A stretch of DNA of 64,000 nucleotides from Phyllobates terribilis (taxonomy: Eukaryota), in assembly GCF_046119375.1 (NCBI RefSeq), contig NW_027362762.1, forward strand, positions 454,832,001-454,896,000, given 5' to 3'. Position 1 is the stretch's first letter. Every line of letters starts with the position of its first letter. This document shows positions 1 through 64,000 of this stretch, one piece after another. A model generated the notes under the pieces. The model was not told the DNA's origin, ran no database searches, and saw only the letters and a program-made list of their open reading frames with translations. Made by a program: the position numbers and the translations under genes.

Positions 1-957
1 ATGAATCTCCTGTAGTAGCCTACCCGCCCGAGGAACTGCCGCACTTCCTTGATAGTGGAGGGTCTTGGCCAGTCCTTGATCACAGTGAATTTTTCAGGGT
101 CTGGTGCTTACCACATGAACTAGGTACTTGCACCTTGGGCTTCAAAAGGTGGCACTAGGACGGCTTTACTTTCAGGTCATAATCAGATAGGGCTTCGAAC
201 ACCTCGGACAGGTGCTCCAGGTGGTCTTCATATGTCTTTGAGTAGACGATTACATCGTCAAGGTACAGCAGGACGGTTTTGAAGTTTTTGTGTCCTAGGC
301 AACACTCCATTAACCGCTGGAAGGTTCCTGGGGCGTTGTAGAGCCCGAATGGCATGCAGTTGAACTCGCTGAGGCCCATTGGTGTTGTAAACGCGGTCTT
401 TTCTCTGTCCGCCTCTGCCACAGGAACCTGCCAGTACCCACTGGTGAGATCCAAAGTGGAGAAATAGTTAGCTGATCTCAATGCTGCTAATGATTCCTCA
501 ATTCTGGGTAATGGGTAGGCGTCCTTATGTGTAATGCGGTTACTCTGCCTGTAATCAACACACATCCTCATTGTACCATCCTTCTTTCTAACGAGAACTA
601 ATGGAGCTGCCCAGGGGCTACAACTATCTCTGATCACCCCAGCCTCCTTCATCTCCCGTAACATTCCTTTGGCACATTGATAGTGAGCTGGGGGTACAGA
701 CCGCTACCTCTCTTTAATGGGTGGATGATCTCCCGTGGGGATATAATGTTGGACCCCTTTTACCTGCCCAAAGTCTAGTGGGTGTTTGCTGATGACTCGC
801 TCATATTCTTCGACCACCCGGTATACTCCATGCTTTTGGTGCAAAGGGGTGGAGTCAGTGCCCACTTGTAGCTTCTGACACCAATCCTCCATCTGCCCCT
901 TGGAGCCATTATCCTCCGCCGGTTTGGATGGAGGCAAGGGTTCCACTGTCTTCATTG
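1..957 (-). pseudogene. pol: Ty3/gypsy pol fragment (RT plus upstream linker) of element A; continues beyond the left window edge
   Basis: ORF 155-664 has SPWAAPLVLVRKKDG, RMCVDYR, TLDLTSGYWQ, MPFGL and YLDD motifs. It has a premature TAG at 155-157 and frameshifts, after which [28 protein letters not shown] can still be read. Confidence 0.95.
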
Positions 958-2167
958 TGTGGCGCCCCTGAGGGTTCGGTCGCCACAGAGGTATTGCATC
1001 TCATCCAGAGGTGTGGTATCTCACTCTCAAGTAAGGAAGGAGTATGGCTCAGGACCCTAACACTACATCCACTACACCACATTTCCGGGGGACAGGGCGA
1101 TAATGCTCCTACGTAGAGCACAAGTGTCCCTGATCCCTGGCTGGAGTGGGGGGAACCACCTAGAGAGGGGGAACTAGGTAGTGGATGGGTGGAGGACGTA
1201 GATCCTGGGAGCACTGGAGTAGGAAGTATAAGTATGGGAACCATCTTAGTTCAGTGTGGTCAGTCAGAGGAGGAAAGTGTCAGGATCAGGGGCTCTGTAC
1301 GAGCTCTGCTCCACAGGCAGGCCTAGTTAAGAGGCCTGAGCCTGAAAGGAGTAAAGAGAGGAAAGGGGAGGAGGAAGGCTCCAGGACAGGAACCGAAGGG
1401 ACCCTAGGGATACGTGCCGTGCAGCCACCACCCGTACGCCCGCCGCTGCCAGGAGGTAGGGGGGTCAGGCCAGAAGAAGGGAACCGGATCCCTCAACCAG
1501 CAGAGACTACAGGGCTCAACTGGGAACCGGAGGCTGCAGCACTTCAAGTACAGCAAGCCGTCCACACCAGCCACTAGGAAAGTAGCCACATAGGGCCAGG
1601 GGACGGAACACACGTCGCCCGCCAAGGCCCGAGGACACTGGACAGAGGTGCCGCTAGGTGTGAGGTACAAGGAGAATGGCCAGAGAGGACACACAGAAGG
1701 GGTCCTGAAAAGTACTCCGGAGTTACCTGAGGGTCAACCGGGCCCCACACTGTGTGAGCACAGGACGCCGTGGGCTTTTACACTGGCCCTGTAACTGGAA
1801 CTACTTAAACCGTGAGTAAAGGATCTGGGACTGCATCATGTGGACTCTGTGATCATTCTTGCACCGCGACACATTGCACCATCACCACCATCATCCATAC
1901 ACGCTGCCCTGAAGCTACACTCTTCCTATGGGGAGTTACACTGCCTTGCTGCGCATATCACCAGCTTCAGTGGACTGCTCCGCAGCGCCGGTTCCCAATA
2001 ACCGCATTCCACAGGTGGCGTAGTCGGACTATTTAAACCAGATACACATAGACTACCCCTGGTTTGACCGCCCTGGGTCACGGACCAGGTCACCACCACG
2101 GTGACTACAACCCCCAGCATCTACAAGGCCTGGCTCCGGGTATCCCCACTGCCCAGGGGGCGCGTCA
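958..2167 (+). repeat. 5' LTR of element B
   Basis: TGTGGCGCCCC...GGGGCGCGTCA; about 36 substitutions plus 2 small indels versus 7284-8498 (about 97% by manual count). Confidence 0.95.
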
Positions 2168-2171
2168 ACTT

Positions 2172-2189
2172 TGGCGTAGTCGGCAGGAT
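2172..2189 (+). promoter_or_regulatory. Primer-binding site of element B, tRNA-Ser (AGA-type 3' end)
   Basis: TGGCGTAGTCGGCAGGAT, 4 nt after the LTR end; it is the reverse complement of the vertebrate tRNA-Ser 3' end ATCCTGCCGACTACG-CCA (recalled from memory). Confidence 0.9.
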
Positions 2190-2537
2190 ACGTAACCCAC
2201 CCGTTATCATTGGGTATTGTGTGCCTAAAAGACTGTGTTTTCTACTGAATGTGGCGTCCACCCCTGAAGAACGGGCGCCATTATGAGCCAGCCAAACAAC
2301 AATCAAAGGCCACCTCCCATCGTGGGCCAGGTTCCAGAATGGCGCCAAAAGCGGGGCCCGCCCCAACCAGCAGTGATCATGCATGTGGATGTGTCCATCG
2401 ACGTGGGGGGGCTGCCCTTGGAGGTGACCGACAGCAGACTGCCCTGGAACCGCCCCTGAAAGGGGAGGGGAGGCAAGAAAACTGAGAGACAGGGTGTGGT
2501 CTGGACCAGTCGAGGCAGGCCGCACACGGGAAAGGAG

Positions 2538-3752
2538 ATGGACCGTGGCAGCTCCGGAGACCCTGCCAGCGACATGCTACAGGCCGAAGCGCCATATACC
2601 CTGGAGGAGCTGGTGGCCAAGCTCCCCTGGGAGGATGCCGAGTTCCTCCGCGCCGGCATGCAAGATCTGGGCCGGAGGATGGCCAGGGCGCAGCGAGACG
2701 CCATTGCGGACTGGAAGAGGGAGATGGAGCAAAGGATGGCGGCCCGGCAGCCAGCGATGCTGCCTAGCACCGGCGGCGCCCCAGCCTCCGAGGACCAGGA
2801 TCGTGGTCAGGATACCGCGCCTGAAGCAGGAGCGGCCGCAGGAGCAGGTAGGAGAAGTTCTCCTGTGCCGGACGCTGTAAGCGTCGACCTGCCACTGGGC
2901 CCCCTGGTGGAGTCGCAGATCCCGGGCGTCACCGAAGCTGTCCCATTCCCGACACCAGAGCCTGGCCCTTTAAACCAGGGCGAGACCGCCACATGCCTAC
3001 CATGCATATACCAGGGCGCGCCAGTTCCAAGTGCCCTCCAGACCCCGGAACCAGCTCCAGACGCCAACGACGCCGGCCCGCTCCTAGGTCCCCTGCAGGA
3101 GCCGCCCCCTCCGACACCCGAATGGGTGTATGGGTGCTTCCCCTGGGACTGGTCCGCGGAGGTGGAGGACCAGCGGCCTTCACTCCTGCCCGCTCCACAG
3201 CCCGCCGCCGCCGCTTCCCAGGTACCGGAGGATGAGGCCCAATTTGAGTGGGATAACTCAGGGGAAGATTTAATGGGGTTCTCCCAGGAGACCAGGGCAG
3301 CCGCAGCCCGCTGCAAGGAGTTCTGTTATCAACAGCTGATCAAGTTTGAAAAAGAGCGGAGACAGCGGCGTGAGCGGTGGGAGCAACTCGAGGCCAGGAA
3401 TATGGAGGAAAAGGCCCGGACCCGCCATGACAAGCGAGCGGCTCGTGGTCCCAGAATTACCGGGACCGTGGTAAAATTCAACCTGGACGCAGGATGGGGG
3501 TTCGTCTGGGACCCGCTGACAGACACGGATCTCTTTGTAAATAGAAGAGACGTGGAATCCCGCCTGCCAGAGGGACATCCAGATCGGGACCTGTATCCCG
3601 GGGACACCGTGTCCTACACCAGGCACCGAGGAGTAAGGGGCTGGTATGCCCTCAATGTCCACCGGTTGGAGACAGAGTTCCACCATGCTGAAGACCCGGC
3701 TGGGTCAGCCAGTGATGGACCAGAGCCTCCCCGCAGGGAGCACCCTTACTAA
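2538..3752 (+). CDS. Retroelement-encoded protein: helical N-terminus, Pro/Ala-rich linker, basic coiled coil, C-terminal cold-shock domain (about nt 3456-3668)
   Basis: Open frame 2496-3752; first ATG at 2538 in good context (GAGATGG), 404 aa. The segment TGTVVKFNLDAGWGFV..DLFVN..LYPGDTVSYT..GVRGWYALNVHRL aligns by eye with CspA TGIVKWFNADKGFGFI..DVFVH..LDEGQKVSFT..GAKGPAAGNVTSL. Confidence 0.85.
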   Translation: MDRGSSGDPASDMLQAEAPYTLEELVAKLPWEDAEFLRAGMQDLGRRMARAQRDAIADWKREMEQRMAARQPAMLPSTGGAPASEDQDRGQDTAPEAGAAAGAGRRSSPVPDAVSVDLPLGPLVESQIPGVTEAVPFPTPEPGPLNQGETATCLPCIYQGAPVPSALQTPEPAPDANDAGPLLGPLQEPPPPTPEWVYGCFPWDWSAEVEDQRPSLLPAPQPAAAASQVPEDEAQFEWDNSGEDLMGFSQETRAAAARCKEFCYQQLIKFEKERRQRRERWEQLEARNMEEKARTRHDKRAARGPRITGTVVKFNLDAGWGFVWDPLTDTDLFVNRRDVESRLPEGHPDRDLYPGDTVSYTRHRGVRGWYALNVHRLETEFHHAEDPAGSASDGPEPPRREHPY

Positions 3753-4547
3753 GTACTGTAAGAGGAACTGAGCATTTAGGATGTAAATAAGTTACCCGTC
3801 AGGGTATGCAGGGACACTGCAAAAAGTTTGTTGTTTACCAGGTTGCCCGAAAGGATGCAGTTCTACGTTGAAAAACTTGTGAGTGTTCATTAGTTACCCG
3901 GAACGGGTCCAAAGACTAACCGGCTGAGGACTGGGAGCAGCCGCTTTTTGTAAATAGTTGCACCTCTTAAGGTGCCCCTTATTGGTTTTATAAGAACTTC
4001 AACGAGTACCTCAGAACAAAAACCCGTTGGAGGTGGCCGAAGACGAGGTCCAGCACCTGCTTCATCTAAGCCCTGCAGCCACCCCAGGGCCTCCGTTGAG
4101 GGTTTGGGATGGGTCCCTCATATTCGTGTTTGCAAGTTTGCACTTTATTGAAAAATGGACATCTGGTTGCAGACATCACTGTGACCGGTTGACCAAAAGT
4201 TTACTTGAAAAGTTTATGTGAAAATTGTTTTTGATATGACAAATGGCAAAATATGAAGAATGTTTATGACGGAAATGTTTTATACGCAAAGGAAATGTTT
4301 ATAATGTCTTATATATAAAGTACAGACCAAAAGTTTGGACACACCTTCTCATTTAAAGATTTTTCTGTATTTTCATGACTATGAAAATTGTACATTCACA
4401 CTGAAGGCATCAAAACTATGAATTAACACATGTGGAACTATATATTTAGCAAAAAAGTGTGAAACAACTGAAAATATGTCTTATATTCTAGGTTCTTCAA
4501 AGTAGCTACCTTTTGCTTTGATGACTGCTTTGCACACTCTTGGCATT

Positions 4548-4659
4548 TGTAGCGCCCCGAGGGCTTGGTTGCTACAGGAGTATTGCACCTCACCCAGAGG
4601 TGTGATATTCCACTCCCAGGTAAGGATGGAGTGTGGACCAGGGCTCAGTTAGCTGCATG

Positions 4660-4690
<31 letters not shown>

Positions 4691-5833
4691 CATTTCCGGG
4701 GGACAGCTCGACGGTGCTCCCAGCTGCGGGCACAACTGACCATGTCCCTGGCTGGAGTGGGGAGGAGGGAAGAGAACCCAGTGGTGTAGGAGCAGAAAGG
4801 GGGCGGTTTCTGGAGCATAGGAAGGAGCTCATTGGGTGCAGGTCACCTGAGCTCAGACACAGAGAAGCAGATAAATGGTGGGGGCCATCTTGGAGAGTAG
4901 TTCAGTCAGAGGAGAAGAAAGAGAGAGCTGACAGGGAGCAGCGGCTCAGGCTGAGCTCAGCTCCACGAGGCAGGCCTAGAGAAAAGGCCGGGGCCAGAGA
5001 GGAGAAGAGAAGAAGGAGAAGGAAGGAAGGAGAAGAGACAGAGGAGTGGAAGGGCTCCAGAAACAAGAAGGCAGAAGGGACCCTAAGAGTGCAGAATGGC
5101 CAGCAACCGTTGCATACCCCATTATATCGGGTGGAAGGGTCAGGCTGTGAAAAGGTACCGGATCCCTAAGTTGGTGGAGGCGAATCTACCCTCAGCCAAG
5201 AACCGGAGGTTGTGACCATTTATTGGTGCGAACCCCCCGCTAAACCTGCTAGGAAGGCACCATATAGGATAGCGGGAAGTGAAGGCCAACGCTTACCCGA
5301 CACGGTCCGCGGTAGCTGGACAGAAGTCAGGACACTGGTGGGGCACGAGAGGCCAGAGAAAGGACAGAAGGGGGTCCTGTGCCATACTCCTGAATTGCCT
5401 GGGGGTTGACCGAGCTCCTCACCTGGTGGACGCAGCACGGCTCGGGCAGTCCTTGCTGACAGAAGTGACTTGGATAACAACTGTGAGTAAAAGACCCTGG
5501 ACTGCATCATTGGACTCTGTGTGATTTCTGCTGCGCCTGCACCATCACCCCCAGCATCCACTTACACTGCCCTGAGGCTACACTCTTCCCATGGGGAGTT
5601 ATCCTACCCCTGTGCTGCACACCAACATCAGCCTCAGCGGTCTGCCTCGCAGCGGCGGTTATCTCTGACCGCAATCCACGGGTGGCGTAGTCGGACATTC
5701 AAAACACTGATAAATAGACTGCCACAACATTGGTCTGACCACCCTGAGCCACGGGATCGGGTTGCCACTACTATCCCCAGCATTGTACAGAAGCCCGGTT
5801 CCGGGTACCCCACGGCCCAGGGGGCGAGTTACA
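4548..5833 (+). repeat. Solo LTR C (relative of the B LTR) inserted in the Tc1 TIR; contains a (CA)n tract at about 4659-4687
   Basis: TGTAGCGCCCC...GGGGCGAGTTACA, co-linear with the B LTR. The opposite TIR gives the empty site GGCATTCTCTTG. TSD CATT overlaps the terminal CA (2-bp ambiguity). Confidence 0.85.
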
Positions 5834-6648
5834 TTCTCTTGATGAGCTTCAAGAGGTAGTCACCGAAAATGGTCTTCCAACAATCTTGAAGGAGTTCCCA
5901 GAGATGCTTAGCACTTGTTGGCCCTTTTGCCTTCACTCTGCGGTCCAGCTCACCCCAAACCATCTCGATTGGGTTCAGGTCTGGTGAATGTGGAGGCCAG
6001 GTCATTTGGCATAGCACCCCATCACTCTTCCTCTTGGTCAAATAGCCCTTACACAGCCTGGAGTTGTGTTTAGGATCATTGTCCTGTAGAAAAATAAATG
6101 ATGGTCCAACTAAACGCAAACCGGATGGAATAGCATGCCGCTGCAAGATGCTGTGATAGCCATGCTGGTTCAGTATGCCTTCAATTTTGAATAAATCCCC
6201 AACAGTGTCACCAGCAAAACACCCCCACACCATCACACCTCCTCCTCCATGCTTCACGGTGGGAACCAGGCATGTAGAGTCCATCCGTTCACCTTTTCTG
6301 CGTCGCACAAAGACACTGTGGTTGGAACCAAAGATCTCAAATTTGGACTCATCAGACCAAAGCCCAGATTTCCACTGGTCTAATGTCTATTCCTTGTGTT
6401 CTTTAGCCCAAACAAGTCTCTTCTGCTTGATGCCTGTCCTTAGCAGTGGTTTCCTAGCAGACTCTTGGTCTTCCTTTCCTGGGGCGGTCCTCATGTGAGC
6501 CAGTTTCTTTGTAGCGCTTGATGGTTTTTGCAACTGCACTTGGGGACATTTTCAAAGGTTGCCCAATTTTTCGGACTGACTGACCTTCATTTCTTAAAGT
6601 AATGATGGCCACTCATTTTTCTTTACTTAGCTGCTTTTTTCTTGCCAT
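5829..6648 (-). pseudogene. DD38E transposase remnant
   Basis: MARKKQLSKEK* at the N-terminus, then GRPR, an internal deletion, WSDESK, KHGGGGVMVWGC and QDNDPKH..SPDLNPIE. The C-terminus is split by solo LTR C and ends near 4479. Confidence 0.9.
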
Positions 6649-7267
6649 AATACAAATTCTAACAGTCTATTCAGTAGGACTATCAGCTGTGTATCCACCA
6701 GACTTCTGCACAACACAACTGATGGTCCTGGCCCCATTTATAAGGCAAGAAATCCCACTTATTAAACCTGACAGGGCACACCTGTGAAGTGAAAACCATT
6801 TCCGGTGACTACCTCTTGAAGCTCATCAAGAGAATGCCAAGAGTGTGCAAAGCAGTCATCAAAGCAAAAGGTGGCTACTTTGAAGAACCTAGAATATAAG
6901 ACATATTTTCAGTTGTTTCACACTTTTTTGTTAAGTATATAATTCCACATGTGTTAATTCATAGTTTTGATGCCTTCAGTGTGAATGTACAATTTTCTTA
7001 GTCAAGAAAATACAGAAAAATCTTTAAATGAGAAGGTGTGTCCAAACTTTTGGTCTGTACTGTATATGTGAAGAAATGTTTTATAACATGTGAAGAAAGT
7101 GTTTATAATGTTTTGGTAAATGAAATGTAACCAGTAACGTTAAAAGAAGTATGCCTCCCATAAAGGGAAGATGTGTTGTTTACAATCTTATATGCGGACA
7201 TGTCCTAAAATTTTGTATGTCTTTTGAAATTGTCTTTTACTCTGTTCCAGCCCGCGGACGTGCTGTG

Positions 7268-7283
7268 TTTTACCAGGGGGGTG
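7268..7283 (+). promoter_or_regulatory. Polypurine-tract region of element B
   Basis: TTTTACCAGGGGGGTG abutting the 3' LTR; the equivalent in element D reads TTTTACTACGGGGGAA (minus strand, 12683-12698). Confidence 0.7.
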
Positions 7284-8498
7284 TGTGGTGCCCCTGAGGG
7301 TTCGGTCGCCACAGAGGTATTGCATCTCATCCAGAGGTGTGGTATCTCACTCTTAGGTAAGGAAGGAATATGGCTCAGGACCCTAACACTACATCCACTA
7401 CACCACATTTCCGGGGGACAGGACGATAATGCTCCTACATAGAGCACAAGTGTCCCTGATCCCTGCCTGGCTGGAGTGGGGGGAACCACCTAGAGAGGGG
7501 GAACTAGGTAGTGGATGGGTGGAGGACGTAGATCCTGGGAGCACTGGAGTAGGAAGTATAAGTATGGGAACCATCTTAGTTCAGTGTGGTCAGTCAGAGG
7601 AGGAAAGTGTCAGGAGCAGGGGCTCTGTACGAGCTCTGCTCCACAGGCAGGCCTAGTTAAGAGGCCTGAGCCTGAAAGGAGTAAAGAGAGGAAAGGGGAG
7701 GAGGAAGGCTCCAGGACAGGAACCAAAGGGACCCTAGGGGTACGGGCCGTGCAGCCGCCACCCGTACGCCCGCCGCTGCCAGGAGGTAGGGGGGTCAGGC
7801 CAGAAGAAGGGAACCGGATCCCTCAACCAGCAGAGACTACAGGGCTCAACTGGGAACCGGAGGCTGCAGCACTTCAAGTACAGCAAGCCGTCCACACCAG
7901 CTACTAGGAAAGTAGCCACATAGGGCCAGGGGAGGGAACACACGTTGCCTGCCAAGGCCCGAGGACATTGGACAGAGGTGCCGCTAAGTGTGAGGTACAA
8001 GGAGAGAGGCCAGAGAGGACACACAGAAGGGGGTCCTGAAAAGTACTCCGGAGTTACCTGAGGGTCAACCGGGCCCCACACTGCGTGAGCACAGGACGCC
8101 GTGGGATTTTACACTGGCCCTGTAACTGGAACTACTTAAACCGTGAGTAAAGGATCTGGGACTGCATCGTGTGAACTCTGTGATCATTCTTGCACCGCGA
8201 CACATTGCACCATCACCACCATCATCCATACACGCTGCCCTGAAGCTACACTCTTCCTGTGGGGAGGTACACTACCTTGCTTCGCATATCACCAGCTTCA
8301 GTGGACTGCTCCGCAGCGGCGGTTCCCAATAACCGCATTCCACAGGTGGCGTAGTCGGACTATTTAAACCAGATACACATAGACAACACCTGGTTTGACC
8401 GCCCTGGGTCACGGACCGGGTCACTGCCACGGTGACTACAACCCCCAGCATCTACAAGGCCCGGCTCTGGGTATCCCCACTGCCCAGGGGGCGCATCA
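7284..8498 (+). repeat. 3' LTR of element B
   Basis: Direct repeat of 958-2167; followed by TSD ATTG. Confidence 0.95.
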
Positions 8499-8502
8499 AT
8501 TG

Positions 8503-10257
8503 CGTTGTTACTGACAGTGAATAGCTTAGCAAAGGTAGCATACCGGGGTAAATGGACCTCTTTCTCCACACAATTCAGGATGCGTATCGGTACTCTCCCC
8601 TTGCGGACATCAACTACCCCCCTTGCTGTCAAGATGGTGGGCCTACTGTCAGAGTACACGGGTTCTACCAGGGCCTGATAATTTTGACCCCTGAGACCTA
8701 TTGCTGCCCGACACCATATTATCATTTCACTCCTAGGGGGCATTGCAATGGGGAATGGATCACTCATCCTGACACTGCCAATTTCTCCACCAGACAGCTC
8801 TACCTGTTGTCTTTTCATCAGGGCTCTGATTTCCATCTGTAGAACTCGCTGCTGACTGGAACTGGCAGTCTCTGCAACAAAACAATTTCTCCAAGACAAT
8901 TTTCTATCACATTGGTGCCTAAGGTTATCATAGGATGACTGTCTCAGGGATCAATATCAACAATAATCATTCCTTGTGATGGCAATTCTACTCGGCCAAC
9001 TTTTATGGTCACCTGTTTATACCCCACCTGAGGCAAGGGCTGACCATTGCTGGCATAGATGCTAAGATGTTCATCTTGACTGCTGGTAATGTCTGAGTCA
9101 GTCTAGTATAGTTTATAAAGGATATATGGCATCGTTGTCACCTGGGACCCAGTGTCCAGCAGTGCGTTCATCGGGATGCCATCAAGCACGACAGGCAGGA
9201 CCGGTCGTCCTCCCACGTGCTTGTCTCGCCAGTTTTGTGGGCCTGGTCGTCTTACTCCTGCGGGGTTGACCCACTGCCCCAGGGGTTGCTCGTTTAAATT
9301 GCAGAATCTTGTGATGTGCCCCGCCTTTTGACAGCGGCGACAGATGGGTTGTCCGTTCTGGTCTTAGCGATCGCTGTTTCTCCCTCTGGTCGGTGGAATC
9401 TTTCTCTGCCGTCGCCACGGGACATCATCTGGACTGGAAACCAGCTGGATCTTTTCCTTTGGAGACACTTGCATGGCCTGCACAGTTTTGGTTAGTGTAG
9501 CCATACTTTTTGTCAGCTCCTGGACCTGAAGGCGTAGGTCCGCAGATGGATCATTATCTAGGGTCTGCGCGTCAGCCCCCACAGGTGCTGGGGAAAAGGA
9601 CGCCACCTCCTGGTGGTATGTGATAGCTGGGCGCTGGAGGGATGCAGTGCCACCTGGGGTTGGTTCTCGTAGCACCCGGATGGCTCGGTCTTTAAATTGC
9701 GCAAAGTCCAGATCAGGGTTTTGCAGAGCCATAATGCGCAGCTGTATCCGGTGAGAGTTAGACAGGAGCCCCTCAATAAACTGCTCAGTTAGCAATCTGT
9801 CCTCGTCTTACACACTGTCAGGGTCTACCTGTTTAATGGCCCGCAGCGCCTCCTGCAGGTTTAGAGCATAGTCCCGTACACTGTCCTGCACCCTTTGTTT
9901 GCACCTGTAGAACTTCATTTTAATCTCTGCTGCTGTGCGGGTGTCAAAGGTATCCTTCAACCGGGCCAGTATTTCCTTAACAGTGCCTTTGTCCCTGCCC
10001 GGCCAGGACTTCACCTCTCTCTGGGCTGCATCGATTAGCTGGCCTATGAGGATACTGACTTTTTGCTCCTCAGACAGGGGGTACACTTTAAACAAACTGC
10101 GCAGTCTCTCCTCAAAGTCGGTCAGGGTGCTTGACTCCCCTGAGTACTGGGGCAACCACGCCGCCCCTGGTATATATGGCATTGATAACGGCATTACAGT
10201 GGCGGCTGCCGGGCCCGCAGCTAGATCCTCTCCCAGGTTGGGCATCTTCCTCCCCAC
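8503..10257 (-). pseudogene. gag: Element A gag (PNMA-like, CCHC knuckle), protease and PR-RT linker
   Basis: MPYIPGAAWLPQYSG gag start region; in-frame stops at 9808 and 9364; knuckle CRRCQKAGHITRFC; slippery TTTAAAC at 9292-9298; protease LLDTGSQVT near 9148-9156. Confidence 0.9.
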
Positions 10258-10710
10258 TAGTGAACCTCAGCCAGGTCCTGGGTTTCTGCTGATGTACCAG
10301 TCTGCTGCTCTGCAGGTCACTGTACAGCTGCACTCTTGCTGCACAGCTTCTCACACTTGTATTGTATTCACAGAACTGCAGCAGCTGGGTGGATGGGATC
10401 ACACAGCACAGAGCTTCATCAGCTGGGATGGATGGATGGGATCACACAGCCCTCTGCAGGGGGAGGCAACAATCTCCCCCCTCAGTCTGATGCAAAGGGG
10501 AAGGCTGGCACCTTTCAGCCTGAGTGACAGACAACTCTGGTACAGTCTATGCAAGTGGGAGGGGCCTATTTTGACACCGATTCTGAGGCTCCTCCCACGA
10601 TGGGACACCCCACATATCATTAACTCCGCATGTGCTACAGTAATGGCTGCAGTTTATACAGTTATACACAGTCTTTGTGGCACACAGGACCCGGTTATAT
10701 CGGGCTTCGT

Positions 10711-10730
10711 GAATCCTGTTCGTGACGCCA
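10711..10730 (-). promoter_or_regulatory. PBS of element A, tRNA-Ser (CGA-type 3' end)
   Basis: The minus strand reads TGGCGTCACGAACAGGATTC, complementary to the tRNA-Ser 3' end GAATCCTGTTCGTGACG-CCA (recalled from memory). Confidence 0.85.
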
Positions 10731-11581
10731 AGTACTCCCTGGGCCGTGGGGTACTCGGTAGCCGGGCCGGTCAATAAAAGGGGTTTTAAAGAAAAGGGAA
10801 TAGCGTTTCTATATATAATGTTCGTGACGCTACCTGTGGTATGCGGCTATATGGAGCCGGCGCTGCGGTGCAGATCCTCTGGAGCTGATGATGACGCAGC
10901 AGAGTTGGCTCAGCTCTCCACAGGCAGAGCTTAGTTCCAGGGCAGGAAGTGGTGATGTTATAGATGTTGCTGTGCAGTGTAGTGCAGGGGATGGGGGAGA
11001 TAATGACCAGTCCACAACTTAATGGTGGTTTCCTCTTACCTTTACTTGCGGTGGTTAGGCAGACCGGGGCACGGGTACTAGCTGGTAGTAGAGGTCCAGG
11101 CGGCCTGGAAGCAAGTTGGGAATCCACCCTGCCAGGTGAAGTTGTAGGCCTTCCCTTTGCGCTAATCTCTTTGGCCCTGGTGCTTATAGCTGTGCTGCGG
11201 CCCTCGTCCCTGAGTAAAACGTCTTTGTGCTCACCCATATGGCAGGCAGATCGGGCCTTCCTGGAGTGTCGCTCCCACGTGGCGGTGCTGGGCCCTATGT
11301 GCTGCTGAGCTTCTGGGCGTCTGATGGGGCCAGGAGACTTGCAGTCTCCTGCTTCCGGTTTCTGCTGCTGGGCCTTCAGTGCCCCACAACGTCGGACTCC
11401 GGTGTCCAGTTCTTCTGCGCTTCCCTCTGGGGTGAACTGCCCTGCAGCTCGACTCCCCAGGTCTTTCTTCGTCGCTGTCCTGTATTCAACTCCTCTCACT
11501 AACTCTTACTAACCCCGCCTCCAGATTCCAGTTGCTAAGGGGAGGAGCTCCACTTGCTGGTCTGGAGCCAGGAAAGTGTTG
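10731..11581 (-). repeat. 5' LTR of element A; U5 terminus damaged and U3 head interrupted by element D
   Basis: Co-linear with LTR D (CCCTGGGCCGTGGGGTACTCGG..GTTCGTGACG..CCTGTGG). It lacks the terminal GGCGCGTCA and breaks at 11581. Confidence 0.8.
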
Positions 11582-12682
11582 TGACGCGCCCCCTGGGCCG
11601 TGGGGTACTCGGCAGCCGGGCCTCTTACGGATGCCGGTATGGGGAATATCACGGTGGCTGGCCCGGGCCGTGACCCAGGGCGGTCAGTAAAAAGGGGGAT
11701 TTGATAGGGGATTTGGAAAGTTCGTGACGCCACCTGTGGAATGCGGCCTATGGGAGCCGCCGCTGCGGAGCAGTCCTCTGGAGCTGGTGTTACGGCAGCA
11801 GGAATGATGTGGCTCTCCACAGGTAGAGCTAGCTCCAGGGCAGTGTAGGGGTAGATGGTGGATGCTGGGGAGAGACGGCAGGATGGTCCCGGAGGAAAGA
11901 CGGACACTCACACGGGGGTAAGCTTCAGTGCCTTTACTGGTGATGTTGCAGGCATGGTCCAGGGTACTCCGGGCGAAGGGCGCACTTCTGGACTCTCCCC
12001 AGTGAGCGGGTATATGGCCTCCTGATCCGTGGCTTTACTCACTAAGCTTCTGGCCTGCCTGGAGCTAGGCCTAGCTTGGTTACTGTCTCTCTTTGCACCT
12101 GCTGACCTAGTGGTAGGGCCTTCTTTTGGAAATCACTCTCCCTGTACACTGGGGCCTCCGTGTCTCCTAGCCCTGGTACTGTAGTCAGCATTAGGTAAAC
12201 CTGGGACCTGTAGTCCTCCAGGGGTTCCGGTGGTTCCTACTGGGTATAAATGCCCCTGTAGGCGTAGACCCGGTGTCCGGTATATATCTCGGGGTGAGCC
12301 TGGTATGCTCCTCTGCCCCCCTCGCTACTTCTTCCTTCTCCTCTCGCCTTTGACCCACTCAAGGTCCTCACTAGGCCTTCACACGTGCTGTAGGCCTAGG
12401 CTTGCCTAAGCACAGCAGCCAGCGCGCAGCCTCTTTGCTGCTCTCTGAGCGTCAGCACGCTCTCTACTCAACTCTGAGCTCTGTCCCTCTCTGTGTCTGA
12501 GAGACTAACTAACTCACTGAGCTGCCTGGCTCCACCCTCCCTATATATATCCCTAACGGGCTCCCTCTGCTGGTCTGAGGTGGTAGGGTGGAGGTGTGTG
12601 AATGTGTGAGGTCCTCTTGTGGAGAAGTCCATCCATGCACCCTTCTGGGTTCTGTAGCACCAATGCGCAGCAGGGTGCCACA
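11582..12682 (-). repeat. 3' LTR of element D
   Basis: The minus strand runs TGTGGCACCCTG...GGGGGCGCGTCA and is preceded by a PPT. Confidence 0.85.
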
Positions 12683-13029
12683 TTCCCCCGTAGTAAAACT
12701 CAGTACTCCTGGACTGAAGCATTTTTTTTCAAAACAGGTTAACAATAACATTTCTTCCCTTTATGGGAGGCACTTTTCTTGAACGTTACAGGTAACATTA
12801 TAATACAATAATAACAATTATGAATAACATTAAAGTTACAGCAAGTCCCGTAACCTGGTGTCCATTTCACCGAAGAAAGAACATGAGGGACCCGCCTGAA
12901 AACCCTCAACGAACGCCCTGGGCGTGGCTACAGGGCATTGGTGATCCAGGTGCTGGACCACGTCTTTGGCCACGCCAAATGGGTTTTTGTTCCGTGGTCA
13001 CTTAAGGGGCACTCCAGGGAGTGCAACTA

Positions 13030-14600
13030 CACTGTGTTCCAAATTATTATGCAAATACTATTTTCTCAGATTTTCCCAAATTACCTATATGAATTGCAGT
13101 CATTGTAATTTTCCAGTCAAATAACTATCAGAGTACAATTGAAAGGTTTTTGTACAAACTGCCTATGATAACAGTATATTTTTTAAAAAATAAAACACTC
13201 AAAACTGCACTCAAAATGCATGTTCCAAATTATTATGCACAGCAGAGTTTTCAACCTTTTCATTTTAATAAAGAACAAAAAAATGGTCATTTTTGAAATT
13301 ATAAGCATTAGCAGGTTATTACAAACTGAAATCAAACAGTTTTCAACTCAAAACTTTATTCTAGGTGATGTAACATTTGCACATAGGACCCCTTGTTGGA
13401 AAGAAGCTTCTGAACTCTCTCATTCATTGAATTTGTCAGGTTTTGGATGGTTTCTGCTTCAATTGTTTTGCATGAGGACAGAATACCCTCCCAGAGCTGT
13501 TGCTTAGATGTGAACTGCCTCCTGCCATCATAGACACTCCTTTTTATGATGCTCCAGAGGTTCTCAATGGGGTTGAGGTCAGTGGAGCATGGGGGCCACA
13601 CCATAAGTTTGTCCCCTTTTATGCCCATAGCAGCCAGAGATGCAGATGTGTTATGTGCAGCATGAGACGGGGCATTATCATGCATGAAATGATCTCGATG
13701 GTCCAGATGGATGGAGTGGAGGATGGCTGGTTGATGGACACCCCATGCAAACACGGCTACGGCGCTAACAAGGAGGAGGTGGAGTAATGTTTTGGGCTGG
13801 AATCATGGGGAGAGAGATTGTCAGCCCTTTTAGGATCCCTGAAGGGGTAAAGATGAACTCCATAATGTATGTTGAGTTTCTCAAACAGCACTTCCTTCCA
13901 TGGTTCAAGAAGAAGAACCGTGCATTCCGCAGCAAGATCATTTTCATGCATGATAATGCCCCGTCTCATGCTGCACATAACACATCTGCATCTCTGGCTG
14001 CTACGGGCATAAAAGGGGACAAACTTATGGTGTGGCCCCCATGCTCCCCTGACCTCAACCCCATTGAGAACCTCTGGAGCATCATCGAAAGGAGTGTCTA
14101 TGATGGCGGGAGGCAGTTCACATCTAAGCAACAGCTCTGGGAGGGTATTCTGTCCTCATGCAAAACAATTGAAGCAGAAATAATCCAAAACCTGACAAAT
14201 TCAATGAATGAGAGAGTTCAGAAGCTTCTTTCGAACAAGGGGTCCTATGTGCAAATGTTACATCACCTAGAATGAAGTTTTGAGTTGAAAACTGTTTGAT
14301 TTCAGTTTGTAATAACCTGCTAATGTTTATAATTTCAAAAATTACCATTTTTTTGTTCTTTATTAAAATGAAAAGGTTGAAAACTCTGCTGTGCATAATA
14401 ATTTGGAACATGCATTTTGAGTGCAGTTTGAGTGTTTTATTTTTTTAAAAATATACTGTTATCATAGGCAGTTTGTACAAAAACCTTTCAATTGTACTCT
14501 AATAGTTATTTGACTGGAAAATTACAATGACTGCAATTCATATAGGTAATTTGGGAAAATCTGAGAAAATATTATTTGCATAATAATTTGGAACACAGTG
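13030..14600 (+). mobile_element. Tc1-like DD37E (TRT-type) foldback derivative
   Basis: Termini CACTGTGTTCCAAATTATTATGCAAAT, TA on both sides. About 670-bp inverted arms (13030-13695 and 13931-14600) both encode the transposase C-terminus. 37 residues lie between HD and NPIE. Confidence 0.92.
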
Positions 14601-14764
14601 TATGTACATGACAGTTTTTGGGCTGCTCACAGTCCTCAGCTACCGAGTCCTTTATATATACCCTGACGGGTAATTAAATAAACATATGGTTAATTTCAGT
14701 TTATACAATAAACAATATTCAATACCCGACTGGGTAACTATTTACACTGTCAATGTTTCTCTAT

Positions 14765-17700
14765 CTACTCTCTATACCTGACGGGGGTCTGGCCTTTTGT
14801 GCTACGCGATGACCTACGTAGTACTGGAATGCGTGTAGTGTGGATGCTTGCGCTATTTTCCGCTCTATGTGTTAGTGGACTGCAATGAACAAATAAAGTA
14901 GCACACTGTAACACTGAGTATATAGATATGAAATATGAATAGCATAACTGCTGTAGAAAATAGAAATAAATGAAAAAAATTTTTGAAAATTTTTTTAGCG
15001 CATGTAAATATGAAGAATGGAAAATGAATAGCATTACTGCTGTAAATAAATGAGAAATCTTAGCGCATAAATTGGCCAATTCATGTGTACCTGACAGCCG
15101 CGGTAAGGCGTTTCTCGATGTCAGGACCTATCAATGTGAATACCTCTCTAAGAGACCTCCGTCTGCTTATGTATGGGAAAGACAGATCCTGATGCATTTA
15201 AAACCACCTGCGGCATGGGGGTGGGGGTGGAGTGCTCAGTCAACGCTGAATCTAGTAACAAAGAAAATGACGGCACTTCCACTACAAAAACTAGGTGTGA
15301 ACAGGTGCTTACTAAGAGCAGCTACCTCCATATATAATGAACAAATAAAGTAGCACACTGTAACACTGAGTATATAGATATGAAATATGAATAGCATAAC
15401 TGCTGTAGAAAATAGAAATAAATGAAAAAAATTTTTGAAATTTTTTTTAGCGCATGTAAATATGAAGTATGGAAAATGAATAGCATTACTGCTGTAAATA
15501 AATGAGAAATCTTAGCGCATAAATTGGCCAATTCATGTGTACCTGACAGCCGCGGTAAGGCGTTTCTCGATGTCAGGACCTATCAATGTGAATACCTCTC
15601 TAAGAGACCTCCGTCTGCTTATGTATGGGAAAGACAGATCTTAGTAAGCACCTGTTCACACCTAGTTTTTGTAGTGGAAGTGCCGTCATTTTCTTTGTTA
15701 GTGGACTGCAAGACTGCCTTGACCTCTCTACGGGACTGGCAAGTACACTGGTTACTGGGCCTGCTGGCTTTGCTTCTACTGGTGATCCATCTTCCGGGGA
15801 TTCTTCCTGAGCAGGCTCTTCCGGGGCACTTACAGGTCTTACTTGCAGTGGAGAGTCTTCTGGCTGTTGGTAGAAGTGTAGCACAGGTATTATTACCACT
15901 CCATCCAGTTGAGGCCAATCTGCCGGGAAATCTCCTAAGACGGTATGGAGCACTTCTTCTTTAGGCTCCTCCGGTACAGTGAGAGGCACTTCCTCCTGGG
16001 GCTTCAGCGGACTTGGGCACAACTTCAGATGGTCTCTTGATACCGTTGCAGTTGTTCTTCCTCCGTCTTTGCTAATTAGACAGGTTTTCCTATTGTCGAA
16101 TCTGGAATTCAACACAGTGTAAGGTTCCCTTTCCCACTGGTCGTCAAGCTTGTGGCTTCTTCTCTTTCGTTTCAGCACAACTTCTCCAAGGGTCAAGGGT
16201 TCAGCTGGTGCACTCTTGTTGTACTGTGCTTCCTGCTTATCTCTCACCCTATTTAGACTGTCTTCGACAAAGGCCTGTACTCTCCTGTACTGCTCCTGTC
16301 GGGTCACATCCCAGTCTTCAGTGGACATATCTGCTTCTGGCTCTACCACTCCAAGCTCCAGGTCCATGGGCAACTTTCCGTGTCTTGCTCTCATGAGGTA
16401 TGCTGGAGTACAAATTGGTGGAACTCGCAGGTATGTGATTGTACAGATCTACCAGGTCAGGTAGTTTGCCTGGCCACTGGTTTCTTTCTTCTAAAGGTAA
16501 GGTCTTCAATAGGTCGATGACTATGTTATTCATCTTTTCACATAACTCATTGGTTTGGGGGTGGTACGGTGTAGTCCGTATCTTCTTACACCCGTACAGA
16601 TTGCAAAACTCCTTGAAAAGCTCGGCTTCAAAGGCAGGGCCTTGATCCGTCAGCACCTTATCTGGGTATCCATGGGGCCTGCAGAGGTAGGCTTGAAACG
16701 TCCTTGCTGCAGTTTCTGCCGTCAGATCCTTGACGGGGGCTGCCACGAGGAACCGGGAGTAGTGATCCACCATGGTCAGGGCATACGAGTAGCCTGACCT
16801 GCTAGGTGACAGCTTGACGTGATCCAGAGCGACAATCTCCACGGTCTGGGTTGTCTTGATGGACTGCAGGGGTGCCTTCTGGCTGCTGTAGTGTTTTCTT
16901 CTGAGGCTACAGGGTCCACAATTCCGGCACCACCTCTCTATGGAACTCCGCATTCCAACCCAATAAAACCGATTCTTCAGGAGGGTTTCCAGCTTCTTCC
17001 AGCCAAAGTGCCCTGTTTGATCGTGGTAGGCCTCCAATACCATCTGGATGTCTGTCCTGGGCACTACGATCTGTCATACCATCTCATGGGTCCTGGGGTT
17101 AACATACCTCCGGCACAGCTTCTCTCTATAGATGAACAGCCGGCTTCTCTCATTCCACAGTTGCTTGGCTTGTGGAGGAGCGTCCTTCTCCAGGGAGGAA
17201 CCTTCCTGGGTTATCAGTTCTTTGATACGGCTGACAACCGGGTCGCTGTCCTGGGTCTCCTTCCAACTGTGATGAGGTAAAGGGTTTAGTGTCTTACCAC
17301 GATACCTCTTGGAGGTGCGCTGCTCCTGGACCATCCCATTTCTGTGGAAGGCAGGTAGCTCAATCTCCTCCAGGTCATCCACTTCTTCTTCAGTGTCCGA
17401 CTGGTGAGGCATTCTGGATAGGGCATCGGCGTTGGCGTTCTTGTGGCCTGCCCGGTACTTGATGGTGAACTGATAGTTTTACAGCCAGGCCACCCAACGC
17501 TGTTCCATGGCTCCCAACTTGGCTGTCTCTAGATGTGTCAAGGGGTTGTTGTCAGTGTAAGCCGTAAACTTACTGGAGGCCAAGTAGTGCTTGAATCGTT
17601 CAGTGATGGCCCAGACCAAGGCCAGGAACTCCAACTTGAAGGAGCTATAGTTTTCTGGATTCCTCTCGGTCGGGCGAAGCTTCCTGCTAGCATAGGCAAT

Positions 17701-19720
17701 CACCTTCTCCTTGCCATACTGCTTCTGACTCAACACAGCTCCTAGTCCCTCGTTGCTGGCATCAGTGTACAGCAGGAAAGGTTGGCTGTAGTCAGGATAG
17801 GCCAGGATTTCTTCGCCGGTCAGTATCTCCTTCATCACTGCAAAGGACTCAGCCTGCTCTTTACCTCACTGGAAGGGGGGGTTCTTGCCTCTGTTGGACT
17901 GTCCTACCAGGAGATCTTGCAAAGGCGCTGCCTTCTTGGTGTAGTCCTTCGCAAATCTCCGGTAATAACCGACTAGTCCCAGGAACTGACGTACCTCCTT
18001 GAGATTCTTCGGTTCCGGCCATTTCTGGATGGCAGTGACCTTCTCCGAGTCTGGTGCTACTCCTTCTGGACTGACGATGTGCCCCAGGTACTGAACCTTC
18101 TGTTTAAGCAGGTGACACTTGGAAGGCTTCAATTTCATCCCATACCGAGACAACGCCTCAAATACCTCCGCCAGGTGCTTCAAATGGTCCCCATACGTCT
18201 TGGAGTACACTATCACGTCATCCAGGTATAGCCGCTCGAAGTTATGGTGTCCCAAACAGCACTCCATCAATCTCTGGAACGTTCCAGGAGCGTTGCAGAG
18301 TTCGAAGGGCATACTATTGAACTCGCAGAGTCCCATCGGTGTAGTGAAGGCAGTCTTCTCCCGGTCCTCCTCAGCAACTGCTACTTGCGAGTACGCACTA
18401 GTGAGGTCAAGGGTAGAGAAGTAATTTTCAGACTTTAATGCAGCCAGGGATTCCTCTATATGGGGTAAAGGGTATGCATCTTTGTGTGTTATGCGATTTA
18501 CCTGTCTGTAATCTACACACATCCTCATGCTTCCATCCTTTTTCCTGACCAGGACCAGGAGAGCTGCCCAGGGGCTACAGCTATCTCTTATTACCCCTGC
18601 CTTCTTCATGTCATGCAACATTTCCTTCGCTTTCTGGTAGTGTGCTGGTGGTATGGGCCTGTAACGATCTTTGATGGGTGGATGGTCACCTGTGGGTATA
18701 TGGTGTTGTACCCCTTTAATCCTCCCAAAATCAAGTGGGTGTTTGCTGAATACCTGCTCGTATTCCTGGACCACCCTGTATACGCCTTGTTTTTTGATGG
18801 ACAGGAGTGGCATCAGTCCCAACATTGAGCTGTTGACACCAATCCCCCACCTGGGTTTCTGAGTCATTGTCCTCCACTGTATCTGGTGGGGTCAAGGATT
18901 CCATTGTGTGTATGGCCTCATCATTCACAGTATACAACCTGGCAACAGTGTCATATCTTGGTAACTTAACTTCATCCTCCCCACAATTTAGGAGACGTAC
19001 GGGTACCCTCCCATTATGTACATCAACTACCCCTCTGGCAGTTAAGAGTGTAGGTCTGTGCTCCGAGATAATGGGCTCCACTACCGCCTGGTAGTTCTGT
19101 CCTTTGAGACCTATTGCTGCCCTACACCAAATCAGCATTTCACTCATCGGGGGACTCACAATTGGTATCGGGTCTGTCACCCGTACATTACCAATTTCAC
19201 CACCTGTTAGCTTTACCTGTTGCTGGTACAGGAGGGCTCGTATCTCTCTCTGGAGCACCTTCCTCTGCCCTGGTTTGGCGGTGTCAGCAATCTGTTGGAG
19301 CAAAAACAACACTTCTCCCAAACAGTTACCGACAATATTTGTGCCAAGTATCATATACAAGTCTGTATCACCAGGATTAGACTCCACTACAATCAGTCCT
19401 TGGTCCTTTAGTTCCGCTCTCCCCACCTTCACTGTCACGTTCTTAACCCCTACTAAGTTAAGAGGAAGGCCGTTAGAGGCATACACGGAGAGGTTCGGGG
19501 ATGGCGGCTGGAGTTCATCTACGGACCAGTACCTTTTGTAGAGGACATCAGGTATGATGGTTACCTGAGATCCAGTGTCCAGCAGGGCAGGTGTCGTGAT
19601 GCCATCCAGCACAATGGACAGGAAAGGTCTTCCTCCCACGAACCGATGGTACCAGCTTGATGGGCCTGCTTGATTTACTCCTGGGTGTTGGCCCTCGGCC
19701 CCAGGATTTGCTCGTTTAAA
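14765..19720 (-). pseudogene. pol: Element D pol: protease (LLDTGSQ), linker, RT (YLDD), RNase H (YTDAS), integrase (H-H-C-C, DQG, HPQTN), C-terminal RRSSRSTKGQTPVRY
   Basis: ORF pieces 18731-19789, 17866-18867, 17479-17838, 17074-17412, 16318-17064 and 15600-16394; true terminus at 14765; several frameshifts and stops. Confidence 0.93.
14885..15695. mobile_element. 811-bp insertion with tandem and inverted segments and a 15-bp TSD; probable non-autonomous Penelope-like (TPRT) insertion
   Basis: TSD TGTTAGTGGACTGCA at 14870-14884 and 15696-15710. A ~305-bp direct repeat (14885-15190, 15337-15640); 15641-15699 is the reverse complement of about 15257-15315. Confidence 0.6.
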
Positions 19721-20763
19721 GGACAGTTCCGCCCTGTGTGGCCTGCCTTCCGGCAGCGGTAGCAGATGAATTCTCCTGGAGGGTGACATTGGTCGTTGGT
19801 CCTCCCACGGGGTGGCGTTGTCCTCCTCCGGGGTGGCGTTGTCCTCCTTCTTCTCCTCATCCAGCGGACATCCTCAGGGCTGTCGGCGAGTAGGATCCTT
19901 CCTTCCGGCTCGGGCTCCGTCTGTAGCTGCAGGGTGCTCAGGACAGTGGCCAGGGTTTTACTTAACTGGCGCACTTCAGAGCGTAGGCTGTCCAGCTCGC
20001 TAGGAGGCACTGTTTGCATCTTTGTTTTAGCCGTTAATGAAGGAGCAGTGGGTGCTGCAGGCACTGGGGTTGCCCCACCCTGGTAACGCTGGATAGCAAT
20101 GTCTGTTGTTTCCAGAGGCTGCAGCCCCTTTATAGCCATGTCCTTAAGGGTGTCAAAAGTGGCATCTGGATGGTCTAAGGCCCACCACAGTACAGTTCTG
20201 CTCTCCTCCTGGGACCTCAACCCCCGGATGAACTGTTCCGTCAGCATTTTATTTTCATTTTGTATGCTGGCTGGACTAACCTGTTTCAGGGCCCGCAGGG
20301 CTTGCTGTAAGCACCAGGCATAGTCCCGTATACTGTCCTCCGGTTTCTGGACACAGTGGTAGAACCTCATCCGGAGATCCGTCTCAGTGCGGTTTTCAAA
20401 CACAGTTTGCAGTCTCTTAAAGATGATGGATACTGATTCCTGGTCTGCGGCTGGCCAGGTTTCAACTTCCCGCTCTGCGGCACCAGTCAATTGTCCCACC
20501 ACAACAGCGGCTATCTGCTTACCAGTCATAGAATACATGTCTAGCACACCGCATATTTTTCTCTTGAATCCGGACAGGGTGTCTGGTTTGCCATTATACT
20601 GGGGAAGCCATTTCGAGCCAGGGATACACGGCAGGGCCATGGGTATCAACGGGGTCATGACCCCTGCTGGTGGAGCGGCCGCTGCGGCCTGTGCAGCGCC
20701 GGGCGCAGGTTGGCCATCAGGAGCGTTAACCGGTGCTCCGGCGGCTTGCTGGTCGTCAGCCAT
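19675..20763 (-). CDS. gag: Gag of element D (PNMA-like capsid plus CCHC knuckle), open frame
   Basis: 362-aa ORF with WLPQYNG, MRFYHCVQKPEDSIRDYA and CYRCRKAGHTGRNC; slippery TTTAAAC at 19714-19720. Confidence 0.9.
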   Translation of the reverse strand: MADDQQAAGAPVNAPDGQPAPGAAQAAAAAPPAGVMTPLIPMALPCIPGSKWLPQYNGKPDTLSGFKRKICGVLDMYSMTGKQIAAVVVGQLTGAAEREVETWPAADQESVSIIFKRLQTVFENRTETDLRMRFYHCVQKPEDSIRDYAWCLQQALRALKQVSPASIQNENKMLTEQFIRGLRSQEESRTVLWWALDHPDATFDTLKDMAIKGLQPLETTDIAIQRYQGGATPVPAAPTAPSLTAKTKMQTVPPSELDSLRSEVRQLSKTLATVLSTLQLQTEPEPEGRILLADSPEDVRWMRRRRRTTPPRRRTTPPRGRTNDQCHPPGEFICYRCRKAGHTGRNCPLNEQILGPRANTQE

Positions 20764-20940
20764 GGTTGCGCCCCCCTAGTAAACCGTAGCCTACCTTCTT
20801 CACTTTTTATCACGTATGCCGCAACTCTGCTTGCGACGGTCTTCTTCCAGGACCTTGCGTCGCTCATGTCTGATGTCAGTGTCCTCTGGGCTCCTTCCAG
20901 GACCTGACGCTTCCTGGTTCGACGTCAGGGGCGGGGCGTG

Positions 20941-21024
20941 TCCTGGGTTTCGCTTCCAGGCATGGCATCACCCCTTGTGAGGGAGGCAATGCCACTGCGG
21001 CAACCGGACTCCTAGGGTGCCACA
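20941..21024 (-). repeat. Isolated LTR head (about 85 bp) fused to the leader of element D
   Basis: TGTGGCACCCTAGGAGTCCGGTTGCCGCAGTGGCATTGC resembles the heads of LTRs B and C but differs from LTR D after 11 nt. Confidence 0.6.
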
Positions 21025-21191
21025 TATCCGTACCCATATGGATAATTTTCCTGACAATTTATTTGAACACATTTATTAATATAATCTACTGATTCCCGAA
21101 AATTGTTCAAAGTTTTATCAGCTGTTTTTGAAGGTAGCTGTTGACATTAATCTTCAGTAAATGGTGTAACTGGCCAATTGGATGGTATATA

Positions 21192-21500
21192 CACAATTGG
21201 AAAAATTATTGGTACCCTTCTGGTAAACTAAGAAACCCCACAATGGTCACTGAAATAACTTGAAACTTTCAGAAGTAATTTTTATTTTTAAGTTACTAAA
21301 TATCAACTAATGGAAATCAGACAATGCTTCTGAATTGTGGTTCAACAGGAAAAAAAGGAATATGACCTGAACAGAAATGATGGTACCCCTAGAAAAGATT
21401 GAAAACAATTTGACCATTGGGAAATGTTAAACTAAAAGGCATCCTGCAATCAGCATCACAGGTGTCTACGCATTTGTAATCAGTCAGTCTCCCTATTTAA
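21192..21500 (+). mobile_element. Left arm (TIR and leader) of an old Tc1 element
   Basis: TA|CACAATTGGAAAAATTATTGGTACCCTT; matches the inverted right arm at about 62345-62870 in several blocks at roughly 75-80%. Confidence 0.75.
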
Positions 21501-21536
21501 CCCCTTCACTCCGAAGCCTGTTTTCATCTTCCTTAC

Positions 21537-23255
21537 TGTTATGCACACGCCCGGACTGACTGGCGTGTGCGTGATTAGTGATCCCACTGTGCCATGAACC
21601 GGAGAGTGCCTGGAGGGGCGTAACTAAGTATCAACCCGATCCGACCCAGGTCGCACGACGGCTACGACGCCGTGCGCCAGGGAGGAACCGAGCAGAGGGA
21701 CCAGGTGCCACTCCAGGTCAGACCCCGGACATGGCTGTTGACCCACACCGGGGAATACAGGAACAGGCAGGTTAGAGCACAGGCTGGGTAGGGTCCAGTA
21801 CAGACTGGGAGACGGGTTCAGAGCCGCAGATGCGGTAATCAAGCAGAGTAAAGCGAAACCGCAGGTGCGGTGGGCATGGCTGAGCAGAGCGAAACCGCAG
21901 GTGCGGTGGACAGGGCTGAGCAGAGCGAAACCGCAGGTGCGGTGGACAGGGTTGAGCAGAGCGAAACCGCAGGTGCGGTGGACAGGGCTGAGCAGAGCGA
22001 AACCGCAGATGCGGTGGACAAGGCTGAGCAGAGCGAAACCGCAGATGCAGTGGACAAGGCTGAGCAGAGCGAAACCGCAGATGCAGTGGACAAGGCTGAG
22101 CAGAGCGAAACCGCAGATGCAGTGGACAAGGCTGAGCAGAGCGAAACCACAGGTGCGGTGGACAGGGCTGAACAGAGCGAAACCGCAGGTGCGGTGGACA
22201 AGGCTGAGCAGAGCGAAACCGCAGGTGCGGTGGACAAGGCTGAGCAGAGCGAAACCGCAGGTGCGGTGGACAAGGCTGAGCAGAGCGAAACCGCAGGTGC
22301 GGTGGACAAGGCTGAGCAGAGCGAAACCGCAGGTGCGGTGGACAGGGCTGAGCAGAGCGAAACCACAGGTGCGGTGGACAAGGCTGAGCAGAGCGAAACC
22401 GCAGGTGCGGTGGACAAGGCTGAGCAGAGCGAAACCGCAGATGCGGTGGACAAGGCTGAGCGGGCAGGAACCACCGGAGCGGTAAGTAAGGCAGAGCAGA
22501 GATAAACCGCCGGGACGGTAAGCAAGGCAGAGCAAGGGGGAAACCGCCAAAGCGGTGAGCAAAGACAGAGCAGAGGGGACAGGGCTCTGTTCACACGGAA
22601 CAGACTGGAAGGGAAAGGCAGAACCAGATACACACGAGGTACTTGCAAACAAGTAGCAAGTGGACTCCAAACTCACAAACGGAAGTACAGCGACAATGAG
22701 TAGGAGTTAGGTGCAGGTTCAGACTCTGCAGAAAAAGGAAAAGTACAGACATAAAGAAAAACAGGTAGCAGACTAGGAGAGATGTTCAGACAGGAACTGA
22801 GTGTTAAGACAGGAACTGACACTGCAGCGAGATACAGGAGTGAGTCTGGGTATGCGGCCCCCAGAAGGCAGGACAAACAGGCTAGGAGCGTGTTCAGACA
22901 GGCCTGGGAATACAGCCTCCAGGAAGGTGGACAGTCAGGAAAAACAGAACAGGACCTGGCACATCAGAGGCAAGAAGCCCTCTGAGGATAAGAGTTGCTC
23001 AGGCACCAGCTTCCAGGTGAAGCTGGTTTAAATATCCAGTGACAGACAGCAATAGGCTGAGGACGCATCAGGGGTGTGCCCACAGCAGCTACAAGAAACA
23101 GGAAGTAACCGGGCCGCCGCCCTAAACAGTCAGAACAGAGACAAACAGACAGCATGAATAGAAGCCAGGCTAGCAGACTCGACTGAAGATTAAGTTTGCG
23201 ATCTTGCATAGTGAGAGATGGTGCACCATGCAAGCCCGCCACCAGGTATGTTACA
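21537..23255 (-). repeat. Solo LTR F with an internal 36-bp tandem array
   Basis: TGTTAT...TTACA termini; 5-bp flanks CTTAC/CTGAC; homologous to 42158-43815 in the opposite orientation. Confidence 0.75.
21850..22462. repeat. Minisatellite, about 17 x 36 bp (GAGCAGAGCGAAACCGCAGGTGCGGTGGACAAGGCT)
   Basis: Directly visible; it produces the repetitive EQSETAGAVDKA ORFs. Confidence 0.95.
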
Positions 23256-23699
23256 CTGACTGTCATAGAGAAAAATTAAAATCCATAAAGACGTCTCCAG
23301 AGAGGGGACATATCACCTTCACATTGAACATATGGGATTAATTATAACTGGGGAAATGAGAAACTAATTATAACTGGGGAAGTGAGAGAGCTGACACTTC
23401 AACCTCCATTGAAGTAGGGGCCTCCTGCTGCGGCCAGGTAATTACAACAATGAATCTAATGAGAACCAGCCAAAAATGCTAGGATTTGTACACACAGAGG
23501 TGGAGAAGTACATGGGGCTTCCTCTGTTCAAAGGATTGTCTGACACACTTTGGAGCCAGTGGTCAGTGATGAATATTGGGGTTGGTTTGCATCGATCCGA
23601 TATTGATGGGAGTTATATATTTTCAGCATCGTAGCAAAGGGACGAACAGAAAACATTCACTCACATCACCCTAACATTCTAACCCCTCCTACTTAATAC

Positions 23700-25240
23700 T
23701 GGTCCGATGAATGACAATATCTACCACCTGGGACCTCCAGGGGCAAAGATATCCTGAAATTTGAGGATCTCATAAAATTCTAACAGAACTAGCACATCCC
23801 ACAAGGAGCCCCCATATGAGCTCACCAAAGGGAAATATGTGGGTGTAGGAAAGAACAGATTACATAGATATGAATAAATAGGGTTAAACATTATTAAGAA
23901 CCAACTGAAGAATCCCTTAAAAAAATAACTTTTAATGAAATTCACTAAAAAGTATATATTAATTATACAAAACCCTTAAAAAGGGGAACTATAATACCAG
24001 GACAAAATAATAGTGGAGAAACTAGGGAGCAATAGAGTAAATAGGGTGATACCCGTTATACAAAGGATAAAAAACAGGGGTGTTTGCTCACCTTGTTTTT
24101 TTGCAATTGCAACAATAAAGATGCTTGGACAGCGGCTGCAGACCATGGGTCATAGACCATGAGATTAGTGGACGGAGATAGGTGGCTTTCCTGTGCTGCT
24201 GTCAATATCCCACAAAGGATAGAGGAGAATCAGTAAGAAAAACAATTATTTATTCCGTGGTGTTTATCTGCGCTATCCTTTGTGGGAAATTGACAGCAGC
24301 ACTCCACCTATGTTTTTATAGTTGGGCCCTGTAGTGTAGATGTGCCCTCAATTTCCAGCTCAGAAAACACTTCTCTTGCCTCATGTAACCACTTGTTAGT
24401 ATTTACAGGTCATGATAGAATTCCAACCATTTCATTGTCAAGGAAACAACCGATTAGATAGCTATGAATAAATAGGGTCAAATATTATTAAGAACCAACT
24501 GAAGAAACCCTTCAAAAATAACTTAATGTAATTCACTAAAAAGTATGTATTAATTAACCCTTACAAAGGGGAACTAGAATACCCGGACAAAATAATACAC
24601 ATAGTTTAACAGTCCCTAGTAGGCTATATAGAGCTGTTCACCTACCTAACAGTAGAGGTTGGCACCCTAAACAGTCATCATGGCGCCCCCGCACAACATT
24701 GGCAGTCCCTGATAACCCTAGTGTCCCCTATACTGAAGAAACACAATATTACAATAATAAATACACACAAAAAACTACATTACTAGATATGTACTCCTGG
24801 GACTCTTAGCTAGACGAATTTGCTAAATTTATAGGTATATAGCATTCCTTTCAGTGAGCTAGCTATACTGACTAAAAATATCACACAGTATAACTTTAAA
24901 AGAATTCATTAGTAATATAGTGATTCAAAGTGCACTTGTCCATGTATATTCTATAACCCTGGCAGGTTCCCCACATTTAATAAATATAAATCCCTTTGTC
25001 CCGACACGTTTCCCCCCTCGGTTTTTGGGCTCATCAGGGGACTGTTTCGTGAAGAGAGACCTTAATTAGTCAAAGGACCGAGTGATTTCAAGCTCCAATA
25101 TTACTAGAGAATGATATCTATGCCAAGGGAGATCACAGAATACCACCATATTTAAGGCAGAAATACCGCTCATTCAATAAAGGCGCAGTGAGTACCAGAT
25201 ATAATGTCAAAAAAAGGTGGAATGCATCCAGCATTTCACC
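23700..25240 (-). mobile_element. Penelope-like pseudo-LTR region (degenerate)
   Basis: About 140-bp direct repeat (about 23865-24010 and 24465-24595), a 29-bp inverted repeat (24194-24222 and 24273-24301), and a hammerhead motif. Confidence 0.55.
24998..25042 (-). ncRNA. Minimal type I hammerhead ribozyme (probably impaired)
   Basis: GTCCC-CTGATGA-GCCC..GGGG-GAAAC-GT-GTC-GGGAC: 5-bp stem I, intact core, GUC cleavage triplet and a near-palindromic mini stem III. The first stem II pair is G-G instead of G-C. Confidence 0.7.
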
Positions 25241-25863
25241 TGGGGTAAAGTGTATGACACGTGAGGGATAACTGCGCAAGATGGACGAGAAACGCCTGGT
25301 TCAGGAGAAGTGCAATTTTCAAAATGAACATTTTACCACAAATTTTATATGTCATACAAGCTCTCCCCATTAGGATTCCCTTGTCCTTCTTCAAGAGTTT
25401 AGCATCAGTACAAACCAAGTTTATTTGGGCCGGCAAACCTCCTTGTATTAGAAGAGCTTTATTACATCGCTCCAAAACTTCAGGGGGTATAGCGCTGCCT
25501 GACTTCAGATCTTACTATATTACTTCCCACCTATCTAGGGTATTGGGTTGGGGTAGAATTGGCCCCAGAAAAGCATGGGTCGAGATTGAGAAAAGCTTTA
25601 CAAATATCCCTCTCATATGGGCCCACTGGTTGGACTCTTCTTTGGTCAAAGCGCTTAAATACATCCCACAATTGGGGCTACCCTGGCTTGCTGTTCCCTT
25701 CCTGTAGTATGTGACCACATCATACCGCAATACTCTTACATGTTTCCCATTTTGGGCAATCCACTTTTCCCCCCGGGTCTCGATGATAGTGTTTTCCGAG
25801 TTTGGATAATTAGTGACCATTACAGAGTTTGTAATTTTGGAGTAGGACACCTTTGGCCTTTAA

Positions 25864-28800
25864 CCGGTTCCCGACCGCCCACTGTAGATAAACGTCGGCG
25901 CTTGCCGGGCTCTGTGCAGTGCCGACGTTTAAAAACGGTGGGTGGTCTCGCAGTGCTCAGGACCCCCAGGGTCCTGCAAGCACTGCGATTCCGGTGCAGA
26001 GCGTTAGCTCTGACAGGGTACATCATCGGGACCTGATTAGATCAGGTCCCAGTGATGTTAACCCTTTGCTGTCTTCTATATGCTGTGATCTATAGTGATC
26101 GCGGCATATAGGAGACAGCAGGAAGAGAGGGGGTCGTCTTACTTACCTCCGAAGACCTCAGTTTCGTTTGAGGACCTGGGGTTGCTATGGCAGCTGGAGG
26201 TCACATGACCGCCTCCAGCTCTGCCATATATGGTGTCCTTCCTGTCTGACTTCAGCCTGTATGTAGCTGAAGTCAGACAGGAGACTCTGACTGAAACAGT
26301 CAGTGAAGATCTCATATAATGTAATATATGTGTATTACATTACATGAGATCAGTGATCAGAAAAATAAAAATTAATGTCCCATACAGGGACTAAGTAAAA
26401 ATGTAAAAAAAAGTAAAAAAAAAGTTTTTAAACTATTAAAAAAAAAAAATCACAAAATAAATAAAAATAAATAAAATATTAAACCAATAAATCCGTAAAT
26501 TATTACAAAACCAAAAAAAGTACACATATTTGGTATCGCCGCGTCCGAAACAACCCGAGCTATAAAACTGTCACACTAATTAACTCCTTCTGTGCACACC
26601 GTAATAAAAATAAATAAAAAACGGAGCAAAAAAATATGCTTTTTCATCATATCGCCAAACAAAAAGTGGAAAAAAATGCGATCAAAAAGCAGAATAGAAA
26701 TAAAAATGGTACCACTGAAAACGTCATCTTGTTCCGCAAAAAAAAGCCGCCATACAGCTCCATCAGCCAAAAAATAAAAAAGTTATAGCGCTCAGAATAA
26801 AGCAATGCAAAAAATATATTTTTTTTTCTATAAAATTGTTTTATTGTGTAAAAGCGCCAACACATAAAAAAAATACAGTAAGTGTAGTATCGCTGTAAAC
26901 GTACTGACCCGAAGAATAACGCTGCCTGATCACTTTTACCACACGCAGAACGGCATAAAAAAAAACTCAAAAAACAATTCCTGAAGTGTTTGTTTTTGTT
27001 AACTTTACCTCCCAAAAAACGGAATAGAAAGCGATCAAAAAATGTCACGTGCCCAAAAATGGTTCCAATAAAAATTTCAACTCGTCCCGCAAAAAACAAG
27101 CCGTCACATGACTATCGGCCGAAATATGGAAAAATTATAGCTCTCAAAATATGGTGATGCAAAAACTAGATTTTGCAAAAAAAAGCGTATTTTAGTGTGT
27201 GACAGCTGTCAGTCATAAAAACCCGATATAAATCTGGTATCTCTGTAATCGCACCGACCCGAAGAATAAAGTAATCTAATCAGTTATATCACACTAGGAA
27301 CGGCATAAAAAATAAATAAAACAAATATTATTCACCTGCTACTGATTTGTTTATTATGTCTCCCAAAGATCCCAGTAAGGCTCTGCTCACATTTATCCTG
27401 TGCTCTGCGCTGAGCACTTACACCAGAGTTTCCGTGTAAATCTCTGAAATACGTGATTCAGCCAGAACCCATGATGGAAGATTCCCTGTAATGAGGCAGA
27501 TATAGGCCACTGTGGATGCCGTCTAGCCTGGGATCCCACGGTGTCATTTGTTTTAGGCGTGCATAAAAGTGCGGTTGGCCACAGTTTTGTGCACTTCTGA
27601 AAAAAAGGACACCACTAAACAGAGGCCAGACGGAGTCCAGAGTAACTCTGCTGCCTCATTACAGTGAATGGATCCTGCAGGGGTTTCATCTGAATTACAT
27701 CACTTGGAAAATTAGATGGAAACCCCGATGTAAGCGCTCAGCCTAGAGCGCCGGATAAATGTTACGTAAAATGTTCCCAATAAAAGCTTCAACTCAGTCC
27801 TCAAAAAAAGCTAGTCCCCACTAAGGTCCATCATCTGTTAAAAATATAAGGGACTTCCAAGTTACTGGTAGCAGAAAGGCTCTGGAAAAGCAAAATGGTC
27901 CTTGCCCCCCAAAAGAAATTCAGAAAATTTTGTGCTCCCAAATCCAAATGCCTATTCTACAATAATTTGTTCTCCAATTGTCAAATAGCGCTCCTTCCCC
28001 CTCAAATCTCACCGTATGGCTAAGTGGTACGATACAGCCACATATGGGGTATTGACACTTTTAGAAGAAATTGTGTGACACATTTCGGCACCATTTTTAC
28101 CCATTGCCCTGTGTGAAAATGTAAAATCTGAGGGTAAAACATTTTTTTGTGGTAAAAATATAATTATGCTTTTTTCACTGCCCAATGGTATAAATTTAAC
28201 AATTAAAAAATGCTCACTACTTCCCTAGATGAATTCCTTGAGAGGTGTAGTTTACAAAATGGGGTCACTTGTGGGGGTTTCTGCTGTTTTGGCATGTCAG
28301 CGACTCTTCAAATGTGACATGGTGTCTGCTGCCTATCCCAGCCAACATAGCGCTTCTTTCTCTTCCGAACCCTGCCGTACACCAAAGCAGTGGTTTTCCC
28401 CCATATATGGGGTATCGGCGTACTCAGGAGAAATTGTACAACAAATTTCATGGTGCAATTTATCCTGTTACCCTTATGATAATGCAAAATTAGGGAATGA
28501 AAAACATTTTTTATGGGAAAAATGTGAAAATTTTATTTTTACGGCTCAATATTATAAACTTCTGTGAAGCAGCTGGGGGTGCAAGGTGCTCACCACACAT
28601 CTAGATAAGTTCCCTAAGGGGTATAGTTTCCAAAATGGTGGCACTTGTGGGGGGTTTCCACTGTTTAGGCACATTAGGGGCTCCCCAAATGTGACATGGC
28701 GTCCGCTAATTATTCAAACAAATTTTACATTCAAAAAGTCAAATGGCGCTCCTTCCCTTTCAAACCCTGCCATGTGCCCAAACAGTAATTTGCCTCCACA

Positions 28801-30322
28801 TATGGGGTATCGGCGTGTTCAGGAGAAATTGCACAACAAATTTCATGGTGCAATTAATCCTGTTACCCTTATGATAATACAAAATTAGGGAATGAAAAAC
28901 ATTTTTTGAGGGAAAAATGTGAAAATTTTATTTTTACGGCTCAATATTATAAACTTCTGTGAAGCAGCTGGGGGTGCAAGGTGCTCACCACACATCTAGA
29001 TAAGTTCCCTAAGGGGTCTAGTTTCCAAAATGGTGGCACTTGTGGGGGGTTTCCACTGTTTAGGCTCATTAGGGGCTCCCCAAATGTGACATGGCGTCCG
29101 CTAATTATTCAAACAAATTTTACATTCAAAAAGTCAAATGGCGCTCCTTCCCTTTCAAACCCTGCCATGTGCCCAAACAGTAATTTGCCTCCACATATGG
29201 GGTATCGGCGTGTTCAGGAGAAATTGCACAACAAATTTCATGGTGCAATTTATCCTGTTACCCTTATGATAATACAAAATTAGGGAATGAACAACATTTT
29301 TTGAGGGAAAAATGTGAAAATTTTATTTTTACGGCTCAATATTATAAACTTCTGTGAAGCAGCTGGGGGTGCAAGGTGCTCACCACACATCTAGATAAGT
29401 TCCCTAAGGGGTCTAGTTTCCAAAATGGTGGCACTTGTGGGGGGTTTCCACTGTTTAGGCACATTAGGGGCTCCCCAAATGTGACATGGCGTCCGCTAAT
29501 TATTCAAACAAATTTTACATTCAAAAAGTCAAATGGCGCTCCTTCCCTTTCAAACCCTGCCATGTGCCCAAACAGTGGTTATCCCTCACATATGGGGTAT
29601 CAGCACGCTCAAGAGAAATTGCACAAAAAAATTTGGGGTCCATTTTTTCATGTTACCCCTGTGAAAATAAAAAAATTGGGTCTAAAGTAACATTTTTGTG
29701 AAAAAAGTTAAATGTTAATTTTTTTCTTCCACATTCCAAAAATTCCTGTGAAGCACCTGAAGGGTTAATAAAGTTCTTGAATGTGGTTTTGAGCACCTTG
29801 AGGGGTGCAGTTTTTAGAATGGTGTCACTTTTGGGTATTTTCTGTCATAAAGACCCCTCAAAGTGACTTCAAATATGATGTGGTCCCTAAAAAAATGTTT
29901 TTGTAAATTTTGTTGGAAAAATGAGAAATCGCTGGTCAACTTTTAACCCTTATAGCTCCCTAACAAAAAAAAAATTGGGTTCCAAAATTGTGCTGATGTA
30001 AAGTAGACATGTGGAAAATGTTATTTATTAACTATTTTGTGTGACATATCTCTCTGATTTAAGGGCATGAAAATTCAAAGTTTGAAAATTGCAAAATTTT
30101 CAAAATTTTCGCCAAATTTCCGATTTTTTCACAAATAAACGCAAGTGATATCGAAGAAATTTTACCACTATCATGAAGTACAATATGTCACGAAAAAACA
30201 GTCTCAGAATCAGGGGAATACGTTGAAGCGTTCCAGGGTAATTACTTCATAAACTGGCAGTGGTCAGAATTGAAAAAATTGGCCTGGTCACGAAGGCAAA
30301 AACAGGCTCTGGCGCGAAGTGG
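25864..30322. mobile_element. Non-autonomous TTAA-TSD (piggyBac-like) element, 4.46 kb
   Basis: TTAA at 25860-25863 and 30323-30326; removal restores the L1 frame; no transposase; inverted relative at 46944-49627. Confidence 0.85.
28200..29600. repeat. 395-bp tandem repeat (about 3.5 units) inside the TTAA element
   Basis: Near-identical ORF starts at 28586, 28981 and 29376. Confidence 0.9.
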
Positions 30323-30648
30323 TTAAAGGATCATCTCCTTAGTATTTCTTCACCATCTACCCTAGATGCATGGAGAGTAGGTCAACTATTGCATTTTTTT
30401 TTCAGTCACTCCCTCCTAGAGCCTTCTATAATAGTGAGAAAACGACATTTGAGACAGCTTGCTCAAATGCAGGACCTCTGAGGCACACCTTCTCATTTTC
30501 ATACTCTACTGATTAACCAATCAGACCTCCAGGGTGCTAAGTTTTAGACACAGTGGTAAGGGGATTTAGCCCTCTCTCTATCAAAAGATCAATGAAAGCA
30601 AATTTTTACTTTAACACATAAAGCATCGATTTGTTCTCATTACCATGT

Positions 30649-31288
30649 CGTCATGGGTGTGTCAGGGTTGTAAGACAGTCATACGGTATCCTGTTGTAGA
30701 AGGTCACTGTGTTTGGCCTTTCAAACATTTCCCTGATCCTTTTATGATTCCTCTCTCTTTAGGACCCAGCAGTGATCCTCATCTTGCTTGGGGATTATAC
30801 CTTTCCCTGTAGGACCCTGAGTTACTCTCACCTTTCTGCTGTTAATCAGCACTTCCTCGCTGTGCCCTTTAATACACTCCTCAGAGAGTTGCTGGTGATA
30901 GCGTTTTCTACCAATTCAGGCCTGGGATTCTAGTAGTCGACTAGAATTACCTTGGAGTTACTTCGTGGATTGTTGCCATGCTTTCTCCGGTGTCTTCTTG
31001 GAGCTAAGTGTCTTCCCTGGTTTGTTTCCCATGTGTGTACTTTAGTTTGTAGTGGGGCTGACTTAGTGCTCACCCCTCCCGCTCCCTACCTAGGGCCTAG
31101 CCTTAGGGTCAGTTAGGGCCAGGTTTCCTGCTCGGCGATATGTGCAGAACCTATTTGGGGTTTATAGGGGAGCCAGGGTTTGTCGTTAGATCTGTTTAGG
31201 GGTCTCCACTCTCCCTTTCTCTAGTTGTAGGGCTCCCTCCCCTTTTCCCGTCATTATACGCTGGGTTCTCCCCATACCTAGCGTGACA
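30649..31288. repeat. Solo LTR (640 bp) in LINE-1
   Basis: (T>C)GTCATG...CGTGACA termini; 5-bp flanks CATGT/CATGA; L1 rejoins as CSHYH|EASYK. Confidence 0.7.
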
Positions 31289-32439
31289 CATGAGGCCAGT
31301 TATAAATTGCTGTCTCGATGGTATAGAGTCCTGACTAGACTACTTTCAATTTTCCCTGAGATGAGTCCCATGTGTTGGAGATGTGGCAATCAGAAAGGTG
31401 ATCTATTGCACATTTTTTGGTCATGCAAACTGATCATTTTACATTTTGTGGATGTTATAAAGAAACTTCATATTAGATAATTTTGTTGTGTAACTACTAA
31501 GAATTTACTATGACTAATGACTTCAATGTCAAGATGTTATATAATATTTCTCAAGATCACCTATATGGACATTATACTAAGTTACTGCAGTCATCTACGA
31601 ATGTGGCACACTCAGTGACTCAGGTTTTGGTTGTTTCGTATGGAAACTAAAACAAAAATAAACAATTAAAAAAAAATGTAAAAAATAAAGTGTATGGTGC
31701 GCCCTAATTGGCGTGACCATTACCGGGCGTCACTTCCGCTGGGCCCTGTAGTGGAACGCAAGTGTGTTCCACCCAAGGGAAAGCGTGTGGTGTGTCCCAA
31801 TTGACCAGTCTTTGACAGACGTCACATCCACATAACACAAATGCGCTCCACCGCAGGGAAATGCTGACCTCAGAGGTAAATCTTATATAATGTTAATTAA
31901 GCGGTGAGATAACTCATACGCCCCTCTACGCCAGTGGCGTCCTGCCCATATCTTTTTACAGCTGTCTTGTAACAATATTAAATAAAGGCTCACTTCAACC
32001 ATTGCATCAACGTTATTGTGGTGTATATAAATGAATGAAAAAGGTTATATACAGTATAAAGAGGAAAAAAAGGAAGGGGGTGGGGTTATGACAGAATAAT
32101 ATCAACTTTTTCCCTAGCAAAAATCTAAAGTAGAAAATAAATAATCATCTTTCTCGAAATTGACTTAATTGGCTTAGTTGTATAGATATAACAGGGGGCC
32201 AAGTTAAGCCTATTTTAAGTTTGACAACTATTAATATTACCCCTCCCCCTTCTGTTATCAATATAAAGAATCCTTTATTAGCTTTAAGAGTGTTGTGCAC
32301 CTTTGGACTAAAGATACTTCCAAAGGTGTGTAGGCTTAAAAAACTATAGAAGGTGGTCAAACGGACCTACCATAAGGCCAGAATTCGATTCCTACCCTGA
32401 GACTAATATATCAAATATTGGTTAGGTGTAACTGATTTT

Positions 32440-32952
32440 CTGTTCCTTGAGTCATCCAGGGTTCATAGATTCCAACTAGAATATCCATCTAGTTTCACGC
32501 TGGATCCTCTTATACCAATCCCTCTGTCGAATAGACGGTGCAACCGCTTCTATTACCCGAAAGGAGATAGATTCAAGGTTGCCGCTATGAAATGAGTTTA
32601 TATGACGTGCCAGTGGTATATCCCTTTTATTTCTAATGTCGACTAGGTGTTCCCCAATTCGGGCTCGCAGTTGTCTTTTAGTTTTACCAACATAGTATTG
32701 TGGACATGTGCAGGTACAGAGGTAAACTACTCCAAAAGTTTTACAATTTGTGAAGTGCTTGTTTCTATAGGTCTTATTAGTCACTGTACTTCTAAATATT
32801 TCTGAAGGTGGAATGTACCGACAGAAACTGCACTGTCCACATTCCAGAGCTGTCCGACTCAGTGGGGGGCCAGCAGTAACCATAGCTCCCACAGTGAAAT
32901 GCACTCTTTCTTGACACTCATTCTGCAGAAAATGGGAGGATGTAACCCTCAA
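32440..32952 (-). pseudogene. Penelope-like GIY-YIG endonuclease fragment
   Basis: GVVYLCTCTCPQYYVGKTKRQLRARIGEH..LARH..RETRWIF*LESMNPG. Confidence 0.88.
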
Positions 32953-33335
32953 ATACTGATGCAGCTTGTGCTACAAGAACACAGAGCGTGAATTTGCAGC
33001 GTGGCAGGCCGAGTGAGAGTTTGCTGAGTTTGGGAGACGATATGTAAATCAGTCTCCCATGCCACCTCTAAAAGGGGGAGGTATCATAGAGGAAAATTAA
33101 AATCCATAAAGACATCTCCAGAGAGGGGACATATCACTCTCACATTGAACATATGGGATTAATTATAAATTGGAGAGTGAAAAACTAATTATAACTAGGG
33201 AAGTGAGAAACTAATTATAACTGGGGAAGTAAGAGATCTGACACTTCAACCCCCATTGAAGTAGCAGCCTCCTGCAATGACCAGGCAATTTCAACAAGGA
33301 ATCTAATAAGAACCAGCCAAAAATGATAGGGTTCG

Positions 33336-34554
33336 TGCAACGGGTCTGGGAGGCGGAACCTCTGAGCTACTATACAAGGGGGCGGTCCTTGTAAGGGAGC
33401 GGGTGGCGACCAGGGAAGACGGGCAGGAAGTCACAGCAGGTGACCGGGACAGTCTCTGAGTGAACGGGCTGGAGGTCACGGCAAGTGACCGGGGCAGTCT
33501 CTGAATGAACGGGCAGATGGTCACGGCAAGTGACCGGGGCAGTCTCTGAATGAACGGGCAGATGGTCACGGCAAGTGACCGGGGCAGTCTCTGAATGAAC
33601 GGGCAGATGGTCACGGCAAGTGACCGGGGCAGTCTCTGAATGAACGGGCAGATGGTCACGGCAAGTGACCGGGGCAGTCTCTAGGTAAAGGGTTGGTACG
33701 ACCTGTGGCGGCTGATGATAGACGTGAGCTCCCAGGTGAGCAGGCGAGAGTCTCTGGATGAACGGGTGGTCACAGCATGTGACGGCGGAGCCTCCAGGAA
33801 GACCAACAGACAGGCGGCAGATGAGCGCTCCCAGGTGAGCGGGCAGAAGTCTCTGGACAGGCGGGTGGTCACAGCACGTGACGGCAGAGCCTCCAGGTAG
33901 GCTAGCAGACAGGCAGCAGATGAGCGCTCCCAGGTGAGCGAGCAGGAGTCACTGGACAGGCAGGTGGTCACAGCACGTGACGGCGGAGCCTCCAGGTAGG
34001 CTAGCAGGCAGGTAGAAGTGTGCTCCCAGGTGAGCGGGCAAGCTGGTCCATAGACAGACTGACAGGAGTTGGAAGGCAGACCGTCGGACCTCAGGCAAGC
34101 AGGCAGGTGGCTGATGTGCGCTCCCAGGTGAGCGGGCAGGCTGGTCCTTAGACAGACTGACAGGAGTAGTAAGGCAGACCGTCGGACCTCAGACTAGCAG
34201 GCAGGTAGCAGATAATCAGGCAGGAATCTGGCAGGTAACTGGCAGGTAACTGGCAACGGGACCTGAGGGCTGAAGCAGAGTAGTGAACAGTGCAACAACA
34301 TTGCTCGGGCACCTCCATTTTGGAGGAGGTGTCTTATATATGGTGAAGTCCACCGGCCATTGGCCGGGGACTCCTTAGGACGGCGCGCGCGGCCCCTTTA
34401 AGAGGGAGGGAGAGCGCGCACGCGCGCCCTAAGCACAGTGGCCGGGAAGGAGCGCGCGCTGCCAGCAGAGCGGGAGGAGGACGCCGGGCACGGAGCAGAG
34501 AGGTGAGGGGAACAGCGTCCCTGCCTAGCAGAGGGCAGGGACGCCGGCGCTACA
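33336..34554 (-). repeat. 3' LTR of element E
   Basis: Preceded on the minus strand by the purine tract AAAAAAGGGGGGGCCTAAAGGGGGGGTAC; contains 45-bp tandem units. Confidence 0.95.
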
Positions 34555-37500
34555 GTACCCCCCCTTTAGGCCCCCCCTTTTTTAGGCCAGACAGAAATTT
34601 AGCTAGGATAAGAGGGGCATGGATGTTCTCCCGGGGCTCCCACGTTCTCTCCTCAGGACCAAACCCCTTCCAATCTACTAGAAAAAAGGTCTTTCCTCTT
34701 ACCCTTTTGGTGGCAAGAATGTTCTCTACCTCAAACTCGTCCTCAGCAGAAACCGGAGCAGGAGGCGTACCTGTAGACTTGGAAAAAGAGTTAAGTACCA
34801 CAGGTTTGAGGAGAGATACATGGAAGGAGTTAGGGATCCGTAAGTTGGCCGGGAGTTTCAATTTATAGGCCACCGGGTTGATCTGACTGATGACCTCCAG
34901 AGGACCGATGAACCGAGGCCCTAACTTGTAAGAAGGTATCTTGAGTCGGACATATTTAGATGAGAGCCAGACTTTATCTCCAGGACGAAATTGTGGAGGA
35001 TCCAGGTGTTTTTTGTCAGCGTGTCTTTTCATCCGTTCGGACGACTGAAGGAGTGCGGATCGGGTACTCTCCCAAATGGAGGAAAATTTGCTAACGAGAG
35101 ATTCCGCAGCCGGGTTGTCCACAGAGGTGGAGACAGGAAAAGGAATCCGAGGATGCTGACCGAAGACTACAAAAAACGGGGATTTGGAGGAGGATTCGCT
35201 CTCGTGATTGTTATAGGAGAACTCGGCCCAAGGTAGGAGATCCACCCAGTCTGAATGGTGGGCATTAACGAAGTGCCGGAGGTAACTGGTCAGGTTCTGA
35301 TTGATCCGCTCCACTTGACCATTGGACTGTGGGTGGTAAGCGGAAGAGAAATCCAGGGTGACGTCTAGCAGTTTACAAGTGGCTCTCCAGAAACGTGAGG
35401 TGAACTGTACCCCACGATCCGACACGATGTGGAGGGGCAGGCCATGAAGACGGAAGATGTGGCGGATAAAGTCTTTAGCCAGCTCGGGTGCAGACGGGAG
35501 GCCTGGCAGGGGAATAAAGTGAGCCATCTTGGAAAAGCGGTCAGCGACCACCCAAATGACCGTACAACCGGCAGAGACGGGGAGATCAGTTATGAAGTCC
35601 ATAGCAATATGCTGCCAGGGGGCAGCAGGCACAGGAAGCGGAAGAAGGCGACCGGCTGGCAGGTGTCTCGGGACTTTGTTGCGGGCGCAGGACACACAGG
35701 CAGAAACAAAGTCTATTACGTCCTTGTGCAGGGTAGGCCACCAGTAGTGCCGGGCAATAAGCTGGAGGGTCTTGTTCTGACCGGCGTTGCCAGCTAGTTT
35801 AGACGAGTGACCCCAGTGTAGGATCTTCTCCCGATCAGGTACTGATACGAACGTCTTACCGGGAGGGAGACGATTTAGACTCACGGGAGCCACCTGCATT
35901 ACTCTGGCGGGATCGATGATATGTTTAGGTTCTTCCTCGAGATCGGACACCAGAAAGGATCGGGACAAGGCAATAGCTTTGACGTTTTTGTCAGCCGGGC
36001 GAAAATGAAGAACAAAATCAAAGCGAGCAAAAAACAAGGACCACCGGGCTTGGCGCGAGTTAAGTCTCTGGGCATGCTGGAGGTAAGCCAAGTTCTTGTG
36101 GTCAGTGTAAATTATTACCGGGTGGAGAGCCCCCTCGAGTAGGTAACGCCACTCCTCCAATGCCAGCTTGATGGCCAATAACTCTCGGTCTCCTATGGAA
36201 TAGTTGCGCTCAGAAGAGGAGAAGAGTTTGGAGAAGAAGCCACAAGTTACCATTCTCCCGGAAGATGATTTTTGAGTAAGTACCGCTCCGGCTCCAGAGG
36301 AGGAGGCGTCAACCTCCAGGAAGAACTGCTTGTTGTCGTCCGGGCGATGCAGCACCGGGGCGGAAGAGAAGGCCTGTTTTAGGGAAAGAAAGGCCTCCTC
36401 TGCTTCGGGCGGCCACTCTTTGGGATTAGTACCCTTACGGGTGAGCGCGGAAATTGGGGCAGTCCGGGAAGAGAAGTGTGGTATGAAGAGGCGGTAGTAG
36501 TTGGCGAAGCCCAGGAATCGCTGAATGGCCTTCAACCCCTCCGGTCGAGGCCATTTCTCGATGGCAGACAGTTTCTCTGGATCCATTCGTAGGCCGGTCT
36601 GAGAAATAATGTAGCCCAAAAACGGAAGCGAGGTCTGCTCAAAGAGGCACTTCTCGTATTTAGCGAAGAGGTGATTCTGCCTGAGCCTGAGCAGGACCTG
36701 ACGAACGTCCCTCCGGTGAGTCTGGAGATCCGGAGAGAAGACCAAGATGTCGTCCAGGTACACCACTACGCAGGAGTAGAGAAGGTCCCGGAAGATGTCG
36801 TTGACCAACTCTTGAAAGACGGCAGGAGCGTTACAGAGACCAAAGGGCATTACCAGATATTCATAGTGGCCGTCCCGGGTGTTGAATGCCGTCTTCCATT
36901 CATCCCCCTGACGGATACGAACCAGGTTGTACGCCCCACGGAGGTCCAGTTTGGTGAAGATTCTAGCCCCCCTCAGACGATCAAATAACTCCGGAATGAG
37001 CGGAAGGGGGTACTTATTCTTCACCGTGATCTGGTTAAGGCCTCTATAGTCTATACAGGGACAGAGAGAGCCGTCCTTCTTTTTGACGAAAAAGAAGCCT
37101 GCTCCCGCCGGGGAGGTAGATTTCCGGATGAATCCCCTGGCCAGATTCTCCTCAATATATTCAGACATCGACCGGGTCTCAGCAGCGGATAATGGATAAA
37201 TACGCCCACGGGGAGGAGTAGTACCAGGTAACAGGTCGATAGGGCAGTCGTATGGTCTATGAGGGGGTAGTGTCTCTGCTTCCTTTTTATTAAAGACATC
37301 AGCATAAGACCAATAAGGAATCGGAAGTCCGGGTAGATTAGCTGGGGTAGGAGAAGGACGGACGGGATGGACGGGAACCAGACAGGTCTTATGGCAGTCC
37401 TGTCCCCAGCGAAGGACTTCTCCGGTCTGCCAGTCAAGCACGGGTGCATGTCTCTGGAGCCAAGGTAGACCTAGCAAGAGGGCGTGAGAGAGTCCAGGCA

Positions 37501-37822
37501 GAACATGAAAGGAGATACTCTCAGAATGCAGCATTCCCACCTGCAGAGTAATGGATTCGGTGATGAGTTGGATGGGGCGTGGTAAGAGACCCCCATCCAC
37601 GGCAGCAACAGACAAGGGTACAGCCAGAGGTTTGGTGGGGATGCGGTATTTCTCTACCAGGGACTGTGAAATAAGATTTCCGGCTGCTCCAGAGTCAAGT
37701 TGGGCTAGTTCGAAATAACGGTTCTCCCCGCAGACGATTGAGACTGACAACAGCAGAGATGGAGAGGATTTATTCTTGTCTAGGTCGACCTCTCTGAGCG
37801 AACCTAGACACAGGCGTTTCCC
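34550..37822 (-). CDS. pol: Pol of element E: PR (LDSGA), RT (YLDD), RNase H, integrase, chromodomain; expressed by -1 frameshift
   Basis: The 1066-aa ORF is open upstream to the slippery site; C-terminal EFEVENIL..FLVDWKGFGPEERTWEP chromodomain; the stop codon lies inside the 3' LTR. Confidence 0.95.
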   Translation of the reverse strand, partial: GKRLCLGSLREVDLDKNKSSPSLLLSVSIVCGENRYFELAQLDSGAAGNLISQSLVEKYRIPTKPLAVPLSVAAVDGGLLPRPIQLITESITLQVGMLHSESISFHVLPGLSHALLLGLPWLQRHAPVLDWQTGEVLRWGQDCHKTCLVPVHPVRPSPTPANLPGLPIPYWSYADVFNKKEAETLPPHRPYDCPIDLLPGTTPPRGRIYPLSAAETRSMSEYIEENLARGFIRKSTSPAGAGFFFVKKKDGSLCPCIDYRGLNQITVKNKYPLPLIPELFDRLRGARIFTKLDLRGAYNLVRIRQGDEWKTAFNTRDGHYEYLVMPFGLCNAPAVFQELVNDIFRDLLYSCVVVYLDDILVFSPDLQTHRRDVRQVLLRLRQNHLFAKYEKCLFEQTSLPFLGYIISQTGLRMDPEKLSAIEKWPRPEGLKAIQRFLGFANYYRLFIPHFSSRTAPISALTRKGTNPKEWPPEAEEAFLSLKQAFSSAPVLHRPDDNKQFFLEVDASSSGAGAVLTQKSSSGRMVTCGFFSKLFSSSERNYSIGDRELLAIKLALEEWRYLLEGALHPVIIYTDHKNLAYLQHAQRLNSRQARWSLFFARFDFVLHFRPADKNVKAIALSRSFLVSDLEEEPKHIIDPARVMQVAPVSLNRLPPGKTFVSVPDREKILHWGHSSKLAGNAGQNKTLQLIARHYWWPTLHKDVIDFVSACVSCARNKVPRHLPAGRLLPLPVPAAPWQHIAMDFITDLPVSAGCTVIWVVADRFSKMAHFIPLPGLPSAPELAKDFIRHIFRLHGLPLHIVSDRGVQFTSRFWRATCKLLDVTLDFSSAYHPQSNGQVERINQNLTSYLRHFVNAHHSDWVDLLPWAEFSYNNHESESSSKSPFFVVFGQHPRIPFPVSTSVDNPAAESLVSKFSSIWESTRSALLQSSERMKRHADKKHLDPPQFRPGDKVWLSSKYVRLKIPSYKLGPRFIGPLEVISQINPVAYKLKLPANLRIPNSFHVSLLKPVVLNSFSKSTGTPPAPVSAEDEFEVENILATKRVRGKTFFLVDWKGFGPEERTWEPRENIHAPLILAKFLSGLKKGGPKGGVL
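37762..37822 (-). promoter_or_regulatory. -1 ribosomal frameshift signal: GGGAAAC plus H-type pseudoknot
   Basis: Slip site 37816-37822; 6-nt spacer; stem 1 GTCTAGGT/ACCTAGAC; stem 2 GAGAGG/CCTCTC; pol is in the -1 frame relative to gag. Confidence 0.8.
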
Positions 37823-38754
37823 GACCTCTCCAGGCAGGCACGGATCCGGTGCTCCTTACTGCCACAGTAGAAGCAGCTCCCCTCGGCACGGCGAAAGTCC
37901 TGACGGGTTTTGACCATCTTGGTCTGGTCGACCTGCATAGGCTCAGGAGAGTGTACCTGGGTACAGACGGAGGGAGTGACGGGTTTCTGAAAAGTAGGAG
38001 CTAGACGTGGTAACCTCCTCTCACGGGTGACCTCTTTGGCACGCTCCTGGAACCGTAGGTCAATCCGGGTGGCAAGAGTTATTAGGTCATCGAGAGTGGT
38101 AGGAATGTCCCGACCAGCAAGTTCATCTTTAATACGGCCGGACAGACCCTCCCAGAAGACGGATACCAGAGCGTCGTTATCCCAGGCCAGCTCCGAGGCA
38201 AGGGTACGGAACCGTATGGCATATTGGCCCACGGTGAGACTTCCCTGACGGAGGCGTAGCAGTGATGATGCGGATGAGGTCTTCCGTCCGGGTTCGTCGA
38301 AGACTTTCCGGAAAGCCGTGAGAAAAGCAGGCAAGTTGGACACCAGGGGGTCTCCTCTCTCCCATAGAGGATTTAGCCAGGCCAGGGCCTCCCCGGTGAG
38401 ATGGGACATGATGAATGCAATTTTGGCCCGATCGGAGTTAAACTGGTAGGACAATAGTTCAAAATGCAGGGTGCACTGATTTATGAAGCCCCGAGCCTGG
38501 GCGGAGTCGCCTCCGAAGCGAGGAGGTGCAGAAAGCCGGGGTCCGGGGTAGGATACCATGGTATTAGTGGGCAGCGGAGCTGCCGGACTGCGAGACATGG
38601 CACTGGCGGAGGTTGCTGGTGGAGCAGTCAGAGTGTCCAGGCGAGTATTGACATTCCGCAGGTGACCCAGGATGGACTCCTGTTGGGACCTTTGACGGGA
38701 CAGTTCATGACACAAGTCCGAGAGCGAGGGAGCTTGGGTGCCACCGGGTTCCAT
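37804..38754 (-). CDS. gag: Gag of element E (PEG10/RTL-like capsid plus CCHC)
   Basis: 316 aa with PPRFGG, FINQCTLHF, LRQGSLTVGQYAIRFRTLA and CFYCGSKEHRIRAC. Confidence 0.95.
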   Translation of the reverse strand: MEPGGTQAPSLSDLCHELSRQRSQQESILGHLRNVNTRLDTLTAPPATSASAMSRSPAAPLPTNTMVSYPGPRLSAPPRFGGDSAQARGFINQCTLHFELLSYQFNSDRAKIAFIMSHLTGEALAWLNPLWERGDPLVSNLPAFLTAFRKVFDEPGRKTSSASSLLRLRQGSLTVGQYAIRFRTLASELAWDNDALVSVFWEGLSGRIKDELAGRDIPTTLDDLITLATRIDLRFQERAKEVTRERRLPRLAPTFQKPVTPSVCTQVHSPEPMQVDQTKMVKTRQDFRRAEGSCFYCGSKEHRIRACLERSGNACV

Positions 38755-38755
38755 G

Positions 38756-38765
38756 GCCCGAGCAA
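38756..38765 (-). promoter_or_regulatory. Self-priming PBS of element E
   Basis: TTGCTCGGGC, 2 nt after the LTR. It is not a TGG tRNA site; it is perfectly complementary to GCCCGAGCAA at 39700-39691, about 30 nt downstream of a TATATAAG box in the LTR. Confidence 0.8.
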
Positions 38766-38767
38766 AC

Positions 38768-39944
38768 TGTAACGGGTCTGGGAGGCGGAACCTCTGAGCT
38801 ACTATACAAGGGGGCGGTCCTTGTAAGGGAGCAGGTGGCGACCAGGGAAGACGGGCAGGAAGTCACAGCAGGTGACTGGGACAGTCTCTGAGTGAACGGG
38901 CTGGAGATCACGGCAAGTGACCGGCGCAGTCTCTGAATGAACGGGCAGATGGTCACGGCAAGTGACCGGGGCAGTCTCTGAATGAACGGGCAGATGGTCA
39001 CGGCAAGTGACCGAGGCAGTCTCTGAATGAACGGGCAGATGGTCACGGCAAGTGACCGGGGCAGTCTCTAGGTAAAGGGTTGGTACGACCTGTGGCGGCT
39101 GATGATAGACGTGAGCTCCCAGGTGAGCAGGCGAGAGTCTCTGGATGAACGGGTGGTCACAGCATGTGACGGCGGAGCCTCCAGGAAGACCAACAGACAG
39201 ACGGCAGATGAGCGCTCCCAGGTGAGCGGGCAGAAGTCTCTGGACAGGCGGGTGGTCACAGCACGTGACGGCAGAGCCTCCAGGTAGGCTAGCAGACAGG
39301 CAGCAGATGAGCGCTCCCAGGTGAGCGAGCAGGAGTCACTGGACAGGCAGGTGGTCACAGCACGTGACGGCGGAGCCTCCAGGTAGGCTAGCAGGCAGGT
39401 AGCAGAAGTGTGCTCCCAGGTGAGCGGGCAAGCTGGTCCATAGACAGACTGACAGGAGTTGGAAGGCAGACCGTCGGACCTCAGGCAAGCAGGCAGGTGG
39501 CTGATGTGCGCTCCCAGGTGAGCGGTCAGGCTGGTCCTTAGACAGACTGACAGGAGTAGTAAGGCAGACCGTCGGACCTCAGACTAGCAGGCAGGTAGCA
39601 GATAATCAGGCAGGAATCTGGCAGGTAACTGGCAGGTAACTGGCAACGGGACCTGAGGGCTGAAGCAGAGTAGTGAACAGTGCAACAACATTGCTCGGGC
39701 ACCTCCATTTTGGAGGAGGTGCCTTATATATGGTGAAGTCCTCCGGCCATTGGCCGGGGACTCCTTAGGACGGCGCGCGCGGCCCCTTTAAGAGGGAGGG
39801 AGAGCGCGCGCGCGCGCCCTAAGCACAGTGGCCGGGAAGGAGCGCGCGCTGCCAGCAGAGCGGGAGGAGGACGCCGGGCACGGAGCAGAGAGGTGAGGGG
39901 AACAGCGTCCCTGCCTAGCAGAGGGCAGGGACGCCGGCGCTACA
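38768..39944 (-). repeat. 5' LTR of element E
   Basis: TGTAGCGCC...CGTTACA on the minus strand. Confidence 0.95.
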
Positions 39945-40328
39945 GTTCGTATACACAGAGGTGTAGAAGTAAAGGGGCTTCCTCTGTTCAAAGGACTCAA
40001 CTTCCTCAAGTTTAGTACTTCTCTTTCGTTATTTCTTTTTACATAATGTATTTGTATATACCATATTGCTTTGTTCCCATTTTGTATAATCTTTGTATAT
40101 TTTTTTTTATAAATACTGCCTACCTTTCTGGATTAAATATATAGAATTTAATACCTTTGTTCCTCTGGCTCTGTTAACTGCACCCCTGAAGACATACGCT
40201 ATCTGTACCACGTGTCCAATAGGCCGCTATAAATGATTGGTGGTGTCACCTAGTAGTTTTTTTGTTATTGTGGAGCTGGCAGTGGCTGTACCGGGTATAA
40301 GGCGGCGGTGTTCACACCGTGCAGTAAC

Positions 40329-40874
40329 TGAGGCAGTGACCCAAGCAAATCCAACATAAGCAGCTTTTATTCAGCAACTCCCAGGTAAACAGAAAGTCCT
40401 CCGGTTCGCAGCCGGGTTAACATAAGTCCATAAACAACGGTTGCTGTCGTAGGCAACAGCCGCGCTGGGCTGCTCAAAGCCTGACGGGTGCAGAGCCTTC
40501 CCAGGCGTGGGTTCAGCTACTCACAGATCCGCCGAGCTTTCCTGGTATACTCCTAGCAGGTTCCAACACTGAACAACACTAATCCTTAATGCAGGGTTTT
40601 TAAAGGACCTGTGGCAAGAGCCACTGGAAACCCCGGGTTGGAGGGAGGAGTCCGCCCCACTGCCTTCCTGTAGCCTCCCCCAAGAAAAGAAGGCCCTGTC
40701 GGGTTTTACTTAATCTGCCTTAGCCAGATAGCCTGACCAGGTCAATGCTCACCTTCATTCCTGCATTGCAGCTGTGTCTGTGACTGCAATGCACTCCAAT
40801 GGGTTTAATAGGTCTCTGTACACATTCTGGGGGATATACAACGTCCTTCGTATACGATCCCAGTCACTGCCTCA
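40329..40874 (-). repeat. Probable solo LTR
   Basis: Perfect 12-bp terminal inverted repeat TGAGGCAGTGAC/GTCACTGCCTCA and a minus-strand AATAAAA near 40365; no clear TSD. Confidence 0.45.
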
Positions 40875-41149
40875 CACGGGGTATAAATATTCCTTACGTT
40901 GGAATCGGAGGTCTATATACCATACGCTCACTGTGAGTTCCCCAATAACCGGCCTAGTAGTGGAAGCAGCCGCTGTCTCGCCCATCAATAATCAGCCAAT
41001 TGTATAATTGTAATGATGATTGGAGGCAGCGGAGTTGCATCCCCTGACAAATTGGTGGCAAGTGGTGGTTTATGCGTGATCTCCCCAGTGTTACCATTGA
41101 CAAATTGGTGGCAGCGGTGGGATCTGCGTGATTTCCCCGGTGTTATCCG

Positions 41150-42157
41150 TGACACTGGCAATTTTTTCTATTCTGACCAGTGTCACTTTATGAGGTAACA
41201 ACTCTGGAACACTTCAACGGATCCCAGTGACTGATTGTTTTTTCTTGACATATTGTACTTCATGTTAGTGGTAAAATTTCTTCAATATGACTTGCGTTTA
41301 TTTGCGTACATGTCGGAAATGTTGTGAAAATGTTGAAAATTTAGCAATTTTCAAACATTTCATTTTTATGTCCTTAAACTAGAGAGTTATGTCACACAAA
41401 ATAGTTAACAAAAAACATTTCCCACATGCCTACTTTACATCAGCACCATTTTTTAAACTATTTTTTTTTTTGTTAAGAAGTTAGAAAAGTTAAAAGTTGA
41501 TTAGTAATTTCTCATTTTTCCAACAAAATTTACTAAAATCATTTAGATTTTTAGGGACCATATCCCATTTGAAGTGATTTAGTGAGGCCAATGTGGCAGA
41601 AAATACCCAAAAGTGACACCATTCTAAAAACTGCACCCTTCAAAGTGCTCAAAAACCACATTCAAAAAGTGTATTAACTGTTCAAGTGCTTCACAATAAA
41701 TGTGGAAGAAAAATATGAAAATTTAACTTTTTCCCACAAAAAATGTTACTTTAGCACTCAATTTTGCATGTTCACAAAGTTAACAGGAGAAAATGCACCA
41801 TACAATTTGTTGTGCAATTTTTACTGAGTAAGCTGATACCCCATATGTGGTGGAAAACTACTGCTTAGGTGCGCGGGCTTGGAAGGAAAGGAGCACCATT
41901 TGACTTTTGTAACGCAAAATTGGCTGGAATTGATAGCGGACGCCATATCGCGTTTGGAGAGCCTCTGAAGTGCCTAAACAGTGGAAACCCCCCACAAGTG
42001 ACCCAATTTTTGGAAACTACACCCCTCAAAAAATTATGTAGAGGCATAGTTATAGTAATGATAATAATGCTTTTGGTTTTACTGGTGTATGAATTTATAA
42101 TGTGATAGTATGTGTAAATTGTGCATCAGATTATAAAAGTGTGTTGTGTTAACAGGG
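41150..42157. mobile_element. Diverged internal segment of the TTAA element family
   Basis: Co-linear with about 46985-47860 (TTCTGACCA.TGTCACTTTATGA, GTGGAAACCCCCCACAAGTG). Confidence 0.75.
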
Positions 42158-43815
42158 CGTAACATCCCTGGCGGCGTGCTTGCATAGTGCACCACCTCCC
42201 ACCATGCAAGACGGCAATCTTACCCATCAGTCCAGTCTGCAAACCTTGCTCCAGTTCATGCTGTGTGCATTTCTCTTGTCTGATTGCTTAGGGCGGCGGC
42301 CCAGTTACTTCCTGATTCTTATAGCTGCAGTGGGCGCACTCCTAATGCGTCCCCAGCCTATTGCTGTGAGTCACTGGATATTTAAACCCCCTCCACCCAG
42401 AAGGAGGTGCCTGAGCAACACTAACTATCAGTGTGCTCTCTGCCTCTGAGTTGCCAGGTCTTGTCCTGTATCTTGTCTGTTTCTGCCACCCTGGGGGCTG
42501 AATACCCAGGCCTGTTATCTGTGACTTCTAGTCTGTTTCCCCCACCCTGGGGGCTGTATACCCAGGCCTGTTATCTGTGACTTCTAGTCCATTTCTGCCA
42601 CCCTGGGGGCTGTATACCCAGGCTCGTTCCTGTATCTCGTTGCAGTATTAGTTCCTGTCTGAACTGTCTCCTAGCCTGTTACCTGTTTGTCTCTATGTCC
42701 GTACCCTCCCTTTTCCTGCAGTGTCTGAACCTGCACCTAACTCCAACTTATTGTCTCTGTACTTCTGTTTGTGAGTTTTGTGTCCACTTGCTACTTCATT
42801 GTAAGTACCTTGTGTGTATCTGGTTCTGTTTGTCCCTTTTCCCTTCCTCCGTATCTACCTCCTGTGTTCTAACCATCTTCCTGTATTTTCCAGTCTGTTC
42901 CATGTGAACAGAGCCCTGTCCTCTCTGCCTGCACCTGCAGCCCTGTTCTGCTCTGCTTGCTCACCGTGCCAGCGGTTTCTCTCTGCTCTGCCTTGCCCAC
43001 CGCTCCGAAGGTTCCACTCTGCTCTGCCTTGTCCACCGCACCTGCAGTTTCGCTCTGCTTGCTCACCGCACTTGCGGTTTCGCTCTGCTCTGCCTTGTCC
43101 ACCACTCCGGCGGTTCCTCTCTCCTCTGCCTTGTCCACCGCACCTGCGGTTTCGCTCTGCTCTGCTTGCTCACAGCACCTGCGGTTTCGCTCTGCTCTGC
43201 CTTGTTCACCGCTCCTGCGGTTTCGCTCCGCTCTGCCTTGTCCACCGCACCTGCGGTTTCGCTCCGCTCTGCTTGCTCACCGCACCAGCGGTTCCTCTCT
43301 GCTCTGCCTTGTCCACCGCTCCGGCGGTTCCTCTCTGCTCTGCCTTGTCCTCCGCTCCAGCGGTTTCGCTTTACTCTGCTTGTCTACCGCATCTGCGGCT
43401 CTGTTCCTGTCTCCCAGTCTGTACTGGACCCTATCCAGCCTGCACTCCAACCTGCTAGTACCTCCCTGTCTGCACTCCAGCCGTGCTTGCCAGTATCTCC
43501 CTGTCTGCACTCCATCCGTGCTTGCCAGTACCCACCTGTCTGCATACCAGCCGTGCTTGCCAGTACCCACCTGTCTGCATACCAGCCGTGCTTGCCAGTA
43601 CCCACCTGTCTGCATACCAGCCTAACCTGCCTGTTCCTGCATTCCCCAGTGTGGGTCAACAGCTGTGACCGGGGTCTGACCTGGAGTAGCACCTGGTCCC
43701 TCTGCTCGGTTCCTCCTTGGTTCACGGAGTCGACTGAGCCGCCGTGCGACCTTGGTTGGATGGGGCTGATACTTAGTTACACCCCTCCAGACACTCCTCG
43801 GTTCATGGTACAGTG
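42158..43815 (+). repeat. Second copy of LTR F family (3'-truncated) with degenerate 36-bp and other tandem repeats
   Basis: (T>C)GTAACATCCCTGGCGGCGTGCTTGCAT aligns with the reverse complement of the 23255 end; similar GATACTTAGTTAC..GGTTCATGG tail. Confidence 0.75.
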
Positions 43816-44470
43816 CACGGACAACTTTTTGTACTGTAGTTTTGCTTTTTGCATGGCACTGTATGGTTTGAGGACATGATCTGAGATATCTACACCCCCC
43901 ATGAATTTATTATAATCCAGGGTACCATCTGGCTTTAGGACTTCAGTTGTGGTATCTTGGACACTAACAAGAGAGCTTTTGTCATGGTGGATGGTGGTCA
44001 AGATAAAGACATCCCTGTTGTCCTTATACTTGACCACCAGCTACATTGGGCTCTGCTGTCGCCCTTTCTAAGCAGTTGCCCAATTTGCGGCTTAGGGAGG
44101 CCTCTCAGATTTCTTCGCATGCTACTGTTCCTATGGCAGAGAAGGTCTTAAAGAGTGGGATGCTGATGCAAAAGTTATCTATGTAGAGGTGATAACCCTT
44201 ATCCAGCAGTGGGTGCAGCAATTCTCACACAATTTTCCCACTCACCCCCAGGACAGAGGTGCATTCAGGGGTGTCAATCCAGGTGTCCGTCCCTTCATAG
44301 ACCCTAAATCTGTGGGTGTACCCTGAGGTACTCTCGCACAGCTTGTACAATTTAATTCTGTACCTTGCCCTCTTACTGGGAAGGTATTGTTGGAATTTTA
44401 GCCTCCCTTTAAAATGAACCAGAGATTGTCTCCAATGTGAATACAGTTACCAGCCCAGCTGGACGCTTAC
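43815..44470 (-). pseudogene. piggyBac (PGBD4-like) transposase fragment
   Basis: SLVHFKGRLKFQQYLPSKRARY.IKLYKLCESTSGY, HLYIDNF, KYKDNRDVFILTTIH and DYNKFMGGVDISD..YKKL. Confidence 0.9.
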
Positions 44471-44913
44471 TGTCAGACCACGTATACAAAAATCACGCCT
44501 GGAACCACCATGGCAGACTTAAATATTGTCTCCTTTAATGCAAAAGGACTAAACACCCCAGAAAAGCGTGCCCAAGTCCTACGTCATTTCCATAGCCGCA
44601 AGGCGCACCTCCTTTGCTTTCAAGAAACCCTTTCAAGGTAAACCATTCGCCCACAATCAAAGACAAATATTACACATCTGGCATTTTGCCAACAACCCGG
44701 TCTCACGATCAAAAGGCGTAGCAATTGCAATACAGAAATCATTAAATCACCAGATAATTAGTTGCACCACCGATCCAAACGCCAGATTTATGACCTTATC
44801 CATAGAAGGCCAAATCTTTACCGCAATCAATTCATACTCCCCAAATCAGGAGCAGACTTCCTTTCTTTCAAAAGTAATTGACCTGGCCACACTCCTAGTT
44901 AAAGGCACCCTAA

Positions 44914-46604
44914 GGCTGTGTGCCCACGATGCGTTTTTGGTGCGTTTTTTGGTGCGTATTTGCAGCGCGTAAAAGCTCCAGAAACGCATTGCATACCTTA
45001 TCACATGACTTCCTATGACATTCTGCAAGTTCTGTGCACATGGTCAGGATTTTTTTCTGCGCGGATTTTACTCGCAGAAAAAATACGGCCATGACCAATT
45101 CTTGTGCGTTTCTGCATGCGGATTTGCCTATACAATGCATTGGAAAAACGCATGTCAAATACGCATGCAAAAACGCATCAAAAACGCGTCAAATATGCAT
45201 GTAAAAACTGCATGCGATTTTCTGCCAAGGAGATGCAGAAATGCTCAGGAAAATTTCTGCTTCAGATTTGATGCAGAGCGTTTTTGCCTCTCTCTGGCAG
45301 AAAAAACGCATGCAGATTTACATGTGTTTTTTCTGCCAGAGAGAAGCGTTTTTTCAGCGTTTTTACATGCGTTTTCGCATGCGTTTTTTCAACCAGTTTT
45401 CCAAGCGATTTTGAGCATCACTTGGAAAAGTGCTTGACAAGTTGGTCACACAATATAAATCCATGCAACCGGCATGGATTTATAATGTGTGAACAACTGA
45501 TGCTTTAGGCTGTGTGCCCACGTAGCATTTTTCAAGCGTATATGCTGCGGAATTTCCGCAGCGTAAACGCTTGAAAAACGCATGTATATCCGCACCCCAT
45601 GGTCCCCAATGGGATTCCGCAAGTTCTATGCACATGCTGCGGATTTTTCCGCAGCGTTTATGCCGCGTTCAAAAATCCGCAGCATGTCATTTAATTTTGC
45701 GTTTCCGCAAGCGGAATTGCCTTTGTCCAATGCATAAAAAACGCAAGGCAATTCCGCATGTGGAAAACGCGTGATAAACGCGCGATAAACGCGTGCGGAA
45801 TTCCGCATGCGTTTTTCCGGGAGAGGACTTGCATTTATGCAGCAGAAATTTTCTGCTTCATAAATGCAACGTGGGCACATAGCCTTAAATGCAGCATCTA
45901 TAGTTAAAAAAAGAGAATTAAAACGTTAAAAATAAAAAAAAACCTGTATACTCACCTCTCCGGTCTCCTCCAGTCTGCTCCCGGCGGCGTCCACTCTCCT
46001 CGGTGTCCCGCAGTGTACTGTCAGGACCTGCGGTAATGTCATTTAGTCAGCTGATGGTCACGCGACCATCACCTGACCGCCGACGTCAGCGGTCGCGTGA
46101 CCATCAGGTGACTAAATGACGTCACCGCAGGTCCTGACAGTACACCGCGGGACGCCAAGCAGAGAGGACGTGGCCGGGAGCAGACCGGAGGCCGCCGGAG
46201 AGGTGAATATACAGATTTTGTTTATTTTTAACTTTTTTATTTCTTTTTTTCACCTCGTGGTAGCCGGGATGAAGAGGAGTTGTAGTCTCCTCTTCATCCC
46301 GGGTACCACAAGCACCGCGATTACGCTGCAAATTCGCGGCCATTGAATTTAATTGAAACGCAGCAAATCCACATATACCTGTGGGTTTGCTGCGTTTCAA
46401 TGTTCCTCAATGGCCGCGAATTTGCAGCATAATCGCGGTAGAAATGGTCATGCTGCGTTTTGCAACGCAATGCAAATTCGGCGCGCAAATTAGCGCATCA
46501 TGTGCACAGCACATCCGAATTCACATGGCTTTGCATGGCAGACGGTTTTACAAGCTTTTTCGTAGCCGTAAAAACGCAGCAAAACCCTACGTGGGCACTT
46601 AACC
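44914..46604. mobile_element. TWA-TSD MITE (PIF/Harbinger-like) with a nested sister MITE (45508-45884) and a central palindrome (45943-46214)
   Basis: TAA|GGCTGTGTGCCCAC...GTGGGCACTTAACC|TAA; inner element TTA|GGCTGTGTGCCCAC...GTGGGCACATAGCC|TTA. Confidence 0.8.
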
Positions 46605-46732
46605 TAAGCCTTATTCTTTGTGGAGACCTCAATGTCACCTTGGATCCGACCCTGGACAACTCTAGAGGTAAATCCCACCTCTCCTATACAAATATTAGGC
46701 ATATTAAAAAAGTCTTCTCTTCATTGCAGATA

Positions 46733-46900
46733 CAGTGGGGGAAATAAGTATTTGATCCCATGTTGTTTTTGTAAGTTTGCCCACTGACAAAGACATGAAC
46801 AGTCTATAATTTTAAGGGTAGGTTAATTTTAACATTGAGAGAAAGAATATTTATAAAAAAAAAAAAAAAAAAAAATATCAAGAAAATCACATTATATAAA
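46733..46900 (+). mobile_element. Truncated Tc1 terminal fragment
   Basis: TA|CAGTGGGGGAAATAAGTATTTGATCCC typical Tc1-type end; the other end is not seen. Confidence 0.55.
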
Positions 46901-46943
46901 TTAGGTAAATTTAGGACCATGCTCCTATACTCTGTTCCATTAA

Positions 46944-49627
46944 CCACTTCGCGCCAGAGCCTGTTTTCGCATTTGTGACCAAGCCAATTATTTCAATTCT
47001 GACCACTGTCACTTTATGAAGTAATTACTCTGGAACGCTTCAACGGATTCCCCTGATTCTGAGACTGTTTTTTCGTGACATATTGTACTTCTTGATAGTG
47101 GTAAAATTTCTTCGATATCGCTTGCATTTATTTGTGAAAAAATCAGAAAATTGGCGAAAATTTTGAAAATTTTGCAATTTTCAAACTTTGAATTTCCATG
47201 CCCTTAAATCAGAGAGAGATGTCACACAAAATAGTTAATAAATAACATTTCCCACATGTCTACTTTACATCAGCACAATTTTGGAACCAACATTTTTTTG
47301 TTAGGAAGTTCTAAGGGTTAAAAGTTGACCAGCGATTTCTAATTTTTCCAACAAAATTTGAAAAACATTTTTTTAGGGACCACATCTTATTTGAAGTGAC
47401 TTTGAGGGGCCTTTATGACAGAAAATACCCAAAAGTGACACCATTCTAAAAACTGCACCCCTCAAGGTGCTCAAAACCACATTTATTAGCCCTTCAGGTG
47501 CTTCATGGGAATTTTTGGAATGTGGAAGAAAACAATGAACATTTAACTTTTTTTCACAAAAATGTTACTTTAGACACAATTTTTTTATTTTCACAAGGGT
47601 AACAAGAAAAAATGGACAACACAATTTGTAGTGCAATTTCTCCTGAGCACGCTGATACCCCATATGTGAGGGAAAAACACTGTTTGGGTGCACTGCAGGG
47701 TTCGGAAGGGAAGGAGCGCCATTAGACTTTTTGAATGTAAAATTTGTTTGAATAATTAGCGGACGCCATGTCACATTTGGGGAGCCCCTAATGTGCCTAA
47801 ACAGTGGAAACCCCCCACAAGTGCCACCATTTTGGAAACTAGACCCCTTAGGGAACTTATCTAGATGTGTGGTGAGCACCTTGAACCCCCAGGTGCTTCA
47901 CAGAAGTTTATAATATTGAGCTGTAAAAATAAAATTTTCACATTTTTCCCACAAAAATGTTTTTCATCCCTTAATTTTGCATTATCATAAGGGTAATAGG
48001 AGACATTGCTCCATGAAATTTGTTGTGCAATTTCTCATTACAGGGAATCTTCCGTCATGGGTTCCGTCTGAATCACGTATTTCAGAGATTTACACGGAAA
48101 CTCTGGTGTAAGTGCTTACCGCAGAGCCATACTGCGATCTTTGGGAGACATAATAAACAAATCAGTAGCAGGTGAAGAATTGGTTTTATTTATTTATTTA
48201 TTTTTTACGCTGTTCCTCGTGTGGTATAACTGATAAGATTACTTTATTCTTCGGGTCGGTGCGATTACAGCGATACCAGATTTATATTGGGTTTTTATGA
48301 TTGACAGCTGTCACACACTAAAAGACGCTTTTGTTTGCAAAATCTAGTTTTTGCATCGCCATATTTTGAGAGCTATAATTTTTCCATATTTCGGCCGACA
48401 GAGTCATGCGAGGGCTTTTTTTTTGCGGGACGAGATGACATTTTTATTGGTACCACTTTTGGGTACGTGACATTTTTTGATCGCTTTCTGTTCCGTTTTT
48501 TGCAAGATGAAATGAACAAAAAACAACAATTCAGGAATTGGTTTTTGAGGGTTTTATTTATGCCGTTCTGCGTGTGGTAAAAGTGATAAGGCAGCATTAT
48601 TCTTCGGTCAGTACGTTTACAGCGATACTACACTTACCATATTTTTTTTTTAATGTTTTGGCGCTTTTACACAAAACAATTTTATAGAATAAATATTTTT
48701 TTTACATCGCTTTATTCTGAGAGCTATAACTTTTTTATTTTTCGGGTGATGGAGCTGTATGGCGTCTTTTTTTTTGCGGAACAAGATGACGTTTTCAGCG
48801 GTACCATTTTTATTTCCATTTTGCTTTTTGATCGCATTTTATTCCACTTTTTGTTTGGCGATAGGATGGTAAAGCATAGTTTTTTGCTTCGTTTTTTATT
48901 TTTATTTTTTACGGTGTGCACAGAAGGAGTTAATTAGTGTGACAGTTTTATAGATCGGGTTGTTCTGGACTCGGCGATACCAAATATGTGTACTTTTTTT
49001 ATTTTTGCATAAATATACGGATTTATTGGTTTAATATTTTATTTATTTAGTGATTTTTTTTTTTTAACAGTTTGAAAACATTTTGTAGACTTTTTTTTTT
49101 ACATTTTTACTTAGTCCTTGTATGGGACATTAATTTTTATTTTTCTAATCACTGTTCTCATGCAATGCAATAGACATGTATTGCATTGCATGAGAGCTCT
49201 GCTAACAGTTTTACACTGTCAGTGTCTCCTGCTAGACTTCAGCTGCAGGCCGAGTCTAGCAGGATACCGTACATGGCAGACCCGGAGGCGGTCATGTGAC
49301 CTCCGGCTGCCATGACAACGGCAGGTCCTCTCAGACATCAGGGGGCCGTCGGAGAGGTAAGTGGACGACCCCCTCTCCTCTCACTATCTTCTAAATGTCG
49401 CGATTACTATAGATCTCGTCATCTAGAAGATAGCAAAGGGTTAACATCATTGGGACCTGATGCAATCAGGTCCCGATGATGTCCCCTGTCAGAGCTGTCG
49501 CTCTGCACTGCACCCGCAGCGCTTGCAGGACCCTGGGGGTCCTGAGCCCTGCGGGACCACCGACTGTTTATAAACGTCGGTGCTGCACAGAGCCCACGTT
49601 TATGTACAGTGTGTGGTCGGGAAGCGG
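46944..49627. mobile_element. Internally deleted inverted sister of the 25864-30322 TTAA element
   Basis: TTAA at 46940-46943 and 49628-49631; removal restores L1 CSI|KIPSS; sequence co-linear in reverse complement. Confidence 0.88.
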
Positions 49628-50791
49628 TTAAAATTCCCTCGTCCACAAAGGCGGCATGGTCGTGGCGCCTCAATGAATCACTACTATTACAGCCTATCTG
49701 CAAAACTGATGTCCAACTAACTATAGAGAATTTTGTCTCGGACCATGCCTCTGATGACACTTCTCCCCAATCAAATAGGAGTGCTTGAAATGTGTTCTGA
49801 GAGGAATCTTTATTAAACACGGTTCCAGATTGAAGAGGGAAAAAGCCCAATCTCTTAGAGACGCGCTTCAAGCGGTCTCCAAACACGAACAAGCGCACAA
49901 AAATGCCCTCTCCCCCGCAACCCTTAGAGAACTTTTAAAAGCGAGACTGGAAGTCAAACGTATTTTAGAAGCCTCATATAATCGCTTTCTACAAATTGGG
50001 TGCAGCAAATTCTATGAGTACGGTAACAAGTCTGCGAGCATGCTAGCCCGAGCTCTTAGAGACAAAATCTCACAAAATCATATCCCACGCATTAAAAATA
50101 TCCATGGCCACCAGGTCCATACCATTAACGAGATCGCGGAGGTTTTCTGAACGTATTACTCTAAATTATATAATCTCCCTGGACCGAACCTTGGTACATC
50201 TTCCCCAACCATCCCGGTTTCACCCTTTAAAAAGCTTTCGGGGGATGAGGTGAGGGATCTTGAGGCACCATTCACCCCTCAGGAATTCTCACTGATTGTG
50301 GAAGACCTCCCGGGTAATAAAAGCCCGGGTCCTGATGGTCTAACCTCTAAATTTTATAAATCTTTCCAAAGCCAATTGATCCCATTAATGTTGCAATCTT
50401 TCAATCATATCTCTGGATCCTCACCCTTTTCCCCTGCAGGTGACTTCTGCTTTTATTACGGTGATTCTTAAGGCTGGAAGAGACCCCAACTTATGCTCCA
50501 ATTATCGTCCAATCTCGTTGCTTAACATTGATATTAAAATGTACGCCAAGCTTATTGTAAACAGGCTAAACCCACTTCTACCAAAATTGGTTCAATTAGA
50601 CCAAGTGGGCTTTGTCCCTGGTAGGGAGGCCAGAGACAGCACCTTGAAAACCCTGGACATCATTAATTACGTCACGTCCCATAAAAAGCCTCTAATGATT
50701 CTGTCATTGGATGCTGAAAAGGCTTTTGACAGAGTGTCCTGGCAGTCCATCACCCAAACCCTAGACTTTATTGACCTAGGCCCCTCTCTTA

Positions 50792-51396
50792 GGGCCCCGT
50801 CACACTAAGCGATGCAGCAGCGATCCCGACAACGATACGACCTGTCAGGGATCGTTGCTGCATCGCTAATACATCGCTGGTGAGCTGTCAAACAGGCAGG
50901 CTCACCAGCGATCAGGGGAGCAGCGATATCGTGGAAAGAATCGTTCCACGATGTCCTGCTCCCGTTACCAGCCTGCTGCAAGCAGGAGCAGCCTGGTAAC
51001 TATGGTAAACATCGGGTTACTAAGTGCGCGTGTTTACCATGGATACCACTCTGCTACGGTGCGCGGGAGCCTCCGCGCACCGTAGCAGAGTGGTATCCAT
51101 GGTAAACAGCGGGTTACTAAGTGCGCGCGTGCCCCTAGTAACCCGATGTTTACCATAGTTACCAGCCAGATCGTTGGTCCCGCTGGTCACATACAGCGAT
51201 GTGTGCTGGCCAGCGGGAGGCCAACGACCAAAAAATGGTCCAGGACACTTTGCAACGATCAGCGACCTCACAGCAGGGGCCTGATCATTGCAAAGTGTCA
51301 CACACAGCGACATCGCTGGTGAGGTCGCTGGTGAGTCACCAAAACCGTGACTCAGCAGCGATATCGCTAGCGATATCGCTATGTGAGACGGGGGCT
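50792..51396. mobile_element. TTA-TSD MITE in the L1 RT region
   Basis: TTA|GGGCCCCGTCACAC...GTGAGACGGGGGCT|TTA; L1 rejoins as GPSL|KSK. Confidence 0.85.
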
Positions 51397-52496
51397 TTAA
51401 ATCCAAAACATGTACCCTTTATCAGTCCCCATCTGCAAAACTCAAAATTAACATCTCATTCTCGGAACAATTTTCAAATAAAAATGGGACGCGTCAGGGG
51501 TGTCCTCTGTCACCTCTCTTATACTGTACATTCTTGTGATGGAGAGCCTCCTGAGGGCTAGCTGTGAAAATCCTGACATCAAGGGTATTAAAAATTTAAA
51601 AACGTGAATACAAATGCTCCGCTTTTGTGGATGACCTTCTAGTATATCTTGCTAATCCGCATATATCTCTCCCCTCTCTAATGATAGAATTAAATAAGTT
51701 TGGAAAATGGTCAGGCTTTAAAATCAATGCAGATAAATCTGAACTTTCTATTGCCACCACGGACCCTCCAGACACTGAAAAGTCATTTCCCCTTCAAATA
51801 GCCCACTAATAATTCCATCAAAATCTAGGCATCTGTTCCATATGTTGGGATCTGGTTTAAAAAAAATAAATAAATAAAAAAAATTGCTTCTGAGACACCT
51901 GCTCCAAGCCGCAAAGACGATTATTCCTCGGCATTGGAAATCTTCGATTGCTCCATCCATGGAGGAAAAGGTTTCGGAGATCGCCACCACTCAGCGTATG
52001 GAGTCGCAGATTATCCACTCCCCTGAGGAAAGAGACAAATTCGCTAACAAATGGCTCCACTGGGAAGTCTTCATAGATTCTCCATTATTTAAATCAATTG
52101 TTATGTAAACTAAGCACTGGATCTGCTGTGAGTGGCTTGAGGCCCGATTAAGCCTTTACCAGGACTGATGTTCATCTACTGCCTTTTTCTAGATATTTCC
52201 CCCCTTATGTCTGTGTCCCATGTCGATATTCTCAAACATAGAAATGTGATTGAACAACAAGTATATGTTTGACCACTGGTGGACTCTGACAGAAGAGGGC
52301 CCCTGTGCAAGAACAATATAGGGGGCCTTCTGCAGCTCAATATCCCATCAATTCCACCTGCTTTGGAGGTGGATGTGGGCCCCCTTACTTCTTGGCCCCT
52401 GTGCGACCACACAGGTTGCACCAATGATATGTCCGCCCCTGTGTTTGACTAATGCTATATGAGGTTATTCTAAAACCCTCAATAAAGTTTTGAATT

Positions 52497-52830
52497 GGAA
52501 AAAAAATTGTTCCCATTATTAAGAAGTGGGTCTCCTATAGTGGTAATGCCCATGCAATAACTGCAAGGGCTGCCAAAAATTAGGACGCATTCCAATACCC
52601 CGTTGAAGAGACGTCGAGGAGGTCCTCATTAAAAAAATTGTTCCTATTATTAAGGAGTGGGTCTCCTATAGTGGTAATGCCCATGCAGTGACTGCAAGGG
52701 CTGCCAAAAAATTGGACGCACTCCAATCCCCCTTTGAAGAGATGTAAAGGAGGTCCTCATTGAAAAAAATTGTTACCATTGTTAAGGAGTGGGTCTCCTA
52801 TACTAGTAATGCCCATGCACTAAGTGCATG
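52497..52830. repeat. About 131-bp tandem repeat (about 2.6 units), hAT subterminal
   Basis: AAAAAAATTGTT..GTGGGTCTCCTATA..AATGCCCATGCA recurring at about 52500, 52631 and 52763. Confidence 0.85.
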
Positions 52831-55800
52831 GACTGAAAAACATTTACCCCTGGGGGGTATACATGAACATACTGTATAACATACAGAATATTAGAGGTAA
52901 GCCTCTAAGAAAATTTCCTACTGGCATCATAAACACCCTTAAAAAAATGATGCGGGTGTTGCATCACGGTCACCCTGGCGATATGGTGGTGGAGGATGAG
53001 GACAACAGAAAATAGACAAGATCAGGAAGCGTATACTCTTGTCTGGATGTGAATAGGTGAATGGGAATAGACTCCCCCCTCCAAAAAAAAGCCAATGGAT
53101 TTGACTTTATGTTCCGCTGCTATCATCCGGTGGTGTTGAGAAGTCTGGCCCAATCCAGTCCTTGTTCATTTTGATAAGAGTCAGCATTTTCAGTTGACAG
53201 ATGGATGCGCCTATCAGTTATAATGCCCCCGGGGGCACTGAAAACCCGCTATGACAAAACGCTAGCGGCAGGGCAGGCCAGGACCTCCAAGACATAGAGA
53301 GCCAGTTCATGCCACGTGTCCAGCTTGGATACCCAATAGTTATAAAGCACAGAAGATTCACGGAGGATGTTGGTACGGTCGGCAAGGTACTCCTTCAGTA
53401 TCTTCCAAAACTTTTCCCTCCTTGTCAGAGTACCTCGCGCATCAGGGCCTGGGCGCTGGGAGGGTCTGAGAATACTGTCACACACCTTTGACACTGTTCC
53501 CCTGCCTCTGCTGCATCGTATTTGTGTCTCCCTCGCCTTTACTCCTTGGTTGTCCAAGGAACTGTGACCTCTGCCGCCAGCGTTTTCAGAGGGGATTTTT
53601 TTTAAAAAATTCCTCAGCAAGGGCCTTCTGATACTGCAACATTTTATTAGACCTCTCTGCCACGAGAAAGAGACAGAAAGTCCTCCTTGTAGCGTGGGTC
53701 TAGAAGTGTGACCAACCAGTAATTACTGTCGGCCAAAATGTGTACAATGCGAGGGTCACGGGAAAGGCAGCTGAACATACAGTCAGCCATGTGTGCCAGA
53801 CTGCCAACAGCCAAGTCTTCCCTGTCCTGACCAAGAGGACGACTGTCCATGCTCTCCTCCTCCTGGTCCTCCTCCTTGTTCTCCCTCTCCTCAGGCCATC
53901 CACGCTGAACAGACGGTATGACTGTTGTGTGGGTAGTACCGTCTGTAGCGCAGGAAAACAGCTCCTGTTCCTCCTCCTCCTCCTCCTCATTATCACCCAA
54001 TCCGCGTTGAGATGAGAAGAGGCTGGACTGTGTGGCATCACCCTGTATGGTTCCTAGCTCCATCTCATTGTGCTCCACCTGCAATGCCTCCTCTTTAATT
54101 GTGCCCAGTGAGCATTTCAGTAGACAGAGAAGCGGGATGGGGATGCTAATTATGGTGTCATCGCCGCTCACCATCTTGGTGGAGTCCTCAAAGTTTTGGA
54201 GGATGGCACAGATGTCAGACATCCATGCCTACTCATCAGCTCTTATGTGCGGAGGCTGACCTGAATACCGACGGGCGTGTTGTACTCAACAACTGCCCTC
54301 TGCTGCTCACAAATCCCTCCCAACATATGCAACGTTGAGTTCCAATGCGTAGTGACATTGCACACCAGTCAGTGAGCTGGAAGCTGCAAACGCTGCTGAA
54401 GCACGGAGAGGGCGGCGGAAGCTGTAGTTGACTTTCGGAAATGGGCACACATGCGGCGTACTTTCACAAGCAGATCAGGTAGATCCGGGTAGGATTTGAA
54501 AAACCGCTCATCCACTAGGTTGAGCACATGGGTTAGGCATGGTACGTGTGCAAGCTTGCCTAGCTTCAGAGCTACCACCAGGTTCCAGCCATTGTAACAC
54601 ACCACCATGTCTGGCTGTAGGTTTAGTGGTGACAGCCACAGATCTGCCTGCTCTGTTACAGCTGTCAACAACTCTGCAGCGGTGTGCGGTTTGTCCCCAC
54701 AAGCACTTGTCGATGGTTAGGTGGACCTTCCCAGAAAATGCGTTGTTGAGGGCACGGGTGATGTTTTGGGACACATGCTTGTGTAAGGCGGGAATGGCAC
54801 ACTGGGAGAAATAGTGGCGGCTGGGGACCGAGTACTGAAGGATGGCAGCCGCCATCAAGTTGCGGAAACATTCTGTCTTCATGAACCTAAAAGGCAACAT
54901 TTCAGGTGTAAGCATTCCAGAAATGTGGGAGTTTAGTATTGTGGCTGTGGGGCGTTGGCTGCATATTTGCGCTTGCGTTCAGAGGACTGGGGTAGGGACA
55001 ACGGAGCGCTGCGCTGGGACAAGGACGTGGACGCTGATGGTGGTGGTTGCGAGTGTGCAGGGCGGGAGGCATCTTCGCCTGCACCATGCACAGGTGATCG
55101 GCGTTCACACACAACAGCAGAACAGGCAGTGATGTCACCTGCAGACACTGTCCCTGGACCCTGGCGTTCAGCCCAACTAGTCAGGTGCTTTTCTGTCATG
55201 TGCCTGAGCATGCTGGTGGTGGTCAGGCTGGTAGTTTTGCTGCTTCTGCTGATGCTGGCATGGCAGATGTTGCAAATGGCCTTTTTGAGGTTATCTGGAC
55301 AGTCTTTAAAAAAGAGCCAGACTCTGGAAGACGTAACAGTGGGACTGGCAACTTCCCTCGTGTTGGTGTTCCGGGGAACAGTTGCCCGCCTTGTGTCTGT
55401 GGCCACCCCACTGCTTGTTCTTGCATGTTGTGGTGCTATGCCTCCGTCGCCCTCTGTGTTGCTGTCCTCACTATGCAAGTCACCTTGCCAGGTTGGGTCA
55501 GTGACTTCATCATCCACCACCTCGTCTTCCACGTATGCACCCTGGGTCTCCTCCTGACTTTCTGGCATTTGTGTCTCACCATCATCATCCACCTCTTGCG
55601 ACAGTAATTGCACTTTCCCACTGTTGCCTTCGTGTGACCATGGCTGCTCAAATATTTGGGCATCGCTATATGTGATTGCCTCTTGCCCCGCTTGAAGCGG
55701 GCCGGGCGAGAGGCCCGATTCTATAAATGGAAAAGTTAACAGCTCTTCGGAGTGTCCAAGTGTGGGATCACTTGTCTTTGGGCACTCGGCATGGTGGAAG

Positions 55801-56790
55801 GAAGGAGGATCAGGGTGAGGAATATGTGGCCCAGACTCACGGCTACTGAGACTGGACCCTGTGGGAAACAGGGTGGTGGCGGCAAACTGACTGGAAGCAT
55901 TATCTGCTATCCAACCAACAACCTTTCCACATTGCTCTGACTCCAAGAGTGGTGTTCAGCGGCCCCCTAGAAATTGGAACAGGAAGGTAGTTCGACATGA
56001 TATGGGTTATTGTTGTGCTCCCTCAGCAGGCACAGTTTCATCTTCCCCATGGCCTTGGCCTTTGCGTGCACCATCAGCATCACGTCCACTTCCCCGTCCC
56101 TGGCCACGTGCCCTGCCCATTTTAAATGGAGTGCAATATTTGGCACGCTCAAAAAAATGTGACAATTATTACCGCAGTAATATCGGATCACGTCTGATGA
56201 CCACGGTTTTAGGCAGTGGCGTTAGAGATACGGTATTGGTCAGTGACTAAGTGTGAATAAATTGAACAACACACAACTGGCAGACTTTAAATGGAGTGTA
56301 ATATTTTGCACGCTCCAAAAAATGGCACGATTATTACGGCAGTAATATCGGATCACGTCTGTCCTGCTATCACCAGTAATATATTCAGCTGGATTAGTCC
56401 TTAGAAGGACTGTTAGTTTAGATGTGTATAGTGGAATACCTAATACCTCACTAATAAACCGCCAATTCTCTCCCTAGCTCAGCAGCACCTCTCCTTACTC
56501 TGTCTCTCTGACGGTTAGCCTGTGACGAGCATAGGGTCTGATATAGACCCGATGATGCTATGCGGCCAGCCAATCACTGTAATGCCACAACCAACATGGC
56601 TACGGCATTACAGTGACTGGCAGTCAATCCCTGCATGTTAATTGGCTGTCTGAAAAGTGGCAAAAATGCGGGGCGGGGGCCCGAGCTCCCGCCAGAGCAT
56701 TCGAAAAATACTCGCTGAGCACCAAACCTATCGAGCACTGTGATGCTCGGGCGAGTACCAAATAGTGGTGAACATGCTCGCTCATCACTA
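52497..56790 (-). mobile_element. Decayed hAT transposon (BED finger, DDE core, dimerisation domain); one terminus visible
   Basis: VWLFF..AICNICHASI..TTSMLRHMTEKH (BED); VPCLTHVLNL; WVSKLDTWHELALY..LACPAASVLS; terminus TAGTGATGAGCGAGC at 56790; frameshifts and a deletion after VHLTID. Confidence 0.88.
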
Positions 56791-58690
56791 GTAAAAAGGA
56801 AACATTTAGAAGAAAAAAAATGAAAAGAAAAATCAGTTGAAGTAAAAAAAAGTTTGTATAAAAAAAATTACAGTGACGTTCACTACATTGATTTGCGATA
56901 TAAGAGGTTACTCGGCGCTAACACAGATCGGTCACACAGCAGACAGCACATGAGACACAGCAGAAGCAGGAAATTGCAGCAGGATCCCACTGGCCACCAA
57001 TGATATTCTTTCTTTGACAGGTATTCAGGAGCTATACAACCACCGATTGCTCAGTAACTATTGTTCAACCAATCAGCGCCAAAAGGGTTAATCACCAGGG
57101 GTGACATTGTGATCACCCCATCCATTTTGACTGCTGTGATTGGTGCTGTCTCAGCGTGTCACAATGATTTTTTTCTTCTACTTTATTGTCAAATTGCTGT
57201 GATTCGCTGGTAAGAAAAGTAGTAACTGTGCTGTTTGGTATCATGCTGTGTACCACACTAAACATGGACCAAAGAAGTCTAAGGAGATAGTTATCTCCGG
57301 AGATTAAAAAGAAAATTATTGACAAACATGTCAAAGGTAAAAGCTATAGGAACATCTCCAACAGCTTGACGTTCCTGTTACTGCAGTTGCAAATATCATT
57401 CAGGAGTTTAAGGTCTATGGGACAGTAGCCAAGCGCCCTGGACGTGGCTGCAAGAGAAAATTTGATGACAAATTGAAATAAATGGATAATATGAATGGTA
57501 ACCAAAGAAGCCAGAACAACTTCCAAAGATATTACAGATGAACTCCAAGGTCAAATAGATTAGAGTTGCATTCCAAAGGTCAAGGTACATCAGTGTCAGA
57601 CTGCACCATCTGTCACTGTCTTGGCCAAAGTTGACTTCATGGAAGACAATCGAGGGGCAAACTACTGTTGACAGCTAATCATAAAATAACGTGACTGGAA
57701 TTTGCCAAAATGCATACTGACAAGCAGGGGTGGATTAAGAGTAGCAAGGGCCCCGGGCAGTTTAGAAGGCGCGCCCCCCCCCCCCCCCCCCCACCTGATT
57801 TATCACGTGACATGTCACATGATCCCCTGTGATAGATCATGTGATAGTTCACGGGAAATTAATTTGGCACAATATTAATTGTGCTGCCCAATCTGAGAGC
57901 AGCACAATATTGGGGCAGATACCCTGATTCCAGCGATGTGTCACTTTTTCAGCTGCTTGTTGTCATTTTGAGAAAATCACCGTTTTATCTGCTGCAGATC
58001 TAGCAGCTCTCTGAATGCTGCGCTCTGTATAGCCCCGCCCACACCACTGATTGGCAGCTTTCTGCCCATGCTCAGTGTACACAGAAATCTACTGATCAGT
58101 GATGGGGGTGGGGTCCTACAGAACTTACTAGTCATCTAGTGATAATTACCTTCTGACAAATCAATGATTTTATCAAAACAACACTAAGCAGCCCAGTAAG
58201 TGACACATTACTGGAATCAGTGCCTCTAACCCTACATTATGCTGCTCTCAGATTAGGTGGCAAAAACCTGATGACAGATTCCCTTTAAAGGAGCTGTAAA
58301 CACAAAAAGGTTTGTATTAAAAAAAATACAAGCCATTTGTGAAATTAACTTTTTTTCATTGTTAATTCACATTAGACTGTATCTTCAACACTTTTGTCAG
58401 CAGGTCTTATTACAGACTCTGAATAGGGCAGCTCTCTCCCTCTCCCTCAGCAGAAAGTCACAGCATGGTTAAAAAACGGGATCTTTTATGATTTTCTCAT
58501 AATAAATAAAAAAGGACATGCAAGTCCTCCAAACTATTTTCCGTTTCTCTATAGGGGAGGTCCCAAATCTTTCTTGTTCTTTAGTTGATCACATGTCAAA
58601 AAGGCAAAGCATTTACTATGAACTCGCCTAAAAAAATATGCACTTGGAGAGTAATATTATCATCTGCATGTAAATATTCCTTGACTCTAA

Positions 58691-59078
58691 GGGCTCGCTC
58701 ACACTGTCGTATAACACGGCCGAATGCTATGTGATGTTTTATCGGATAGGACTCGGCCCTATGTTATACTATGGGACAGTGCGATTATTGGCATGAGAAA
58801 ATAATCTCATTCGATATTCGGACCATGTGCACCCATACAAGTCTATAGGTGCACGTAAAACATTGGACTGCACTCGGATGTCATCCAAGTGAAGTCCGAT
58901 GAACACTCACAGAGACTATGGAGAAGATGGAGAAAGTAAGTTCTCCATCTTCTCCATATCTGTGCTGCGAGAGAATCGGATCACACTCAGTTGAAGCTCT
59001 GAGTTTGAGCCGAGTGTCATTAGCATAATTGGCCCTATTCTCTTGCATGAGAGAATATATGGCTTAGTGAGTGGACCC
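58691..59078. mobile_element. TAA-TSD MITE
   Basis: TAA|GGGCTCGCTCACAC...GTGAGTGGACCC|TAA. Confidence 0.7.
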
Positions 59079-59649
59079 TAAAACTGAATAGTAGTGACGG
59101 ACAGGCACCTCACAAGCGGGATCCATGTAGCTCTCAGATGTCATGTAGGTAGGGCTTCATTCCATGGGGTAGGGCTTAATTTCAAGGTATATAAAAAAAA
59201 ATGGACTTCAAATAAAAATTAAATGAACACAAAAAGCACTAATTGAATTATTTTTTTTCGTATTTATGTTTGCAGCCCCTTTAAAAACCCTTTGAGGACC
59301 AAGGCACATATATGTCCCATAATTTTAAACTGGAAAAAAATTTGATTGAATAAAATTTAAGGTCCTCGAAGGTTTAAGTAGGTCATAAATTCATATGAAT
59401 ACTTGCTCATACAATTTCACATGCCTAAAGATGAAGAAGAACAGAATCAAAAATATGACATTAAGTGGAGCACTTACAGGTATTCAAGGTGAAAGAGACC
59501 AGCAAAGGCATCGTCTCGAATGACAGTAAATGAGATAGAATTCAGCAACCTGAAAATGAAGACAGCAGGTTAGAAGCGAACCAGACTTTATGGTGCTCAG
59601 AATTAGTCAAGCAGAATTTATTGACTGCTCTTGCAAAGCACTGAGACTC

Positions 59650-60500
59650 CCGCTGTGTATAGATGGCGCCGTGCGGCCTCCCGCTGTGTATAGATGGCTA
59701 TGTGCGGCCTCCCACTGTGTATAGATGGCGCCGTGCGGCCTCCCGCTGTGTATAGATGGCGCCGTGCGGCCTCCCGCTGTGTATAGATGGCGCCGTGCAG
59801 CCTCCCGCTGTGTATAGATGGCGCCGTATAGATGGCTACGTGCGGCCTCCTGCTGAGTATACGTGTATAGATGGCTACGTGCGGCCTCCTGCTGAGTATA
59901 GATGCCACACGGCGCCCCCCCCAGAGACAGCAGGAGGCCGCACAGCGCCATCTATACTCAGCGGGAGGCCGCACATAGCCATCTATACACAGCGGGAGGC
60001 CGCACGGCACCCCCCCCAGAGACAGCAGGAGGCCGCACAGCGCCATCTATACTCAGCGGGAGGCCGCACGTAGCCATCTATACACAGCGGGAGGCCGCAC
60101 GGCGCCCCCCCCAGAGACGGCAGGAGGCCGCACAGCGCAATCTATACTCAGCGGGAGGCCGCACGTAGCCATCTATACACAGCGGGAGGCCGCACGGCGC
60201 CCCCCCAAGAGACAGCAGGAGGCTGCACAGCGCCATCTATACTCAGCAGGAGGCCGCACGTAGCCATCTATACACAGCGGGGAGCCGCACGGCGCCATCT
60301 ATACATAGCGGTGGGCCTCACGGCGCCATCTAAACATAGCGGGGGGCTGCACGTAGCCATGTATACACAGCGGGGGGCCGCACGTAGCCATCTATACACA
60401 GTGGGGAGCCTCAAGTAGCCATCTGTACACAGCGGGGGGCCGCACGGCGCCCCCCCCAGATACAGCAGGAGGCCGCACGGCGCCAACTATACTCAGCAGG
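59650..60500. repeat. About 31-bp-based minisatellite in two opposed orientations
   Basis: CCGCTGTGTATAGATGGCGCCGTGCGGCCTC units to about 59905, then reverse-complement units. Confidence 0.85.
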
Positions 60501-60509
60501 AGGCCGCAC

Positions 60510-61122
60510 GCAGTCACGCACACACACAAACATATACAGACATATACATACACGCATAAACACATTTGAAACACAAAAATACATATAAACAGACATGACA
60601 CAATGATATCTGCCCACACACACACACACACATACAAACAGACATCACACAATGACATCTGCCCACACACACACAGACATCACACAATGACATCTGCCTA
60701 CACACACACATACACACACAAACAGACATCACACAATGACATCTGCCTACACACACACAAACAGACATCACACAATGACATCTGCCCACACACACACACA
60801 GACATCTGCCCACACACACACACACACAGACATCACACAATGACATCTGCCTACACACACACAAACAGACATCACACAATGACATCTGCCTACACACACA
60901 CAAACAGACATCACACAATGACATCTGCCTACACACACACAAACAGACATCACACAATGACATCTGCCCACACACACACAAACAGACATCACACAATGAC
61001 ATCTGCCCACACACACACAAACAGACATCACACAATGACATCTGCCCACACACACACAAACAGACATCACACAATGACATCTGCCCACACACACACACAC
61101 AGACATCACACAATGACATCTG

Positions 61123-61167
<45 letters not shown>

Positions 61168-61365
61168 CACACAATGACATCTGCCCACACACACACACAC
61201 ACAAACAGACATCACACAATGACATCTGCCCACACACACAGACATCACACAAACAGACATCACACAATGACATCTGCCTACACACACACACACATACACA
61301 ATGACATCTGCCCACACACATACACATCACACAATGACATCTGCCCACACACACACACACACTCA
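60510..61365. repeat. CA-rich minisatellite (ACAGACATCACACAATGACATCTGCC plus variable (CA)n)
   Basis: About 20 directly visible units. Confidence 0.92.
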
Positions 61366-61804
61366 CTCACCATCCCCTGGCTCGGCTCCAGTCCTCCTGG
61401 CTCCAGCTCCTCTCCCGTGGTAAGTAGCAGTGCAGGCCGGGCGCGCACTGCGTGACGTCACAGCTAGGAGACACGGCCGCGCACAGGGCCGTGTCTCCTA
61501 GCAGTGACGCGGCCGGGCCAGCACAGGGAAGTTAACTGCTGCAGTGCTGGCCCGGCCGATGAAGAAGTAGCGGCGGCTGCTGCTGGGGGAGCGGTACGGG
61601 GCCCCCCCTCCCGCCACTGCTACCGGTATGTGCCGCGGCGGCCCGCACATATAATGAGGGCAATCCGGCATTAGACACCCCGCCCGGAGCCGCGGACCCT
61701 CTGCAGGCTCGGGGCCCCGGGCGGTCGCCCGGATTGCCCTCATTATAATCCGCCTATGCTGACAAGGCACAAAGCTTCTGGGAGAATGTCCTTTGGACAG
61801 ATGA

Positions 61805-61993
<189 letters not shown>

Positions 61994-62524
61994 TGAAGAA
62001 ATTCTGGAGCAAAATGTGCTGCCCAGAATTAGAAAACTTGGTCTGAGTCGCAGGTCATTTGTCCTCCAGCAGGATAATGACCAAAATACAGCTAAAAACA
62101 TCCAATAATGATTAAGAGCAAAGCACTGGACTATTCTAAAGTGGCCTTCTATGAGCCCAGATCTAAATCCTATTAAACATCCGTGGATGGAGCTGAAACA
62201 TGTAGTCTGGAGAATGCACACTTCACACCTGGAGCAGTTTGCTCATGAAGAGGTGGCCAAAATACCTGTGGCAGAAGCCTCACTGAGAGTTACATACATT
62301 GTTTATAGTGATTGCCTCAAAAGGTTGCGCAACAAAATATTAAGTAAAGGGTACAATCATTTTTGTCTAGGCCATTTTCATTAGCTGTTTTTTTTATTTT
62401 CAGTTGCACAATTCAAAAGCAATGTCATGTTTCCATTAGCTGACATTCAGTAACTTTAAATTTACAATTACTTTTGTCAGTTTCAAGTTGTTTTAGTTAC
62501 CATTATGGATTTTGCTTATTTTAA

Positions 62525-62841
62525 AGGGGTTGTCCGGGACTTAAAATTAATGGTTTATCCTTAGTATTAAGTCATCAATGTCTGATCAGTCTGGGTGCAA
62601 CACCTGGCTCCCCTTCCGAAACTGCTCAGTTACAGAGCTGCACAGCTCCGTTGACAAAATAGTGGTCACGGCCGGGTACTGCACACCCACCTCTTATGGA
62701 TTTGAATAGGAGGCAGATGTGTAGTACCCGGCCACTATGCAGGCAATGGAGCTGTGCAACTCTGTAACTTAGCAGTTGCAGTTATCACTGACACCGAGAA
62801 CAGCTGATCGGCAGGGGTGCTAGGTGTCACGGACAACCCCT
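62525..62841. mobile_element. T2/Kolobok-type MITE in the Tc1 right arm
   Basis: TTAA|AGGGGTTGTCC...GGACAACCCCT; right TSD eroded. Confidence 0.75.
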
Positions 62842-63909
62842 AAGGGTACCATTAATTTTGTCCACGTCTGTACTGTTTCTTCCTCTTCCTTCTCTGTTAG
62901 CCAATACATTAGTGACTGCAGCACATATTTGGTAATTTTGTACAATGTATCAGCTCAGGAAGCATTGCAAAGACCTAATAGTAATGTAACTAATACTATG
63001 CTATGAGAAGGACTAAAGTTGTAAATCTGCAGATTGGGCAGCACTCCCAGAGATATTTTTTTCCATTAAAAGGAATCTATCATCTATTTTTTTTGCTCTG
63101 TAATCTGAGGATCTAACAATAGGCTAATCTCATCCAATTAAAATATCAAAACTTTATTACCTTAATTAAAAGGAAACAGTTCCCGGTTACATCCAATGAA
63201 AAAGATATATTGTAGCATTCGCTAGAAATAAATAACATATCCTATCACGATGCCACAAAAATACCCAGGGTTTTGAACAAGTGGGGAGAGAAGTGGAAAG
63301 AAAATCTAAATGCTTTTCCCTACACCTTTTCCCTAATGATACCCCTACCTTGCCACGGAGGTTGGCACCCCAATAATGCACGCATGTTGTGGCGCCCCCG
63401 CTCACCACCGACTTGCCCTTGTATACCCCAAATGGCCCTAGGTACTAAAGACCCCTTACAAGAAGAGAGATATAAACAACCAAAAGAAACAATCCCTAAT
63501 AGGCAAAAAAAAAATATATGCAGTAATAAAGTGACAGTGCAAAGGACAAGGTTGGTAGAACCACAATATATCCTACCATAAATGCGAAAGAAATCCCAAA
63601 TGATCCAATAGGAAGCACCAACATGAATAATCAATATCCATATATATAATATTATTAATACTCCAATGATATAGTAATAATACCACAATATATACCATTA
63701 CCAGGACATTACCAGGCATTACTGCCCTTACTGCTGTATGGGGTCCGGTGAGCAGCAGTACAGAGATGGGGCCCGGGTTCAGTCAGGGCCCCCCTCTTGT
63801 GCTTCTACTCACCAGGCCCCATGCTGTAACAGTGCAGAGCGCTTGGGCGCTGCCTTTGGCGGCGCACAACTCAGCGCTGAGTGCCTTACCGAAGCTCCGC
63901 AGCCACGCA

Positions 63910-63997
63910 GCTCCCTCATACTTCTCCTGACTTCTGGTCAGGTGACAGTGCTTACGTGCCGTCACCTTACCAGAAGTCAGGAGAAGTATGAGGGAGC
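63910..63997. repeat. Near-perfect hairpin (29-bp arms), likely a MITE centre
   Basis: GCTCCCTCATACTTCTCCTGACTTCTGGT ... ACCAGAAGTCAGGAGAAGTATGAGGGAGC. Confidence 0.8.
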
Positions 63998-64000
63998 AGG

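Follow-up and report, generated by a model that had tools for sequence, protein, structure and literature searches.

Why should a long terminal repeat (LTR) carry, inside its own 3' part, a second copy of the primer binding site (PBS) that lies just beyond its end? The question is raised by a window of 64,000 nucleotides from Phyllobates terribilis (contig NW_027362762.1, positions 454,832,001 to 454,896,000 of the forward strand), i.e. the whole stretch of DNA analysed here, for which a sequence-only reading had noted that the LTRs share a hairpin followed by a PBS-like 12-13-mer that changes with the primer tRNA. It had proposed a function for this arrangement, namely a second tRNA docking or priming site, a strand-transfer aid or a decoy for 3' tRNA fragments, or alternatively a fossil junction between LTR end and PBS, captured by LTR extension.

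The window is a nest of Gypsy-type elements, in which element B is inserted in the pol region of element A, a Tc1-like element sits inside B, a solo LTR (C) lies within that Tc1-like element, and the 3' LTR of element D abuts the 5' LTR of A. The 5' LTR of B (958..2167, forward strand) and its 3' LTR (7284..8498, forward strand) are 97% identical (1172 matches, 36 mismatches) and bounded by the TSD ATTG (954-957 and 8499-8502); solo LTR C (4548..5831, forward strand) has the TSD CATT. Element B is a non-autonomous Gypsy-type element that uses a tRNA-Ser AGA/UGA primer. No gag or pol was seen in its interior, which holds a 430-codon open frame (2460..3752, forward strand) that ends in a cold-shock domain of the RNA-chaperone type, barely above the Pfam cut-off (CSD, 28 bits versus 27) and possibly a cargo gene of this family. 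The 3' LTR of D (11582..12682, reverse strand) is of the CGA type, whereas its 5' LTR is a short stub fused to the leader (20775-21022, reverse strand) that has lost domain and PBS. The window further holds a chromodomain Gypsy element (33370-39700, reverse strand), which has an open pol frame of 1101 aa, is flanked by near-identical repeats and is unrelated to the lineage discussed here, and two Tc1-like DNA transposons nested in LTR elements plus a BED-finger (hAT-like) remnant (4318-7070, 13024-14600, 53249-55955).

The motif itself is far above chance, and all coordinates first given for it check. The word TGGCGTAGTCGG occurs at 2016-2027, 2172-2183 (the true PBS of B), 5683-5694 and 8347-8358 (four matches versus 0.13 expected), TGGCGTCACGAAC occurs on the minus strand at 10718-10730 (the true PBS of A), 10820-10832 (one mismatch) and 11720-11732 (three versus 0.02 expected), and the frame CGCAGCG-N18-AWWCCACRGGTGG is found five times and never in shuffles. 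We refer to the internal PBS-like site, which lies within U5 of these Gypsy-type LTRs, as PBS'. In the 5' LTR of B (2016..2027, forward strand) it is the complement of the NCCA end plus the acceptor 3' strand of tRNA-Ser(AGA/UGA) and directly follows a helix, Pc, described below. The assignment to U5 follows from the hexamer AGTAAA (1815..1820, forward strand), likely the poly(A) signal judging by its position across LTRs, which in 150 of 156 LTRs precedes PBS' by 130-300 nt (median 211 nt); everything downstream of it, including the domain described below, likely falls in U5.

The lineage is abundant: an internal 19-nt motif has 130,042 exact matches in the 10.6-Gb genome (control 0), LTR-end/PBS junctions number 38,520 genome-wide, and a related pattern recovers 2,055 junctions of the CGA type. 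It shows the TG...CA LTR ends, PBS, PPT and 4-bp TSDs of Ty3/Gypsy LTR retrotransposons, along with their domain order, i.e. gag, protease, RT and then integrase in the Pfam matches on element D. Among named RT relatives, the closest come mostly from frogs (about 55-80%) and from fish (about 48-58%). The domain was absent from the 80 loci examined of 120 stretches from a metagenome pattern scan, no relatives were found in viral contigs, and a comparison of gag with PDB gave no useful match.

Both primers are tRNA-Ser. Genes for tRNA-Ser(aga) and (tga) carry the first primer 3' end (ARAGORN, 4 of 12 loci) and a tRNA-Ser(cga) gene carries the second (1 of 10 loci). Among the 23 loci at which tRNA sequence continues past nt 18, five are genes and 18 are LTR-end/PBS junctions, which shows that these tRNAs prime at the true PBS; the 18 elements concerned are genomic records of read-through into the tRNA-Ser primer, extending in some of them to the anticodon arm. 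The true PBS is thus canonical, an 18-nt complement of a genomic tRNA that is copied during replication. That of B lies at 2172..2189 (forward strand), 4 nt past the LTR-terminal CA. This spacer (2168-2171 in B) is variable among junctions genome-wide, mostly 3-5 nt and longer in some divergent ends; compared with 2 nt on the PPT side, it points to unequal end processing. A third primer type was absent from the 100 listed of 458 junction matches and from the 100 listed of 7,761 internal matches. One candidate, TGGCGCAGTCGG, was rejected, since no such tRNA 3' end occurs among 32 matches and 12 of 16 loci share one flank and have no PBS, i.e. represent one mutated solo LTR carried by another repeat. 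Two solo LTRs have multiplied as passengers of other repeats, as seen from shared flanks, and one of them is the source of most listed copies of the T6C variant.

Does PBS' follow the primer beyond this window? In a non-random sample of 160 5' LTRs (mostly first matches on contig C1, chosen by junction patterns, with ten duplicate or tandem copies removed), the type of PBS' equals that of the true PBS in 156 (88 AGA/AGA, 68 CGA/CGA); PBS' is absent in the other four and no pair is discordant. The tracking of the primer by the internal site therefore held in the wider alignment that the sequence-only reading had proposed as its check. How much this says about function depends on how often the primer was switched. 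The LTRs fall into an A1 group (AGA type, including B and C of the window), a divergent AGA group (A2) and a CGA group. R/U5 trees built without PBS' need one change of type for the first 70-71 LTRs, and with A2 added two (combined and distal trees) or three (domain tree), while a single AGA clade is not rejected by AU tests (p 0.129, 0.123 and 0.436). Leader and U3 trees mix the primer types (3 and 5 changes), as is expected if R-U5 travels with its primer, although the U3 tree is weak, its long rows being mis-anchored. Moreover, R-U5 and primer are physically linked in strong-stop DNA, which counts against independence. Since the trees need only one to three switches, one being not rejected, the concordant copies are not independent; the concordance is real, but as a sign of function it is weakened, resting on only one to three ancient switches.

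A separate line of evidence comes from conservation. Between clusters of 90% identity, nt 6-11 of PBS' show an identity of 0.98 in the AGA type (top 0.7% of windows) and of 0.85 in the CGA type (top 15% of windows, with CpG decay), versus 0.41-0.47 for the neighbouring, fast-evolving spacer (2029..2063, forward strand), which is G-poor (G fraction 0.038). The motif is thus not decaying freely, and the comparison supports purifying selection on PBS'. The change G10A in the CGA type was discarded as a variant because it resembles CpG decay elsewhere. In single PBS mutants PBS' almost never has the same change, so the two sites are not routinely copied from each other. Identity between PBS' and the 18-nt PBS is kept over nt 1-11 (1-12 in the CGA group) and drops to 0-0.08 at nt 15-16 in all three groups, in A2 being 0.08 already at nt 12. 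These 11 nt equal NCCA plus the 7-nt acceptor strand, nt 11 being the end of the acceptor stem, and the 12-13-mer of the first description accordingly shrinks to a conserved core of about 11 nt (12 in the CGA type). Its position needs a similar adjustment: the distance from PBS' to PBS is mostly 143-190 nt, and the 102 nt found in A are due to a deletion in that copy.

The length of the match bears on the proposal that PBS' is a decoy, soaking up 3' tRNA fragments aimed at the PBS. That 3'-tRFs repress LTR retrotransposons via the PBS (as stated in the accessible part of PMC12853362) and that PBS' is present in every LTR copy would suit such a role. Nevertheless, the predicted energy of pairing with the tRNA is -34 to -37 kcal/mol for PBS and -20 to -26 kcal/mol for PBS', i.e. 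weaker by 10-15 kcal/mol, and nt 15-16, in the T-arm part, are almost always absent; a pseudoknot and a site for the tRNA 5' end (see below) would be superfluous in a decoy, and the commonest mutated variant is the passenger solo LTR, 12 of 16 loci sharing one flank. We consider a decoy very improbable.

If PBS' were an alternative priming site, or an acceptor for second-strand transfer, 18-nt tRNA copies or LTR ends should be found at it, and such products are at most rare. PBS' extended into the T-arm complement has four matches genome-wide, versus about 38,500 normal junctions; of the four, two are fusions to PBS, in one a deletion reaches a nearby word, and L126 is a clean conversion. In L126 (contig C2, position 938330858; 3' LTR in L174) the 5' LTR alone has exchanged the six bases after PBS' for the remainder of the 18-nt PBS, which is a snapshot of conversion or of rare internal priming. 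That L126 fits one internal priming event, and that L127, L128 and L185 are PBS'-to-PBS fusions, speaks for occasional priming, whereas the 3' LTRs are full length in L126 and L127, the two elements in which they were found. Of 115 breaks after the internal CCA, 30 were examined; most of these are small deletions or substitutions, and four leave the LTR, none with a TSD shown and two (L187 and L198, where the 5' flank could be compared) without a matching one. Clean LTR ends at the internal CA were absent from the same 30 of 115. Judged by this genomic record, PBS' does not normally prime and priming takes place at the true PBS, so that a routine second priming site is disfavoured and priming or strand transfer at PBS' is highly unlikely as its role.

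What precedes PBS' is more elaborate than a hairpin. Covariation and helix search predict a doubly pseudoknotted domain of ~110 nt with five helices (1907..2015, forward strand), a feature that, like the site for the tRNA 5' end, the sequence-only reading had missed. Helix Pa (1907-15/1964-73) encloses Pb (1919-23/1932-36), the loop of which forms the 5' strand of Pc (1925-31/2009-15) and reaches the far 3' strand; Pd (1948-52/1982-86) crosses Pa, and Pf (1988-93/2000-05) is the hairpin noted originally. PBS' starts at the base following Pc. Domain plus PBS' recur at 8232-8359 in the 3' LTR of B, 5564-5695 in C (both forward strand), 11720-11846 in D and 10820-10948 in A (both reverse strand). 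Over 58 copies, 97.2% of cells are paired, with two-sided change in 14 of 31 pairs; none of 500 shuffles reached this, and slid controls gave 32-58%. The 31-pair fold was scored on the sequences it was derived from, so that the score is partly circular, and the shuffle ignores relatedness. RNAalifold unaided recovers Pa, Pb and the core of Pf, 11 pairs change Watson-Crick type between one and ten times each, as counted on a tree of outside columns (recombination inflates the number), and the A2 group, which stood outside the derivation, adds compensations in Pd (GCCGC/GCGGC, 12 of 21) and in Pc (two copies). The plus strand is favoured by 51 G.U versus 22 A.C pairs. Single-sequence MFE folds are inconsistent, and Rfam gave nothing near threshold for it in window 1-14000 and six loci. 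An alternative hairpin, CTGC-N3-GCAG, also picked by RNAalifold, was dropped in favour of Pd, as it cannot form in several subfamilies and the covariation in A2 falls in Pd. As for the compensatory changes originally claimed for Pf, two of the four examples are mismatches, CCGGCT/AGCCGC in A having a C.C closing pair, as does CCGGTT/AACCGC in the 5' LTR of B; covariation of the hairpin is real in the wider alignment only. The 5' LTR copy of B has one mismatch each in Pc and Pf, and the 3' LTR copy neither.

The domain also bears on the idea that PBS' is a relic of a former LTR-end/PBS junction, stranded inside the LTR by its extension and since then updated through rare templated conversion from the PBS. 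A CA does lie 2-5 nt before PBS', as at a real LTR end, U5 is much shorter in sister lineages, and L126, where PBS' has become a full 18-nt site in one LTR, the 5' one, demonstrates that conversion occurs. With one clean case among four matches, however, conversion is far too rare to hold an identity of 0.98 across clusters, and it yields 18 nt where the fixed forms end at 11-13; furthermore, the CCAC(A/G)GG word covaries with an upstream strand, being the 3' strand of a helix and not a plain LTR end. A fossil junction may account for the origin of PBS', not for its upkeep; as a neutral relic it is largely refuted, and as an explanation of the present site we regard it as quite improbable.

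A third site that relates to the primer lies in the distal U5. This site X precedes the PBS by about 60-85 nt and reads as the reverse complement of the primer 5' end (GTCACGGTGGC or GTAGTCGTGGCC); in the 5' LTR of B (2095..2108, forward strand) it complements tRNA nt 1-11 with a bulge. It is continuous in the CGA and A2 groups, i.e. GCCAC followed by YGTGAY or GRCTGC, respectively, and bulged in A1, where GCCAC is followed by a gap or mismatch of 1-5 nt and GACTAC/ACTAC. Further copies lie at 8426-8439 (3' LTR of B), 5764-5774 (C) and 11648-11658 (D, reverse strand); element A (10713..10948, reverse strand; true PBS for tRNA-Ser(CGA) at 10713-10730), with its distal U5 partly deleted, has lost it. 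When the distal U5 was scanned with 12-nt tRNA windows, the peak fell at nt 1-12 in all groups. The own tRNA beats the other one in 23 of 23 A2 copies (nt 1-12; shuffle fraction 0.001) and in 32 of 46 CGA copies (nt 1-11), while A1 is hardly above controls (own tRNA best in 16 of 28; shuffle fraction 0.24). The distal U5 (2064-2167, forward strand) in addition runs from an initial TGAC to a final GTCA, is similar to the LTR 5' end and can form a long stem that would bring PBS' close to PBS; the LTR end can pair with PBS nt 1-6 too.

The GCCAC half of X has no collinear partner in the PBS, which points to the tRNA. The 3' half of X has further possible partners in PBS and PBS', given the resemblance between tRNA nt 1-7 and PBS nt 5-11, so that pairing free of tRNA accounts for part of the pattern. 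This leads to the main rival to a tRNA dock, namely an intramolecular switch in which PBS' pairs with X (or with the A1 spacer word) and keeps X off the true PBS, the tRNA meeting only PBS and X. In its favour, nt 5-10 of PBS' and of PBS alike are complementary to X in all three groups, with an own-type score of at least 5/6 in 28 of 28 A1, 22 of 23 A2 and 37 of 46 CGA copies; the conserved word GACTRC at the spacer end (GACTAC, 2051-2056, in B) can fold back on PBS' in A1 only, and a 9-bp helix between PBS' and PBS itself is possible in the CGA group. What the switch leaves unexplained is that, in every group, conservation is no lower at nt 1-4, which complement NCCA, than at nt 5-10, and that PBS' starts exactly where Pc ends; its internal partners, moreover, vary between groups. 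We therefore consider a switch that operates apart from tRNA docking unlikely.

We favour, at a probability of roughly 0.55, a reading in which PBS', abutting the predicted double pseudoknot, and site X constitute a non-priming dock that captures and opens the tRNA-Ser primer, i.e. the second tRNA docking site among the functions proposed at the outset. The free NCCA of tRNA-Ser would pair with PBS' and invade the 7-bp acceptor stem, the tRNA 3' end would stack on helix Pc, and site X would take the displaced 5' strand (nt 1-11/12); Pc, located where RT would have to start, would block extension. The opened tRNA could then move to the stronger 18-nt PBS (about -35 versus about -23 kcal/mol) or, as an alternative last step, a second tRNA could remain docked during packaging, the dock acting before or alongside priming at the true PBS. 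Such a dock would build on what was seen directly, namely the complementarities and their switching with the primer, conservation, covarying helices, true-PBS priming and the near-absence of internal-priming products. Against a simple open dock stands the prediction that PBS' is largely paired inside the RNA (mean unpaired probability 0.28-0.43).

In a variant without hand-off, a second tRNA would stay at PBS' as a bridge for dimerisation or packaging, for instance with its 3' end on one RNA and its 5' end on the X of the other. One tRNA cannot occupy PBS and PBS' together, since both take the tRNA 3' end, and tRNA bridges have been proposed for Ty3 and Drosophila gypsy (in the accessible parts of PMC1635307 and PMC4974528). 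The sequence data, however, fit one tRNA as well as two, and deletion of the bipartite PBS does not prevent Ty3 packaging (PMC4974528, part of the text), which makes a bridge rather improbable. More tentatively, the docking reading can be extended to a tRNA aptamer encoded by the LTR, comparable in a eukaryotic retrotransposon to the T-box discriminator, in which aptamer the tRNA-Ser 3' end would be stacked on the pseudoknot such that only uncharged tRNA is admitted, and site X would unzip the tRNA before it is loaded on the PBS. If this doubtful extension is true, an RNA does a job usually given to nucleocapsid protein, and the domain represents a new natural tRNA-binding fold that may bear on the abundance of the lineage.

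Sister lineages indicate how far any of these roles could be general. In 20 sister elements from four lineages, which have an AGA-type PBS for the same tRNA, no 11-mer within 2 mismatches of PBS' was found, which argues against the dock as a general requirement. Their AGTAAA-type hexamer lies 58-101 nt upstream of the PBS in 18 of the 20, and matches to the domain model in 3 of 19 scanned elements represent separate insertions. As these lineages prime with the same tRNA without PBS', the long U5 with its domain is an innovation and not a general need. Within 150 nt downstream of the PBS, the sister elements do contain stretches partly complementary to tRNA-Ser nt 1-14, at -12 to -18.5 kcal/mol (scored without shuffle control), and capture of the primer's 5' end may be common to the whole clade.

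The observation, in short, is real, selected and structurally rich, its proposed function being read from sequence alone. How one specific uncharged tRNA is selected, packaged and opened is known in detail for few retroelements. Here a single genome offers more than 130,000 natural variants of a covarying RNA device, three sites that track the tRNA and natural primer swaps, which together with sister lineages that lack the device make the question testable on a 300-nt transcript.

Some known RNAs resemble the arrangement in part. In the bacterial T-box antiterminator, folded RNA offers UGGN to the NCCA of an uncharged tRNA, which is stacked on an adjacent helix. The likeness is confined to this UGGN-beside-helix geometry: at PBS' the pairing extends through the acceptor stem, no anticodon-reading stem is seen, and the specifier stem, T-box sequence and terminator switch of a T-box riboswitch, or an Rfam T-box match, are absent from window 1-14000 and six loci. 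HDV-like ribozymes form a nested double pseudoknot with a P3/L3 hairpin after the P2 5' strand and a catalytic C in J4/2. The domain shares their wiring of a first helix, a long closing helix, a crossing short helix and a hairpin before the last strand, but the alignment shows no P3 hairpin, its last joiner AWW has no conserved C, the strand after Pc 5' pairs upstream, and Rfam gives no match, so that it does not belong to that class. A contact between the tRNA 5' end and U5 has also been described for FIV and HIV-2; neither a search of the open-access literature nor the accessible part of PMC2504303 confirmed it. The TRIMs Helenus, Ajax and Cassandra have LTRs with small-RNA-related sequence (PMC10886601, in part), which in their case are sense tRNA- or 5S-derived polymerase III promoters, whereas PBS' LTRs carry antisense words only and, at 1.1-1.3 kb for the LTRs alone, have neither the sense A/B boxes nor the size (<1 kb) of Helenus-type TRIMs; tRNA-family matches are absent from window 1-14000.

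The closest parallels are retroelements with extended primer pairing. In Ty1 and Ty3 the PBS is multipartite, extra RNA sites pairing with the primer tRNA and serving packaging and initiation (PMC4974528, in the part available), and a 5' pseudoknot of Ty1 is required for reverse transcription (PMC3681743, likewise in part). By that definition, extra sites that are complementary to the primer and track it are present in PBS' and X (X weakly in A1), and of the two only X is complementary to a part of the tRNA (nt 1-11) that differs from the one taken by the PBS. The extra sites of Ty1 and Ty3 pair with T and D arms and lie in gag or the 3' UTR, unlike PBS', which matches the same NCCA/acceptor 3' strand as the PBS, in U5 and flush with a pseudoknot helix, and unlike X with its match to nt 1-11. 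Drosophila gypsy has two 11-nt sites for one tRNA species, of which cDNA synthesis needs only the canonical one; the second lies close to the 3' end of the RNA and has the anticodon and T stems as its partners (both from the accessible part of PMC1635307), so that one tRNA bridges both sites, which is impossible for PBS and PBS'. In retroviruses, a primer can be switched only if the primer activation signal (PAS), which lies in U5 upstream of the PBS, is changed along with the PBS (PMC11181671, part of the text); the PAS pairs with the T arm, whereas PBS' duplicates the PBS itself. Within the open-access literature, to which the search extended, no duplicated acceptor-end PBS inside U5 is reported, and the combination of PBS' and pseudoknot in U5 is apparently undescribed. 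The arrangement works like known extended primer-template pairing, none of the known cases of which duplicates the acceptor-end site or sets it on a U5 pseudoknot.

Follow-up and report, generated by a model that had tools for sequence, protein, structure and literature searches.

A 64,000-nucleotide stretch of Phyllobates terribilis DNA (GCF_046119375.1 NW_027362762.1:454832001-454896000; hereafter the window) contains an LTR retrotransposon, about 4.8 kb long in its native form, that has lost all the usual retrotransposon genes and carries a single conserved gene for a predicted nucleic-acid-binding protein ending in a cold-shock domain (CSD) of the Y-box type. Related copies, some of them inserted very recently, occur in several poison-frog genera. 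We found no published description of such an element in a search that did not extend to Dfam and Repbase: no paper in the literature searched combined a cold-shock domain with LTR retrotransposon capture, and the two poison-frog TE papers do not mention it. A first-pass annotation of the window had described an LTR retrotransposon whose only gene is a CSD protein, and this observation was confirmed, with every described part found in place. Two details needed correction, because the nested Tc1-like transposon itself carries a solo LTR of a related family and because RNP2 lacks the canonical histidine. The coordinates of the element and of the sequences nested in it are collected in the table.

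Features of the CSD-carrying LTR retrotransposon (positions counted from the first nucleotide of the window)
Feature	Position	Strand	Observation
Left target-site duplication	954-957	+	ATTG
5' LTR	958-2167	+	1,210 nt, TG...CA
Inner PBS-like copy in the LTR	2014-2029	+	GGTGGCGTAGTCGGAC, about 150 nt from the LTR end, preceded by CA; same motif at 8345-8360 in the 3' LTR
Leader	2168-2537	+	Conserved post-PBS block GGGTAYTGTGTGCC, about 40 nt after the PBS, shared with the host Gag-Pol gypsy; leader 86% identical to the Phyllobates copy
Primer-binding site	2172-2189	+	TGGCGTAGTCGGCAGGAT, 18 nt complementary to the tRNA-Ser 3' end including CCA
Only gene	2538-3752	+	404-aa ORF from the ATG: N-terminal helix, disordered Pro-rich middle, long charged helix, C-terminal CSD
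Predicted N-terminal helix	2628-2747	+	aa 31-70, pLDDT about 90; amphipathic helices at the same place in relatives
Predicted long charged helix	3285-3428	+	aa 250-297, pLDDT 88-96; possible coiled coil or single helix
Cold-shock domain	3444-3677	+	aa 303-380, five strands; GWGF (RNP1), LFVN (RNP2 without His); long, highly conserved beta3-beta4 loop EGHPDRDLYPGD
3' untranslated region, part 1	3753-4322	+	From about 3923 onward homologous to the 3' region of a Gag-Pol gypsy in the window
Nested Tc1-like DNA transposon	4323-7057	.	TA duplication (4321-4322 and 7058-7059), long inverted ends, decayed DDE_3 transposase on the minus strand; not part of the element
Nested solo LTR of a related family	4548-5831	+	1,284 bp, in the Tc1-like element; duplication CATT at 4544-4547 and 5832-5835; not part of the element
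3' untranslated region, part 2	7060-7283	+	Conserved pre-PPT block and polypurine tract AGGGGGG (7275-7281), 2 nt before the 3' LTR
3' LTR	7284-8498	+	1,215 nt
Right target-site duplication	8499-8502	+	ATTG

The structural definition of an LTR retrotransposon is satisfied by the long terminal repeats, the target duplication, the primer site and the polypurine tract. The two LTRs are 96.6% identical by blastn, and a global alignment gave 36 substitutions, 2 indels and a K2P distance of 0.0305. Both LTRs start with TGTGG and end with GTCA/ATCA. Removal of 958-8502 restores an uninterrupted reading frame of the minus-strand host gypsy element across the junction. The PBS, located by a pattern search, is identical to the first 18 nt of an antisense human tRNA-Ser oligonucleotide (PMC3299991), whereas a search for tRNA genes in the window and in the related loci found none. 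A second PBS type, TGGCGTCACGAACAGGAT, is tentatively assigned to another tRNA-Ser. The inner PBS-like copy is of the same tRNA-Ser type as the element's real PBS in five of the six CSD-element LTRs and in both Gag-Pol-type LTRs, and none was found at this position in loci L006 or L007 (see below). An Rfam search of positions 1-14000 gave no match.

We found no gag, protease, RT or integrase in the element. CSD was the only Pfam family on the ORF and on 8 of 9 family members, and tblastn with gag, PR, RT and IN sequences of the window found nothing inside any element. The only other ATG ORF of 60 aa or more in the internal region is a 78-aa leader ORF, which is absent from the closest copy (L002) and from most other copies, and no other conserved ORF exists in the internal regions, although the leader holds several upstream ATGs. 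To test a Gag origin of the N-terminal part, we compared it by blastp with four gag pieces of the window and compared the family profile with a window gag by hhalign, but neither showed similarity (hhalign probability 0.1%). No Retrotrans_gag, PNMA-type or zf-CCHC profile matched any member, and the AlphaFold model shows two long helices plus a barrel only instead of capsid-like helical domains.

The C-terminal domain was identified as a CSD by sequence and by predicted structure. PF00313 matched the window ORF at 28.1 bits against a cut-off of 27 (E 1.9e-6), and the best E among the matching family members was 3.3e-9. In PDB searches YB-1 was the best hit, at E 7e-4 for the single sequence, and the family profile hit YB-1/YBX2 CSDs at E 8e-9, ahead of CspA. 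AlphaFold predicted a five-strand barrel at 306-376 with strands at 306-315, 320-325, 330-335, 357-364 and 369-376, and the top 50 Foldseek matches in PDB were all CSDs with target-normalised TM of 0.27-0.89 (0.86 for CspA). Among the BFVD viral structures only phage and giant-virus CSDs matched, with no retroviral counterpart. The RNP1 GWGF motif is invariant in the family, and the RNP2 Phe is kept in all but the decayed L002 copy. However, two base-stacking positions of Y-box CSDs are replaced: the equivalent of YB-1 W65 is Lys in the window copy and K/A/D/S among members, and the equivalent of H87 is Asn in the window copy and N/T/A across the family. RNA binding may therefore be altered or weak. 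The most conserved segment is the beta3-beta4 loop rather than the RNP motifs, which could point to a protein-binding role. Only the domain is Y-box-like. The Ala/Pro-rich N terminus and the long C-terminal domain of alternating basic and acidic clusters of YBX1-3 are absent, the CSD being followed by only about 25 residues, and the upstream parts match nothing outside the family. The strand order and the long beta3-beta4 loop are the same as in YBX1/YBX2, to which the domain aligns with a single gap, but identity is only about 30%, and the protein is not an orthologue. The term Lin28-like used in the first-pass annotation does not fit, because no member has a CCHC knuckle and Lin28 did not reach E 0.01 in the family-profile search of PDB.

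The organisation is a family trait. Homologues came only from dendrobatoid frogs, namely Phyllobates terribilis, Ranitomeya variabilis, R. imitator and Anomaloglossus baeobatrachus. Five further complete elements in three other species have the same LTR-PBS-CSD ORF-PPT-LTR layout, their own 4-5 bp target duplications and no gag/pol, giving six complete elements across four species with native sizes of 4.2-5.1 kb. The LTR identities and target duplications are 100% and ACAA for L004, 99.5% and GGCC(C) for L005, 99.8% and TAAA for L006, 99.7% and TATC for L007, and 94-97% and CATT for L002. These loci were found through annotated proteins, and intact ORFs are therefore over-represented among them. 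Word-indexed protein searches returned only 2-5 proteins, an exact-protein look-up of the window ORF returned no record, and a metagenome scan with the CSD alignment found no relative. A phylogeny of the helix plus CSD was unresolved apart from two pairs, and we make no claim about the order of subfamilies or about a donor.

We next asked whether the ORF is under selection. The open frame of the window copy is by itself weak evidence, as the first-pass annotation had also stated, because a neutral simulation keeps it open 18% of the time. However, dN/dS between the window copy and L002, a Phyllobates copy, is 0.28 (bootstrap 0.21-0.37) overall and 0.10 (0.04-0.22) in the CSD, at a dS of 0.63. 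This estimate rests on a single pair, since the other copies are too diverged to use. Four of five indels are multiples of three, and the CSD stays recognisable between subfamilies that are only 23-43% identical overall. The first-pass annotation had named the lack of a CSD/OB-fold hit, an ORF restricted to this copy or evolving neutrally, and prior annotation of the family with this domain as outcomes that would contradict it, and none of the three occurred, as far as could be judged without Dfam and Repbase.

The element also shares cis signals with Gag-Pol Ty3/gypsy elements in the same window. The TGTGGCGCCCC...GGGGGCGCGTCA LTR ends, the tRNA-Ser PBS types, the post-PBS block and the pre-PPT block, the latter aligned across six CSD elements and one Gag-Pol-type 3' end, are shared with Gag-Pol-type elements, as are the last ~380 nt before the 3' LTR. 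This 3' module is contiguous with a gag-PR-RT-IN element once a TA-flanked insertion is discounted. However, no helper with a closely matching LTR was found, the LTR similarity to Gag-Pol-type elements in the window being only about 74% over the last ~300 nt, and the 5' LTR of the Gag-Pol element at 15.6-20.8 kb was not found.

With moderate confidence, we interpret the feature as a helper-dependent (non-autonomous) Ty3/gypsy-type LTR retrotransposon of a family found so far only in dendrobatoid poison frogs, in which everything between a short stretch after the tRNA-Ser primer site and the last ~380 nt before the 3' LTR has been replaced by about 1.7-2 kb carrying one gene. Our analysis demonstrates the LTR, PBS, PPT and target-duplication anatomy, the lack of gag/pol, the recurrence of this layout in six complete elements, four of them with 99.5-100% identical LTRs, a cold-shock fold (supported by profile matches and a predicted structure) closest to Y-box CSDs, purifying selection on the ORF that is strongest on the CSD, and the cis blocks shared with Gag-Pol gypsy elements of the same genome. 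By contrast, the mobilisation and the function of the protein are inferences, and the evidence for mobilisation in trans is indirect only, in that six complete elements have their own target duplications, four have 99.5-100% identical LTRs and none has pol. In this view, the RNA would be packaged, reverse-transcribed from a tRNA-Ser primer and integrated by the Gag-Pol of related autonomous elements, and the element's own protein would bind single-stranded RNA, preferentially the transcript that encoded it, as a chaperone, stabiliser or packaging adaptor that raises the element's share of the helper's particles, functionally comparable to LINE-1 ORF1p or to the nucleocapsid part of Gag. The CSD was probably captured long ago from a host Y-box-type mRNA. 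As a precedent, host YB-1 assembles with MMTV Gag and viral RNA (PMC4486188). The interpretation in the first-pass annotation, a satellite retroelement mobilised in trans by Gag-Pol relatives and supplying an RNA chaperone, masking or anti-silencing protein, is thus only partly supported: trans-mobilisation fits the shared cis signals, but the proposed roles of the protein remain hypothetical. A more far-reaching reading, which we regard as tentative, is that a lineage of LTR retrotransposons replaced Gag-Pol with a host-derived Y-box-type cold-shock protein working as the element's own RNA-coating or packaging factor. Such an ORF1p-like strategy on an LTR backbone would have let a helper-dependent element persist since before the two dendrobatoid families split and stay active today in several poison-frog genera.

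Among the alternatives, all of which we consider unlikely, the one that survives best is that the protein acts mainly on the host rather than on the element's own RNA. It might mimic or antagonise Y-box proteins in germ cells or embryos, by translational masking or interference with silencing, or serve a host developmental function as reported for the BHIKHARI Gag proteins. Non-autonomous LTR elements with a single ORF and developmental roles do exist, such as Bik-1/Bik-2 (PMC12067270) and xretpos(L) (PMC4585706), and the strongly conserved loop together with the altered RNP residues could be a protein-interaction surface. However, the copies are dispersed TE insertions with different neighbouring genes, and several very different subfamilies coexist in one genome, which fits selection at the element level. 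Slightly less likely is that the CSD ORF is an accessory (env-position or extra) gene of a larger autonomous gag-pol element, with the CSD-only copies being internal-deletion derivatives or retrotransposed spliced subgenomic RNAs of that master. In locus L001 (R. variabilis) the ORF abuts a truncated 5' LTR with no PBS or leader, as expected for a deletion or splice-like junction, and the 3' module is shared with a Gag-Pol element. Against this model, all six complete elements lack gag/pol, have similar native sizes and retain the PBS, tblastn with ten family proteins found only one CSD ORF in the window and none next to any pol, and the Gag-Pol element that carries the shared 3' module has no CSD between IN and that module. 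The least likely alternative is a passive passenger, a host gene fragment transduced once as in maize Bs1 or Pack-type elements, without a role for the element and open only because the copies are young, for which the chance survival of the open frame and the disordered, poorly conserved N-terminal two-thirds could be cited, but against which stand the dN/dS values, the mostly in-frame indels and the retention of the CSD in diverged subfamilies in two frog families, several with near-identical LTRs.

Among described systems, BHIKHARI (Bik-1/Bik-2) of zebrafish and ENS-1/ERNI of chicken are non-autonomous endogenous retroviruses without pol or env that keep a single conserved protein-coding gene and occur as multi-copy families (PMC12067270), but their gene is a Gag, whereas the gene found here has no Gag similarity or fold, ends in a CSD, and sits on a Ty3/gypsy-like backbone (4-5 bp duplications, tRNA-Ser PBS) instead of an ERV. 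The Xenopus laevis elements xretpos(L), 1a11 and lambda-olt 2-1 are amphibian LTR retrotransposons with an ORF but no pol homology, present in tens to hundreds of copies (PMC4585706). The ORF of 1a11 is Gag-like, and no Xenopus protein appeared among the homologues of the CSD ORF in a search of 1.84 billion representatives, so that no sequence relationship is evident. Those elements were presumed immobile, whereas the CSD elements include copies with 100% identical LTRs. LARD/TRIM-type elements and host-gene-transducing retroelements, such as maize Bs1 and acutely transforming retroviruses, likewise retain LTRs, PBS and PPT, lose gag-pol, depend on a helper and have the internal region replaced by foreign, probably host-derived, sequence. 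However, LARDs and TRIMs are non-coding and transduced host genes are usually short-lived passengers, while the foreign ORF described here is conserved under purifying selection across genera and subfamilies. LINE-1 ORF1p offers only an analogy of architecture and proposed role, with a disordered N terminus, a long helix and an RNA-binding domain thought to coat the RNA of its own element. There is no homology, as ORF1p has an RRM plus CTD and belongs to a non-LTR element, and its trimeric coiled coil is established, whereas oligomerisation of the CSD protein is only a possibility.

The ORFs of this family are currently annotated as 'uncharacterized protein' or fused into chimeric gene models with a Harbinger transposase, a MIF4G protein or a KRAB zinc-finger protein, of which genome annotators should be aware. 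The family, in which copies with identical LTRs and intact ORFs exist, is a tractable case in the very large, TE-dominated genomes of poison frogs. Non-autonomous LTR elements are usually thought of as non-coding parasites (LARD, TRIM) or as Gag-only derivatives, whereas this family keeps a different, probably host-derived, predicted nucleic-acid-binding gene under purifying selection while, in our interpretation, depending on others for reverse transcription and integration. If the protein promotes the element's own packaging or RNA stability, it would be the first cold-shock domain we know of with a role in a retroelement life cycle, and it would show that a parasite of a parasite can evolve its own RNP factor.

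The element at 958-8498 proved to be a complete LTR retrotransposon, and the observation made in the first-pass annotation, an LTR element whose only gene encodes a cold-shock-domain (CSD) protein, was thus confirmed. The two LTRs are 96.6% identical by blastn, and their global alignment contains 26 transitions, 10 transversions and two indels, corresponding to a K2P distance of 0.0305. Both LTRs begin with TGTGG and end with GTCA or ATCA. Deleting 958-8502 restores one uninterrupted reading frame of the minus-strand gypsy element into which the element inserted. The primer-binding site (PBS), TGGCGTAGTCGGCAGGAT, lies four bases after the 5' LTR and is letter for letter the start of an antisense human tRNA-Ser oligonucleotide (PMC3299991); it is therefore the complement of the tRNA-Ser 3' end including CCA. 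The polypurine tract (PPT) lies two bases before the 3' LTR. A Tc1-like DNA transposon interrupts the 3' untranslated region and has itself been hit by a solo LTR of a related family. Without the nested DNA, the element is about 4.8 kb long. The coordinates of these and the other features are summarized in the following table.

Coordinates of the CSD element, of neighboring elements in the window and of features at related loci
Sequence	Coordinates	Strand	Feature	Details
Window	954-957		Left target duplication	ATTG
Window	958-2167		5' LTR	
Window	2014-2029 and 8345-8360		PBS-like copies inside the LTRs	About 150 nt before the LTR 3' end, right after a CA
Window	2172-2189		PBS	TGGCGTAGTCGGCAGGAT, tRNA-Ser type
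Window	2538-3752		CSD ORF	404 aa
Window	4323-7057		Tc1-like transposon	TA duplication, long inverted ends, decayed DDE_3 transposase
Window	4548-5831		Solo LTR nested in the Tc1-like transposon	1,284 nt, duplication CATT
Window	7275-7281		PPT	AGGGGGG
Window	7284-8498		3' LTR	
Window	8499-8502		Right target duplication	ATTG
Window	1-957 and 8503 to about 11580	minus	Host Ty3/gypsy element	Runs off the window start
Window	155-664	minus	RT of the host element	
Window	9364-10257	minus	gag pieces of the host element	Weak PNMA-type match
Window	10730-10713	minus	PBS of the host element	TGGCGTCACGAACAGGAT
Window	11734-11719 and about 10833-10818	minus	PBS-like copies inside the two Gag-Pol-type LTRs	
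Window	11582-13030 and 14605-20763	minus	gag-PR-RT-IN gypsy element	gag-PR-RT-IN at 15600-20763
Window	12683-11582	minus	LTR with the same ends as the CSD elements	Preceded by the pre-PPT block and G-run
Window	13031-14604		Foldback insertion	TA-flanked, 510-nt and 176-nt inverted arms
Window	14884-15635		Tandem duplication in the gag-PR-RT-IN gypsy element	452 bp
Window	about 33374-39703	minus	Young chromovirus-type Ty3/gypsy element	
Window	22.6-30.3 kb versus 41.2-49.6 kb		Long inverted matches	79-94% identical, arms up to 470 nt
Window	21.7-22.6 kb and 59.8-61.3 kb		Tandem arrays	36-bp, 39-bp and 31-bp units
L001	9521-10001 versus 13043-14090		Truncated 5' LTR joined directly to the ORF	Gene LOC143808358
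L002	3139-8220		LTR element immediately upstream of the CSD element	gag and protease matches only
L006	4776-10000		Penelope-like element in the CSD ORF	1,142-aa ORF
L006	5104-5366 equals 9984-10246		Exact duplication	263 bp

The CSD ORF is the only substantial ORF inside the element and starts from an ATG that is conserved in relatives, and the internal regions of this element and its relatives hold no other conserved ORF. Pfam identified only PF00313 (CSD) in the ORF, with 28.1 bits against a cut-off of 27, over residues 308-375. A single-sequence search of PDB sequences placed the YB-1 CSD first (E 7e-4), in an alignment with one gap through the long β3-β4 loop. A profile of nine family members raised YB-1/YBX2 to E 8e-9, ahead of CspA, while Lin28, Unr and CRHSP-24 stayed above E 0.01. 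An AlphaFold model built with the family alignment shows a confident helix at residues 31-70, a disordered stretch at about 80-245, a long confident helix at 250-297 and a five-strand barrel at 306-376. The 50 best Foldseek matches of the model in the PDB are all cold-shock domains, with target-normalized TM scores of 0.27-0.89 (0.86 for CspA), and in the viral structure library only phage and giant-virus CSDs matched. However, although GWGF (RNP1) is kept, as is the Phe of RNP2 in all but the decayed L002 copy, the position of YB-1 W65 is Lys in the window copy and varies in relatives, and the RNP2 histidine is replaced by Asn, Thr or Ala. The most conserved stretch in the family is instead the loop E-G-H-P-x-R-D-L-Y-P-G-D. 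The otherwise disordered middle also contains a short conserved motif at about residues 228-250 of the window ORF, aromatic-x-W-D/Q followed by D/N-L/F-I/M-G-F, which might be a docking motif. No similarity to Gag was detected by blastp, by profile comparison or by fold.

Protein searches found relatives only in dendrobatoid frogs, namely Phyllobates terribilis, Ranitomeya variabilis, R. imitator and Anomaloglossus baeobatrachus. All of them are named 'uncharacterized' or carry an automatic 'CSD domain-containing' label, and some are fused by gene prediction to a Harbinger transposase, a MIF4G protein or a KRAB zinc-finger protein. We examined seven of these loci (L001-L007), of which five hold complete elements with the same layout (LTR, tRNA-Ser PBS, CSD ORF, G-run PPT, LTR), their own target duplications and no gag/pol, as listed below.

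Complete CSD elements found at related loci
Locus	Species	LTR identity	Target duplication
L004	P. terribilis	100% over 1,247 nt	ACAA
L005	A. baeobatrachus	99.5%	GGCC(C)
L006	A. baeobatrachus	99.8%	TAAA
L007	R. variabilis	99.7%	TATC
L002	P. terribilis	94-97%	CATT

Native sizes are 4.2-5.1 kb. L006 measures 9.9 kb because a Penelope-like element, comprising an RT and a GIY-YIG-like module at the end of its ORF, sits in the N-terminal part of the CSD ORF; the NCBI protein model for this copy (P0008) is therefore N-terminally truncated. The element immediately upstream of the CSD element in L002 has about 99% identical LTRs but no RT or IN, so that it is a second kind of pol-less derivative, and both elements sit inside pieces of a Tc1-like element. 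L001 and L003 are decayed copies. In L001, from R. variabilis, the ORF starts directly at a truncated 5' LTR without PBS or leader, which is either a deletion or a splice-like junction. The proteins are only 23-43% identical overall between subfamilies, yet 8 of 9 still match the CSD profile, and very different subfamilies coexist in one genome. A Bufo bufo protein named 'Y-box-binding protein 2-A-like' (XP_040278526) and a Logan contig (ERR14218477), both single-CSD proteins, share a variant of the family's RNP2-loop motif, FVxRRSVKRxYLP, but have a different architecture. They may be more distant relatives, or relatives of the donor gene.

For the window copy alone, the open reading frame means little, because neutral decay at the LTR-derived rate keeps it open in about 18% of simulations. 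Between the window copy and the P. terribilis copy L002 (78% nucleotide identity), four of five indels are multiples of three, and the fifth is the single frameshift of L002. The Nei-Gojobori estimates for this pair, given below, indicate purifying selection. They rest on one pair only, and because the related loci were found through annotated proteins, the fraction of intact ORFs among them is biased upwards.

Nei-Gojobori estimates between the window copy and L002
Region	dN	dS	dN/dS	Bootstrap 95%
Whole ORF	0.176	0.633	0.28	0.21-0.37
CSD	0.084	0.828	0.10	0.04-0.22
Disordered middle (aa 81-245)	0.238	0.650	0.37	0.23-0.58

The window also holds Gag-Pol Ty3/gypsy elements of the same LTR superfamily. 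The host element into which the CSD element inserted has a PNMA/Retrotrans_gag-type gag and an RT, and its PBS, TGGCGTCACGAACAGGAT, is of the same type as in L005-L007. About 40 nt after this PBS it carries the conserved block GGGTnnTGTGTGCC, which is also present in all CSD elements. A minus-strand LTR with the same ends is preceded by the same pre-PPT block and G-run, and homology to the last ~380 internal bases of the CSD elements runs straight across the foldback insertion and continues into the 3' untranslated region of the gag-PR-RT-IN element, for which no 5' LTR was found. The CSD elements therefore look like this backbone with everything between the post-PBS block and the 3' module replaced by a leader, the CSD ORF and about 170 nt. 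However, the LTR bodies are only about 74% similar over their last ~300 nt. The PBS-like copies within LTRs of this clade, 12-14 nt long and located about 150 nt before the LTR 3' end, right after a CA, match the PBS type of the element itself (AGTCGG type or CACGAAC type); they were seen in the window element, L002, L004, L005 and both Gag-Pol-type LTRs, but not at that position in L006 or L007. This suggests that an old LTR end plus PBS was absorbed into a longer LTR, or that two priming sites are used alternately. Elsewhere in the window, the young chromovirus-type element has an intact pol ORF of 1,066 aa (PR, RT, RNase H, IN, SH3, chromodomain), a gag ORF of 316 aa and 100% identical LTR segments, and its LTRs contain 45-bp and 99-bp internal repeats. 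The many long inverted matches on either side of it look like two oppositely oriented copies of a large repeat.

Our analysis demonstrates the anatomy of the element, the absence of gag/pol, repeated recent insertion in several genera, a true CSD and purifying selection. In contrast, we infer mobilization in trans by related but as yet unidentified Gag-Pol elements, primed by tRNA-Ser, and a role for the protein in binding the element's own RNA as a chaperone, stabilizer or packaging adaptor, which would resemble LINE-1 ORF1p in architecture and the nucleocapsid in role. The participation of host YB-1 in MMTV Gag-RNA assembly (PMC4486188) makes such a role plausible. An old capture of the domain from a Y-box-type host mRNA is likewise inferred. 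The interpretation in the first-pass annotation, a satellite retroelement mobilized in trans and supplying an RNA chaperone, masking or anti-silencing protein, is partly supported. Alternative explanations, each of which we consider unlikely, are that the protein acts on the host rather than on the element, or that the ORF is an accessory gene of an undiscovered full-length element. That the ORF is a passive passenger is the least likely of the three.

The closest known systems are non-autonomous vertebrate LTR elements with a single ORF, namely BHIKHARI Bik-1/2 and ENS-1/ERNI, which are Gag-only (PMC12067270), and xretpos(L) and 1a11 of Xenopus, which lack pol homology (PMC4585706). LARD/TRIM elements and host-gene-transducing retroelements are also relevant. 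None of these is reported to carry a CSD. Full-text literature searches, which did not extend to Dfam and Repbase, found no paper linking a cold-shock domain to an LTR retrotransposon gene, and the poison-frog TE papers do not mention it. While LTR elements with a single ORF and without pol are already known, on present evidence this family appears to be a long-lived and currently active retroelement, inferred to be helper-dependent, that maintains a non-Gag gene for a putative nucleic-acid-binding protein.
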